From contig PFRW01000051.1 of assembly GCA_002788755.1 (NCBI GenBank), positions 1 through 44,131 on the forward strand: 44,131 nucleotides of DNA, in the 5' to 3' direction. The translations under genes were made by a program, and so were the position numbers. The DNA comes from Candidatus Peregrinibacteria bacterium CG_4_9_14_0_2_um_filter_41_14 (lineage in GTDB: Bacteria; Patescibacteriota; Gracilibacteria; UBA1369; UM-FILTER-41-14). Shown in pieces: positions 1 through 44,131 of the stretch (its first letter is position 1; the number at the start of each line of letters is the position of its first letter). The notes under the pieces were generated by a model. It searched no databases. It was not told the origin of the DNA and saw only the letters and a list, made by a program, of their open reading frames with translations.

Positions 1-572
1 TGGCCAGTGGTATCAGAGCTCCCAATTAATCCGGAAGTAATAAAAGCTTCTTGTGAAAAATTAGCCTTAACCGCCTCATTAACCAAAGCAACACGCCCAT
101 CGGGCGCATATCCCAATTTAAAACTCTTAATCAAATCCATCCCAACCCCCCTATTCTCCAAATACCCAACAACTTTTTGACCGGCATCCGTCTCCAATAA
201 TTGCGCATGATAAAAATTAGCGGCAATATCATGCAACTCTTTAATATCTTGCTTCTGACTTTTTTGATGTTTGAGCTCTGCACTACTAACTTTAGCCTCA
301 ATTTTAACGCCAACCTTATCGGCCAAATTACTTAAGGCCTCAACAAAATCAACTCCTTCGATTAACTGATAAAACGCAAAAATATCCCCTCCCTGATTAC
401 AACCAAAACAATAGGCCAACCCTTTTTCGGGACTGACTACAAAACTAGGTGTCTTCTCACTATGAAAAGGACAAGCACCTTTAAAATTACGACCAGCCTT
501 CTTTAATTCAACATACTCCGAAACAAGGTCATATATCGATAATCGCTCCTTAATCTCCTCAACTTGATCCAT
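1..572 (-). CDS. dnaG: DNA primase, 5' part; runs off the window edge and is absent from the ORF track
   Basis: Manual translation from ATG at 572: MDQVEEIKERLSIYDLVSEYVELKKAGRNFKGACPFHSEKTPSFVVSPEKGLAYCFGCNQGGDIF, the CHC2 zinc finger (CPFH..KTPSF, CFGC..GGD). Overlaps the end of the upstream gene by 14 bp. Confidence 0.97.
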   Translation of the reverse strand, partial: MDQVEEIKERLSIYDLVSEYVELKKAGRNFKGACPFHSEKTPSFVVSPEKGLAYCFGCNQGGDIFAFYQLIEGVDFVEALSNLADKVGVKIEAKVSSAELKHQKSQKQDIKELHDIAANFYHAQLLETDAGQKVVGYLENRGVGMDLIKSFKLGYAPDGRVALVNEAVKANFSQEAFITSGLIGSSDTTG

Positions 573-1575
573 ATTTTTCTTCTAAATAAACAAGAATAAT
601 CGCTACAAACAACAAAATAGCAAATAAAATCATTGCCATAAAGCCCTTTAATTGCGTTGATAAAATCAACAAAGACACAACCGCAATCAAACTCATAAAC
701 AACAAATAAAAGAACACCAACTTTTGTGATGAAATGCCCACTCGCTGCAATCGATGATGCAAATGCGCCAAATCTCCCTTAAATGGCGACTTACCTTTTA
801 AAACTCTCCTAAACACAATCCAAAAAGCATCAAAAATCGGCACAAATAAAACCAAAGCAGCCGTAGCTACCTTGCCACCACCATAAACAGCCACAACACC
901 CAACATAAAGCCTAAAAACATACTTCCCGTATCTCCAATCAAATATCGCAATTTAGGCCAACAAAAGCCGGTAACCACCAACGAGGCCACTCCAAGCAAC
1001 AAAGTTAAAACTGTTACCCCCTGTTGCGGCAATGTATGAATTTGCGGTAATACACTTAAAGCAAAAATCGTAAAAAACCCAATCGTACTGGACCCAGATG
1101 CCAAACCAGGTGCACCGTCCAGCCAGTTCATCACATTTATTACCAACATAAGCCAAAGCGCCGTAATCATTTGTCCCCCAAATTGCCCAAATTCTAACCA
1201 GCCATAAAACGGAATATTAAACCCATAAATAAAGGTTCCCGTTGCCACCACCACCACGGCCGCCACCGCCTGTATCCACAACCGCAAATACGGCGACAAA
1301 TCATAACGATCATCAATAAAACTCGTTACAACCAGCAATGTGGCCCCAATAATCACCCCAACCAACTTCATATTAATATCCAAAAACACCAATGCACCCA
1401 ACAAAAAAATAATATATAAAACTATCCCAGCACTATAAGGCACCGGCTTACGCTTAAACCCATATTTTTCCGGATTATCCATTAAACCCAACCGCGGAAA
1501 ATACTTCAAAACCAACCTACTCAACAGCAACGACCCCACCAAAGCAAAAGCAATAACTGCTAAATAAAGCATCAA
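559..1575 (-). CDS. MraY/WecA/TagO-family (glycosyltransferase family 4) polyprenyl-phosphate sugar-1-phosphate transferase
   Basis: Polytopic membrane protein with FIDD, NVMNWLDGAPGL, IGDTGSMFLG and GDLAHLHHRL motifs. The HLHH loop is typical of WecA/TagO. Confidence 0.9.
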   Translation of the reverse strand: MMLYLAVIAFALVGSLLLSRLVLKYFPRLGLMDNPEKYGFKRKPVPYSAGIVLYIIFLLGALVFLDINMKLVGVIIGATLLVVTSFIDDRYDLSPYLRLWIQAVAAVVVVATGTFIYGFNIPFYGWLEFGQFGGQMITALWLMLVINVMNWLDGAPGLASGSSTIGFFTIFALSVLPQIHTLPQQGVTVLTLLLGVASLVVTGFCWPKLRYLIGDTGSMFLGFMLGVVAVYGGGKVATAALVLFVPIFDAFWIVFRRVLKGKSPFKGDLAHLHHRLQRVGISSQKLVFFYLLFMSLIAVVSLLILSTQLKGFMAMILFAILLFVAIILVYLEEKYGSS

Positions 1576-1635
1576 CTATTATTAGTAAAACACAAGTAGA
1601 TTAGTGCCACAGCCACATTACTGCAACAAGAAAAA

Positions 1636-2499
1636 CTACATAATCACCGCCATCTTCATCTTACCAGGCAGCCTTAACACCGGCTCAAGCAAACAAACCA
1701 TTTCATCATTTAACACACCGGCCGTAACCCCATCAACCGCAATTAACGGGCTGATAAATTGCCCCAACTTTAACTGCTCCCACTCACCGGTTTCCAAATA
1801 ATATTTTGGCCGCACCCCCCAAGCCTCCAACAAACCAATTTTACCAACTGCCCAACTCCCCTTCTCTATCGCTTCCATCTGAACCCAATTGTCCATATTA
1901 AAACAGCCAACGCGCGTACGCTCCAAAGCCGTTAAATAGCCACCAACCTCTAAAGCCTCTCCCAAATCCGATGCCAAACTTCTCACATAAAAACCTTTAC
2001 CACAAACAACCCGCAACTTTAATATTGGCCAATCGTAAGTAATGATATCAATACTTTTCACAAAAACCGGACGCGCCTTTAGTTCAAACTCCTTACCCGC
2101 ACGGATCAAATCATAAGCCCGCTTGCCCTCAACCTTAATTGCCGAATACTTAGGCGGAATCTGCATAATCTCACCAATAAAAGCCCTCAAGGCCACTTCA
2201 ACAGCAGACAGGGCCAGCTTGGCAGCTGGCTTTACATCAGCAATCTCCCCTTCTGTATCACCGGTTGTCGAAACTTTGCCCAATTCCACGGTAGCAATAT
2301 ATTCTTTTTCATCTTCTTGTAGATACTGAATCAATCTTGTTGCCTTATTAAAGGCTAAAGGCAAAACCCCGGTGGCAAAAGGGTCTAATGTCCCCAAATG
2401 ACCAACCTTTTTAATACCAACCGCTCCCCTCACCTTTTTAACAACATCAAACGAAGTCCAATCACTCGGTTTATTTATATTCAAAAAAAAATTCTCCAT
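1636..2499 (-). CDS. truB: tRNA pseudouridine(55) synthase
   Basis: KPSDWTSFDVV, KVGHLGTLDPFATGVL, QIPPKYSAIKVEGKRAY and CGKGFYVRSLASDLG motifs. Start moved to the ATG at 2499, just after the murE stop. Confidence 0.96.
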   Translation of the reverse strand: MENFFLNINKPSDWTSFDVVKKVRGAVGIKKVGHLGTLDPFATGVLPLAFNKATRLIQYLQEDEKEYIATVELGKVSTTGDTEGEIADVKPAAKLALSAVEVALRAFIGEIMQIPPKYSAIKVEGKRAYDLIRAGKEFELKARPVFVKSIDIITYDWPILKLRVVCGKGFYVRSLASDLGEALEVGGYLTALERTRVGCFNMDNWVQMEAIEKGSWAVGKIGLLEAWGVRPKYYLETGEWEQLKLGQFISPLIAVDGVTAGVLNDEMVCLLEPVLRLPGKMKMAVIM

Positions 2500-2500
2500 A

Positions 2501-3814
2501 TTATAAGTTAACGACATGTTCACGCTCCAAAATTTCACGCACCACCTTGCGGTCATCCCATGGCACTAATTTATCACCAATAGCAATCACCTGTTCACAC
2601 CCTTTACCGGCAATTAACACTGTATCCTCCGGTTGCGCTATTTCTAAAGCATATTCAATAGCTGTCCGCCGATCAACAATTTTTGCCAATCGCTCCCCTT
2701 CTTTACGATTAATTCCAACCGCAATGTCTTCAATAATTTGTAACTGATTTTCGTTATATGGATCATCATTAGTTAAAACAATTTCATCTGCCAACTTATC
2801 GGCAATTGCTCCCATTTTAGGCCGTTTGGCTTTATCTCGACCGCCACCGGTACAACCAAAAACGAGGATGGTCTTCCCTTTGGTCACACTGTTAAAAATA
2901 CTACACAGTTTTGCCAACGCATCTTCCGTATGTGCATAATCAACAATCACAGCATACGGCTGCCCGAATTGTAATGGCTCATACCGCCCCGCAATTGGTC
3001 GCATACTATCAAACCCCTTCTTAATTTGTTCAGGCGTTAAACCTTGCGACAGCACAATTGCCGTAGCAGTCAGCGCATTATAAATATTAAAATCACCAAT
3101 CAAAAGCAACTCAACCTCAAAACTAGCATTTGGTGCCTCAATCGTAAACTTACTACGATCCGGGTACAACTCAAAACCATTGACCTTAATCGACCCATTT
3201 CTAAAACCAAACGTATACTTACGATTAGCCTGAAACTGATTCATATACTCAAATTGATCATCATCAGCATTTAAAACCAACACTTTGTCCACCCCAACTT
3301 TGCGACGCATCCCCTGTACACTAGACAAAAAACTCGCCTTTGTGCGCAAATATTTTTCAAAACTACCATGATACTCCAAATGATCATTACTAATATTTGT
3401 ATACGCCGCCACATCAAAATTAATCCCATAAATACGCGACTGCGTAATTGCGTGCGACGTTACCTCCAAAACCGCATAATCACACTTGGCTTTAACCATC
3501 GCTCTTAACATTTTTTGTGTAAAAAAAGCCGATTGCGATGACATTTTCGTCTTATTGTCCCACCGCTTATCAGCAATTTGAAAATTAATCGAAGTCATCA
3601 TGCCCACCTTATAATCAGCATCCATCAATAAATGTGCCACCATATTGCAAGTAGTGGTTTTGCCATTAGTACCCGTTATACCAATTACTTTAAGTTTACG
3701 CGCCGGATACCCATAAACCACCGCCGCCACAAATGCTTTAATCTTATGATAAAACAACAAAAAAGCATTTTGATCATTAATATACTTACGTAGCAATTTT
3801 TTTAATAAATTCAT
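2501..3814 (-). CDS. murE: UDP-N-acetylmuramoyl-tripeptide synthetase (MurE family)
   Basis: GITGTNGKTTT P-loop, EVTSH, TNISNDHLEYH, VDYAHT, FGCTGGGRDKAKRPKMG, IAGKGCE, WDDR. Confidence 0.93.
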   Translation of the reverse strand: MNLLKKLLRKYINDQNAFLLFYHKIKAFVAAVVYGYPARKLKVIGITGTNGKTTTCNMVAHLLMDADYKVGMMTSINFQIADKRWDNKTKMSSQSAFFTQKMLRAMVKAKCDYAVLEVTSHAITQSRIYGINFDVAAYTNISNDHLEYHGSFEKYLRTKASFLSSVQGMRRKVGVDKVLVLNADDDQFEYMNQFQANRKYTFGFRNGSIKVNGFELYPDRSKFTIEAPNASFEVELLLIGDFNIYNALTATAIVLSQGLTPEQIKKGFDSMRPIAGRYEPLQFGQPYAVIVDYAHTEDALAKLCSIFNSVTKGKTILVFGCTGGGRDKAKRPKMGAIADKLADEIVLTNDDPYNENQLQIIEDIAVGINRKEGERLAKIVDRRTAIEYALEIAQPEDTVLIAGKGCEQVIAIGDKLVPWDDRKVVREILEREHVVNL

Positions 3815-4164
3815 AAAAGTTGATTAGCAGCAGCAATATCCTGCTGTATTTGCGCCTTCAAGTCGAGTAAATTTTCAAACTTACGCACTTCTCTAATAAA
3901 TCCTCTAAATTCTAACTTTACCTCCATGCCATAAACATCTTGCGCAAAGTCAAAAACATTTACCTCTAAATAATTTCGCCCCGGCTCACCGTTTCCTTTA
4001 GGACCCCAGTGCAACACACCATTATACCAATTATCGGCAATCTCAACTCGACACGCATAAACACCGTGCGGCCAACAAACCTCTTTTAAAGGCGACAAAT
4101 TTAGGGTGGGCACCAATTCCTTGGCACCCACACCTAAACCTTTTTCAACTATCGCTTTAATCAT
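3811..4164 (-). CDS. Stand-alone riboflavin kinase (RibF C-terminal-like flavokinase domain)
   Basis: VEKGLGVG..LVPTLN (PTAN-like), GVY, LEVNVFDF..DVYG, FIREVRKF...LKAQIQQD. No FMN adenylyltransferase domain. ATG at 4164 overlaps the hpf stop. Confidence 0.85.
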   Translation of the reverse strand: MIKAIVEKGLGVGAKELVPTLNLSPLKEVCWPHGVYACRVEIADNWYNGVLHWGPKGNGEPGRNYLEVNVFDFAQDVYGMEVKLEFRGFIREVRKFENLLDLKAQIQQDIAAANQLL

Positions 4165-4759
4165 TGCTACCAATTACACCTTCACGCTGTTCCAACTCCA
4201 CCAAACCATAACCTTGGCCGTCACTACGCTTATAAACTAAATTGTATCGGTCAGTTCGCTCATTTACAAAAATAAAGAACGTATGCCCCAACGTTTCCAT
4301 TGTGTCAACAGCCTCCATTTCGGACATTGGGTACAAATCGGTAAACAACTTACGTCGCGTAATTTTATACATCGGCTCGTTAACAACCGCTTCCGGCGTA
4401 GTTTCCTGCATCGATGGCATGGCCTGCATAGGATTATGCATATTATGCATATGCTTTTCCTTATAACGATCAATTTGACGCTTCAACTTTTCAACCACCA
4501 AATCAACAACTTCTTCAATAACCTGACCAGAAGCCTCACCTCTAATTAAAGCATGTGGCACCGACATGTTCACCTTAATAATAATATGCTGTGTACTATC
4601 TTTAATACTGCGACTTTCCACCATTACCTTAATATTAATCGCCTCTTCCTTCATCTTCAAAATTTCCGAATACTTACTTAATACATCCAATTTATTCAAA
4701 ATATAATCCTTATGATGATCCAATAATTCGATATGTTCTGACGAAATCTGAATATTCAT
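4157..4759 (-). CDS. hpf: Long-form ribosome hibernation promoting factor (S30AE/HPF with C-terminal domain)
   Basis: N-terminal MNIQIS..I.L...KDYILNKL and VDLVVEKLKRQIDRYKEK. C-terminal PMSEMEAVDTMETLGHTFFIFVN...NLVYKRSDG.GYGLVE. Confidence 0.92.
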   Translation of the reverse strand: MNIQISSEHIELLDHHKDYILNKLDVLSKYSEILKMKEEAINIKVMVESRSIKDSTQHIIIKVNMSVPHALIRGEASGQVIEEVVDLVVEKLKRQIDRYKEKHMHNMHNPMQAMPSMQETTPEAVVNEPMYKITRRKLFTDLYPMSEMEAVDTMETLGHTFFIFVNERTDRYNLVYKRSDGQGYGLVELEQREGVIGSND

Positions 4760-4787
4760 ATGTATGTGGTTAATTATTTACACAATA

Positions 4788-5462
4788 TCACACTACCGGG
4801 TACCCCGACAACAAATCTCGCAAAGCCGCAGCAGGATCAGCCGCCTTACAAACTCCCGAAGCAACCAACACCCCTCTAGCCCCATACTCTACGGCAATTC
4901 GCACATCGTCGAAATCACGTACGCCGGCACCAACTAACAATTTGTCACCCCCAATTAGCTTTAACGCCTTCTTTATCACATCAGCTTGCGATTTTGAAAT
5001 CGAAATATCTCCACCAATCAGTTCCGGTGGCTCTACAGCCAAATAATCCGGCTCAAACTCTAAAAACGACCATCCTTCCTCCGCCGTCTCACAACAAACA
5101 ATTGTCACCAACCCAGACCGTTTTGCCGAAGTAATCGATTCTTTTAACACTTCTCGCTCCAATCTATTTTCTGAATGATTCAAAATCGTCCCCCACCCCC
5201 CCATATTTTTAACCCGCTCCGGCACAATTTTCCCTGTATAAGACCCCGCACAAGCCGGATCCACATGTTGCGCCAACTTTTTTACATTTGGAAAATCCGA
5301 AACCGCCCCAAAATCCAACGCCTGCACCGCACACGTCACATTTACATGCGGAAATTCCCCTGCCACTTCGTCATGAATTTTTAAAAGCGCCTCCGCATTA
5401 ACTCCAGAAGCCTCTGTATAAGTCTTAAAATTAGTGATGAATAGAAAATTGTTGGTAGCCAT
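4788..5462 (-). CDS. tpiA: Triosephosphate isomerase, short archaeal type
   Basis: NFKTY, AQHVD, GSYTG, LNHSENR, AVEPPELIGG, GVLVASGV; 224 aa. Confidence 0.93.
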   Translation of the reverse strand: MATNNFLFITNFKTYTEASGVNAEALLKIHDEVAGEFPHVNVTCAVQALDFGAVSDFPNVKKLAQHVDPACAGSYTGKIVPERVKNMGGWGTILNHSENRLEREVLKESITSAKRSGLVTIVCCETAEEGWSFLEFEPDYLAVEPPELIGGDISISKSQADVIKKALKLIGGDKLLVGAGVRDFDDVRIAVEYGARGVLVASGVCKAADPAAALRDLLSGYPVV

Positions 5463-5527
5463 AGTTGAATTATTAGTAATAGTGTGCTATTATTTAAAGA
5501 TTTTGAAATATATAACGTACTTGTCTC

Positions 5528-8500
5528 ATGTTACAAAACCAATTTGGAAGCCACAAGACGAATAACCAAAATAGTTTCACCTTTAAGGAAAAACACCTAA
5601 TCGGATTCGAACTGTTTGGCGATCTTGAAAATGAAAGTACCAACGACCCAAAAATTGAAACAGTGCAAAACCTCCAAAAAAGTCTCAATACAATCAAAAA
5701 AAATGACGAAGACACAACCGAACATAACACAAGCATTGAAAAATCAATTTATGAATTACTAAACGACGAACACGACCTAGACACAACAACGGCAAGCATG
5801 ATTGCTAAACATTTAAGCAATAAACTTAAAGAAAAAAACGGCGCCTATCCGGACGGAAACCTCCAAAACCGCGATATCGTTGTCAAAAACAAAGGTAACA
5901 AAATTACCGTCTCAACCCACGAAGAAACAAGCTGGTACGACCTCGAGAATTACGAAAACACCTATTTTACAGACACAGTGGATTTAACAGATGAAGATAT
6001 TCAAGAAATCATTAACGAAAACATTGCAAACAAAGCCGTAGCAACCAGTAGCCTTTCCAGTTACATAGATCGATCCAAAGTAGTTCCCGAAGATGATCGC
6101 TGGAGAAGCAGATATCTACTATTTCAAACCGAACAATCGTTACAACAGATCAACAAAGAACCCCTGGAATCAGATGAATATTACGGTGTACCTAAAAACT
6201 TTACCGATCGTTTTAATGACGCAACAGGTATGAGAGAAGCAATTTTAACCGAACAAATTAGTGATAGTCAAAATCTCGTTAAACTATTTGCCAGGCTTGG
6301 CATCAACCAACGTCAATTTTTAGAAGAATCATTTGGCTCAAGTTTTTTTGGCAATCTAGAACCTGGTGTTTCCGCACAACAAATTTTTGAATTCAGCAAT
6401 TTAAGCAAAAAATACGACACAATTGAAGATGCCCAAAATCGTCTTCAAATTTTAGCCAAAGATCCCGACACAAATCGCAAAGAAATAAGCGAAATCACCA
6501 GAAACATCCGTGATATCCGCGCCCTTGGCGAAATGTTAAGAGACTTGGAATACCACGCGCCTGACAAAAAAAATCCTGACTACATTAGTAAAATTAATTT
6601 TAGCAATGCCCTAGATGCCAAAAGTAAAGAAGCCTTTAAAGATAACCCAGCAATTATAATGGCACTTATGGGCTATCTATATGGCTTAAAAAATCTACAA
6701 AAAGAACAATACGTCAGCTACAGTCTAAACTCCGATCAACGGTTCGAAGCCTTTATCGAAGAAGTACCGGCAAGAGACTACGACAAATTACTAAAAGCAT
6801 ATCAAAAAATTGATATCACATGGGCACTTGGAAGCCAAACTCTAACGGAAGGTATTCAAGAATTATCAAAACCGGAATATGCGGACGTAAGAAGCATCCT
6901 CGATGCTGCAAAACTAGATTACATTGGACAAGGTGACAGCCCCATTGCAAGTGACATCGCAAGCCTTATCGCCAATCCTCTGAATACAGGTCCCATTAAC
7001 GAAGACTATGAAACATTAACTCAAGAAGAAATGACCGGTCCCGGCGCTACCGCCGAGTCTGCAAACTTTGTTAATCGTCAATACTCACAAAAAGCGATCT
7101 ACGAAAGTATTCTCCGTGACTGCCGTGACTTTAAAACAAACCAATACGATCTAACAAAATTAGAAACAAATCTAAAACGCTACGCCGAATATGGACGTTT
7201 ATACATCGCCCAAAACCCGGAAGCGCTTAAAGAAAACAATACATCACTTCTAAATACTCAGTGGCCGGAGAACACACCGCTACTCAACGCTCTAGCCGAT
7301 AAAAACTTAATTCAACTGATTCGACATGGCTTTTTACTAGAACAAAAAGTAAAAAATTCAACAAAAAAACAAGTAAAGGGATTAGACCAAGACTTACAAC
7401 AAAACAAAATTAATCCTCAAGAATTAGCACACTTCCTCACCGGCCTACACCTTGATAAAGACGGACTAGAAAAATTAGGTCTTGGCGCCGCACTAGTGAT
7501 CAATTTAGACGATGCAGGTAATCCAAACCAAAACAGTATTCATGTTGGCGGTGCAGCCAATGTCCTTGATCCAAAAGAAAGCGGCATTATTATCACATTT
7601 AGCCGTAACAATACGGAAACCGGAACCGAAGCCAGTGCTGGCACAGTGCTCAACCCTTACACAGCCAATATCGGTTTCAGTATTAAAGGTGAAATTTCTA
7701 AAAATTACCACATACGTCTTAACGGTGGCATTGGCACATTTGGACCAGTCCTTGCCGCCAGTATAGGCGCCGGCTTTGGTCGCGACTTAAAGACTTACAC
7801 AACCGAACACGAAGAAGAAACAATCAAAGAATTCTACGACACAAAAGGCACTGTTTTTGAAGAACTCAATGCGGCTCAAAAAGCCAAAAAATCCGAAACA
7901 GAGCAAATGGCGATTGTTAATAAAATCCCCCACCTTAAAGAACTACACGAATATTTCACAAAGCAAACCCCGCCTTTACCAGAAAAACAAATTAATGAAA
8001 TTTTCATCGGTGAAAACGGACTAGCTAATGAACTACAAAACAACATAAAAAATTATGCCGTTGAAAACACAAGCGAAGTAGGTTGGGAAGTTGGCGGTGG
8101 ACTTGCGTTCGTCGATATTTTTGGCGTAACAGTTCCTATCCCCTATGCCTACATTAGTCTGGAACTTCCAACCGGCAAAACCATTATGCGTTACAGCATG
8201 CCATCAGACGTTGAAGCCAACACACAAATTCAAATGGAAGATGCCATTCAAGCACAATTACTTGAACAAGCGGGCACAAGCCAAAATCTAATAGTTACAT
8301 CAACAAAAAGCGGCGAAGTTTATTTCGATAAAGAAACCGGCCAATGGCGTATAAACCAAACGCGTGGGATTCCAGAACTTGGCACTTTAAATGCAGACCA
8401 AAAAGCCAAAGCCAAAAAACTCACAGAAGCATACAAAGCTTATGGCATCACCTTTAGTGAGATTACAGATCCAGCCTATACCACAAAAGATGGACTCAAA

Positions 8501-10339
8501 GACAATGGCTATCTAGCTATGGAACTAAATACAGATTTTATTGGAGATAACAATGTTGAAGTCCACGTTGATCCATCCGCTAGCGGCATTCACCTAACCA
8601 CCCTTGGCGAATCAACCGATGACGGTAAGCTTAAATTTGCCGCCAACGTTAATGGTGCCAAAAATCTATTCATTACAAGACGAGAGAACCTCAAAGCTGA
8701 CGGTACCAACAATATCATCATCACAATCACCGACAAAAAAGGTATGTCACTCGAAGAAATCGAAACCAAAGAGCCCGGATATTATCATTTCCAAAACAAC
8801 CGTATGAAATATGTAAATGGTACATATTTTGAAGGACAACCACCAACGCCCGACAAATTAACTTTAGGAGGATCAAATCGTAATATCGAAAACAGACTAT
8901 TCAATAATCAAATAATTACGCCAGAGATACTAAATAGTAGTGAATACATTAACAAAACACTAACTACAACCACATCTCCGGACAGCCTTATGGCAGAACA
9001 TACACAAACATTAAATACATTAGTTAAGAAGCTAAGCACAAAAGATAAAAAAGGGTACGCCGCAATTTCAACTCTAAAATTAAAAGATGGCGAAATGCCA
9101 AATCTAGAAAAGATTAGCACTTTCATCAACACACAATACAAAAAAGCATTCCCGGGCAAACAGATAACCCAAGCGGAATTTCAATACCTCTATGAAAAAA
9201 TTACAGAAGAAACATTTGTCGATCTTAATACGATAAAAAATAAAGAAGCTCACATCAACCATGTAATAGGCATGTCCGATCGTTTCATAGATCGCGCCCT
9301 TAAAAACGCACCTACACTTAAAACAAAATTCACACCTGCAGAAATACTAATCATTAGACAAGAAATCAAAGAAGATTTTAAAATCGCCCTTCAGGGACCA
9401 AGTGAAACAAAGTTCAACACTCAATCATTAAAAGACGCCGGTCTTATCGAAAACTACTTCGTCTCCACAGCAGCCAACCAAGCGGTTGGCCTAGAAAACA
9501 AAGGATACCGCTACGTTGATACCAATGATGATAGCAGCATTAAAATACTAGAAAACTCAATAACTCAATACAGCTTGACCAAGGAAGGTGCATCAAACGA
9601 AGAAAAACTTGTAGCCAAATTCATCCTAGAACTCAGCGATCCTATTGAATCAACATCAAATGCTATAGATCAAGCCCACACATTACTCGGCTCACAATTA
9701 GCCATCAAACTTGCAACTCTACCAATTGGTATGCAAGGTGGCAAAACAATCAATTTCTTAGCACTAAAGATGGGTCCACAAAATGCACAAATAATAGCTG
9801 ACCTAATTAATGATCCACTAAATCTCTTTAGTGGTAACGGACAAGAATTCGCCCCTGAAATGAGCCCCGCTTATAATGAATTTTTACAATTTGTAAAAGA
9901 AATACGTCAAAATCAAATAGACGGTAAACCATATAAATTTGAAGTAGGAGAAGGCAACAACAAAATGCAAATTGAAATGAACATGCCAACACAACTATCC
10001 AGTCTCCTTTTATCTCGATGCGGTAATACAACTTTTGCCAGCCATGAAGGTATCGAAATCAAAGTCACCAATGCTCAAGGCGAAATGCTAGGAGGCTACG
10101 CCGAGAACAAACTTCACGGATACAAGACAACAGAAAGCGCCGACACTGCCAAGCTTACACTAGGATTATCATTTAAACCTGATGTCCCAACTAAGAAAAC
10201 ACCTGGAGGAGGCGGCGACGGAGAAGGCGGCAAAGAACCCACCCCACGCCCTGATGATACCGGCGGCAGTCCCGCTGTTCCCAAAGAAGACTCTAAAACA
10301 GTAACAGGTGGCGGTGGCACCACAGAACCAAGCCGCTAA
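5528..10339 (+). CDS. Large hypothetical protein (1603 aa)
   Basis: Uninterrupted 4.8-kb ORF divergent from tpiA. No classical signal peptide; Gly/hydrophobic beta-strand-like middle block; Pro/Gly-rich tail. No family recognised. Confidence 0.88.
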   Translation: MLQNQFGSHKTNNQNSFTFKEKHLIGFELFGDLENESTNDPKIETVQNLQKSLNTIKKNDEDTTEHNTSIEKSIYELLNDEHDLDTTTASMIAKHLSNKLKEKNGAYPDGNLQNRDIVVKNKGNKITVSTHEETSWYDLENYENTYFTDTVDLTDEDIQEIINENIANKAVATSSLSSYIDRSKVVPEDDRWRSRYLLFQTEQSLQQINKEPLESDEYYGVPKNFTDRFNDATGMREAILTEQISDSQNLVKLFARLGINQRQFLEESFGSSFFGNLEPGVSAQQIFEFSNLSKKYDTIEDAQNRLQILAKDPDTNRKEISEITRNIRDIRALGEMLRDLEYHAPDKKNPDYISKINFSNALDAKSKEAFKDNPAIIMALMGYLYGLKNLQKEQYVSYSLNSDQRFEAFIEEVPARDYDKLLKAYQKIDITWALGSQTLTEGIQELSKPEYADVRSILDAAKLDYIGQGDSPIASDIASLIANPLNTGPINEDYETLTQEEMTGPGATAESANFVNRQYSQKAIYESILRDCRDFKTNQYDLTKLETNLKRYAEYGRLYIAQNPEALKENNTSLLNTQWPENTPLLNALADKNLIQLIRHGFLLEQKVKNSTKKQVKGLDQDLQQNKINPQELAHFLTGLHLDKDGLEKLGLGAALVINLDDAGNPNQNSIHVGGAANVLDPKESGIIITFSRNNTETGTEASAGTVLNPYTANIGFSIKGEISKNYHIRLNGGIGTFGPVLAASIGAGFGRDLKTYTTEHEEETIKEFYDTKGTVFEELNAAQKAKKSETEQMAIVNKIPHLKELHEYFTKQTPPLPEKQINEIFIGENGLANELQNNIKNYAVENTSEVGWEVGGGLAFVDIFGVTVPIPYAYISLELPTGKTIMRYSMPSDVEANTQIQMEDAIQAQLLEQAGTSQNLIVTSTKSGEVYFDKETGQWRINQTRGIPELGTLNADQKAKAKKLTEAYKAYGITFSEITDPAYTTKDGLKDNGYLAMELNTDFIGDNNVEVHVDPSASGIHLTTLGESTDDGKLKFAANVNGAKNLFITRRENLKADGTNNIIITITDKKGMSLEEIETKEPGYYHFQNNRMKYVNGTYFEGQPPTPDKLTLGGSNRNIENRLFNNQIITPEILNSSEYINKTLTTTTSPDSLMAEHTQTLNTLVKKLSTKDKKGYAAISTLKLKDGEMPNLEKISTFINTQYKKAFPGKQITQAEFQYLYEKITEETFVDLNTIKNKEAHINHVIGMSDRFIDRALKNAPTLKTKFTPAEILIIRQEIKEDFKIALQGPSETKFNTQSLKDAGLIENYFVSTAANQAVGLENKGYRYVDTNDDSSIKILENSITQYSLTKEGASNEEKLVAKFILELSDPIESTSNAIDQAHTLLGSQLAIKLATLPIGMQGGKTINFLALKMGPQNAQIIADLINDPLNLFSGNGQEFAPEMSPAYNEFLQFVKEIRQNQIDGKPYKFEVGEGNNKMQIEMNMPTQLSSLLLSRCGNTTFASHEGIEIKVTNAQGEMLGGYAENKLHGYKTTESADTAKLTLGLSFKPDVPTKKTPGGGGDGEGGKEPTPRPDDTGGSPAVPKEDSKTVTGGGGTTEPSR

Positions 10340-10369
10340 ACACTAACAATTCGTTAACTAATATCTTCC

Positions 10370-10597
10370 ATGCAAAAAAAGAAAACTAACTACACAGTAT
10401 TATTGACAATAGCGGTAGTTGTTGTTATAGTAACTCTCTTGAGTATATCTTATTACAAAGCTCATTATGGTCCTCTTCCATACGAACAAGACTATAATGA
10501 ACTAAATGCGGAGCAAGGATTATCGGGCATCGACTACGAATACAAAGGGCCGAATCTCGAAAACTTCCCTCCACCCCCACAAGCACCATCTAACTAA
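10370..10597 (+). CDS. Small single-pass membrane protein
   Basis: Basic N-terminus (KKK), about 20-aa hydrophobic helix, Pro-rich tail. Fills the gap between two large co-oriented genes. Confidence 0.7.
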   Translation: MQKKKTNYTVLLTIAVVVVIVTLLSISYYKAHYGPLPYEQDYNELNAEQGLSGIDYEYKGPNLENFPPPPQAPSN

Positions 10598-10605
10598 ACT
10601 ATACA

Positions 10606-13515
10606 ATGCCTAAATGGAAAATCATGAAAAAAACCGGTATGTATCTGGCAGCAACAGCCACCGCCGCTCTACTTAGCTTAGCGCTATTTCAAACTGCCAC
10701 AATCGCACAAAGTACATGTACTCCAAATCAAAACACTTTTAGAGATGGACTTGTATTAGAGGAATGTCCCAATGGTACAACCTCCCCAACTTTTAATGCA
10801 TACAAAAATTACGAATACAAAGATTACACTCGTTTTGATGAAAGAAATTTCTTACAAGTACGTAAACTTACAAACGGTGCTTACGTCGATAACGTCTCAG
10901 TATTACCAGGTGACACACTACGTTTTAACGCTTATTTACACAACAACTGTGATCCAAGCTTAAATGATGGTGGCAATGGTGTTTGTGTTGCGCACAATGT
11001 CGAAACATTTGTTCGACAATTCCTTGAGAACAATCAACAAAACTTTCAAACCACACCCTCACTTAAACAAACAATTACGCAAACGTTTTCAGCATCAAAC
11101 GCTACACCAAGACAAGTAACAGATGACGTCGTTGTACGAAGTGCTGACAATCAAAATATCGTCTTAGAATACATCCCAAATACCGCTCTTTACTATAATG
11201 CGCTCAATCCTGATCGCACATATAAATTATACGCCAGAGAATTATTTGGTAATGGTGCGCAAGTAACATCAGTTAATCGTAATGGCACAATAAATAACGA
11301 CGGTGACTTTTTTGGCAGCTCCGCTTACATCACCTACTTTAATTTCGACGTCATCATCAAACGACCCCCAACCCCACCGCCAAGCGCAGCGTGTGTAAAC
11401 CTACAAATTACAAACGTTGTAAATAATGCCGATGGCTCAATTAATTTTAGCTGGACCACAAATCCAACTGACTATGCAGATAAAGCGGTACTAGCCCTTA
11501 AACAAGGCCCTGGTACTTTAGAAATGCTCGGCAACAACCGGGCACGTCTTAGCAACTTTAACAAAGATACAGTTGTTACTGTATTTGTTCCGGGATCAGA
11601 GCAACAATGTAAAGATGAGCTACCTGTAGCCCCTTACATTCCCCAAAATCCATGTTATGACCTTGTCTTAACTCCAGATAAGTTTAACCCACTCGAACCT
11701 AGTCATAGATTCAGTGTGCAAACTAATCCAAACAACTATAACGAATTAAACTGGAAACTAACCGGACCAAACACCGACGTAACCGTGATGGTTGCCGGTG
11801 ATAAACGTTCGGCCGTCTTTACCAATTTAGGACCCGACCATGTAGTTAGCGTCTTTGCCACAGGTGAAGTTGCTCCGGGCAAAAAATGTGAAGACGAAGC
11901 TCGATCACAATTACCTCCTCCAACAGAATACTGTTTAGCTGCTAACCTAAAACCAAATCATTTCCCTGCCAATGGCGGACGCCGTGAATTTGTATTTGAA
12001 TACACACCTAACGAATACAAAGGTGACTTCATTTGGCGCACAGTTCCTGCCAATGTTGGTCTATTTGCCGACGGTTCGCAGATTGGCAATGCCATTACCA
12101 CCCGTGCCCGTCGCGTTGTTTATCGCGGTGGTCAACCGGGTACACAAGTAATTGTCGAAGCCAAAGATCCGGCCTTTAGATCAAAATGTACCGACATTGC
12201 CATTGCCCGAAACGACGTCCCGGCCGACGAAAACGACAACCTAGTTAAAACTGCTGATATCAGTCTTGCAAAACCAGGTGACACAGTGACTTACAATATC
12301 ACTTACAAAAAAGACCCGTTCTTCCAAAGCGACACAAACAACGTCACAATCTTCGATACTATTGGTAAAGAAGGCTTTGTCAGCGGTGATCGTGGTGGCA
12401 AAATTGTACCTGTAGCGGGATCGATGCGAGTAAACTTGCCAGTTTGTACCGGACTTGCCGCCACTAACTGTTACACAGGCTCAATCCTTAATCCAAACGG
12501 TATCACCTTACAACATTTTACAAATACCGCTCCGGTTAACATCTCTTACAAAGCAACCGTAAACACAGTGATTAATGCCGCCCTTTGCGAAAACCTTACC
12601 AACACTTTCTGTGGAGAAAAATTCACAAACGAAGCATTCGATACCGAAAATCACTTTGCTACTTGGACAATTACCGTTTTATGTCCAGCCTTCCGCAGCT
12701 TCGGCTTTGGCGATATCTTCCTAGAAGATACATTTAAAGGCGGTATCGATACCCTAAAATGTAACGGTAAACCAAATACTCAAGGTATTGTGGTAACTCC
12801 AACTAAACCAACAGACAACAAAATCGTAAGTACAGGTGAAGACGCTTCTCGTCGTCCAGAACATGGCGAATGTAAAAATAGTGATATCTTCCCTAACTTA
12901 TCGTCAGCTTTATGTGAGTTACAATCACAATTATCTGACGAGTTCACCAACAATCCTTTACGAACATTAACTCGTAATGCCGAACTGGTTTGTACCAATG
13001 CCTTAATTCGCGATAACGTGACCCTAAGAAACGGATCAATTTCCGAACTTCGTCAATACGCCAATCCAAACAACACTAACGAACTTGTAATCTGTGCCAA
13101 CACAATCACAACAACCGGCCCAATTACAATCGATTACGATGGCCCTGTAACTTTGGTCGCTAAAAAAGGTCTAACCATTAATGGTGACATCCTTTACAGC
13201 AAAAACACCAAAATCACACCATCTGTAGTCGCCGTAACCAACGGTGCTATTACCACCAACAAAACTAAAAAACTAAGCGGTATTTATATCGCCCTACCAA
13301 ACAGCGACAATCTTATTGCACCAATGGTCATCAATAACGATACAAGCCGCCCCGGTGCCCCGTTTGAAGTAGTTGGCTCCCTAATTGGTACCAGTTTCGA
13401 AGTTCAAAACAACGACTTCAACATCATCTACGACCTCGGTCGCTTCCTAATCACAGAACCTTCTGTGCTAAACGATGCCTTAGACTTTATTCAAGAAGTT
13501 ACGGTTAATCAGTAG
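10606..13515 (+). CDS. Secreted Cys-rich multidomain surface protein with a DUF11-like module
   Basis: Signal peptide (MKKTGMYLAATATAALLSLALFQTATIA; start may be 10624), three Cys-bracketed repeats, DUF11-like LVKTADISLAKPGDTVTYNITY, and a C-terminal G.L.I.GDI / GIYIA / V.GSLIG / IIYD solenoid-like region. Confidence 0.85.
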   Translation: MPKWKIMKKTGMYLAATATAALLSLALFQTATIAQSTCTPNQNTFRDGLVLEECPNGTTSPTFNAYKNYEYKDYTRFDERNFLQVRKLTNGAYVDNVSVLPGDTLRFNAYLHNNCDPSLNDGGNGVCVAHNVETFVRQFLENNQQNFQTTPSLKQTITQTFSASNATPRQVTDDVVVRSADNQNIVLEYIPNTALYYNALNPDRTYKLYARELFGNGAQVTSVNRNGTINNDGDFFGSSAYITYFNFDVIIKRPPTPPPSAACVNLQITNVVNNADGSINFSWTTNPTDYADKAVLALKQGPGTLEMLGNNRARLSNFNKDTVVTVFVPGSEQQCKDELPVAPYIPQNPCYDLVLTPDKFNPLEPSHRFSVQTNPNNYNELNWKLTGPNTDVTVMVAGDKRSAVFTNLGPDHVVSVFATGEVAPGKKCEDEARSQLPPPTEYCLAANLKPNHFPANGGRREFVFEYTPNEYKGDFIWRTVPANVGLFADGSQIGNAITTRARRVVYRGGQPGTQVIVEAKDPAFRSKCTDIAIARNDVPADENDNLVKTADISLAKPGDTVTYNITYKKDPFFQSDTNNVTIFDTIGKEGFVSGDRGGKIVPVAGSMRVNLPVCTGLAATNCYTGSILNPNGITLQHFTNTAPVNISYKATVNTVINAALCENLTNTFCGEKFTNEAFDTENHFATWTITVLCPAFRSFGFGDIFLEDTFKGGIDTLKCNGKPNTQGIVVTPTKPTDNKIVSTGEDASRRPEHGECKNSDIFPNLSSALCELQSQLSDEFTNNPLRTLTRNAELVCTNALIRDNVTLRNGSISELRQYANPNNTNELVICANTITTTGPITIDYDGPVTLVAKKGLTINGDILYSKNTKITPSVVAVTNGAITTNKTKKLSGIYIALPNSDNLIAPMVINNDTSRPGAPFEVVGSLIGTSFEVQNNDFNIIYDLGRFLITEPSVLNDALDFIQEVTVNQ

Positions 13516-13561
13516 TCGAGCCCCAGCGAGACCTTGCGATGTCCTGCGATGTTTTCCCCCC

Positions 13562-13589
13562 AAGAGCCAGCAAATAAGCTGGCTCTTTT
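13562..13589 (+). terminator. Intrinsic terminator after the large surface-protein genes
   Basis: Perfect 10-bp stem AAGAGCCAGC/GCTGGCTCTT with a 6-nt loop, ending in a short T run. Confidence 0.75.
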
Positions 13590-13614
13590 CCTTACACAAA
13601 GGTATTTTAGCACC

Positions 13615-14571
13615 ATGAGCAAACCAAACATCTTCATCTTTAGCGGCAGCAACCAACAAGATGCCAAAACCGAAATCAACAAATGGCAACAAAGCTTTAA
13701 AGCAAAGCACAACGAAATCAATTTAGAAGTTTTTGACACAAACATAACCACTTCTCAAATTATTCAAAGCAGCCACACAATGCCCTTTTTAGGTGAACGC
13801 CGCCTGATCATTGTTCACGATTTTTTTAGTACCGCCAAAAAAGAAGAACTGGAAGCCCTAGTCAGCAAAGTTGCCGAAACCCCAGATACAACAATTCTTG
13901 TTTTTTTTGAAACAACACCACTCGATAAACGCCTAAAAACCTCCAAAGACTTACTAAAAATTGCCACAGTTAAAGACTTTCCCATTCTTCACAAAAATAA
14001 TATTCCCAAATGGATCATTAACAAAGCCGCCCAATTTGACCAAACAATTGACTACCACCTAGCAACAGAACTTGGCCACCAATTCAGTCAAAACCCAGAG
14101 CGACTAGACACCGAAATCACTAAACTATGCACATACAATGCACAAACCGAAATCACCAAAGAAGCCATTCAAGCCATCAACACCCTCCCCTTCCACGATT
14201 CCATTTTTGACCTAACCGACGCCCTAACCAGTACCAACAAACAAAACAAACTAACCATCCTCCACAATTTGTACCACCGCGGCGAAGACCTAATTAGACT
14301 CTTATACATGCTCATAAATCAAATCCGACTACTCACAATTACCCATTTGGTTAATAGCAACTTTGACAAAGTCGCCGAACTTAAAATTCACCCTTTTGTT
14401 CAGCAAAAACTCAAGCAACAAAGCCGCAACATTACCCTCCCCAAACTACAACAAATTTACGCCCGACTTCAATATTTAGACGAAGCCATTAAAACCGGCA
14501 AAATCAAAACCACCAAAGGCAATCAACAAGAAATTCTTTTTGCTCTGGAGCGACTACTGTTTATTGCCTAA
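13615..14571 (+). CDS. holA: DNA polymerase III delta subunit
   Basis: MPFLGERRLIIV, LDKRLK, RLDTEITKL, SIFDLTDAL, IHPFV, DEAIKTG. Start moved to ATG at 13615, downstream of the terminator. Confidence 0.92.
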   Translation: MSKPNIFIFSGSNQQDAKTEINKWQQSFKAKHNEINLEVFDTNITTSQIIQSSHTMPFLGERRLIIVHDFFSTAKKEELEALVSKVAETPDTTILVFFETTPLDKRLKTSKDLLKIATVKDFPILHKNNIPKWIINKAAQFDQTIDYHLATELGHQFSQNPERLDTEITKLCTYNAQTEITKEAIQAINTLPFHDSIFDLTDALTSTNKQNKLTILHNLYHRGEDLIRLLYMLINQIRLLTITHLVNSNFDKVAELKIHPFVQQKLKQQSRNITLPKLQQIYARLQYLDEAIKTGKIKTTKGNQQEILFALERLLFIA

Positions 14572-14589
14572 TCAGATTGCAGTGAGTAC

Positions 14590-14660
14590 TGCAGCCGTAC
14601 CCGGAATCAACGCTTGGTAACCAACCAAATGCGTAATTCCCGGTACGCTGCATCTTTTCT
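14590..14660. terminator. Long imperfect hairpin between convergent holA and A2M genes (possible terminator or structured element)
   Basis: Nested pairings TGCAG/CTGCA, CGTACC/GGTACG, GGAAT/ATTCC, ACGC/GCGT and TTGGT/ACCAA over 14590-14652, followed by TCTTTTCT on the + strand. Confidence 0.5.
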
Positions 14661-14808
14661 GGTGTTTTCGCTAAATCGGCACGCCGGATAAAACATAAAA
14701 TCCGATCAAATACATCATAACCTGTTTTATATCTAAATTTCCATCCAATTTATAATAACAAATAGACAAATTAGCAAATTGCCATTACAAGCCAACATTT
14801 TGCGCAAA

Positions 14809-17800
14809 CTAACGAATCTGCACTACCCCTTTGTCTGTTCCCGATAAAACAATTTGCTCTTTATCTTTTAAGTTTTGTAGTGTGGCCGGCTCTGTCACAA
14901 ATTCACCCGGATTAACCACACGTGCATAATAGTAATAGTCATGGTCATTACAACTATTATCGCCAATCACACAGAAAATACTGGCACGTACATTCTGGCC
15001 AAGCTGATAATTTAAATACAAACGACCCTGAGACCACTCAGCATAATTAACTACAGGAAGCACTTTCAAACCACTTGGTAAAATATCGCCAATCACATAT
15101 GACCCCTCGTGGTCCCCAACATTCACATCAAAGACAACCTTAACTATATCCCCTTTGCTAAATGCTGTCGTTTGTTTTCCATCTACCCAATAACTACGCT
15201 TAATCTTAAGGACATCAGCTTGTTTAACATCAGCGTAAGCCACTTTTTGAGCATAATCAGTTACTGCAACTAAATCACCTTTAATATCAGACACCTTTAA
15301 TGAGGCAATTTCTTTGGGCAATAAATTCATTTCATAAGTTTGATTACCAACCAATTTCACTTTCTTACTATTAACCTTAAATTCAATCGCTTCGGTAAAA
15401 CCTTTCCCTAAACGTGACTTTGTATAAATTAACTGTTCCAGTAAAACACTATCATTTTGAGAAGCCACAAATTCACTACTTGTCGCATAAGCATGCTGCC
15501 ATAAGCGATCACGTTGATCACTATTAAGCTCTGAAGCAACATAAGCCAACATTGTTTCCGCCGCCACAGCATCCTCCGGCACAACAAACTCTTGAGCATT
15601 AAAGCTTACTACCGCCTGCCTAAACCAATCTGCGGCCTTTGACTTAGCACCAACTTTGGCATAGGCAACTGCCACCCACAACTGCTCATCAAACTTATTT
15701 AACTTTTGATTTGCAACCAAGTAATCCAAATCCACTAAGACAGACTCTTTTAATCCGGCCAAACCGGCTAAAGCTTGTAATTTTTCCACCAATTGATTTT
15801 TATTACTTAAAACAGAATTAAAATAAATTTTCATCTCTTCTTGATTCCATAAAGCAGGAGCCAAAATCGCCAATTTTGTTGTCGCCTCCAAACTAGCATC
15901 ACTATAAGCAAATAAACTAATTCCACCTTTATTTTTAGCCTCTTGATAAACCAATACCGGTGTATCCACTTTTAACAAACCACGCTTATAATACTCATTC
16001 AATAACTCACCTGCCACATACTGACCAGCCACATAATCGGCTCGATCAACATTATTATATAAAGACCGTGACAACAACGGATACAGCTTCCCCAGTTCTT
16101 GATTAACAAAGGTCAAATTAACACGACCATCATATTGTTGAGCAGCAAACGGCATCCCCTCTGTTACCTGTACAACCGCTTGTGCCGCTACTTTAAATCG
16201 AGAATCAACAACCTCAATCGGCAACTCAATTTTATCTGACTTTCCTTTTGCCTTCACAACGGTACTAATCACATGCTCACCCAATTTTAAAGGCAATGCA
16301 AAGTAGCTATTACTAAAGGCTTTGCCCGTTTTTGATTCATTATATCCTAAAGTTTTTGCAATCATTTCAAAATCGACTTTGTCAGTTACCGCCAAAATCT
16401 TACCAAACGCACGTACCGGAATTTGCGGCTTATCACCAACATTGTAGTCTGCACTAATTACCGGCAAAGCAAACAAATCTTGTGTCACCACAACCGGTGC
16501 CACCGCTCGTCCCACTCGCACAACATCACCACCGCTAATTGCCACAACCGATAAACGCCACTCGGTAATATTATCCGGTAATTTAACTTTTAAAGTTGCC
16601 TTACCACTACTATCAGTATTAACAGACGCAAAATAGGCTGTATCCTTAAAGTCACTGCGTCCACCTTTATCGTTATGCACATAAACTCCTTCCGCAAAAT
16701 AAGTATGATACTGCTCAACTTCAAAATTATAAACTGTGACAAATTCCCGCTTAAGCTCAACACTATTAACCAAAACCTCTTCACCATCACTTGTAACCAA
16801 ACGATCACCCACTTTAATTTTAGCGGCCAACTGCCACTGATTATTTACCCACACTACATGCACACCGGTCACATTAATTCGCTCATTAATTACCAAATAC
16901 TCATCTACGTTTGTTTGATGTAACCCGGTAACACGACCATTCACCAACGTTGAATCCCACTCGCTCGCACGTGTTTTAACTTGATCATCAATTTGTACAT
17001 CTTCAATTACCTTATAGCTACCATCTGCCATTAAAACTTTAGTACCAGCCAAGAAACACCCTCCCTTCTCACCACTTACATCATCTATTTGAGTATGAGA
17101 AAGATAAGAATAACTACCATCTAAATACAAATGTTTATAAATAGCCCCCAATGGGTCGGTTAACGCCTCACTAAATAGTGCATAGTAAGCTTCATCCACC
17201 AAGCGCACAGTTAAGTTGGCCGCCACCGGTTTCCCGGTATTGGCATCCTTAACCTCTACTTCAATGTCCGCTTCGTCACTGGGAGCATACTCGGCTTTAG
17301 TGGCTTTGGCATTAACGGTTAGTTCCCTATCGCTAGTATCCAAACCAATATCAATTGTAGTAGAACGACTATAATGCCGCCCATTAAATACCATCATCGA
17401 TGCATACACATTCGGCACATCTTCCTTGCCAAATTTAAACTCATAATTAGCATCACTTTGTAATTTGTAATTAAGACCTCCAACCTGCTTATTCATAAAC
17501 AAATAAGCAGTATTTGCCGACTTTGGACCAACAGCGGTTAAAGAGACCGTTTCCCCAATTTTATAATTAAACTGATTCCAATCACGGCCATCGGTGGCTT
17601 CCAAACTATAATAATCACTATCAGTAGACGTAGTGCCAAGATTCAAAAATTTACTCCCCTGATAGTCACGCCCCGACTTAACTACATACGACAACGTATA
17701 ATTAAAATCGGAATCCAAAGGCGCATCAAACTTAAAATCAATCTCCCCATTAGCATCAGACACAAAAGTATTTTTCATTACCGAATTCGTCCTCTTTTTG

Positions 17801-20130
17801 TACTCATACTTTTTACGTGTAACTTTACCAACGTAATCATAATATTCCCCAGCCAACACCCGGTCATACCGTGAACCTTCCACATTCACTACCACACTTA
17901 CATTGGCTGCTGACCCAACAATAATATCCTCCAAATCAGGGATAGAAAGTGCATTGCGATCTACCTTATTTAAATCAATTTTCGCTATATTCAAAGCAAA
18001 ACCATCTTGATCAAATTCAACATTTTCCACCGCTTCGCGGCCCTGATAAACAACAATATCCAATGAGTCAGCAATATAGCCCAATTCTTCACTAACAGTC
18101 GTTACAGTATGCCGATCACCTCCCACTAAACCGGACATACGATAAGCCTCCTCATCCGGAGACAACTTAACTGTCACCTTGCCCAAGTCATCAGTTGTAT
18201 AAACATTATTATCCAATTTAATCTTTGTTTGCGGAACAGGTGTACCGTCAAAGAAATTGGCTTTAACCTCCAAATTTACATCTTCATCATAATAATACAA
18301 ATACTTATCAGCCTGTAAATCCAAACCATATGCCGGCTTCACATAATCTTCAATCGCAATCCCCTCCGTCATTAACCAATTATCATCTTGATACACCGCT
18401 AATGTGTAATACTGATTAGGATTCAAATTGGCAAAACTAAATTCGCCACTAAAGGAACCGGTACCATCAAGTTCAATTCCCTGCTTTGCCAAAATCTTAC
18501 TGACATCGGCAGGTTTGGTTCTTGCACCAAAATAATCATCTACCAAAATCACTTCCGCTTTTCCCCTCAGCTTACTGAATCGCCCTTGTAAAAAGCCGGA
18601 GAACTTTACCGTATCGGTAGGCTTATAAACAGTACGATCAGTCATAAATAAATTCCAACTATCTTCACCAATCGCTTTGGAATCCAAACTATACTGCGGT
18701 ACATAATATGTAGTCATCGCCTCTGTTTCAACCACTACACCGGAATCATTGGCAATCTTATAATTAAACAAAGCAACACCGTCCTTTCCGGTTTTAATAA
18801 CATCTTTATCCACAGATACTTTTGCCCCCACCACCGGTTTACCGGTAGCAATATCATTAACCCAAACCAACGAGGCCGATTCGGTAATATCGATGTAAGT
18901 AGCCGTATTTGTCACCTGCAAGAAAGCCTGCCCCACTCCACCGGCACTTGCCAATTTTATCAAAAAATAACCAGCCGGCAGCTTGTCCGGAAATCCAATC
19001 TGATAACGCCCATTAACCAATCTTGCTTCGTATTCTTCCAAATCAACAATTTTAGTTAAGTTAGTCGTACCACTCTTATAATTCCTACTTTGATAAGAAG
19101 TCCAACTTGGTGCATTTTTTACATAATTAAGACGTTCGTTCAAAAAGGCGTCTCCACTCGGATATTGATAAACAGTAAGCGCAACATTAGCAATATCCTG
19201 CTCATTATTTGCAGAATCATAAAACTCTATCCCCTGATTATCCAATGGTGAAAACTCATAAAGACTCCGCATTATAGAGAAATAACTCTCCCTATCAGCC
19301 CCCCTACCTGTTTCAAATTCAAAACTATATTCACCAAGCTCCCGACCCTTAATTGTCACGGTATAAATGGACATTGGCGCTAAGCTTTCATCAGGCACAA
19401 ACAACATTGTCTTACCTCGATTTTCAAAACGCCCAGCAACAACCGGACTAATACTAAACATTTTTTTATAATCATCAACAGTCAAACCAGCATGTGAAAA
19501 AGTAATCTCAATCCCCGAATTAATTGGTGCATTTATCCCATACTTACCAGGTACGGTGGAAGTAACACGCAACCCATCATTAATCTGAAACGCCCACTGC
19601 AACTGTTGATCCGCCAAGGCCAACTGATAAATCTCTCCCGGCTGTAGCTCAGTTTTTGGCTTAATAGTGATCTCATTGGTACTTACCTTTTCAAGATCAA
19701 ACTCCGTTAGTGGTGCAAATGTTAAATTAGCTTGAATACTACTCACATCCAGATCGATTGTCTTGCTTGTTAATTTAAATCCTGAATCAACCGCCACAGC
19801 ACCGTTAACTTCCGTCACAGGTGTAATTTTGTACTCATCGTAAGCACTGGCAACATCAATCAAGTTTGGCAAAAGAATCAAGTTTCCGCCCGGCGCCAAA
19901 AACTGTGTCACAACTGCAATAAGCACTACTACCGCCGTAACCGGAGCCAACCATTTAAATGTCAGCCAATTACGCTTAACGCCAACATGCGAGACTTGTT
20001 CAGCCTTTTCAAGTAACCGCGCCCGTAAAGTCTGTTTAAAATACTGCTGCTTATCAACATCTATCTGTTTTTTAAATTTATTAGCCATATTTTTGAGAGT
20101 TTGTTGAAGTTTATTAAACGAATTAGTCAT
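14809..20130 (-). CDS. Membrane-anchored alpha-2-macroglobulin-family protein with Ig-like domains, an internal Hint domain and no CxEQ thioester
   Basis: MG2-like FMTDRTVYKPTDTV and EDYVKP, YAPSD...LVDEA, A2M core RSDFKDTAYF...TDSSGKA...LPDNITEWR, C-terminal GDIVKV...DILPSGL...YYARVVNPGEFVTEPA. TM helix at about aa 60-79. Confidence 0.92.
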   Translation of the reverse strand: MTNSFNKLQQTLKNMANKFKKQIDVDKQQYFKQTLRARLLEKAEQVSHVGVKRNWLTFKWLAPVTAVVVLIAVVTQFLAPGGNLILLPNLIDVASAYDEYKITPVTEVNGAVAVDSGFKLTSKTIDLDVSSIQANLTFAPLTEFDLEKVSTNEITIKPKTELQPGEIYQLALADQQLQWAFQINDGLRVTSTVPGKYGINAPINSGIEITFSHAGLTVDDYKKMFSISPVVAGRFENRGKTMLFVPDESLAPMSIYTVTIKGRELGEYSFEFETGRGADRESYFSIMRSLYEFSPLDNQGIEFYDSANNEQDIANVALTVYQYPSGDAFLNERLNYVKNAPSWTSYQSRNYKSGTTNLTKIVDLEEYEARLVNGRYQIGFPDKLPAGYFLIKLASAGGVGQAFLQVTNTATYIDITESASLVWVNDIATGKPVVGAKVSVDKDVIKTGKDGVALFNYKIANDSGVVVETEAMTTYYVPQYSLDSKAIGEDSWNLFMTDRTVYKPTDTVKFSGFLQGRFSKLRGKAEVILVDDYFGARTKPADVSKILAKQGIELDGTGSFSGEFSFANLNPNQYYTLAVYQDDNWLMTEGIAIEDYVKPAYGLDLQADKYLYYYDEDVNLEVKANFFDGTPVPQTKIKLDNNVYTTDDLGKVTVKLSPDEEAYRMSGLVGGDRHTVTTVSEELGYIADSLDIVVYQGREAVENVEFDQDGFALNIAKIDLNKVDRNALSIPDLEDIIVGSAANVSVVVNVEGSRYDRVLAGEYYDYVGKVTRKKYEYKKRTNSVMKNTFVSDANGEIDFKFDAPLDSDFNYTLSYVVKSGRDYQGSKFLNLGTTSTDSDYYSLEATDGRDWNQFNYKIGETVSLTAVGPKSANTAYLFMNKQVGGLNYKLQSDANYEFKFGKEDVPNVYASMMVFNGRHYSRSTTIDIGLDTSDRELTVNAKATKAEYAPSDEADIEVEVKDANTGKPVAANLTVRLVDEAYYALFSEALTDPLGAIYKHLYLDGSYSYLSHTQIDDVSGEKGGCFLAGTKVLMADGSYKVIEDVQIDDQVKTRASEWDSTLVNGRVTGLHQTNVDEYLVINERINVTGVHVVWVNNQWQLAAKIKVGDRLVTSDGEEVLVNSVELKREFVTVYNFEVEQYHTYFAEGVYVHNDKGGRSDFKDTAYFASVNTDSSGKATLKVKLPDNITEWRLSVVAISGGDVVRVGRAVAPVVVTQDLFALPVISADYNVGDKPQIPVRAFGKILAVTDKVDFEMIAKTLGYNESKTGKAFSNSYFALPLKLGEHVISTVVKAKGKSDKIELPIEVVDSRFKVAAQAVVQVTEGMPFAAQQYDGRVNLTFVNQELGKLYPLLSRSLYNNVDRADYVAGQYVAGELLNEYYKRGLLKVDTPVLVYQEAKNKGGISLFAYSDASLEATTKLAILAPALWNQEEMKIYFNSVLSNKNQLVEKLQALAGLAGLKESVLVDLDYLVANQKLNKFDEQLWVAVAYAKVGAKSKAADWFRQAVVSFNAQEFVVPEDAVAAETMLAYVASELNSDQRDRLWQHAYATSSEFVASQNDSVLLEQLIYTKSRLGKGFTEAIEFKVNSKKVKLVGNQTYEMNLLPKEIASLKVSDIKGDLVAVTDYAQKVAYADVKQADVLKIKRSYWVDGKQTTAFSKGDIVKVVFDVNVGDHEGSYVIGDILPSGLKVLPVVNYAEWSQGRLYLNYQLGQNVRASIFCVIGDNSCNDHDYYYYARVVNPGEFVTEPATLQNLKDKEQIVLSGTDKGVVQIR
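16672..17058 (-). other. Hint (intein-like/BIL) autoprocessing domain, 129 aa, inside the A2M (residues 1025-1153)
   Basis: Block A CFLAGTKVLMADG, block B VTGVH (TxxH), block F/G VYNFEVEQYHTYFAEGVYVHN. No endonuclease domain. The +1 residue is Asp. Confidence 0.95.
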
Positions 20131-20694
20131 TGTAAATTGGGGTTAGATGCTTAGATAACCGTTTTAAAGCCCGGTTAAGCTTAACTCCCACATTACTTGT
20201 GGAAGTATTAAGAACATTAGCAATATCTTCATAAGAAAGTTCTTCAAAATAACGAAGCGTTAAAACGTCTTGATCTCGGACTTTAAGCGCCGTAAAAGCC
20301 ACCGATACCTGTAAAATATCTTGCGCACGCTCTTCCTGTAGCTCTTCCGTTTTTAGTGAATGATCAGCTGCATCCGCAGACCAATCAAACTGTTGCATTT
20401 TTTCCTTATACGCCATTTCCGACTTTTACTCCTAAAATGCTGCCGTAATTCGTTCAGCGCAATTTTATACAGCCACGCAATAAAAGGCTTGCCGGTCCAT
20501 GTATAACCATCAAGCTTATTTAAGGCTATCAAAAAAGTTTCAGCTGTTAAATCTTCAGCCAAACCCACTTCGCCCAATCGCGTCAGCAAATATCGATAGA
20601 TTGCATCAAAGTACAAATCGTACAAAGCAACAAATTTGGTTTTATCAACCTTGGCCGCTGCTACCAATTCCTCCACATTAATTTCATTTTCCAT
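20123..20694 (-). pseudogene. ECF sigma-70 factor split across two frames (sigma2 part 20694-20353, sigma4 part 20416-20123)
   Basis: Upstream ORF has LYDLYFDAIYRY...AEDLTAETF...FIAWLYKIALN (region 2). Downstream ORF has VLTLRYFEELSYEDIANVLN.S.SNVGVKLNRALKRL (region 4). Adding one base near 20419 gives a 190-aa ECF. Confidence 0.85.
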
Positions 20695-20706
20695 TGCCAA
20701 TATTAA

Positions 20707-20735
20707 AGGGCTTTACAACTATAATGCAAAGCCCT
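20707..20735 (-). terminator. Hairpin after glnA, likely terminator
   Basis: Minus strand AGGGCTTTGCA-N7-TGTAAAGCCCT (11 bp, one G-U) followed by TTAATATT. Confidence 0.6.
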
Positions 20736-20748
20736 CCATTTTATTACA
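20723..20748 (-). promoter_or_regulatory. Candidate autoregulatory ECF-type promoter
   Basis: TGTAAT-N16-CATT about 30 nt upstream of the ECF ATG. Resembles the TGnAAC-N16-CGTy layout of ECF promoters. Confidence 0.35.
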
Positions 20749-20752
20749 CTTT

Positions 20753-22090
20753 TTAATAAAACTCCAAATACCGATCTCGCTCCCACTGTGTAACTTGCAT
20801 GCGATAATCATTCCATTCAGCCGTTTTAGCAGCATAATAAACCTTAAACGAATGCTCCCCCACTGCAGCTCTAATTACCGGATTATCACGCAATTCATCA
20901 ATCGCCTCTTTTAAGGTTGATGCCACAAAACCAATACCACGTTTTTCCAATTCCTTCGGACTAAAATCAAAAATATCTTCTTCCACCGGTTCCGGTGCCT
21001 CCATTTGTTTTTCAATCCCATCCAAACCGGCTGCCAACATTACCGCAAAAGCCAAATACGGATTTGCCGTTGGATCCGGACATCTTAGCTCACAACGCAC
21101 AGCCTGATCTTTACCGGGTGTAATTCGTGGAATTCTAATTAAAGCTGATCGATTGCGCGTTGCCCAAGCCACATTTACCGGTGCTTCATAACCAACCACT
21201 AACCGTTTATAAGAATTAACCAACGGATTCATAATCGCATTCATTGCCTTAATATGAAACATTTGCCCGGCAATAAACTGCTTAGCCAACAACGACAATT
21301 TGTGTGTATCTGCTCCATCAAAAAAGACATTTTTCCCTTCACTAAAAAACGACTGATGCACGTGCATCCCCGAGCCATTAATTTTAGCCACCGGCTTTGG
21401 CATAAAAGTAGCATGCAAACCTCGCTTAGAAGCAACCGACTTTAAGACATGCTTAAACGTTAAGGCGTTGTCTGCAGTGGCAACGGCCAAACCATACTTA
21501 AAATTAATTTCGTGCTGCCCCTCAGCAACCTCATGATGCAACGCTTCTACATCCACCCCCATCTCCTGTAACGCATGTGTCATCTCACATCGAACCTCGG
21601 CTGCCAAATCCAAATCTTGATCAAAATACCCACCTTTATCGTGCGGTAAAGTCTGGAGCTCACCATCACCATTACGAGCAAACAAAAAGAACTCCAATTC
21701 CGGCCCTACATAATAATCAAAGCCCAACCTTGCAGCCCGTTCCACCTGCTTTTGCAAAATATAACGTGGGTCACCTTCAAAACGTGATCCATCCGGCATA
21801 TACACATCACAAATAAACCGAGCAGTCACATTATTTGTTTTCTTTGTCCAAGGCAAAATCGCAAATGTAGTCAAATCCGGCTTTAAATACATGTCACTCT
21901 CAAAAATCCGCGTAAACCCTTGAATACTCGATCCATCAAACCAAACATGATCCTCCAGCGCATCCGCCAACTTAGAAACAGGAATCGTCACCGCTTTCAA
22001 CATCCCATGCAAATCCGAAAATTGCAGATCGATAAACTGCACCCCCTGCGCCCTACTCTTTTCTAAAACTTCTTGTTTCGAATATGTCAT
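20753..22090 (-). CDS. glnA: Glutamine synthetase type I (GSI-alpha-like)
   Basis: FDGSSIQGF, GPELEFF, HHEVAEGQHEI, ATFMPKP...NGSGMHVHQS, NRSALIRIP, ELRCPDP.ANPY. Phe at the adenylylation-Tyr position (EEDIFD). Start moved to ATG at 22090. Confidence 0.97.
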   Translation of the reverse strand: MTYSKQEVLEKSRAQGVQFIDLQFSDLHGMLKAVTIPVSKLADALEDHVWFDGSSIQGFTRIFESDMYLKPDLTTFAILPWTKKTNNVTARFICDVYMPDGSRFEGDPRYILQKQVERAARLGFDYYVGPELEFFLFARNGDGELQTLPHDKGGYFDQDLDLAAEVRCEMTHALQEMGVDVEALHHEVAEGQHEINFKYGLAVATADNALTFKHVLKSVASKRGLHATFMPKPVAKINGSGMHVHQSFFSEGKNVFFDGADTHKLSLLAKQFIAGQMFHIKAMNAIMNPLVNSYKRLVVGYEAPVNVAWATRNRSALIRIPRITPGKDQAVRCELRCPDPTANPYLAFAVMLAAGLDGIEKQMEAPEPVEEDIFDFSPKELEKRGIGFVASTLKEAIDELRDNPVIRAAVGEHSFKVYYAAKTAEWNDYRMQVTQWERDRYLEFY

Positions 22091-22217
22091 ACAAGCAAAA
22101 TTAAAAAATGAACACCTATCATATAGACGATTCTCCCCCGCGCTGTAAATATTGACAATTAAGCCGATCTGCAAGCGTCTAAAAAGCCAACAGCACCCAA
22201 AAAGTCGATCCTTCCTA

Positions 22218-22246
22218 TTGCTTCGCTTTTTAACAACTCATACACT
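22218..22246 (+). promoter_or_regulatory. Sigma-70-type promoter of the TrmB-like gene
   Basis: TTGCTT-N17-TACACT, 33 nt upstream of the ATG at 22280. Confidence 0.55.
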
Positions 22247-22262
22247 GTAGAAGATTTCTACA
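22246..22262. promoter_or_regulatory. Palindromic operator candidate
   Basis: TGTAGAA-GAT-TTCTACA, perfect 7-bp arms, lying over the predicted transcription start. Confidence 0.55.
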
Positions 22263-22279
22263 ACATAATTAAAATTGAC

Positions 22280-22999
22280 ATGATCAAAGAAATTACCGCC
22301 AATACCAACATGACCGACAAAGAAGCCCGCCTCTACATTGCCTGCCTCCAAAGCGGCCAAAGCACAATCACCCCCATTGCCAAACAAGCCCGCCTAAACC
22401 GCGTTAGTGCCTATTCCATTGCCGAAAAACTCATTGCCAAAGGCTATTTTACCACCAGCCGCAAAGGCAAAATCACCTATTTTGATGCCACCAACCCCCA
22501 AGACATTTACGAATCAATCAACCAACGCACCCAAAAACTCAAACAAATCCTCCCCGACCTACGCCGCCTCCACAAAAACGCCGACCACCCCAACATCCGC
22601 TACTTTGAAGGCATCGACGGCGTTAAAGCCCTTTACCTAGACTCCCTTAACAGCTCCACCGAAATCCTCAACTACGCCAACTCCGAAGACCTCCGCAACT
22701 TCTGGCCCAACTACGACGAAGAGTACGTCCTTAAACGCGCCAACAAAAAAATCTACCTCCGCGGCTTCGCCCCAAACGACACCTACGGCCAACGCGTCCA
22801 CGACACCGACAAAACCTACTACCGCCACATCAAACTCCTCCCCCCCCAAAAAGCCCTCTTTCACAATGAAACCAACATCTACGACGACAAAATCTCCCTA
22901 GTCTCCTTCAAAGACCGCCCCATGGGCATCATCATTCAAAACCAAGAGTTGGCGGATACGCAGAGGTCTATTTTTGAGTTGTTGTGGGAGTTGGTTTAG
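22280..22999 (+). CDS. TrmB-family transcriptional regulator
   Basis: wHTH (MTDKEARLYIACL...IAKQARLNRVSAY...L..KG), PNIRYFEGIDGVK, C-terminal NIYDDKISLVSF...GIIIQ..LADTQRSIFELLW. Confidence 0.88.
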   Translation: MIKEITANTNMTDKEARLYIACLQSGQSTITPIAKQARLNRVSAYSIAEKLIAKGYFTTSRKGKITYFDATNPQDIYESINQRTQKLKQILPDLRRLHKNADHPNIRYFEGIDGVKALYLDSLNSSTEILNYANSEDLRNFWPNYDEEYVLKRANKKIYLRGFAPNDTYGQRVHDTDKTYYRHIKLLPPQKALFHNETNIYDDKISLVSFKDRPMGIIIQNQELADTQRSIFELLWELV

Positions 23000-23802
23000 C
23001 CTCCCCAATTCTCCTCAATAAACCCCGCGCGCCCCGACCCCGCCTTATACCTTTGGTAATAAGCCGCCTGCTTTTGGGCAAAATTTTGATGGTTGGCTTC
23101 CGCTTTAAAAAAAGTTGTAAACGGTAAAATCTTGGTTGCAATTGGCGCACTAAATTTGCCGCTTTCCGGCACCGCATCTCGCGTTTTTTCCGCAATCTGT
23201 TTTTGCTCTTCATTACGATAAAAAATAGCCGTTGTATAATGATGACCGCGATCCGCAAACTGGCCCCCGGCATCGGTTGGGTCTATTTGACGCCAAAATA
23301 AATTTAAGACCTCCTCATAGTTTGTTTGCTTTGGATCAAAATAAACCTGCACCGCCTCACGATGCTCCGTTAGTCCACGCGCCACTTTGTCATATTGAGC
23401 CGTCTCCTCTGTACCACCGGCATAACCGGAAATTGCTGCATACACACCATCCATCTGATCAAAAGGCGCTTCTATACACCAAAAACAGCCGCCGGCCAAA
23501 GTTACAATCTCGGCATCAGCCGGAATATTTTCATCACTAATATCGGCAGCTACATCAATTTTTAAAACAATCTTAATCTCGGAGTCCCCCTCTGCCCAAA
23601 TCACACCACTTGTATATTCAACATCGTCTTTTGTTAGTTGATACTTAAATTTTGCCAACTCTTTGCTATACTCCGACTCATCACAACCACTGCTAACCGG
23701 CCACACTGCCATTACCCGTGGTGGCAAACCACCTACACTAAGATAACGACGAATATCGTAATTTTCTGCCTGTTTTATAACTGTATAATTCGATTTTTCC
23801 AT
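22996..23802 (-). CDS. msrA: Peptide-methionine (S)-S-oxide reductase with a roughly 95-aa N-terminal extension
   Basis: AGGCFWC, SGYAGG, HREAVQV.FDP, DPTD.GGQF.DRG..Y, F.KAE..HQ. Confidence 0.93.
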   Translation of the reverse strand: MEKSNYTVIKQAENYDIRRYLSVGGLPPRVMAVWPVSSGCDESEYSKELAKFKYQLTKDDVEYTSGVIWAEGDSEIKIVLKIDVAADISDENIPADAEIVTLAGGCFWCIEAPFDQMDGVYAAISGYAGGTEETAQYDKVARGLTEHREAVQVYFDPKQTNYEEVLNLFWRQIDPTDAGGQFADRGHHYTTAIFYRNEEQKQIAEKTRDAVPESGKFSAPIATKILPFTTFFKAEANHQNFAQKQAAYYQRYKAGSGRAGFIEENWGG

Positions 23803-23805
23803 ATA

Positions 23806-23833
23806 TTGACGACTAAAATATTACTGATATCCT
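23806..23833 (+). promoter_or_regulatory. Sigma-70-type promoter of the aminotransferase
   Basis: TTGACG-N16-TATCCT with an extended TGn -10. Supports a start at 23860. Confidence 0.5.
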
Positions 23834-23859
23834 ACATTCAGACATCTAAAAAATCAAAC

Positions 23860-25188
23860 ATGCGCACAACCCCAACAGCTCACCCAAATACCGAGTTACT
23901 TGTTTATGGAATCCGTGAAATTGTTGATGTAGCAAACAAAATCAAGGGGCTAGATCCTGCGCTGGAACTAACCTGGGAAAACATTGGCGACCCTGTTGCC
24001 AAAGGCTGGTCCGTCCCTCAATTTTTAAAAGAGATCCTAACCGAAGAAATTCACCGCGCCGACAACCGCAGTTTTGCGTACACGCACTCCCGCGGGAATA
24101 TCGAAACTCGCAAATGGGCCGTTACCTATGCCAAACAATTTTGCCCATCATCTACCTTAGACTACGAAGACATCCTCTTTACCAACGGCCTTGGCTCCGG
24201 CATCGCCATGCTTTACCAAATGGTCGCCCCCGGCAAACGCATTTTGCAACCATCACCCACCTATCCTACCCATGCCTCATTTGAATCATTCTGCTCCGGC
24301 AATGCCCCCATCTTTTACAAACTCGACCCCGAAAAAGGCTGGGCCCCCGACATTGCCGACATCGAAGCCCAACTCCAAAACCACCCCGACATTGTGGGCA
24401 TAACAGTCATCAACCCCAACAACCCCACCGGCACCATCTACAGCCAAGAAACATTAGAAGCAATCACCCGCCTGGCCGAAAAATACAACGTCATGATCAT
24501 CTCCGACGAAATCTACTTCCGCATGGTCTTCCCCGGCCACACACACGTACACATGGCCGAACTTGCCCACGCCCGCGTCCCCCTAATTGTGTTACGCGGA
24601 TTATCCAAAGACATCCCTTGGCCCGGCGGCCGCTGCGGCTGGCTCGAATTCCACAACACCGACCTCGACCCCGCCTTTAAAGACTACTGCGAAGCCGTCA
24701 AAAAACGCGTTCTCTTAGAAGTCTGCGCCTCCACCCTCCCCCAAATGGTCATACCAACCGTTTACAATCATCCCGAATTTAACGCCTGGAACCAACAATA
24801 CAGCACCGAACTCCAAACCGTAGCCGACTCTATTGCCGACACCCTCAACCAAATTCCCGAACTAACCGTCAACAAAACCCTAGGCGCCTTTTACCTCATG
24901 CCCCGCTTTAAACAAGGCTCCCTCAACAACCGCCAAACCCTCCCCATCACCAATCCGCAAGTAAAAGCCTACATCGAACAAGCCGTCGCCACCCCAAACC
25001 TAGCCGACGACAAACGCTTCACCTACTACATCCTCGCCAACACCGGCATTGTCTGCGTCCCCGCCTCCGACTTCTTCAGCCCCTACCCCGGCTTCCGCCT
25101 CACCACCCTAAGCCGCAACCCGGAAGAACGGAAAAAGACTTATGAAAGGTTTGCGGAAGCGACAAAGGCGTATTTGGGGTCGGGGTAG
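23860..25188 (+). CDS. PLP-dependent aminotransferase class I/II (Ala/Asp aminotransferase-like)
   Basis: ENIGDP, INPNNPTG, SDEIY, GLSK...PGGRCGW (PLP Lys), GAFY, FRLT. Confidence 0.92.
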   Translation: MRTTPTAHPNTELLVYGIREIVDVANKIKGLDPALELTWENIGDPVAKGWSVPQFLKEILTEEIHRADNRSFAYTHSRGNIETRKWAVTYAKQFCPSSTLDYEDILFTNGLGSGIAMLYQMVAPGKRILQPSPTYPTHASFESFCSGNAPIFYKLDPEKGWAPDIADIEAQLQNHPDIVGITVINPNNPTGTIYSQETLEAITRLAEKYNVMIISDEIYFRMVFPGHTHVHMAELAHARVPLIVLRGLSKDIPWPGGRCGWLEFHNTDLDPAFKDYCEAVKKRVLLEVCASTLPQMVIPTVYNHPEFNAWNQQYSTELQTVADSIADTLNQIPELTVNKTLGAFYLMPRFKQGSLNNRQTLPITNPQVKAYIEQAVATPNLADDKRFTYYILANTGIVCVPASDFFSPYPGFRLTTLSRNPEERKKTYERFAEATKAYLGSG

Positions 25189-25216
25189 GGGGGACTCAAA
25201 TACGCCAATATAATCA

Positions 25217-26254
25217 TTAAACATCTCTAGCTGCTTTCAACAATGCTTCAGCACCCTCAACACCATATTTCAACATTGATGTTGCCCTTTGGCGTGCATA
25301 GAAATATAAACCTTCATCCATAAGACGTTGATAATCAGGCAATAAAAGCCTTTTCAGACGTTGTTTAAGAAGATCATTATTGGGATCTAAAGAAAGCTCC
25401 TCCTTTAATTCGTCCCATTTTTTGAAAAAATCAACATCTACAAGAACCTCCGTCATTCGAGCGTTACTAGTATCTGGTGAACTAGCTGTAAGCAAAACAA
25501 TCCTACTACGGATATTTAATAATTCTTCTTCAGAATAAGACTTACTTGGCTTAAATTGGGGATCAAAAATTTTAGTATGACTTCCACCAACCATCGCCAA
25601 TACATTACCTTTAAGCTCTAAATTTTTAACTAAATGCCAACTAATATCATTTGACACTGTAAGCAATTTCTCAAAAGTAACTCGTGCTTTTCTCTTTTCG
25701 GTCTCAAGATTTTGAACAATCATTACGGACAAAATTTCAACACTCGCTATACTAACATTAAAAAGTCTACTAATAGCATTCACTAACAAACCAATATTAT
25801 CTTTATACCTTAGTAACTCAGCTACCATCAGTGCACATATTGCATCCCTATGTGATACACCAGCCAAATCAGCAATCACAAAATTATACGGAGTACATAT
25901 AGCATCCTCCACATCAATACCCATTGCTTGCGCACGCTCCATCAAATATTGCACTTCTGGCGTAGCATTTCCCATGCCCTCCACAATAATAGAATTTGGC
26001 TTTTCCTGTTCATCTAAAATTTTATCCAATATATATATTGCAGATGCTGAGTAATGCTCCATTAATCCAACTGTCTTAATTTTAAAATCTGGATGAACAA
26101 AAGTAGCTACATCTGGAGACTGTTCATCAGCAGGAACCTCTGAAGATGCTATCAAATCTAAAGCTCTTTGTCTCACACCCCTAATTTGATCCAATTGAAT
26201 AGGTTGAACACCCCCCCCATTTTCTCGTTCATCACAACCAATTTCATTTTCCAT
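25217..26254 (-). CDS. Hypothetical protein, possible TraB/ChaN/EreA-like metal-site fold
   Basis: ORF with likely start at ATG 26254. Spaced motifs VGLMEH, IIVEG and LAMVGGSH. Confidence 0.7.
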   Translation of the reverse strand: MENEIGCDERENGGGVQPIQLDQIRGVRQRALDLIASSEVPADEQSPDVATFVHPDFKIKTVGLMEHYSASAIYILDKILDEQEKPNSIIVEGMGNATPEVQYLMERAQAMGIDVEDAICTPYNFVIADLAGVSHRDAICALMVAELLRYKDNIGLLVNAISRLFNVSIASVEILSVMIVQNLETEKRKARVTFEKLLTVSNDISWHLVKNLELKGNVLAMVGGSHTKIFDPQFKPSKSYSEEELLNIRSRIVLLTASSPDTSNARMTEVLVDVDFFKKWDELKEELSLDPNNDLLKQRLKRLLLPDYQRLMDEGLYFYARQRATSMLKYGVEGAEALLKAARDV

Positions 26255-26343
26255 AGTATTATATATTAAATGAATATACGACACTATAAAACAAAGGAAT
26301 AAAAATGTCAATCCACGATTCGCCGCACCCCTTCATTAAGACC

Positions 26344-27759
26344 CTACCGCCCTGCCATCTCATAAGCATGCCCAACATTCAACAACTTTGCCTCACTCCA
26401 CTGCGGGCTCATCAACTGCAAGCCTACCGGCAAACCATCGGTGGTATTACCGCAAGGAACAGACAAACCGGGTAAACCAGCAATGGCAGATGGGATTGTG
26501 AGCGCATCAGCATTGTACATTGCGACGGGATCATCCGACTTCGCGCCAATTTTAAAAGCGGGGAAAGGTGAAACGGGAGCGGCTAAAACGTCGACCTCCT
26601 CAAAAACTTGCTCAAAATCTTGGCAAATTAAAGTTCGCACTTTTTGCGCTTTCAGATAGTAGGCATCGTAATAACCGGCAGATAAAGCGTAAGTTCCCAT
26701 CATAATCCGACGTTTCATTTCCGGGCCAAAACCTTTACCTCTGTTTTTTAAATAAAATTCATATAAATCTTGAGGATCTTCGCCTAAACGCGGACCATAA
26801 CGCACACCGTCAAAACGAGCCATATTGGAACTAACCTCACTTGGCGAAATAATGTAATAAACGGCCACACCATACTTGGTCATTGGCAAAGAAACTTCCT
26901 TAATAATCGCCCCCTCATTTTTCAAAACCTCGACCGCTTCCATTACACGCGCTCGCACATCAGGCTCTACGGACTCACTAAAATACTCTTTTGGTAAACC
27001 GATGCGCATGCCTTTAATCGAATTATTAATTCCACCCAAATAAGCATCAACTTTAACATTTGGCGCAGTTGTATCTAAACGATGACTACCGGCAATTGCA
27101 CCCAAAACCAAGGCGGCATCATAAACCGTTTTAGTTAAAGCCCCCACCGTATCCAAAGACGATGCCATCGAAATAACACCGGAACGCGGCACCCGGCCAT
27201 AAGTCACTTTTAACCCCACAGATCCACAAAAAGAAGCAGGCTGTCTAATCGAACCACCGGTATCGGTCCCCATCGAAAAAGCACACAAATTAGCGGCAAC
27301 AGCAGCAGCCGACCCACCACTGGAACCACCGGCCACACACTCTAAATTTGCCGGATTTTTAGTCACACCAAAAGCGGAAGTCTCGCTAGAAGCACCACAT
27401 GTAAATTCATCTGTATTTACCTTACCCAACAAAATTGCCCCTTGATCATATAAACGATCTACAACCGGCGCATTGTATGGTGGTTTAAAACCTTTTAAAA
27501 TATTGGAACAAGCAGTCGTTTCAATTCCCTCGGTCGAAAAAACATCTTTAAGAGCCATTGGCACATTTGCCAAACTGCCCTGCGCACTTTCATCAATCTG
27601 ACTTTTTGCCACATCTACCGTTTCTAAAATATAGGCATTTAGTGCGGGATTTTCTTGTTTAATTGCGTCAGCATAAGCGTCTACTACTTCTAAAGGCGAA
27701 AAGGTTTTCGCCTGATAACCCTCCAACAACTCCTTAACCGAAAGCGTGTTTAATTCCAT
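26344..27759 (-). CDS. gatA: Asp/Glu-tRNA amidotransferase subunit A
   Basis: Amidase signature GGSSGGSAAAV...GTDTGGSIRQPA, SSNMARFDGVRYG, KRRIMMGTYALSAGYYDAYYLKAQKVR. Confidence 0.98.
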   Translation of the reverse strand: MELNTLSVKELLEGYQAKTFSPLEVVDAYADAIKQENPALNAYILETVDVAKSQIDESAQGSLANVPMALKDVFSTEGIETTACSNILKGFKPPYNAPVVDRLYDQGAILLGKVNTDEFTCGASSETSAFGVTKNPANLECVAGGSSGGSAAAVAANLCAFSMGTDTGGSIRQPASFCGSVGLKVTYGRVPRSGVISMASSLDTVGALTKTVYDAALVLGAIAGSHRLDTTAPNVKVDAYLGGINNSIKGMRIGLPKEYFSESVEPDVRARVMEAVEVLKNEGAIIKEVSLPMTKYGVAVYYIISPSEVSSNMARFDGVRYGPRLGEDPQDLYEFYLKNRGKGFGPEMKRRIMMGTYALSAGYYDAYYLKAQKVRTLICQDFEQVFEEVDVLAAPVSPFPAFKIGAKSDDPVAMYNADALTIPSAIAGLPGLSVPCGNTTDGLPVGLQLMSPQWSEAKLLNVGHAYEMAGR

Positions 27760-27761
27760 AA

Positions 27762-28067
27762 TTAACTGTTAAATACAGATGGCACCACAACTTGATTATC
27801 GATCACTTCGCCATCAACGTTACCTAGCAATCGTTTTTTATCTTCGACAAAATCAATAACTTTGTCTTCTTCAAAAATGTTAGTTAGTCCGGTAACTTGT
27901 GCGGTTGGCTTCACACCCTCTGTATCCACCTCCGCCAAAATTTCAATTGCTCCTAAAATATCCTGCAACTGGCCGGCAAACTTGGCAACTTCCGCTTCGC
28001 TTAGTTCCAAACGGGCTAAATGCGCAATTCTTTGCACAACCTCTTTTGTAATTTTTACATCTGACAT
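27762..28067 (-). CDS. gatC: Asp/Glu-tRNA amidotransferase subunit C
   Basis: IAHLARL, EVDTEGVKPT, VPSV. Lies directly upstream of gatA. Confidence 0.95.
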   Translation of the reverse strand: MSDVKITKEVVQRIAHLARLELSEAEVAKFAGQLQDILGAIEILAEVDTEGVKPTAQVTGLTNIFEEDKVIDFVEDKKRLLGNVDGEVIDNQVVVPSVFNS

Positions 28068-28151
28068 ATTATAATGATCAATAAATGCAGTCCAAGCTTA
28101 GGGATTTAAGCGAAAAGTGACAAGAGAAAATTCTTCCATTATAGTAGATAT

Positions 28152-28508
28152 ATGATTGAAACAGTCCCCCATATAAATACCGAGTCCAAAAACAAAACTA
28201 CGGCAATTTACCAAAATATTAACTGTGTCAGTTTTTATTTTTTCGCTACTCTTGGCTTTGTCCACCTTATTAGCGGTCTTTTTGTCGCCAACGAAATCGC
28301 GCTTAAAGGCATGTGGCTAATCAACCGCTTACTCGATGTCCCCTTCTTTATCGTCAGCTATCTTTACTTTGCCTCACTATTTAAACTACAATTAGACTCC
28401 GATGCAACCAACACCAACGTTTGGGATTTACTTATTATTGTCGTTGGCATCGGCTTATTGTTATTTCTTCAGGTTTACGACTTAGTTTTCCCTAATTTGC
28501 AGCCATGA
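28152..28508 (+). CDS. Small three-TM membrane protein
   Basis: Three hydrophobic segments. Stop overlaps the next start (ATGA). Confidence 0.75.
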   Translation: MIETVPHINTESKNKTTAIYQNINCVSFYFFATLGFVHLISGLFVANEIALKGMWLINRLLDVPFFIVSYLYFASLFKLQLDSDATNTNVWDLLIIVVGIGLLLFLQVYDLVFPNLQP

Positions 28509-28921
28509 AACGCGTTCTCGCCTTTGGAACTTTCGATTATTTTCACATTGGACATCAATACTACCTTAATGAAGCCGCAAAACTTGGCGACGAACTTTAC
28601 GTAATCATTGCCCGCGACGACACGGTCAAACAAGTTAAAGGCTTTAAAACAGACGAAAACGAAAAAACTCGTCAAAAAAAAGTTGCAAACTGGCCAACCG
28701 TTACCAAAGCAATTCTCGGTAGCAAAAAAGATAAGTACGATGTATTAAAAAAATACAAACCTGATATAATTTGCCTCGGATACGATCAATACGCTTTCAC
28801 ACAACAACTCCAAAATAAAATAATCGAACTCAAACTTAACACAAAAATTATCCGCCTACCGGCGTATCAACCTCAAATCTACAAATCCTCAATCATTAAA
28901 AAAGCACAAAATGCGAACTAA
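28505..28921 (+). CDS. Cytidylyltransferase-like nucleotidyltransferase, RibL-type FAD synthetase-like
   Basis: FGTFDYFHIGH (HxGH), VIIARD, KPDIICLGYDQ, KSSII. Confidence 0.8.
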   Translation: MKRVLAFGTFDYFHIGHQYYLNEAAKLGDELYVIIARDDTVKQVKGFKTDENEKTRQKKVANWPTVTKAILGSKKDKYDVLKKYKPDIICLGYDQYAFTQQLQNKIIELKLNTKIIRLPAYQPQIYKSSIIKKAQNAN

Positions 28922-29822
28922 AAAATATTTCCACGAAGCCATCACCGCCATTATTCGCAATCGCTTTTTGTCGGCCGTCACCATTTTAAGTATCGCCTTC
29001 ATCCTACTAATTTTTAATGTACTGCTAGCCGTTAATCAACTCACGCACAGCACTATTCAAGACCTAAGCGAAAAAATAACCCTCACCGTTTACGTAAAAA
29101 CCGACATCGACCCCAAAACACTAGACCCACTCATAAGCGAAATCAACCAACTACCCTTTGTTATCGATACTCAATACCAAACCGCAGCCGACGCCCTCAC
29201 AAAAATCACCACCAAATATCCGGAAAGCACAAAATTTTTAAGCCAATACAACGTCCCCAATCCGCTACCGGCAACTGTTAACATCAAAACCAACAACCTC
29301 GAAGACCAACGCCAACTAATTAAACTGTTTCAAAACGAACCATACAAAAACATCTTCCGTGTTAACGAAAACGATCAACAACGTAGCACAATCCAAACCG
29401 TAATCAATAACCTGATCAACCTTAAAGGTTTTACGTTTCAAGTTATTCTATGGGTCATTTTAACCTTTACTATTGGCGGCGCCCTGCTTATTTTCAACGT
29501 TTTAAACGTTACCCTCTTTAGTCGCCGCAAAGAAATCCAAATCATGCAATTTGTCGGTGCCACTCATGCCACAATTCGCATGCCGTTTGTGTTTGAAGGA
29601 ATTTTATACGGAGTGGCCTCCTTCATCCTCAGCTTTATATTACTATTAATCATCCAAATATTTATTCCGGAATCAATTCAGGAATTTCGCTCCATTCTTT
29701 TATCTGGTAGTTTTCAATTCACCTTAATTATCGAACTCATCGCCATTGGCATAATTAGTGGCGTCATCAGTGTTTTAACCGTCGAAAATCATCTTAAACA
29801 CAAAGGCATTCTAGCCGATTAA
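28911..29822 (+). CDS. ftsX: Cell division permease FtsX
   Basis: TM1 plus extracellular loop with NPLP, then SRRKEIQIMQFVGAT...IRMPFVFEG. Confidence 0.92.
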   Translation: MRTKKYFHEAITAIIRNRFLSAVTILSIAFILLIFNVLLAVNQLTHSTIQDLSEKITLTVYVKTDIDPKTLDPLISEINQLPFVIDTQYQTAADALTKITTKYPESTKFLSQYNVPNPLPATVNIKTNNLEDQRQLIKLFQNEPYKNIFRVNENDQQRSTIQTVINNLINLKGFTFQVILWVILTFTIGGALLIFNVLNVTLFSRRKEIQIMQFVGATHATIRMPFVFEGILYGVASFILSFILLLIIQIFIPESIQEFRSILLSGSFQFTLIIELIAIGIISGVISVLTVENHLKHKGILAD

Positions 29823-29831
29823 TTTTTTTAC

Positions 29832-30575
29832 ATGTCACGTTTTCGGGAAAAATTTACCAACGGCTTTATTATTGGTAGTAATCAAGCCCCCAACAACGTT
29901 ATTTATCTTCAAATTTTTACCAAAGAACTAGGTGTTATTACCGCTAAAGCCAAAGTCAGCCCCAAACTAACCGGCAAATTCCAAGGCAAATTAGAGCCGC
30001 TAACCAAAGCAATGTTTGTTTTATACAAAGGCCAAACTACTTGGAGCATCAAAGAAATAACCAACGTCCAAAACACCCATCTCGACCTAGTCACACATCC
30101 AATTCAAGAACTTATTCATTTCATCTGCAAGATTTATCGCCAACTCCTCCCCGAAGACGAACCACTAGCCTCCCTATTTGTAATGCTTGAACAAGTACAC
30201 CAAAATATTGCAAACCACATTTATTCCACAAGCAGCATCATCTATTTTCTAGCACAAACTCTCGACAAAATCGGCATCTTGCCAAATCTCAAAACCTGTC
30301 CCGGCTGCAAATCCGAAATCACCGGCAACGCCACTTACGACCCGGCTCAACAAGAAATCTTCTGCACAAACTGCATCCCCAATCACTCGGAACAGCTTGT
30401 CCAAATTAATCTCAACCAACGCAAAACAATCTACTACGCCACCAAAACCAACCTCATCGATTTCAACAAAATCCAAATTGATCCAAACATTCAAGCCAAA
30501 AGCATTCGCCTATTACAAGTCATTACGGCAAACTACTTGGGCAAATCCCCTAGTCTAGTTTCTTTACCGATTTAA
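29832..30575 (+). CDS. recO: DNA repair protein RecO
   Basis: N-terminal OB fold (IFTKELG.I...AK, LEP), LLPEDEP, G.LP.L..CPGC...FCTNC zinc finger. Confidence 0.88.
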   Translation: MSRFREKFTNGFIIGSNQAPNNVIYLQIFTKELGVITAKAKVSPKLTGKFQGKLEPLTKAMFVLYKGQTTWSIKEITNVQNTHLDLVTHPIQELIHFICKIYRQLLPEDEPLASLFVMLEQVHQNIANHIYSTSSIIYFLAQTLDKIGILPNLKTCPGCKSEITGNATYDPAQQEIFCTNCIPNHSEQLVQINLNQRKTIYYATKTNLIDFNKIQIDPNIQAKSIRLLQVITANYLGKSPSLVSLPI

Positions 30576-32787
30576 CATTTGGCACTTCCTGAATTTTTTG
30601 AATTAAACGTGCCAACTGATCATAATCTTTTATCGCCACTTCAAACTCTCTAAAAATAAAAGTGGAATTGGTCGCTTCATTAAGTGCCATTTTTGTAATA
30701 TTGATGCCCATTTGCGAAGTTAAACAAGAAATATCCGACAACAACCCAATACGATCCTGCATTACCACCTCAAGTGACACCCTGTAAGTTGGCGCCGCCA
30801 CATCCTTACGCCAGTGCGCTGCAATCAGCCTCTCCGTTTTACGATTATTAATTACCTTACAAGCCTTTTTGTGCACAGTCACCCCACGCCCACGGGTAAT
30901 ATAACCAATTATGGCATCACCGGGATTTGGCTGACAACAAGTCGCCATCTTTATCGGAAAATCCGTATATCCATCCACAACAACCTCATTTTTTCCAACC
31001 TCTTCTATGGCCTTTTTCTTATCTTGTTTCTTTTTCTTAATTTCGATTATACGAGACCGCGAACGCAACAATTCCTCTGCCGGAAATAGAGTTTTAATCA
31101 CAACATTCGGGTACAACATTCCCCTACCAATATCCCGTAATAACTCTTCTCGATCCTTCAACGTCAACTTACAACCACCATAATTTTTCAATAGCTGTAA
31201 ATCAGCATCCAAAGGTGCCTTACTAATTTGCTCCAAATGTTTATTTAAAATTTCTCGACCCTCGCGCAAAATTTTCTGAGGATCAGCATTAGACCTAAAC
31301 CATCCTTTAATCTTACTCTTTGCCGAACTGGTTTTAACAAAAGATAACCAATATTGATTTGGCTCTGCATTATCACGCGTAATAATTTCAACAACATTGC
31401 CATTTTGTAGCTCGTAATCCAAAGGCACAATGGCATCATTAACTTTAGCCATTGCACAATGATTCCCCACCTCCGAATGAACAGCATAAGCAAAATCGAT
31501 TGGTGTGGCCCCGGCCGGCAAATCTTGCACATCTCCCGCTGGTGTTAAAACAAAAATCCGTCTATGAAAAATATCACGATGTAAGTCATCAATAAATTCT
31601 TCATTATTAGATACTTCTTCCTGCAAACTATTTAAAGCTTTTACCCAACCCAATCGCTCACCAAACTTACTACTATTCCTAATTTCTTCAGCATCCATAC
31701 CCGCAGTTGCGCCACCGGTCTCACCATAAAGCCAATGCGAAGCCACACCGCGCTCCGCCTCACCATGCATCGATTCTGTTCTAATCTGAATTTCGGTTGG
31801 CTGATTACGCGACTTTGGGCCCAAACCAACAACAGTTGTATGCAAACTCCGATAACCATTAGGCTTTGGCACAGCAATGTAATCCTTAAATCGCTGCTGC
31901 AAAGGCGCCCACATGCCATGAATCACGCCCAACGCCTCATACAAATGCCCAGTATACTCCCGTCCATCCTTTTTCTGATCTTGCAAAATAATGCGCATCG
32001 CAAAAATATCATAAATCTCATCCACCGAACTTAAACTTTTACGGCTCAACTTAACGTGAATACTATACAAACTCTTTAAACGCGCCTCGACCTTAAATTT
32101 TTTAAAACCGCCACCCGCCAAACATTTAGTTAACGTTTTCTTAATGTCCAAAATTAGTGGATCCGTCATTCGACTATAACTACTAAGTTGTTCTTTTACA
32201 TTTTCATAATGTTCCGGTTCCAAAAATTCAAAACACAAATCCTCTAATTTACTTTTTAAATTATAAATACCTAAACGCGCTGCAATTGGCACATACACAT
32301 CCAAAGTCTCCGTAGCAATTCGCTCTTGTTTATGCGGTTTAACATATTCCAAAGTCGACATATTATGTAAGCGATCACAAAGTTTAATAATAATAATTCT
32401 AAAATCGGCCGCCATATGCACAAACATCCGCCGCAAATTTTCCGCATAAGGCTCATCAATACGCGATCTCACTTTACTTAACTTTTCCAACCCCTGAACC
32501 ATATAGGCCACTTTTGGACCAAACTCCGCTTCAATCTGCACCAAGGTACGATCCGTATCCTCAGAAACGTCATGCAACAAAGCCGCAATAATCATCTCCT
32601 CATCCGGATTATAATCCAACAAAATATCGACCACCGCCACCGGATGAATTATGTAAGGCTCCCCCGAAAAACGCTTTTGCCCCTCGTGAGCATCACGCGC
32701 ATATTCATAGGCCCGAACAATCCGCTCCATATCATACGAAGGAGATTGCTTTTTAATTCGATCTAAAACTGGTGCAAAAAAATTCAT
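30550..32787 (-). CDS. rel: Bifunctional (p)ppGpp synthetase/hydrolase (long RSH)
   Basis: HD domain (SGEPYIIHP, LLHDVSEDT, DRLHNM), synthetase RFKDYIAVPKPNGYRSLHT and EIQIRT, TGS ATPIDFAYAVH, CC.P.PGD zinc finger, ACT domain. Confidence 0.96.
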   Translation of the reverse strand: MNFFAPVLDRIKKQSPSYDMERIVRAYEYARDAHEGQKRFSGEPYIIHPVAVVDILLDYNPDEEMIIAALLHDVSEDTDRTLVQIEAEFGPKVAYMVQGLEKLSKVRSRIDEPYAENLRRMFVHMAADFRIIIIKLCDRLHNMSTLEYVKPHKQERIATETLDVYVPIAARLGIYNLKSKLEDLCFEFLEPEHYENVKEQLSSYSRMTDPLILDIKKTLTKCLAGGGFKKFKVEARLKSLYSIHVKLSRKSLSSVDEIYDIFAMRIILQDQKKDGREYTGHLYEALGVIHGMWAPLQQRFKDYIAVPKPNGYRSLHTTVVGLGPKSRNQPTEIQIRTESMHGEAERGVASHWLYGETGGATAGMDAEEIRNSSKFGERLGWVKALNSLQEEVSNNEEFIDDLHRDIFHRRIFVLTPAGDVQDLPAGATPIDFAYAVHSEVGNHCAMAKVNDAIVPLDYELQNGNVVEIITRDNAEPNQYWLSFVKTSSAKSKIKGWFRSNADPQKILREGREILNKHLEQISKAPLDADLQLLKNYGGCKLTLKDREELLRDIGRGMLYPNVVIKTLFPAEELLRSRSRIIEIKKKKQDKKKAIEEVGKNEVVVDGYTDFPIKMATCCQPNPGDAIIGYITRGRGVTVHKKACKVINNRKTERLIAAHWRKDVAAPTYRVSLEVVMQDRIGLLSDISCLTSQMGINITKMALNEATNSTFIFREFEVAIKDYDQLARLIQKIQEVPNVKSVKKLD

Positions 32788-32802
32788 ACCCCAAACAATA
32801 CA

Positions 32803-33858
32803 CTATTCCGCCGGAATCACCAAGTCCAAGTCAATCGTCGGGAAATCAATCACCTTTACACCTTTAACAAATGCATCTCGATTTGATTCCACCGCCAAAA
32901 TTTTATCAGTTACAATGGGTAAACCACGTTCATAACGAACAATAATCTGCTCCCGCGCACGCACTTCCGATCTAACCACAATGTACTGCTCTGCTAAGCG
33001 TTGATAAGTTTCTAGCAATTCCGGTAACCTTTCACTGGCAAGCTGATCCGCCGCATCTAAATAACGTTCTTCAGACGCATTCCTTGTTTCTTCCAATCGT
33101 ACCAATGTTTCATTTAAAATTGCGGTCTCTTGTCTTATATCCTCATAAGCTCGTGTCGCCTCCGCATAACTCGCCTTCAAATCATCTAAATACTGATCAA
33201 AAGCAGCATTACGAACCGAACTACTATCTAACAATAAAAAGATGTCTGTATTAAAAATGTTCTGCATTCGTCGATAAGTTCGCACATAGTAACTTAAACG
33301 ATTAGGCAATTGATCCACTGCCCCAAGCTGATTAATCACAATAAACAAATCCGTACTTAAATTTTCCACCGGTTTCGAGGTTGGCAACGCCTCTTCCTTA
33401 CCAATATCAGTCACCACTTTAACTGTTGATATATCCGATTCAACAGGAGTCTCGGTTACAACAGGATTTTCAGTTGCAACAGGTTCTTCAGTTATCACTT
33501 CATCCTTATTGCCACCGGTCACTTTATTCCAAATACGAGATAAAAAGCCCGGACCATCATCTACAGCCGGCACTGTTACCACTATCTCCGGTGCCTTATT
33601 TTGCTGAGCCAAAGGATCCACGCTATCGTTCAAATACCCCAACAAAAAAACAAAACTCGCCACAATAATTAAAATGAGCGATACAATAAAAGCAATAATT
33701 CCAAAAAAATGACTGCGCCCAATGTGCAACTCTGCCAAAATTCCTTTAACTTCATCAATAACACCACCATCACCCGGAATATGTTCCGGCTTAGGTTCTG
33801 GAACATTTGATGGCTCAGCATCCAAAGTTTCGCCTTCTATAACGGTATCGTCTGGCAT
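32803..33858 (-). CDS. Hypothetical single-pass membrane protein with Pro/Thr/Glu linker and coiled-coil C-terminus
   Basis: TM at about aa 52-75, linker TEEPVATENPVVTETPVE, heptad-like helical region. Confidence 0.82.
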   Translation of the reverse strand: MPDDTVIEGETLDAEPSNVPEPKPEHIPGDGGVIDEVKGILAELHIGRSHFFGIIAFIVSLILIIVASFVFLLGYLNDSVDPLAQQNKAPEIVVTVPAVDDGPGFLSRIWNKVTGGNKDEVITEEPVATENPVVTETPVESDISTVKVVTDIGKEEALPTSKPVENLSTDLFIVINQLGAVDQLPNRLSYYVRTYRRMQNIFNTDIFLLLDSSSVRNAAFDQYLDDLKASYAEATRAYEDIRQETAILNETLVRLEETRNASEERYLDAADQLASERLPELLETYQRLAEQYIVVRSEVRAREQIIVRYERGLPIVTDKILAVESNRDAFVKGVKVIDFPTIDLDLVIPAE

Positions 33859-33995
33859 AAATAATTACTAAGAATCTAATAATTATAGCATAAATAAGCC
33901 TGTATTAGAAGACAAAAGCAACTAATTAACAAAGAACCACTTAAATAAATCATCAAAATTAGCTAAATTAAAAAAGTCCCTAACCAAAAACAAAA

Positions 33996-35462
33996 ATGAA
34001 GTTAAATCTCCTCAAAACATATACTACAGCTGATGCAATCCTTTTGCCTCTATTTGAAAACAAACTTAAAGACGCCATCGACCAACTACCAGCCACCCTC
34101 CAAAAACAAATAGCCCATTTAGTAGACCATAAAGTCACCGGCAAACGCGGCGATATCGAAGTTTTTCACACCGCCACCGGCAAAACCAACGTCAGTATCT
34201 ATTTTATTGGCCTAGGCGAAAAAGCCAAACTTGACTCCGAACAACAAAAGTTAATGGGCGCCAAAACCGCTCAGGCCATCAAAAAATACAAATACGACAA
34301 AGTTGCCATTTTCCCCATCAACAAAAAAGAAAACATTAAAATCATGCACTTTTTTGCCCTCGGCTTTTTACTTGGCAGCTACAAATTCGACACCTACATC
34401 AACGACAAAAAAAAGAAACAACACATCTATAAAGAAATCCAAGTAATAAGCCCCGACAGCAAACTCACCAATACCGAATTTGACGAACTAAACACAATCA
34501 CCCAAGCAATTTATTACACACGTGATTTAGTTAACACACCGCCCAACGAACTCACTCCTACGCAATTAGGAAAAGAAGCACTCGCAATCGGCAAACTGTC
34601 TCGCCAAATTAAAGTCACCATTTTTGACGACAAACTACTCAAAAAACACAAAATGGGCCTAATTTTAGGCGTTGGTGCCGGCAGCCACGAAGAAAGCCGT
34701 CTAATTTTTATGGAATACAAAAACAAACCAACTAACAAAAAACCATTGTTAATTGTTGGCAAAGGCGTAACTTTTGATGCTGGCGGCTTAAACATCAAAC
34801 CAACCAACAATATCGAAGATATGAAAAGCGACATGGCCGGTGCCGCCAGTGTTCTCGGACTAATGCAAATTTTAGCAAAACTAAAACCAAATCTACACGT
34901 AGTTGGTGTTATTTCATCTGCCGAAAATCTTCTCGGTGACAAAGCCATGAAACCGGGTGATATCCTAACCGCCTACAACGGCGAAACCGTCGAAATCACC
35001 AACACCGATGCCGAAGGCCGCCTCGTCTTAGCCGACGCCCTTGCCTACAGTACCAAAAAATATAATCCCGAAATAATTGTAGATATCGCCACCTTAACCG
35101 GCGCCTGCATTGCTGCCATTGGCTTCCAAATAACCGGTGTTGTCAGCAACAACGATAAACTCTACAACAAACTAGAAACCGCCAGCAAAAACTGTGCCGA
35201 CCTAATTTGGCATCTCCCCCTAACTCAACACTTTCAGGATAAAGTCGCCAGCGACATCGCCGACTACAAAAACTGGACCGCCGGTGTAAACGCCGGTGCC
35301 AGCATGGGTGCCGCCTTCCTCGAAAAATTCATCAACAACCACAATTGGGCCCATTTAGACATCGCCGGCTCCAGCTGGACCCCCGAAAACACACCCACGT
35401 CTCACCAAGGCGCCACCGGTGTCCCCGTCCACATGCTTTGGGAACTGATTAAGCAATATTAA
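33996..35462 (+). CDS. pepA: Leucyl aminopeptidase (M17)
   Basis: VGKGVTFDAGG, MKSDMAG, NTDAEGRLVLAD, WAHLDIAG. Confidence 0.96.
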   Translation: MKLNLLKTYTTADAILLPLFENKLKDAIDQLPATLQKQIAHLVDHKVTGKRGDIEVFHTATGKTNVSIYFIGLGEKAKLDSEQQKLMGAKTAQAIKKYKYDKVAIFPINKKENIKIMHFFALGFLLGSYKFDTYINDKKKKQHIYKEIQVISPDSKLTNTEFDELNTITQAIYYTRDLVNTPPNELTPTQLGKEALAIGKLSRQIKVTIFDDKLLKKHKMGLILGVGAGSHEESRLIFMEYKNKPTNKKPLLIVGKGVTFDAGGLNIKPTNNIEDMKSDMAGAASVLGLMQILAKLKPNLHVVGVISSAENLLGDKAMKPGDILTAYNGETVEITNTDAEGRLVLADALAYSTKKYNPEIIVDIATLTGACIAAIGFQITGVVSNNDKLYNKLETASKNCADLIWHLPLTQHFQDKVASDIADYKNWTAGVNAGASMGAAFLEKFINNHNWAHLDIAGSSWTPENTPTSHQGATGVPVHMLWELIKQY

Positions 35463-35496
35463 TTTCACTACCGCAATTATATTTTGTAAGATCAAA

Positions 35497-35525
35497 TTGC
35501 CGCATGGCATTTTAAAGCATACAAT
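35497..35525 (+). promoter_or_regulatory. Sigma-70-type promoter
   Basis: TTGCCG-N17-TACAAT upstream of the ATG at 35549. Confidence 0.55.
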
Positions 35526-35548
35526 AAAGCCTTCATTTAAACAGTAGT

Positions 35549-35755
35549 ATGCAAGCCACAATTGCCGAATTTCAAGAAACAAACGCCATCGTGCAACTAA
35601 CCGAAACTGGTCATCGCTTTGCCTTCCCCATCAAACTTTTACCGGATGACATCAGCACCGGCGACGAAATCGAACTCCGTATCATTACCAAAAAGGATAT
35701 TGAAGCTGACAAAATCAAAAACATGAAACAACTGCTTCAAGAACTAATTAACTAA
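35549..35755 (+). CDS. Small hypothetical protein (DUF3006-like)
   Basis: ATIAEFQ...AIV...FP..LLPDD...GD pattern with an LL.EL tail. Has its own promoter and a downstream terminator. Confidence 0.7.
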   Translation: MQATIAEFQETNAIVQLTETGHRFAFPIKLLPDDISTGDEIELRIITKKDIEADKIKNMKQLLQELIN

Positions 35756-35762
35756 TCAACAC

Positions 35763-35795
35763 AAAAGACCTTTCCAACTAAGGAAGGGCCTTTTT
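35763..35795. terminator. Bidirectional intrinsic terminator
   Basis: AAAAGACCTTTCC-N6-GGAAGGGCCTTTTT between convergent genes, with A and T tracts on either side. Confidence 0.7.
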
Positions 35796-35816
35796 AAAAT
35801 CTACAAAATACAATTA

Positions 35817-36476
35817 CTACTTTTCACCATCACCATCTTTTTTCTCATCTTCCGGTTCACCCGCTGCAATTGCTGCTGCTTCAATTTCTTCCGGTGTCAA
35901 ACCTTCATCAGCAACTTCTTCCTCTGCACGTGGAGCAGATACTGTAACAATCGTTGATTCAGCATCTTCAAGCAACTCAACATCATTTGGAATGACTAAA
36001 TCACTAATATGAATTGCCATATGGAAATCAGCAAGGACACTAATATCAACTTCGAAATAACTTGGGATCTTGTTTGGTAAACATTTAACTTCAATTTCAG
36101 TCATTTGTGGTGTTAATGTACCGCCCAAACCTCTTACGGCAGGAGCTTCACCAACAAATTCAATAGGTACCATGGCAGTAATTGCCTCTTTAAGATTCAC
36201 TTTATAAAAATCTACATGTCTAATTTGATCTGTAACAGGATGAAATTGTAATTCCTTAAACAAAACAGAAACAACGTCTCCATCAATCTCTAAATCAACA
36301 ATAGTTGTTTCACCAGCTTTAAGATAAGCCTTTCGTACCAATTCATACGGCATTACTACGCTTACACTTTCAAACCCATGACCATAAACCACACCAGGCA
36401 ACTGACGATCCTTGCGATAATCCTTAGCTTTAATACTTAAATCCCTTTTTTGGGCTGAAAGAGCAACTTGTACCAT
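35817..36476 (-). CDS. rplY: 50S ribosomal protein bL25 (long Ctc/TL5 form)
   Basis: LPGVVYG, KELQFHPV...HVDFY, VPIEFVGEAPAV..GG, CLP..IP, acidic tail. Confidence 0.96.
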   Translation of the reverse strand: MVQVALSAQKRDLSIKAKDYRKDRQLPGVVYGHGFESVSVVMPYELVRKAYLKAGETTIVDLEIDGDVVSVLFKELQFHPVTDQIRHVDFYKVNLKEAITAMVPIEFVGEAPAVRGLGGTLTPQMTEIEVKCLPNKIPSYFEVDISVLADFHMAIHISDLVIPNDVELLEDAESTIVTVSAPRAEEEVADEGLTPEEIEAAAIAAGEPEDEKKDGDGEK

Positions 36477-36508
36477 AACATTCTTCTTAAATTATCAAAA
36501 GCAGGCGG

Positions 36509-36537
36509 ATAGTAACCAAAAACATATAAAAGAGCAA
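36509..36537 (-). promoter_or_regulatory. Sigma-70 promoter of rplY with a GC-rich discriminator
   Basis: TTGCTC-N17-TACTAT followed by CCGCC on the minus strand. Confidence 0.6.
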
Positions 36538-36555
36538 TAGAAAATTAAGGCAAGT

Positions 36556-36584
36556 TTGTACAAAACCTAAAAATAATATACAAT
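36556..36584 (+). promoter_or_regulatory. Sigma-70 promoter of the 36613 gene cluster
   Basis: TTGTAC-N17-TACAAT, back-to-back with the rplY promoter. Confidence 0.6.
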
Positions 36585-36612
36585 CACACAGACAAAATTC
36601 TTTACAAATTAT

Positions 36613-36915
36613 ATGGACCAAACACTTCACCCAACTTTGCAAAAACAAATCAAAAAACATTTAGGCCTAACGGATATTTCCAAATTAGATCAAAACATAC
36701 AAAATTTCATCTACGCCATCAACAAAAGCTACTCAACATGTGAAACAGAAACACATATCAGTACTAAAATAAAAGCATACCAACGCCAAATAAAAGAAAA
36801 CGAACGTCTTACCAAAGTAATGATTAGGCGAGAGTTAAAAATGCTCGAATTAAAAAAAGAAAATGAAACTTTAAATAACCAACTATCTAACCTCAAAAAT
36901 AATGAAAAAGCCTAA
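36613..36915 (+). CDS. Small coiled-coil hypothetical protein
   Basis: LHPTLQKQIKKHLG...FIYAINKSY N-terminus and MIRRELKMLELKKEN C-terminus. Overlaps the asparaginase start. Confidence 0.75.
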   Translation: MDQTLHPTLQKQIKKHLGLTDISKLDQNIQNFIYAINKSYSTCETETHISTKIKAYQRQIKENERLTKVMIRRELKMLELKKENETLNNQLSNLKNNEKA

Positions 36916-37903
36916 GATCTTACTATTATTTGCCGGTGGTACAATTGCAATGGTCAACAATTTAGAGAACACACTAGCCCCAGCCCCCTACGCCGAGGAA
37001 TTCACCAACTTAATCCCCGAATTAAACGACCACTTCAACATCGATAGCCAATTTATTACCAGCGTCGACAGCACCAATATTCAAATTACCCATTGGGAAA
37101 AAATTGCTACAATTATTGAAGCCAACATTAGCAATTATGACGGCTTTGTTGTAACCCACGGCACCGACACAATGAGCTTTACCTCTTCCGCCGTATCCTA
37201 TGCCTTACAAGACCTAGGCAAACCAGTAGTGTTCACCGGCGCCCAACTCCCTATTAGCCATTGGCGTACCGATGCAAAATTAAACCTTATCAACGCCATG
37301 GCAGTTGCCTCCATGAATTTAGGAGAAGTAGTCATTGCCTTTGGAAGTAAAATTCTGCGCGCTAACCGTTCAACTAAACAAAGCGAATCAGATTTTAGCG
37401 CTTTCGTTTCTAACAAATACCCATTTATTGGCAACATAAAATCAGAAATAACCCTAAACAGCTTTCACAAACCACGATCAAACAAAAAACCAACGCTTAA
37501 AGCTAATTTTGATGAAAATGTTGTCGTCCTCCCCATTATTCCCGGCCTCAACCCCAAACATTTTGACGCCCTCCTCAACAGCGGTGTTTCCGGAATCGTC
37601 ATTACCGCAGTTGGCGCAGGCAATATCCCTAATGGTGCCAAAACATTAACACCTAGTCTTGTTAAAGCCACCGAAATGGGCATCCCCGTCGTTATTGCCA
37701 CACAATGTAATCAAGGTACCGTTCATATGAATTTATACGAAACCGGTGTCGCCGCCTTTGACTCCGGCGCAATCTCCGGCCAAGATATGACACTAGAAGC
37801 AGCCACCACCAAACTAATGTGGGCACTCGGTCAAACCAAAGACCTCAACCAAATTCGCGAAATTATGGAAAAAAATATTGCCGGTGAGTTGACCGTAAAA
37901 TAA
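36902..37903 (+). CDS. ansA: L-asparaginase type I (cytoplasmic)
   Basis: AGGTIAM, VDSTN, HGTDTM, KPVVFTGAQ, GAGN, DMTLEAATTKLMW. Confidence 0.93.
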   Translation: MKKPKILLLFAGGTIAMVNNLENTLAPAPYAEEFTNLIPELNDHFNIDSQFITSVDSTNIQITHWEKIATIIEANISNYDGFVVTHGTDTMSFTSSAVSYALQDLGKPVVFTGAQLPISHWRTDAKLNLINAMAVASMNLGEVVIAFGSKILRANRSTKQSESDFSAFVSNKYPFIGNIKSEITLNSFHKPRSNKKPTLKANFDENVVVLPIIPGLNPKHFDALLNSGVSGIVITAVGAGNIPNGAKTLTPSLVKATEMGIPVVIATQCNQGTVHMNLYETGVAAFDSGAISGQDMTLEAATTKLMWALGQTKDLNQIREIMEKNIAGELTVK

Positions 37904-37943
37904 TAAATCTCTATAGTTCACACAAAATTTAACAAACAAAATT

Positions 37944-38237
37944 ATGGGAGTATTTGATAAAGCAAAAGACTTATACAAAATGCAAAAGGAGGCTCGCAAA
38001 ATTAAGAAAAAACTAGCCAACATTCACATTGAAGCCGAAGCCGATGGTGTCGTCATTACCATTAACGGCGAACAAACCATAATCAAAACTGAAATCAAAG
38101 ACAAAAGCCTTTTAAGCGATCAACCAAAACTAGAAACAGCACTTACAACCGCCTTTAATAAAGCGATCAAAAAATCACAAGAAATTGCTGCCGAAGAAAT
38201 GAAAGATATTATGGGAAACCTTGGACTTAGCGGTTAA
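37944..38237 (+). CDS. ybaB: YbaB/EbfC nucleoid-associated protein
   Basis: KMQKEA..IKK.L, V.ITINGEQ, LE..L..AFNKAIKK. Confidence 0.88.
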   Translation: MGVFDKAKDLYKMQKEARKIKKKLANIHIEAEADGVVITINGEQTIIKTEIKDKSLLSDQPKLETALTTAFNKAIKKSQEIAAEEMKDIMGNLGLSG

Positions 38238-38263
38238 TTTGGCTTTATCCAAAAAATAAAAAT

Positions 38264-39256
38264 ATGAACTTTCACATCCGCAAAGTTAAACGTAAACCAC
38301 TGTGGCCCAAAATTACCGTCATTGCCGTTGTTGTTTTTATTGTCATCAAACTTCTTACAGGGGAATCTGTCCCAACTACAGTTACTTTCAACATTCCCCT
38401 AGGCACCAGCGGTAAAGAAATCGCCAAAAAACTGGATGATAATGACCTTATTGGTAGCCAAATTTTATTTAGATTAAAAGCTAAAGACTACCCGGCAATT
38501 CAAGCCGGCACCTTTTCTATTCCCAGCAACGCCAGCCCCGCCCAAATCCTTCAAATCATCACCCAACCCGCCGAAAACTTCCGACTAACCATCCCCGAAG
38601 GCTACACCATTGCCCAAATCGACCAAAAACTAACCGAACTCAATTTAATCAATAGCGGTGAATTTTTAGAATGCACCAAAACATGTCCCCTGCCTGCCGA
38701 CTTTTCTTACAGCCAATATTTAAGCAACAATCGTAACATAGAGGGCTTCCTCTTCCCCGATACATATTTTTTAAATCCCAAAGATTTTAACAGCGCCCAA
38801 TTTCTTAATCAGTTAATAAAAAACTTCACCACCCAAATTAACCAACTAAACATCACAAACCAAACAAACCACAATTTTTACGAAGTACTAACCATGGCCT
38901 CAATTTTAGAAAAAGAAATCAAAACCAAAGCCGACCTCCCCACCGTCTCCGGACTCCTGTGGAAACGTCTCGATAACGACTGGGCCATAGGCGCCGATGC
39001 CACTCTTCTATATACTCAAAACGACCGCACCCTCACTTATCAAGATCTCCAAGACAACAGCCCTTATAACACCCGTAAATTTAAGGGGTTACCACCAACT
39101 CCCATCAACAATCCCGGTCTTTCAACAATAAAAGCCGCCATGCAACCTATAGACTCCGAATATTGGTTTTACCTAACACCACCCAATTCGACCCAAGTAA
39201 TTTATGGTCGAACAAATGCCGAACACGAAGCTAACAAAACGCAATATCTACGCTAA
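38264..39256 (+). CDS. mltG: Endolytic transglycosylase MltG (YceG)
   Basis: N-terminal TM, TIPEG, EGFLFPDTY, ASILEKE, SPYNT...GLPPTPINNPG. Confidence 0.94.
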   Translation: MNFHIRKVKRKPLWPKITVIAVVVFIVIKLLTGESVPTTVTFNIPLGTSGKEIAKKLDDNDLIGSQILFRLKAKDYPAIQAGTFSIPSNASPAQILQIITQPAENFRLTIPEGYTIAQIDQKLTELNLINSGEFLECTKTCPLPADFSYSQYLSNNRNIEGFLFPDTYFLNPKDFNSAQFLNQLIKNFTTQINQLNITNQTNHNFYEVLTMASILEKEIKTKADLPTVSGLLWKRLDNDWAIGADATLLYTQNDRTLTYQDLQDNSPYNTRKFKGLPPTPINNPGLSTIKAAMQPIDSEYWFYLTPPNSTQVIYGRTNAEHEANKTQYLR

Positions 39257-39259
39257 ACG

Positions 39260-40537
39260 CTAAAGTTCTGCCTCTGCTTCTGCCGTTGGTGGCGCAGGTG
39301 GCGTTGTTACAATATCAACACCTTCTGCCACAGGCACTGTATACGTAAACGTAACGACTGTTGGTTCGCTTTTATTGCCATCAGCATCAATTGCCCGTAC
39401 TTCAAATTTATTTTCACCTTCAGCCAAATTGCCACCATCATATGTTGCAATATAGCGCCAAGATTTAGAACCGGCTTCATAACGTTGTAATACATAAGGC
39501 ACAGCACGACCATCTTCAAAGGAAGTAACTTCCAGTCTTTCTGTAGTAGCGCTTGTCGTCCCCTCAATTACAACAGAACCGGTACTCAAGCTTGCACCAA
39601 CAACCGGACTACTTACTAATGGCGCCGGCAAAGCACTTGTATCTGTTGCGGGTTCTTCATCCTCTGTAGCTGTCTCGTCTTCCACAGTTAACGTATCGTC
39701 AGGATTTTCGGTAACTGTTGGAGCTTCATCCGGTCCACCTACATTAGCCAACGGAGAATTGCCGGTAAAGCTCAAAACCAAAGCCGGATTTAAATCCAAG
39801 GCCACGTTCCAATCATACCAAGCCGATCTTTCAAACTGCTCGCTAATTGCGCCCAAAACTTCTGCCGCACTACGTGCCACAAAAGCATCCAACGCTGCCG
39901 GTGTTAATGTTAACTCTTGAGCAATACTAACAGGAACCGACTCCAAAACACGTTGTTCACCACCTTCAATTGTCTTTACTTCAACACTAACGCTACCAGA
40001 TAAAACACGCACATACTCAGGTAATTGCGCTTTCACATCAAACTTATTGCCTGTCGCTTTCACGTTCATATTCGCAGTCGAAACCACGTAATCATATTCC
40101 TTTGTTGGATCAGTTCCAAGAACAGAAGACCAAACTTCACCTCTATTTAAATTTAAATGAACTACTTCCTTACTATCACTACTCTCAACCTGATCAATTT
40201 CAAGTTCTGAATTTGGAGCTAATCTAATTTGCGTTGCATCAAAAAAGACTAAAACCGCTCGTGAAGAAGAACCGGTTCGAATAATATCACCCGCAAACAC
40301 CGGTTGACCCGGAATAATTTGTGTAAGTGGCGCATCCTCACCAAATGGCTCTACCGTTACTGACCCTTGCTCTAAATAAAGTGCCACCTTGGCATCATCA
40401 TTCCCCATGCTAAACAAATAGCCAACTCCTTTTACCAAAAAATACCCACCAACAAAAACAAGAACCAAAATAATTAAAGGGAATAAATAGGATTGTAAGC
40501 GTCGTTGACGTTTACGACGACGATAATACATAGTCAT
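39260..40537 (-). CDS. FecR-domain single-pass membrane protein with a C-terminal Ig-like domain
   Basis: Arg-rich N-terminus, TM, GDIIRTG..SRA.L.F.D.T.IRLAPNSEL...L..GEVW, then an acidic linker and IEGT...LAEGEN.FEVRAIDADGN.SEP. Confidence 0.85.
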   Translation of the reverse strand: MTMYYRRRKRQRRLQSYLFPLIILVLVFVGGYFLVKGVGYLFSMGNDDAKVALYLEQGSVTVEPFGEDAPLTQIIPGQPVFAGDIIRTGSSSRAVLVFFDATQIRLAPNSELEIDQVESSDSKEVVHLNLNRGEVWSSVLGTDPTKEYDYVVSTANMNVKATGNKFDVKAQLPEYVRVLSGSVSVEVKTIEGGEQRVLESVPVSIAQELTLTPAALDAFVARSAAEVLGAISEQFERSAWYDWNVALDLNPALVLSFTGNSPLANVGGPDEAPTVTENPDDTLTVEDETATEDEEPATDTSALPAPLVSSPVVGASLSTGSVVIEGTTSATTERLEVTSFEDGRAVPYVLQRYEAGSKSWRYIATYDGGNLAEGENKFEVRAIDADGNKSEPTVVTFTYTVPVAEGVDIVTTPPAPPTAEAEAEL

Positions 40538-40614
40538 AATTATATTTATTTTAAGGATAAACAGATCTTAACAAAGGAATTCTATCGCAAAGAAACCCAA
40601 TTATCAAATCAAAG

Positions 40615-42027
40615 CTAAAGCCCCATCTCTCTTTTAATCGCACCAATATCTCGTACCAATTTTTGATCAACCTGCAACGAATCACAAATTTTACTATACG
40701 CATGCATTGCCGTTGTATGGTTTCTACCTCCCATTACATCGCCAATTTTTTCATACGCATAATCAAATTCATGTCGCATAATATACATCGAAATCTGCCT
40801 AGGAATCATAATTTCTCGACTTCGACGGTCCCCAATTAAATCGGATTTTGTCACATTAAAATAATCAGCAATTTTATCTAAAATTTCATCACTACTAGTA
40901 ATCGATTTTGGCGCTATCATCTCATTACCAAATTGATTAACCTCCTCCGTCCGCCCAAGCCGCTTTAAAATATCGCGCACATCATTAACCGATGCTGCCG
41001 AATTCTGCAATTTTGCCCGAGCAATTAACTGCATTAATACGCCCTCAAGCTCCCTAATATTATGATGACAATTAAACGCAATAAACTCCAAAACCTCTTT
41101 AGGTAACAACGCCTCCTGCTCCTGACACTTATTTTGCAAAATCGCCAAACGGGTCTCGTAATCGGGAATACTAACATCTACAATCATCCCCATTTCAAAT
41201 CGACTAACCAAACGATCTTCCAACCCCGCCAACTCTTTAGGCGGACGATCCGAACTTATAATAATTTGCTTATTACCATCGTAAAGCTCATTAAAAGTAT
41301 GAAAGAATTCCTCCTGCGTTTTGCCTTTATTAGCAAAAAATTGGATATCATCCAAAATCAAACAATCCGCATTCCGATACCGACGGTGAAAACTACGTGT
41401 GTCGTATTTTCTAATTGCATCCACAATTTCATTAGTAAATTTTTCTGCTGTGCCATAAACCACATTTACATCCGGGTGCATTCGTAACATTTCGTTACCC
41501 GTAGCTTGCAACAAATGTGTTTTGCCCAAACCAACACCACCATAAATAAACAAAGGATTATAAGCCGCCCCCGGGCGTCTGGCCACTGCCGAACAAGCCG
41601 CATGCGCCAAGCGATTATCCCCTCCCACCACAAAGTTTTCCAAATTATATTTAGGATTCAACATTTTACTAATCATTTCACCTGCCACTTTGACCTCCTG
41701 CCGATTTGGCATTTTGCGCACCTTCTTTTTTTGCGACTTCATCATCGTTTGCAAATCAACGCCCCTGCCATCCGCCACTAAAGACGTATCAATTTCAAAA
41801 TCGATCTCATAAATCGTATCATCCACCGCTTTTAATGCCGCTTTAATATCGTCTCGATACCGTTTCTGAAACCAATCCTTAGCAAAAATACTGGGCAAAC
41901 CAATAATTGCTACACCTTGCTCAATTTTTAAAATATTCGTGCCCTGAAACCACACTAAAAAATCCGCTTTCTTAATATTTTGTTGTAAAATATCTAGAGA
42001 CTTTCGCCAAATATCAGTTTGATTCAT
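40615..42027 (-). CDS. dnaA: Chromosomal replication initiator
   Basis: YNPLFIYGGVGLGKTHLL, LDDIQF...TQEEFFHTFN, SDRPP, NIRELEG, domain IV PRQISMY...GGRNHTTAMHA. Confidence 0.99.
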   Translation of the reverse strand: MNQTDIWRKSLDILQQNIKKADFLVWFQGTNILKIEQGVAIIGLPSIFAKDWFQKRYRDDIKAALKAVDDTIYEIDFEIDTSLVADGRGVDLQTMMKSQKKKVRKMPNRQEVKVAGEMISKMLNPKYNLENFVVGGDNRLAHAACSAVARRPGAAYNPLFIYGGVGLGKTHLLQATGNEMLRMHPDVNVVYGTAEKFTNEIVDAIRKYDTRSFHRRYRNADCLILDDIQFFANKGKTQEEFFHTFNELYDGNKQIIISSDRPPKELAGLEDRLVSRFEMGMIVDVSIPDYETRLAILQNKCQEQEALLPKEVLEFIAFNCHHNIRELEGVLMQLIARAKLQNSAASVNDVRDILKRLGRTEEVNQFGNEMIAPKSITSSDEILDKIADYFNVTKSDLIGDRRSREIMIPRQISMYIMRHEFDYAYEKIGDVMGGRNHTTAMHAYSKICDSLQVDQKLVRDIGAIKREMGL

Positions 42028-42073
42028 AAATAATACAGATGAAATCAGGAAGTAAACAGTACATTAACGCAAC

Positions 42074-43690
42074 TTATTCTGCCAGCCGAATTACATCTTT
42101 TAAACTGATAATTAAAATTAATAAAATCAAAAAGACAAACCCGACCAAATGAATAATTGATTCAACCCGCGGATGAAGCTTTTTGCCGCCTCTAAACACC
42201 TCAATAACTACAAACAAAATGCGTCCACCATCTAACGCCGGAATTGGCAAAACATTAATAACCGCCAAACTCAACGAAATAAGCGCCACTAACCAAATCA
42301 ACGACTCTTTATCATACCGCAAAAACTGCGTTGTAATTTGTGTAACCGCTACCGGTCCGCCTACTTCATCCGGAACTTCAAACTTGGTAAAAATTCTTGC
42401 CACTACCGAACCAAAACTTTTCACAGTTGTCTTCCCTAATCGATAAGACTCTGTGACAGCAACAAAAGGCGCCACAGGCCAAGGTGCCTGCAATTTTTTC
42501 GCCGTAATAATCGATCCCAACAAAGGCGACATCACAATCTTATTTACAATTGGCCGGATCATAATCACTTCATCCAAAAAGACACCAATTCGCCCATTAT
42601 CTTTTTCTAAAATTTGGATTTCTTGCGGCACGCCCTCTACTAACAATTTTAACGTAATCGGTGCCGCCAACTCATTCAAAGTTTGGCTAGCCTGCATTGC
42701 CGATGTTACTTTTATATTATTTACAGCTACCAAAATTCCTGCTTTAGGAACCAAATTTTTGGCCGCGGGACTGCCCTCTAAAACATCACTAATAACAACA
42801 CTGTGCTCATTACTTGCCTGTACCTTTAACTCAACAACATTGCCGCCTCTATATACAAGAATCCGATTCACATCGATCAAACTTGCATTTGCCAAATCTT
42901 CAGCATTAAAAACCGGCCGCTCATTAATCCGCAAAATTACATCACCAACCGCCAAATCATAATTATTTGTTACATCCAACTCTAACACTTTAGGTCGCAA
43001 CAAATTTGCCGGCGAATACATATTAGCACCAAAAGTCGTAACTGTTCCGGCAGCAAACACATGCGCCTGCACCGTTTGCCCATCCGGATTTTTAAAGACA
43101 AACTCATGATCCTGCGGAAGTGGCGCCGTCAACAACTCAGACAATTCCACATAAGTCTCCGGAGCCTGTTTATCGATTTCAACTAAACGAGCCAACTTTT
43201 GAATACCAGCTTTATCGGCCTCAGAACCAACAGCCACCGACTTCACTACCAAGTTTGGCACATGTAAAATTTCACTATTTTCCAGCTTATCCCTAAAATC
43301 ATCCAAATCCCCAATAATTGGATCCATCCCAAACCCAATACCAATTGTTAGCAACACAATCGCCACCAACAAATTCATCACCACCCCCGCCAACAAAATC
43401 TCAATCCGTTGCCAAGGTGTCTTACTCGCAAAACTATGTTTCGACTGCAAAATCCCCCCATCCGTTTCATCTTCCCCATAAAGCTGCACATAACCACCAA
43501 ACGGAATAATATTTAATGAATAAACCGTATCCCCCACTTTCTTCTTAATTAACTTGGGACCAAAGCCAATTCCAAACGCTTCCACCTTCACACCATTCTT
43601 TTTGGCCATCAAAAAATGTCCCAACTCATGAATAAAAATCAGAAACCCCAGAATTAAAATTGCGAATATAATTGCGAGCCATAAAGGCAT
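42074..43690 (-). CDS. rseP: Site-2 (RIP) metalloprotease RseP-like, M50 family, with an extended multi-PDZ region
   Basis: HELGH, FGIGFGP, IPFGGYV, AGVVMN, NVLPIPALDGG, plus about three PDZ-like segments. Start moved to ATG at 43690. Confidence 0.93.
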   Translation of the reverse strand: MPLWLAIIFAILILGFLIFIHELGHFLMAKKNGVKVEAFGIGFGPKLIKKKVGDTVYSLNIIPFGGYVQLYGEDETDGGILQSKHSFASKTPWQRIEILLAGVVMNLLVAIVLLTIGIGFGMDPIIGDLDDFRDKLENSEILHVPNLVVKSVAVGSEADKAGIQKLARLVEIDKQAPETYVELSELLTAPLPQDHEFVFKNPDGQTVQAHVFAAGTVTTFGANMYSPANLLRPKVLELDVTNNYDLAVGDVILRINERPVFNAEDLANASLIDVNRILVYRGGNVVELKVQASNEHSVVISDVLEGSPAAKNLVPKAGILVAVNNIKVTSAMQASQTLNELAAPITLKLLVEGVPQEIQILEKDNGRIGVFLDEVIMIRPIVNKIVMSPLLGSIITAKKLQAPWPVAPFVAVTESYRLGKTTVKSFGSVVARIFTKFEVPDEVGGPVAVTQITTQFLRYDKESLIWLVALISLSLAVINVLPIPALDGGRILFVVIEVFRGGKKLHPRVESIIHLVGFVFLILLILIISLKDVIRLAE

Positions 43691-43838
43691 GATAAAAATT
43701 TTAAATAAAGCTAAGATACAATAAGGGAAACTATGGGAGTTTGCAACTTTGGTAATAATTCCCAAAAAACTAACTAAGAATTACACAACAGAACCGCAAA
43801 TATAGGAAATCTGTTCCCGGGACAACACTAAAGATCAA

Positions 43839-44131
43839 CTACTTTTTAGTATGATGTCTTGCTTGTTGATATGCAGCCATAACTAATGCGACTAAAACCG
43901 CAAACCCAATCTCTGTGCCAATTGATTCCGGTGTTGTGGGACTGACACCAACAACCGCACAACCTTCCTTGGGCTGTTCTGGTGATGGTGATGTAGGAAA
44001 TCCAGGATCACCAACTACATCCGGCTCGACAGTAGAATCGCCACCCGTGTCTGGTGGCGTAACATTGCCTGTATCACTACCAAGTCCCGTATCGGACCCA
44101 GGCGTTGTTGGACAAATATGAGGATTTGGCG
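43839..44131 (-). CDS. 3' end of a surface protein with a Pro/Gly/Thr linker and a C-terminal Cys + TM + basic tail (partial, absent from the ORF track)
   Basis: Manual translation: ...PNPHICPTTPGSDTGLGSDTGNVTPPDTGGDSTVEPDVVGDPGFPTSPSPEQPKEGCAVVGVSPTTPESIGTEIGFAVLVALVMAAYQQARHHTKK*. Confidence 0.8.
   Translation of the reverse strand, partial: PNPHICPTTPGSDTGLGSDTGNVTPPDTGGDSTVEPDVVGDPGFPTSPSPEQPKEGCAVVGVSPTTPESIGTEIGFAVLVALVMAAYQQARHHTKK

Follow-up and report, generated by a model that had tools for sequence, protein, structure and literature searches.

This locus raises the question of whether a macroglobulin-like surface protein with a Hint domain at its bait position could be the anti-sigma factor of the ECF sigma factor encoded directly before it, and what the Hint domain would do in such a protein. 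The window, i.e. the whole stretch of 44,131 nucleotides that was analysed, comes from a groundwater bacterium with a small genome, a member of the CPR/Patescibacteria (Peregrinibacteria-like). On the minus strand it contains a two-gene operon, in which the ECF sigma gene (20123-20700) is followed by the A2M-Hint gene (14809-20130). The latter encodes 1773 amino acids and is intact over all 1773 codons. The operon neighbors are glnA and holA, the A2M gene being the last before the convergent holA, and no other candidate anti-sigma gene was found in the operon. The overlap of the sigma stop with the A2M start, reported in the preliminary description of this DNA, is read directly in the sequence: the ATG at 20130-20128 and the TAA at 20125-20123 share an 8-nt overlap, forming ATGACTAA. 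The ECF sigma factor of that description is borne out in that both of its regions are present, but not as one open reading frame, as regions 2 and 4 lie in different frames of the window:

20353-20700, minus strand: region-2 half of the ECF sigma factor (Pfam Sigma70_r2, 2.1e-12), with the ATG at 20694
20123-20416, minus strand: region-4 half of the ECF sigma factor (Pfam Sigma70_r4_2, 3.3e-13), whose stop at 20125-20123 overlaps the A2M start
20423-20424, no strand: indel site, where public contigs carry one more base (T on the plus strand; A in an A-run of the gene strand)

The region-4 half scores 52.4 bits on the TIGR02937 sigma70-ECF model (cut-off 42.9), and the best NCBIfam match of the region-2 half is a BldN-family ECF model, under its cut-off. 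With regions 2 and 4 only and the superfamily cut-off passed, the predicted protein is classed by its sequence as an ECF (group 4) sigma-70 factor. Intact homologous sigma factors reach 91-108 bits on TIGR02937. None of the four intact homologues tested reaches a specific NCBIfam equivalog cut-off; the best equivalog models, all below cut-off, are BldN-family in three of them (114-156 bits) and SigM-family in the fourth (L034, 102.5 bits). About three ECF-like sigma factors are present in the host genome (0.96 Mb).

The region-2 frame reads into junk past ~20424 owing to a 1-nt indel. The Logan contigs of all three spanning runs (X1, X2, and X4) have an extra T behind plus-strand position 20423 and are otherwise identical, so that the two sigma halves are joined in one frame; these runs may include the source sample of the window itself, and the contig of a fourth run stops at 20427 and is not counted as spanning. 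None of the public runs listed for this stretch is an RNA run. The sigma genes of five relatives (L002-L006) are intact. A 1-nt error of the consensus, or else a variant of the strain, is the most likely cause of the split in the window.

The predicted A2M-Hint protein is built, from its N-terminus to its C-terminus, as follows:

19957-20130, minus strand: cytoplasmic N-terminus, residues 1-58, predicted anti-sigma domain with the conserved helix FK..L...L..K
19891-19953, minus strand: single transmembrane helix, residues ~60-80, followed by Pro-Gly-Gly (Kyte-Doolittle scan)
19345-19575, minus strand: Big_5 Ig-like domain, residues 186-262, the first recognised extracellular domain (Pfam PF13205, 1.1e-7)
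17176-17568, minus strand: A2M bait-region domain (A2M_BRD), residues 855-985 (Pfam PF07703, 3.8e-9)
17059-17121, minus strand: variable flexible linker, residues 1004-1024, a bait-like loop ending in Gly-Gly before Cys1
16672-17058, minus strand: Hint domain of the type-A BIL (bacterial intein-like) kind, 129 residues, Cys1025-Asn1153 (Pfam PT-HINT, 1.5e-12 over 1035-1154; TIGR01443, intein C-terminal region)
16414-16641, minus strand: A2M domain (MG7 equivalent), residues 1164-1239 (Pfam PF00207, 9.3e-8), aligning to human A2M MG7
15211-16233, minus strand: MG7-MG10 region at the putative CUB/TED-equivalent position, with no CxEQ and no cysteine
14869-15201, minus strand: C-terminal bMG10 domain, residues 1644-1754 (Pfam PF17973, 4.2e-8)

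All the parts named in the preliminary description (basic N-terminus, one transmembrane helix, Ig-like and MG domains, Hint domain at the bait position) are present. By its domains, as judged from sequence and model, the protein is assigned to the A2M / thioester-containing protein superfamily. The PDB profile and fold matches of the A2M body comprise ECAM, Salmonella A2M, human A2M, TEP1, and C3-C5. The 15211-16233 region has a weak profile match to chain residues 1300-1636 of Salmonella A2M, and the bMG10 region has a profile match to the C-terminus of YfhM (4.5e-12); the Pfam scores of bMG3, MG2, and MG3 stay under their cut-offs in the window protein. One database source labels a relative 'YfaS (alpha-2-macroglobulin family)'. 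The CxEQ thioester motif is found in none of 35 family members, and the only cysteines of the window protein are 1025, 1720, and 1727, with none in the first 1024 residues. The 'protease trap' proposed earlier has an A2M-like body but lacks the CxEQ thioester. The view that the protein is neither a lipoprotein nor paired with pbpC holds: no cysteine precedes 1025, the neighbors are glnA and holA, and a search of the 90%-complete host genome gave no BiPBP_C domain of the PbpC type.

The Hint domain sits between the bait-region domain and MG7, with human A2M MG7 aligning five profile positions past the Hint end. An AlphaFold model (pLDDT 85) places a low-confidence linker on either side of the Hint, the one before Cys1 having a pLDDT below 50 at model residues 165-183, and the flanks match ECAM, Salmonella A2M, C4, C5, and CD109. 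In the alignment of 35 members the linker columns are variable, with G1023 invariant and G1024 nearly so, while C1025, T1088, H1091, H1152, and N1153 (Cys1, TxxH, and His-Asn) are invariant in all 35. The Hint keeps all the residues for a Gly1024-Cys1025 thioester and for Asn1153 cyclisation, without a +1 nucleophile: the +1 residue is Asp1154 in the window, and Asp, Glu, Asn, Gln, or Ala in 77 of 80 relatives (Ser in 3). The best PDB sequence match is 2lwy, a 'bacterial intein-like domain' (8e-18), and the fold matches the same entry with a target-normalised TM-score (TMt) of 0.85 and an rmsd of 1.8 Å at 31% identity. We therefore assign the domain, on sequence and model, to the type-A BILs, with predicted cleavage or splicing activity; by analogy it could cut the chain and could also splice itself out. 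A canonical class-1 intein was rejected, given the lack of a +1 Cys, Ser, or Thr (Asp1154; a non-nucleophile in 77 of 80). The pretoxin Hint of polymorphic toxins (PF07591, the NCBI name for the relatives) was likewise rejected, as MG7-MG10 follow downstream and there is no toxin domain. The PF07591 domain model itself does match the window Hint.

Related loci number 454 among 185,579 species genomes and are centred on the CPR/Patescibacteria; residues 960-1260 served as the query for relatives in a set of 5.8 billion proteins. Eighty loci were kept for inspection, 68 of them assessable for sigma, 11 lying at contig edges and 1 being broken. All 80 carry the Hint. An ECF sigma gene lies directly upstream in 47 of the 68 (46 and L100, whose A2M gene is broken in its 5' part), so that the adjacency seen in the window recurs among homologues. 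The two genes stand -14 to +58 nt apart in 43 of the 46 sigma-coupled relatives and overlap in 16. No sigma gene is found at the other 21 assessable Hint-bearing loci, which indicates an independent function of the ectodomain. Conversely, the Hint is missing from a sigma-coupled homologue (L013), and Hint processing thus cannot be essential to the coupling. Judged from these sequences, Hint and sigma coupling are separable modules.

The N-terminus follows the sigma gene. The Kyte-Doolittle profile of the window protein has a single strong hydrophobic segment (residues 55-88) after a Lys/Arg-rich N-terminus. The distance from the start to the transmembrane helix is 34-113 residues in all 46 sigma-coupled loci and 0-16 residues in 14 of the 21 sigma-less ones; an N-terminus of at least 34 residues is retained in 4 of the 21 sigma-less tree rows, this threshold having been set after the data had been seen. 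On a 74-row tree (FastTree on a fast alignment, with support values weaker than those of a careful tree search), from which the Hint columns and the N-terminus were left out, sigma coupling switches at least 9-12 times. Over 9 independent pairs, the long N-terminus changes with sigma in a mean of 8.5 and against it in 0 (sign test, median p = 0.004).

A structure prediction points the same way. The pair that was co-folded is that of an intact homologue (L002), with a sigma of 189 residues and N-terminal residues 1-64, each with its own alignment, and not the window's own pair; the A2M protein of L002 is 36% identical to that of the window. The ipSAE values are 0.84, 0.83, and 0.82; the best of 3 controls scores 0.02. 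The partner pLDDT is 70-74, and at least 85% of the contacts are common to the runs. In the calibration of the tool, 58 of 80 solved complexes and 2 of 110 mismatched pairs attain this ipSAE mark, counts that are only rough here because own alignments were used, and the co-fold may pass partly by likeness, as solved sigma/anti-sigma complexes exist. On the sigma side the interface spans residues 16-58 and 103-184, on the partner side residues 12-47. L002 residues 31, 32, 35, 36, 39, 42, and 43 contact sigma region 2 with the highest confidence and coincide with the FK..L...L..K motif; the window protein also has this motif, at F31, K32, L35, L39, and K42 (consensus motif, alignment A3).

In general, the gene order and the single-pass topology are those of an anti-sigma factor, and sigma binding across regions 2 and 4 is predicted by the model. 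No Pfam anti-sigma family (zf-HC2/RsiW-like, RskA, and others) matches any of 8 N-termini at E <= 10. That the A2M-Hint protein serves the ECF sigma factor as its cognate anti-sigma factor, as the preliminary description had proposed, is very probable: the tight coupling, the joint gain or loss of N-terminus and sigma, and the co-fold all support it, the last being, for a homologue, the sigma/N-terminus modelling suggested there. A long cleaved signal peptide, the other reading of the N-terminus, was rejected: the N-terminus tracks sigma, co-folds with it in the homologue L002, and has a proline after the hydrophobic stretch, which disfavours signal-peptidase cleavage. The preliminary description knew of no account of this architecture, and the open-access literature searched yielded no description of a sigma-coupled A2M-Hint protein.

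A possible control element precedes the operon:

20720-20748, minus strand: bipartite promoter-like motif TGTAAT-N15-GCATTATA, conserved in the clade of the window, 25 nt upstream of the sigma ATG

The strict motif is found in 7 of the 46 sigma-coupled loci, versus 2 other matches in the 1.55 Mb of those loci on both strands, and was not found outside the clade of the window among the 46 loci scanned. By its sequence, TGTAAT-N15-GCATTATA is a candidate autoregulated ECF promoter. A scan of the host genome returned the operon itself and one other match, the reversed-pattern control giving 3; there is accordingly no evidence above control for further regulon targets in this 90%-complete genome, on whose completeness the view of a one-operon regulon depends. 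An inverted repeat at ~20712-20742 overlaps the motif, and this stretch may be both terminator and promoter.

Taken together, we favor, with a probability of about 0.7, a sigma/anti-sigma operon in which a thioester-less, self-processing A2M-Hint ectodomain is linked to an autoregulated sigma factor by a proteolytic relay. The first ~58 residues would form two helices clamping sigma between its regions 2 and 4, as the model and the comparative data suggest, and the extracellular part of ~1690 residues would be a thioester-less A2M-like protein, whose bait is replaced by the flexible variable linker and the type-A BIL. After export, going by the known chemistry of the family, the Hint would mainly cleave the chain at the bait position; its self-excision by the nucleophile-free BIL route would be the alternative outcome. 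Damage to the A2M-like ectodomain, or its engagement, would presumably be relayed by regulated proteolysis, and the freed sigma would drive the conserved promoter of its own operon, yielding more of the surface protein. Bait cleavage and Hint autoprocessing, put forward in the preliminary description as triggers of sigma release, are hypothetical in this role. An RseP-type protease that may be available for the relay is encoded in the genome:

42074-43765, minus strand: RseP/RasP-type site-2 protease (M50 and PDZ; PF02163, 198 bits), unlinked to the operon

PDZ families match this M50 protein in single stretches, each below threshold. An RseP/RasP-type protease is the enzyme that such a pathway would need. 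Site-2 proteases such as RseP are known to need substrates with short stubs. If the chain is cut at residue 1025, the membrane fragment retains ~940 extracellular residues, which would not be a site-2-ready stub and counts against the proposed relay.

The role given to the Hint in this scheme has to be weighed against an unlikely, though not negligible, alternative, namely that the domain is a domesticated or neutral insert that splices cleanly out, with the sigma/anti-sigma pairing intact and the Hint taking no part in sensing or signalling. The Hint-less homologues L013 and L015 share the Gly-rich flanks GGKGG ... D.G..R, which is what precise excision would restore, and Hint and sigma coupling are separable. 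According to PMC4031507 (its references on BILs include Dassa 2004, Aranko 2013, and Amitai 2003), a type-A BIL needs no +1 nucleophile in order to splice, but cleavage products dominate. The Hint is moreover the best conserved part of the protein, with a mean pairwise identity of 47% versus 33% for the rest. Its fixed length of 129 residues and its invariant catalytic residues across many CPR lineages speak for a selected function. By sequence, this length is too short for a homing endonuclease, and the comparison of pairwise identities gave no outlier pairs pointing to recent Hint transfer.

A quite improbable variant is that the Hint replaces the missing A2M thioester, so that a target is captured on the N-terminal fragment and the capture is reported by the anti-sigma end. 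The exported Hint would turn the Gly1024-Cys1025 peptide bond of the bait loop into a thioester. An amine or hydroxyl of the target, rather than water or the C-terminal fragment of the protein itself, would resolve this thioester, the target being an attacking protease or a molecule of the host cell surface. The target would end up covalently linked to the N-terminal fragment that is anchored in the membrane, and the C-terminal half would be released, in a single-turnover event resembling Hedgehog- or BUBL-like transfer, here in a macroglobulin wired to transcription.

Highly improbable, in our judgment, is that the A2M-Hint protein is a mere co-transcribed target of sigma, i.e. a surface defence protein with a long signal-anchor for an N-terminus. 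Such a reading agrees with the failure of Pfam to detect a known anti-sigma family in the 8 N-termini, with the occurrence of the family without sigma, and with the defensive role proposed in PMC8080830 for A2M-domain membrane proteins of another CPR bacterium (Vampirococcus). It leaves unexplained that the long N-terminus comes and goes with sigma (8.5 of 9 independent pairs, as a mean over pairings) and that the co-fold, in which both sigma regions are contacted, reaches 0.83 where the best control scores 0.02. The operon offers no other anti-sigma candidate, and the proline after the hydrophobic stretch again speaks against cleavage. That the system is dead here, the sigma being a frameshifted pseudogene as its two frames in the window would have it, is scarcely credible in view of the frame-restoring base in all three spanning runs, the intact A2M gene, and the intact sigma of L002-L006.

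If the favored reading is true, the locus represents a new type of ECF sensor, in which a whole macroglobulin is the anti-sigma ectodomain, and a new A2M/complement subfamily with a self-processing domain at the cleavage site that controls activation of A2M and C3-C5. The uncultured CPR bacteria have few regulators and live attached to other cells; as the family is widespread among them, the sigma/A2M-Hint module is probably one of their main links from the surface to gene expression. The parts are small enough for E. coli, which makes the role of a conserved, non-mobile bacterial intein-like domain directly testable.

Among known systems, E. coli YfhM (ECAM) and Salmonella A2M (PDB 5a42, 4ziq, and 4u48) share with the window protein the MG body, bait-region domain, MG7, and MG10, and are likewise anchored in the cytoplasmic membrane and outward-facing. 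The window family differs by the lack of CxEQ (0 of 35) and by the Hint at the bait position, and the window protein by a transmembrane helix with a cytoplasmic extension in place of the lipoprotein anchor and by the absence of a pbpC neighbor. The YfaS / Pseudomonas MagD type of A2M also has no thioester. It sits in a multi-gene operon and is not known to carry a Hint or to be coupled to a sigma factor, whereas the operon of the window consists of sigma and A2M only.

The Hint resembles type-A BILs such as that of Clostridium thermocellum (2lwy) in its fold, Cys1, TxxH, His-Asn, and missing +1 nucleophile, and, going by PMC4031507, in its mini size and its host protein outside the cell. Unlike other type-A BILs, it occupies one fixed site of one protein family, at a functional hot spot of the A2M scaffold, and is conserved across CPR lineages. 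The second-ranking structural match is BIL2 of the Tetrahymena BUBL1 locus (PDB 6y75 and 6tmm; TMt 0.81-0.83). The thioester of the BUBL1 BIL presumably passes the upstream domain to another protein; BIL2 is, however, eukaryotic with a ubiquitin-like upstream domain, and such a transfer in the A2M family is hypothetical.

RsgI (of the SigI systems) and FecR/FoxR are single-pass anti-sigma factors with an N-terminal sigma-binding part and a self-cutting extracellular part, from which sigma release proceeds via a site-2 protease. The window protein shares the single-pass layout and, by prediction, the N-terminal sigma binding and the self-cutting. The autoproteolytic folds of RsgI and FecR/FoxR are different and adjoin the membrane, whereas the predicted cut in the window protein lies ~940 residues away from it, in an A2M scaffold. 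Complement C3, C4, and C5 belong to the same superfamily (PDB profile and fold matches). Their maturation yields two chains, and they are activated by being cleaved at the place that corresponds topologically to the A2M bait, which in them is occupied by an extra domain, the anaphylatoxin. Unlike the A2M-Hint protein, they are cleaved there by other proteases and have no built-in Hint, and C3 and C4 carry the thioester.

The A2M-Hint gene, which encodes a predicted membrane protein, lies directly downstream of an ECF sigma gene, and the elements of the pair are as follows.

14809-20130, minus strand: A2M-Hint ORF, 1773 aa, with its ATG start 8 nt inside the end of the sigma region-4 ORF
20123-20416, minus strand: sigma region-4 ORF (Pfam Sigma70_r4_2)
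20353-20700, ATG at 20694, minus strand: sigma region-2 ORF (Pfam Sigma70_r2), in a frame different from that of the region-4 ORF
20720-20748, minus strand: promoter-like motif TGTAAT-N15-GCATTATA, 25 nt ahead of the sigma ATG

The sequence at the overlap of the sigma and A2M-Hint genes is ATGACTAA. Residues 1-58 of the A2M-Hint protein are rich in Lys and Arg, and the sole strong hydrophobic stretch (residues ~60-80) is followed by Pro-Gly-Gly. The Pfam domains are arranged in this order:

residues 186-262: Big_5
after Big_5 and before A2M_BRD: bMG3/MG2/MG3 (weak)
residues 855-985: A2M_BRD, the bait-region domain
residues 1035-1154: PT-HINT
residues 1164-1239: A2M
residues 1644-1754: bMG10

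The Hint domain extends from Cys1025, preceded by GEKGG, to His1152-Asn1153, and the next residue is Asp1154. The protein has three cysteines (1025, 1720 and 1727); the A2M thioester motif CxEQ is absent from it and from all the full-length homologues (0/35). For a profile built from 35 proteins, the best solved relative is 2lwy, a 'bacterial intein-like domain' (8e-18), and the others are the YfhM C-terminus, human A2M MG7, TEP1, C3 and C4, with the MG7 alignment beginning five profile positions past the end of the Hint domain. The AlphaFold model of residues 840-1300 (37-row alignment) shows the Hint domain with beta-sandwich flanks at a mean pLDDT of 85; the two linkers that connect them are of low confidence (model residues 165-183 and 316-324, corresponding to 1004-1022 and 1155-1163 of the protein). 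In Foldseek the flanks match C4, ECAM, Salmonella A2M, A2ML1, CD109 and C5, while the Hint domain matches the bacterial intein-like (BIL) domains 2lwy (target-normalised TM-score 0.85, rmsd 1.8 Å, 31% identity) and 6y75 (0.81-0.83). The anatomy proposed in the preliminary description, including the placement of the Hint domain in the bait position, is thus borne out by the Pfam domains, the PDB profile, the model and the fold matches.

Of 5152 candidates in a protein search with residues 960-1260, 255 reached E <= 1e-5. According to the Pfam annotation, 114 of the best 120 of these 255 combine the Hint family with A2M-family domains, and the remaining 6 belong to other kinds of Hint protein. 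The matches listed come from Peregrinibacteria, Gracilibacteria, Uhrbacteria, Magasanikbacteria and Parcubacteria, under generic names ('polymorphic toxin-type HINT domain-containing protein', 'Ig-like domain-containing protein', 'alpha-2-macroglobulin family protein'). Relatives are encoded in 454 stretches when one genome per species is taken (185,579 genomes); the locus counts below rest on the best 80 of these. Several of the contigs (L037, L038, L042, L048, L050, L054, L095 and others) are labelled 'uncultured Gammaproteobacteria', 'Nanoarchaeia' or 'Flavobacteriales'; such labels, on contigs with an A2M-Hint gene of the type found in the candidate phyla radiation (CPR), are probably due to mislabelled bins. 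A match is present in 25 of 40 relatives of the window's genome, and 13 of 19 loci examined carry the Hint domain. In the genome itself (0.96 Mb, 90% complete) the A2M-Hint gene accounts for both the single A2M-domain protein and the single PT-HINT match.

The tabulation of Hint presence suggested in the preliminary description gives 80/80 for the best 80 of 454 loci, always at the identical site and with a length of 128-131 aa, mostly 129. Most of these 80 loci have G-G|C-F at the N-junction, and the C-junction has the form H-N|x. At +1, 77 of the best 80 carry Asp, Glu, Asn, Gln or Ala and the other 3 carry Ser; Cys and Thr do not occur there (0/80). Invariant in 35 full-length proteins are G1023, C1025, F1026, T1088, H1091, H1152, N1153 and K1155. 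The Hint domain is the best conserved part (mean pairwise identity 47% versus 33% for the rest of the protein); its identity climbs with that of the host protein (rho 0.37), and no pair in this comparison indicates a recent Hint transfer. In the Hint-less homologues L013 and L015 a short Gly-rich connector stands between the same flanks. On these sequence features the Hint is classified as a conserved type-A BIL domain. In PMC4031507, BILs are described as lacking a +1 nucleophile and type-A BILs as terminating in His-Asn; in the latter a thioester forms at the N-terminus and the Asn is cyclised, and splicing can occur by attack of the freed amino group, with cleavage products predominating. 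From this chemistry, the A2M-Hint protein should be cut in the bait loop after export, or should lose the Hint domain.

Close to short A-runs the two halves of sigma overlap, each in its own frame, and the window is one base short of a continuous gene; the region-4 half passes the ECF superfamily model on its own. The region 20050-20800 was compared with Logan contigs from four public groundwater/aquifer runs. One extra T behind plus-strand position 20423 is present in all three spanning contigs (X1, X2 and X4), which are otherwise identical, while the fourth stops at 20427; this 3/3 is not independent replication, since the window's own source may be among the runs, which probably belong to one campaign. 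In the relatives L002-L006 both halves lie in a single frame. Since all the spanning contigs carry the extra base, the organism most likely has an intact sigma.

An ECF sigma (own HMM, E < 1e-5) is found directly upstream in 46 of the best 80 of 454 loci and also in L100, where the 5' part of the A2M gene is broken. With 11 loci starting too near a contig end and one broken locus set aside as not assessable, sigma is upstream in 47/68 and missing in 21/68; the adjacency noted in the preliminary description is conserved among most of the assessable homologues. In 43/46 pairs the sigma stop and the A2M start are -14 to +58 nt apart, and 16/46 overlap. In one clade (L034, L036, L039, L040, L073, L098 and L068) the A2M-Hint gene is followed, 0.7-3.7 kb downstream, by a second ECF sigma, and L068 has no other sigma near the gene. 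In the window's own genome, contig 49 (L104) carries another ECF sigma, and the protein encoded after it is single-pass, its cytoplasmic N-terminus measuring ~90 aa and its outer part being large; the two look like a second sigma/anti-sigma pair. A sigma with a downstream single-pass protein is the local norm in this genome.

The cytoplasmic N-terminus follows the presence of sigma. The distance from the start to the TM helix is 34-113 aa in 46/46 sigma-coupled loci; of the 21 loci that lack sigma, 14 have 0-16 aa ahead of the helix and 7 have 23-54 aa. One sigma-less clade (L044, L062, L068 and L097) yet has 29-54 aa ahead of the TM helix, which may be a remnant of lost coupling or may serve a partner encoded elsewhere. 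A FastTree phylogeny was calculated from 74 ectodomain sequences, after removal of the columns of the N-terminus and the Hint domain (80 loci minus 16 truncated, broken, masked or unassessable, plus 10 from the genome search, some of them duplicates). The minimum number of changes in sigma coupling on this tree lies between 9 (well-supported branches) and 12. Across 9 independent pairs the long N-terminus (at least 34 aa, a limit chosen after the data were seen) goes in the same direction as sigma in a mean of 8.5 and opposite in 0 (sign test, median p = 0.004). Close sisters differ accordingly: L055 has sigma and 109 aa versus no sigma and 12 aa in L045, and L057 has sigma and 73 aa versus no sigma and 11 aa in L054.

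The modelling of sigma with the A2M N-terminus, also put forward in the preliminary description, was run on the intact L002 pair (sigma, 189 aa; N-terminus, residues 1-64; alignments of 43 and 44 rows). The ipSAE values are 0.84, 0.83 and 0.82, versus 0.02 for the best of three controls, with a partner pLDDT of 70-74 and at least 85% of contacts common to the runs. In calibration the mark was reached by 58/80 solved complexes and 2/110 mismatched pairs, which is only a rough guide here because own alignments were used. Through residues 12-47 the partner touches sigma in region 2 (residues 16-58) and in the linker and region 4 (103-184). The partner contacts of highest confidence (residues 31, 32, 35, 36, 39, 42 and 43) make up the conserved FK..L...[IL]..K motif of the alignment of N-termini, which in the window's protein is F31, K32, L35, L39 and K42. 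The co-fold, which solved sigma/anti-sigma complexes may have helped, supports the predicted binding of sigma by the N-terminus. Pfam anti-sigma families match 0/8 N-termini. The A2M-Hint protein very probably has the predicted anti-sigma behaviour, outside the described anti-sigma domain families.

A bipartite motif, TGTAAT-N14/15-GCATTATA, is located upstream of sigma genes in the window's clade. The strict pattern occurs in the sigma upstream region of 7/46 coupled loci, all of this clade, with near-variants in three more; both strands of the coupled loci (1.55 Mb) contain only 2 matches elsewhere. In the own genome it is found at the sigma/A2M-Hint operon and in one other place (reversed-pattern control, 3). 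The sole target that the motif search supports is the operon itself, and the motif fits an autoregulated loop that would raise the surface protein once sigma is freed. An inverted repeat, AGGGCTTTG...TAAAGCCCT (~20712-20742, minus strand), lies between glnA and sigma and coincides in part with the motif, at its -10-like half; it may act as the terminator of glnA, as a regulatory hairpin or in both roles. The A2M-Hint gene is the last of its unit, with glnA upstream and the convergent holA next. Two ORFs of 1603 and 969 aa (5528-10339 and 10606-13515, plus strand) converge on it and have no Pfam match at E <= 1e-4. The GC skew of the window (1-44131) is strongly negative in every 2-kb bin (-0.14 to -0.44), irrespective of the coding strand, and the GC content is 38-47%. 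The window also encodes an M50 protease with PDZ domains, of the RseP/RasP site-2 type (42074-43765, minus strand), the only M50 match in the genome. M50 proteases are the type of enzyme that releases membrane anti-sigma factors.

Four combinations of the modules are found: most loci have both sigma and Hint, 21 loci have the Hint alone, L013 has sigma alone and L015 has neither. The Hint domain is therefore dispensable for sigma coupling, as L013 demonstrates, and sigma is dispensable for a Hint-bearing ectodomain, as the 21 loci demonstrate. If the chain were cut at residue 1025, the membrane fragment would still carry ~940 extracellular residues, and for this reason Hint processing looks like maturation or arming of the ectodomain, and not like a site-1 event. 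In the proposed mechanism, the A2M-Hint protein would be exported and would process itself into a two-chain or spring-loaded A2M-like ectodomain. The ectodomain may then be destabilised by the attack of a foreign protease on the variable linker, or by loss of the C-terminal half; further proteolysis near the membrane and M50 cleavage would follow, and sigma would be freed. In the boldest reading, the Hint thioester may substitute for the absent CxEQ thioester, tying a target covalently to Gly1024. The BUBL BIL domains, which are among the closest Hint structures, provide a precedent for such a transfer reaction.

In general, each part is of a known kind: an ECF sigma, a single-pass anti-sigma, a bacterial A2M and a type-A BIL. 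Members of the family are already in public databases under generic names, and our literature search found no paper joining A2M with Hint/BIL or with anti-sigma factors. For the CPR predator Vampirococcus, two large A2M-domain membrane proteins are described as possibly defensive (PMC8080830). The conserved system is well supported, and the predicted mechanism is plausible. Unlike bacterial A2Ms of the YfhM/ECAM type, the present family has no thioester, no lipoprotein anchor and no pbpC. No toxin follows the Hint domain, as it does in polymorphic-toxin Hint proteins, and no known anti-sigma domain is present, in contrast to described anti-sigma factors. The family differs from its described relatives also in that a self-processing domain occupies the activation site of the macroglobulin fold.

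Follow-up and report, generated by a model that had tools for sequence, protein, structure and literature searches.

What is an intein-like Hint domain doing in the bait region of a bacterial macroglobulin? The window analysed here, a stretch of 44,131 nucleotides of contig PFRW01000051.1, comes from an ultrasmall groundwater bacterium and encodes a giant surface protein, P0001. The original prediction regarded the Hint domain of P0001 as a domesticated device that cuts its own bait and forms a Gly-Gly thioester able to ligate to amines.

P0001 matches the Pfam families Big_5, A2M_BRD, PT-HINT, A2M and bMG10. The AlphaFold model of residues 600-1773 (pLDDT 82) has its best Foldseek matches in E. 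coli ECAM (5a42, E 4.7e-40) and Salmonella A2M (4u48), and Pfam and Foldseek together identify the body of the alpha-2-macroglobulin (A2M) superfamily, with MG domains, a bait-region domain, an A2M domain and a C-terminal MG domain. A whole-protein scan detected no CxEQ thioester motif; the protein contains just three cysteines, at 1025, 1720 and 1727. The highest Kyte-Doolittle 19-residue windows start at residues 56-68, with a peak of 2.35. Sequence and predicted structure confirm P0001 as a membrane-anchored A2M-like protein without a thioester motif, with the following parts:

14809..20130, minus strand: A2M-like protein (P0001), 1773 aa, stop codon counted in
19960..20130, minus strand: N-terminal cytoplasmic tail, an anti-sigma-like segment, residues 1-57, 12 K/R against 4 D/E
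19885..19953, minus strand: single hydrophobic membrane segment, residues 60-82
17176..17568, minus strand: Pfam A2M_BRD (bait-region domain), residues 855-985, E 3.8e-9, 37.4 bits against a cut-off of 22.7
17059..17172, minus strand: low-confidence bait linker with EKGG at its end, residues 987-1024, pLDDT below 50 at model residues 405-424 (protein 1004-1023) and 388-390
16414..16641, minus strand: Pfam A2M domain, residues 1164-1239, E 9.3e-8, 32.2 bits against a cut-off of 21
15403..16101, minus strand: all-helical TED-like domain without CxEQ, residues 1344-1576, helices at model residues 745-977
14869..15201, minus strand: bMG10 C-terminal macroglobulin domain, residues 1644-1754, E 4.2e-8

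The translation of P0001 reads ...DDVSGEKGG/CFLAGT...(129 aa)...YVHN/DKGGRSDFKDTAYF, with slashes at the junctions EKGG/C...VHN/DKGG. It bears out that the predicted span, 16660-17070, is the Hint domain plus two four-residue flanks, and that the flanks use different codons (AAG GGA GGG and AAA GGT GGA). The elements of this segment are:

16672..17058, minus strand: Hint (type-A BIL-like) domain, residues 1025-1153, 129 aa
17056..17058, minus strand: Cys1025, the Hint Cys1 and presumed thioester nucleophile, Cys in 119/119 and 101/101 aligned proteins
16858..16869, minus strand: block B T-G-V-H (T1088, H1091; residues 1088-1091), T and H invariant in the 101-sequence alignment
16672..16677, minus strand: His1152-Asn1153, the presumed succinimide-forming Asn, V-H-N in 119/119, TIGR01443 intein_Cterm match
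16660..16671, minus strand: C-flank D1154-K1155-G-G (+1 Asp, +2 Lys)
16630..16659, minus strand: alpha'NT-like plug RSDFKDTAYF (R1158, F1161), R in 118/119, F in 111/119, D in 118/119

Classification by profile placed the segment above the cut-offs of Pfam PT-HINT (E 3.3e-14, 53.7 bits against 27.7) and NCBIfam intein_Cterm (24.9 bits against 15.6), and below that of Pfam Hint, PF01079 (17-22 bits against 29.7). In a sequence search of the PDB, the best match was 2lwy, a "bacterial intein-like domain" from C. thermocellum (E 7e-9 over the full length; profile 2.9e-18), and 6y75/6tmm were also matched (E 3.3e-8; profile 2.5e-17). The AlphaFold model of the segment (pLDDT 88, pTM 0.82) has 67 PDB matches at E <= 0.001, the best-ranked being BIL, intein and Hedgehog structures. 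BIL2 (6y75; E 8e-12, TM 0.82-0.83, 25% identity) comes top and, together with 2lwy (E 2e-10, TM 0.78/0.85, rmsd 1.8), outranks inteins and Hedgehog. Sequence and model thus confirm that the segment is no chance match, and by the same measures its nearest solved relatives are the C. thermocellum BIL and the BUBL BIL2, both of which are reported to join proteins through amines. The predicted thioester that ligates to amines therefore has a real precedent.

The segment has an N-terminal Cys nucleophile, no +1 nucleophile, known BILs as its nearest relatives and a C-terminal His-Asn (intein block G), which sections of the review PMC4031507 give as a mark of type-A BILs. Sequence and fold identify it as a Hint domain of the type-A bacterial intein-like (BIL) kind, located in the extracytoplasmic portion of P0001, and its BIL-type character with a non-nucleophilic +1 residue, Asp1154, was correctly foreseen. 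A canonical class 1 intein was rejected on the +1 residue, which is Asp in P0001 and Ser or Thr in just 12 of 332 homologues; no homing endonuclease or trace of one was seen in P0001 or in the 123-141 aa that the domain spans across all 332 proteins. A PT-HINT of polymorphic toxins was rejected because the domain is followed by A2M, TED-like and bMG10 domains and the Pfam scan returned no toxin family. A Hedgehog/Hog domain shares the G-C-F, but the segment stops at His-Asn, with no further region C-terminal to it.

As predicted, the domain lies in the macroglobulin bait region, between A2M_BRD and A2M. The plug that follows aligns with A2Moo RKNFSETFLW and with residues 734-738 of human A2M, its region has a profile match to residues 730-798 of 6tav, and R1158 and F1161 align with the alpha'NT Arg and Phe of vertebrate A2M (equivalent to R732 and F735), whose role is described in parts of Harwood 2022. 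The C-terminal Hint junction therefore lies four residues ahead of the post-bait plug. Alignment and model confirm that the domain lies where the disordered bait linker gives way to the conserved plug, alpha'NT, at the spot where A2Ms and complement proteins are usually cleaved for activation. The same parts of Harwood 2022 name discontinuity of the bait as the trigger of the A2M conformational change. By analogy, the Hint position corresponds to that of the anaphylatoxin (ANA) domain in complement C3, C4 and C5, likewise a folded domain between the N-terminal half and alpha'NT whose removal takes one cut per side, the C-terminal one creating alpha'NT (Harwood 2022, in part). However, ANA is a bundle of helices that separate proteases excise, whereas the A2M Hint would cut itself; the parallel is one of position, not of homology.

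P0001 shares fold, domain order and a bait followed by an R..F.D plug with ECAM/YfhM and Salmonella A2M of the thioester class and with the thioester-less MagD/YfaS, and like MagD it lacks CxEQ. Unlike these bacterial A2Ms, it has a Hint domain at the bait end, an N-terminal signal-anchor and cytoplasmic tail where they have a lipobox or signal peptide, and, upstream, an ECF sigma factor gene where they have pbpC or the mag operon:

20123..20700, minus strand: ECF sigma factor gene (regions 2 + 4), its stop overlapping the A2M start codon; a 1-base frameshift splits the gene in the window

This gene adjoins that of P0001 in the same orientation. Pfam Sigma70_r2 and Sigma70_r4_2 were matched on two sigma open reading frames, and contigs from four of four runs have one additional base after 20423, with which the two halves share a frame. 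An ECF sigma gene lies directly upstream of the A2M gene at 13 of 21 assessable Hint-bearing loci and at 10 of 15 Hint-less, thioester-less loci of the Candidate Phyla Radiation (CPR), with intergenic gaps of -8 to +46 nt (18 loci parsed). By this gene order, many CPR lineages couple translation of the A2M gene to that of an ECF sigma factor.

No Pfam anti-sigma family matched P0001; its N-terminal tail and single membrane segment fit an anti-sigma topology, and the tail has a conserved F-K-x-x-L-R helix ahead of the membrane segment. In complex prediction, the tail of the L003 orthologue (about 34% identical, self-made alignments) and its ECF sigma scored an ipSAE of 0.83 against 0.02 for the best control, with three runs agreeing in at least 93% of contacts and a partner pLDDT of at least 76; the mark is reached by 58 of 80 solved complexes and by 2 of 110 mismatched pairs. 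Because ECF sigma/anti-sigma complexes have already been solved, this pass may reflect mere likeness. The predictions suggest that the A2M protein probably doubles as the anti-sigma of its ECF sigma. A similar single-pass, anti-sigma-like topology beside an ECF sigma, with a self-cleaving extracytoplasmic element (in P0001 a candidate one), is known from RsgI (Asn-Pro) and FecR/FoxR (N-O acyl shift). The Hint domain differs from these in autoproteolytic fold and chemistry, and the anti-sigma function of A2M is a predicted one that extends to Hint-less relatives. A gene for a Peptidase_M50 site-2 protease is also present within the window.

Among homologues, 358 representatives of 50%-identity clusters score E <= 1e-30, and about 138 of the top 150 have the flank-Hint-flank architecture. 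A total of 332 distinct proteins were parsed (127 of 142, 93 of 113 and 112 of 114 examined), and the named Hint-bearing ones are nearly all from CPR. The insertion site is identical in all 332, and the domain is 129 aa long in 264. C1, F2, T..H and V-H-N are invariant in the aligned homologues, whose host proteins share about 30% identity elsewhere. Mean pairwise identity is 0.44 in the Hint domain and 0.29 in the flanks of 330 aa on either side, and the Hint domain is the higher in 99% of 1117 pairs. These comparisons suggest that it is under stronger constraint than its host and is kept functional by selection.

The junctions are conserved as well, although these counts come from sequences that are related to each other and not independent. 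The -1 residue is Gly in 328 of 332 and +2 is Lys in 318 of 332, while GG occupies -2/-1 in 120/127, 88/93 and 110/112 of the three parsed sets. At +1, the residues are D 151, Q 114, E 42, S 10, A 6, N 5, T 2, K 1 and G 1; that is, D/E/Q in 307, Ser or Thr in just 12 and a non-nucleophilic residue in 320. Some of the 12 Ser/Thr members may, by their sequence, splice canonically. At the same site, relatives without the Hint have either [ED]KGG or 4-7 consecutive Gly, as in GGDKGGR, GGKGGGSGR and AEGGGGGGDR. The EKGG...DKGG bracket can thus not be read as a feature brought by the Hint domain: the Gly-rich flanks are an ancestral host motif, the acidic +1 looks like the host's own residue, and the expected rejoined product would resemble natural Hint-less sequences. 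The homologue comparison therefore upholds the conserved insertion site, conserved flanks and invariant catalytic residues, but not a KGG bracket specific to Hint-bearing proteins. Lys stands at a fixed distance from the junction in Hint-bearing proteins; among Hint-less relatives it occurs within 8 residues upstream of the plug Arg in just 12 of 32 and within 14 residues in 21 of 32, and since so many have it, its conservation may partly be a host requirement.

On the host tree, Hint presence requires at least 10 gains or losses, a single clade is rejected, and Hint-less sisters occur within the same families. Because of this patchiness, "domesticated" is unproven. The sporadic distribution of an ordinary intein is indeed found, but +1 Ser/Thr is rare and the flanks are conserved. 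By sequence distribution, the domain behaves like a resident intein-like insertion: one conserved site, two A2M classes and a patchy presence. We also rejected the idea that it substitutes for a lost thioester, because CxEQ is kept in 153 of 332 Hint-bearing proteins, including 111 of 112 in one A2M class; thioester-less and Hint-less relatives are common.

Classical BILs are found in hypervariable proteins. The A2M Hint differs from type-A BILs (Amitai 2003, Dassa 2004 and Aranko 2013, as summarised in passages of PMC4031507) in its single host family, its one fixed site across hundreds of proteins and its conserved flanks (GG/[DEQ]-K-G). It resembles the C. thermocellum BIL, a mini-Hint of about 130 aa without an endonuclease in a secreted, non-housekeeping protein, with Cys1, TxxH, a VYNF-type block F, C-terminal His-Asn and no +1 nucleophile. 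BIL2 of the Tetrahymena thermophila BUBL1 polyubiquitin-like locus (6y75, 6tmm; Chiarini 2021, via parts of PMC8616854) joins a ubiquitin-like N-flank to the Lys epsilon-amine of its C-flank, and the A2M Hint family has the matching GG at -2/-1 and near-invariant Lys at +2. BIL2, however, is eukaryotic with ubiquitin-like flanks, whereas the flanks here are two macroglobulin halves and the isopeptide is a proposal. Class-1 mini-inteins (Ssp DnaB, Mtu RecA) share the fold (Foldseek E 1e-7, TM 0.69-0.76), the block A, B and G residues, a conserved host motif, patchiness and the same site in paralogous hosts; in contrast to them, the A2M Hint lacks +1 Cys/Ser/Thr in 320 of 332 and sits in an exported surface protein rather than a replication or repair enzyme.

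For the fate of the domain we propose a series of chemical steps, which we infer from the observed sequence features, placement, conservation and homology. Once the protein is exported, the Hint domain would fold, and Cys1025 would attack the Gly1024 carbonyl (N-S acyl shift) to form a Gly-Gly thioester. Cyclisation of Asn1153 would cut the domain from Asp1154. Because a +1 Cys, Ser or Thr is missing, the thioester would be resolved by an amine of the C-flank, either the epsilon-amine of the near-invariant Lys1155, giving an isopeptide as in BUBL BIL2, or the freed alpha-amine of Asp1154, giving a peptide bond as proposed for type-A BILs, with water as a competing nucleophile. The 14.7-kDa Hint would then depart, and the two halves, a membrane-bound one of 114 kDa and a C-terminal one of 68 kDa (masses calculated from the P0001 sequence), would be rejoined at a Gly-rich junction similar to that encoded by Hint-less relatives, or left as two chains. 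We consider it probable, with some reserve, that the domain excises itself with rejoining of the A2M halves through an amine as the main physiological outcome, and with nicking as a side product. Parts of PMC8616854 describe Lys isopeptide formation and ATP-independent conjugation of the ubiquitin-like domain by BIL2. On the other side, the text consulted in PMC4031507 states that type-A BILs, which have no +1 nucleophile, use the freed amino group for splicing and yield mostly cleavage products, which favours nicking over rejoining.

By the plug-in-channel model, as set out in portions of Harwood 2022, a break just ahead of alpha'NT should trigger the A2M conformational change, and cleavage could therefore be the selected outcome and not a side product. 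The domain would then cut itself out without rejoining and leave a two-chain macroglobulin, as furin and the convertase do at the ANA of C3. The C-terminal cut would free alpha'NT and could pre-trigger or time the A2M change without an outside protease, and where the A2M gene is coupled to a sigma gene, excision could also ready the anti-sigma for intramembrane proteolysis. We regard this as a serious though rather unlikely alternative. The cleavage products of type-A BILs, the junction four residues ahead of R1158, the role of bait discontinuity and the non-nucleophilic +1 residue, with Ser arising in several lineages without spreading, are all consistent with it. The thioester-less MagD is cut in vivo from 165 to 100 kDa (PMC3735191, in part), compared with calculated fragments of 114 and 68 kDa in P0001, RsgI signalling requires autoproteolysis (PMC10328401, in part), and the window holds the site-2 protease gene noted above. 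However, the Gly-rich loop of Hint-less sisters stays unbroken and their sigma coupling is the same; a constitutively broken loop in Hint-bearing proteins would mean that the sisters work differently, and hydrolysis leaves the near-invariant +2 Lys unexplained.

The original prediction in its full form turns the thioester outwards: through the Gly-Gly thioester, the N-terminal half in the membrane would be ligated to foreign amines, for instance those of the cell wall or of lysines on a protease that attacks, in the manner of a ubiquitin-like C-terminus and in place of the classical A2M thioester. This seems quite improbable to us, although P0001 lacks CxEQ, GG precedes nearly all junctions and BIL2, the closest structural relative, attaches its N-flank to lysines on other proteins in an ATP-independent way (PMC8616854, in part). 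Many Hint-bearing A2Ms keep CxEQ, relatives with neither thioester nor Hint are common, Gly runs at the site are ancestral to the host and also found without Hint, and the adjacent intramolecular amine of Lys1155 or Asp1154 should outcompete foreign amines. That the domain is inert, staying as a folded knob on the bait, would fit a +1 residue that is not a nucleophile; the invariance of Cys1, T..H and His-Asn, in a domain more conserved than its host, makes this hardly credible.

It is tempting to speculate further, with a small chance of being right, that the Hint domain serves the activation site as a chemical trigger and ligase built into the protein. Its Gly-Gly thioester would normally be captured by Lys+2 as an isopeptide that staples the alpha'NT plug; hydrolysis or an outside amine would free the plug, so that the macroglobulin snaps shut without a protease. 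In sigma-coupled members, this release would control intramembrane proteolysis of the A2M anti-sigma, and intein chemistry would thereby be linked to transcription in bacteria whose genomes measure about 1 Mb.

To our knowledge, few BIL domains have been studied biochemically. Here, one BIL lineage occupies a single, mechanistically critical site of a well-understood machine, and its chemistry would gain a defined biological read-out, the A2M conformational state. Research on A2M would gain a natural, protease-independent route to breaking or re-tying the bait, and an ECF anti-sigma with a macroglobulin ectodomain would be a candidate new class of sensor in the regulator-poor CPR bacteria. An amine-ligating mini-Hint with Gly-Gly and Lys flanks is possibly useful for protein engineering. 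Our literature searches found no paper on the combination of Hint domain and macroglobulin; those pairing intein with alpha-2-macroglobulin or anti-sigma factor with macroglobulin gave nothing relevant among the papers listed, judged by title, and neither "Hint domain" nor "intein-like" was found in the papers listed for CPR. The architecture is visible, uninterpreted, in automatic database names such as "polymorphic toxin-type HINT domain-containing protein".

The Hint domain is carried by an alpha-2-macroglobulin-like (A2M) protein. The features of its gene, and of two very large open reading frames that adjoin the locus, are as follows.

14809-20130, minus strand: A2M-like open reading frame, encoding 1773 residues by translation
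Residues 855-985, minus strand: A2M_BRD, the bait-region domain (Pfam)
16672-17058, residues 1025-1153, minus strand: Hint, CFLAGT...TGVH...YVHN
Residues 1035-1154, minus strand: PT-HINT (Pfam, E 1.5e-12 on the whole protein)
Residues 1164-1239, minus strand: A2M domain (Pfam)
Same protein, minus strand: bMG10 and Big_5 (Pfam matches)
Same protein, minus strand: intein C-terminal region (NCBIfam match)
5528-10339, plus strand: open reading frame of 1603 aa, no Pfam match at E <= 0.001
10606-13515, plus strand: open reading frame of 969 aa, no Pfam match at E <= 0.001

In family scans, the Hint sits between two A2M-specific Pfam domains, A2M_BRD and A2M, with EKGG before it and DKGGRSDFKDTAYF after it. 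Translation, family scans and flank codons were re-checked, and the original description of a Hint set into a macroglobulin bait region between KGG flanks was correct in every detail. An AlphaFold model of residues 600-1773 (pLDDT 82.1) comprises beta domains of the MG type, a TED-like domain made up entirely of helices and an MG domain at the C-terminus. Its best Foldseek matches are E. coli ECAM and Salmonella A2M (E 4.7e-40 to 1.5e-38), followed by A2ML1, C4, CD109 and C5. The A2M thioester motif CxEQ is absent from the 1773-residue sequence, which has only three cysteines (1025, 1720 and 1727), the first being Cys1 of the Hint. A 57-residue basic tail at the N-terminus precedes the sole strongly hydrophobic segment, so the protein is predicted to be an N-in, single-pass membrane anchor with a very large ectodomain. 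Its named relatives come from Peregrinibacteria, Gracilibacteria and other Patescibacteria. No second Hint or A2M was found in the source genome (0.96 Mb in 69 contigs), searched with PF07591 and with the C-terminal half as query, and no RNA data set was among the public runs listed for the locus. In a literature search, no paper turned up that describes a Hint or intein within an A2M, or an anti-sigma factor of A2M type; database names show that the Hint-A2M architecture has already been detected automatically.

The C-terminal Hint junction lies four residues ahead of the arginine of the alpha'NT plug. By family profile, human A2M residues 730-798 align directly after the Hint, and by single-sequence alignment RSDFKDTAYF pairs with RKNFSETFLW in frog ovomacroglobulin and with human A2M residues 734-738. 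By these two alignments, R1158 and F1161 are equivalent to R732 and F735 of human A2M, which Harwood 2022 describes as conserved alpha'NT residues. According to the same source, a break in bait continuity releases alpha'NT and triggers the A2M conformational change, and in complement factors the bait position is occupied by the folded ANA domain, which furin cuts on its N-terminal side. The plug alignment and this placement of ANA show that the Hint holds the equivalent position. In the 600-1773 model, pLDDT is below 50 in a 20-residue stretch preceding the Hint (1004-1023) and in a 6-residue stretch following it (1155-1160); a separate model of residues 1015-1165 likewise shows a confident Hint (pLDDT 88, pTM 0.82) between floppy flanks.

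Three sequence sets were used to analyze the conservation of the site. The set 1 search gave 306 matches, and 119 of the 120 listed carry a Hint at the same site (33-46% identity). In the alignment of these, Cys1, Phe2 and V-H-N are each present in 119/119, Gly at -1 (the last residue before the Hint) in 118/119, and the plug R, F and D in 118, 111 and 118 of 119. The block-B Thr and His are invariant across a 101-sequence alignment. Set 2, a library-wide HMMER search, comprises 358 cluster representatives at E <= 1e-30; flank, Hint and flank occur in one stretch in about 138 of the 150 matches listed, and about 12 are multi-Hint proteins. Many of the newly found proteins are about 1650-1780 aa long, with an N-terminal signal peptide and an intact CxEQ. 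Set 3, started from one set 2 protein, gave 1120 matches; the 120 listed have Hint and BRD, and nearly all of them the TED family as well. Its named members come from Daviesbacteria, Gottesmanbacteria, Woesebacteria, Pacebacteria and Beckwithbacteria, with one Nevskiaceae-labelled record.

Table. Junction residues in the three sets (+1 and +2, first and second residues after the Hint).
Set 1: 127/142 parsed; Hint of 129 aa in 120; -1 G 123; +2 K 119; CxEQ 4; +1 (n = 127) D 95, E 11, Q 11, S 7, A 3
Set 2: 93/113 parsed; Hint of 129 aa in 81; -1 G 93; +2 K 87; CxEQ 38; +1 (n = 93) D 38, Q 25, E 17, N 4, S 3, A 3, T 2, K 1
Set 3: 112/114 parsed; Hint of 129 aa in 63 and 128 aa in 47; -1 G 112; +2 K 112; CxEQ 111; +1 (n = 112) Q 78, D 18, E 14, N 1, G 1

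The junction pattern was not parsed in 15/142, 20/113 and 2/114 proteins, respectively; about 12 of those 20 are non-A2M multi-Hint proteins. Over all sets, -1 is Gly in 328/332 and +2 is Lys in 318/332, while +1 is Ser or Thr in only 12/332. The original prediction had been set against a sporadic intein-like insertion with a +1 nucleophile and unconserved flanks; because +1 is seldom nucleophilic and the flanks are conserved, that description does not fit this family. In the thioester class (set 3), 82/112 proteins have exactly two cysteines, presumably Cys1 of the Hint and the CxEQ Cys.

The flanks themselves are host sequence. Relatives that lack the Hint can be aligned on either side of the site and have a short Gly-rich loop in between, such as ...GAEKGGGGDRALGR in the Uhrbacteria-type clade, GGGEKGGGGGEADVR in Ligaoa, LDGGDKGGRNIPIR in Fimbriimonas, and NDGGGGGGGPELPR, LGGGGGMR, AEGGGGGGDR and GGKGGGSGR in sisters of Hint-bearing proteins from the Candidate Phyla Radiation (CPR). 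Judged by these loops, both the GG that precedes the Hint and the [DE]-K-G-G that follows it are variants of an ancestral host motif, and the acidic +1 residue is most simply the host's own. Conservation of the KGG flanks holds, and the bracket reflects a host motif, since [ED]KGG or runs of Gly are found there in relatives without a Hint; the same loops argue against a target-site duplication brought by the Hint. The flank codons of the window are as originally written, and by our own count its flanks agree at 7/12 bases and are not near-identical in DNA. Elsewhere, EKGG stands on both sides of the Hint in 11/127 set 1 proteins, locus L048 and protein P0078 read AEKGG/Hint/AEKGG, and the DNA flanks are identical at 13/15 nt in L048 (two 15-nt flanks) and 11/12 in locus L041, so an old duplication or repeat-mediated loss is possible. 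Many Hint-less bacterial A2Ms (such as loci L074, L060, L059, L056 and L067-L072) have a run of 4-7 glycines just before the alpha'NT Arg, and 25/32 have GG no more than 14 residues from this Arg. To our knowledge, this Gly-rich conserved bait end has not been described.

The Hint is most similar to bacterial intein-like (BIL) domains. By sequence, the best match is 2lwy, a 'bacterial intein-like domain' of C. thermocellum (E 7e-9; profile 2.9e-18), followed by 6y75/6tmm (E 3.3e-8; profile 2.5e-17), the BIL2 domain of the T. thermophila BUBL1 locus. By fold, Foldseek matches 6y75/6tmm (E 8e-12, TM 0.82-0.83) and 2lwy (E 2e-10, TM 0.78/0.85, rmsd 1.8), with mini-inteins (E about 1e-7) and Hedgehog (E 3e-6) further down. 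Closely related Hints occur in 3-6 tandem copies in non-A2M proteins (P0121, P0122, P0129, P0154 and others), and the A2M Hint thus belongs to a wider BIL group; the copies of P0121 read CFLAGTKIEMADGS...VHN, with F, A or K at +1. Type-A BILs are described as having an intein-like C-terminal His-Asn without a +1 nucleophile, and as able to splice, yet with cleavage products predominating; in their proposed route, a thioester forms at the N-terminus, the Asn cyclises, and the amino group thereby released attacks the thioester (PMC4031507). BIL2 is reported to join a lysine epsilon-amine to the C-terminus of its ubiquitin-like N-flank by an isopeptide bond, requiring no ATP, and to conjugate that flank to other proteins too (PMC8616854).

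That the catalytic residues are invariant speaks for an active Hint. Since there is no +1 nucleophile, three outcomes can be envisaged: the A2M halves may rejoin through an amine, that of Lys1155 (+2) or the alpha-amine of Asp1154 (+1); hydrolysis may leave a two-chain protein; or the N-terminal part may be transferred to a foreign amine. We infer all of this chemistry and favour amine rejoining. The Hint-less sisters have an unbroken loop in the same context, and a rejoined product, ..GG-DKGG-R.., would mimic these natural proteins. In addition, Lys is the sole residue fixed relative to the junction, and both nearest solved relatives, 2lwy and BIL2, ligate through amines. The +2 Lys is fixed in Hint-bearing proteins, and of the Hint-less ones only 12/32 have a Lys no more than 8 residues from the plug Arg and 21/32 no more than 14. 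This contrast, drawn from proteins that are related to one another, fits a part for this Lys in the Hint chemistry. Cleavage without rejoining is distinctly less probable, and still deserves serious weight because type-A BILs mostly cleave in vitro (PMC4031507) and a cut right before alpha'NT is a known A2M trigger (Harwood 2022). Transfer of a Gly-Gly thioester to foreign amines, as originally proposed, would share the amine chemistry of BIL2, and we consider it improbable. The associated idea that the Hint stands in for a lost thioester is ruled out, because 153/332 Hint-bearing proteins keep CxEQ.

The distribution of the Hint resembles that of a resident element. In a phylum survey of 401 sampled genomes, flank, Hint and flank occur in a large frame in 20, with a contig-end fragment in one more; 25 have only a match to the post-Hint flank, 2 of them also with a Hint-bearing copy, and 4 have Hints in other, smaller frames. 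Two genomes, G234 (gene copies C12 and C89) and G118 (C36 and C95), contain Hint-bearing and Hint-less A2M genes together. A host tree of 90 proteins (+-330 residues, Hint removed; quick IQ-TREE search, LG+G4) has Hint-bearing members both in the thioester clade (7/21) and in the thioester-less CPR clade (41/55). It requires at least 10 changes in Hint presence, of which well-supported branches force 7, and mixed sister pairs lie inside families (L048/L074, L038-39/L060, L049/L068). A single Hint-bearing clade is rejected by the AU test (delta lnL 674, p 2e-80). One ancient insertion followed by purely vertical descent is ruled out on these grounds.

The Hint is better conserved than its host, with mean identities of 0.44 and 0.29, and the two are correlated (Mantel r 0.66, 0/2000 permutations as high). 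Hint identity levels off near 0.44 across host identities of 0.15-0.35, and the Hint tree (129 columns, only 6/44 branches well supported) does not separate gain from loss, or loss from transfer. Loci L041 and L039, with Hints 60% identical and hosts 17%, hint at Hint transfer. Recent acquisition leaves no signal in composition, as Hint GC (0.388) matches the rest of the A2M gene (0.398; window sd 0.02). Together, insertion at a single conserved site, occurrence in paralogous hosts, a patchy distribution and strong selection for activity point to an intein-like resident element; domestication, as the original prediction had it, is not proven by a pattern this patchy on the host tree. Three loci (L053, L054 and L055, in G096, G047 and G019) carry at the same A2M site a longer Hint lineage of 139-141 aa, about 29% identical to other Hints and on a very long branch of the Hint tree; this lineage may have been inserted there independently. 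Three Hint-less sigma-A2M loci in records titled 'uncultured Gammaproteobacteria' (L023, L027, L035) fall in one tight clade, L027 being almost identical to the Candidatus Uhrbacteria copy L031 (tree distance about 0.12); they are probably mis-binned contigs.

The A2M gene is coupled to an ECF sigma gene, and a protease gene lies on the same contig.

20123-20700, minus strand: ECF sigma gene (Sigma70_r2 and r4), directly upstream, its stop overlapping the A2M start
42119-43663, minus strand: Peptidase_M50, an RseP-type site-2 protease (E 2e-59)

A same-strand sigma gene lies upstream in 13/21 assessable Hint-bearing loci, 10/15 Hint-less, thioester-less CPR loci, 0/8 Hint-less CxEQ CPR loci and 0/20 non-CPR loci, as searched by tblastn with the window's own sigma pieces, which unrelated sigma genes would escape. 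L007, whose A2M frame is unparsed, has the sigma gene too. The sigma-A2M gap is -8 to +46 nt in 18 parsed loci. For locus L003, a predicted complex of the sigma factor with A2M residues 1-56 reached ipSAE 0.83 (median of three runs; best of 3 controls 0.02), with no less than 93% agreement in contacts between runs and a partner pLDDT of 76 or more; our own alignments served as input. The mark used is reached by 58/80 solved complexes and 2/110 mismatched pairs. Predicted contacts lie on sigma region 2 (residues 16-58) and region 4 (124-184). This supports binding in an orthologue only and may show mere likeness, because ECF sigma/anti-sigma complexes are already solved. The source genome has only five Sigma70_r2 matches. 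Site-2 proteases release ECF sigma factors from membrane anti-sigma factors, and anti-sigma autoproteolysis has a precedent in FecR. Another is described for RsgI (PMC10328401). In the window, the sigma gene is split into two frames by a frameshift near 20423. Contigs from 4/4 public runs (groundwater and aquifer metagenomes) are one base longer behind 20423, within a short homopolymer, and regions 2 and 4 then share a reading frame; the break therefore probably reflects an error of assembly or else a rare variant.
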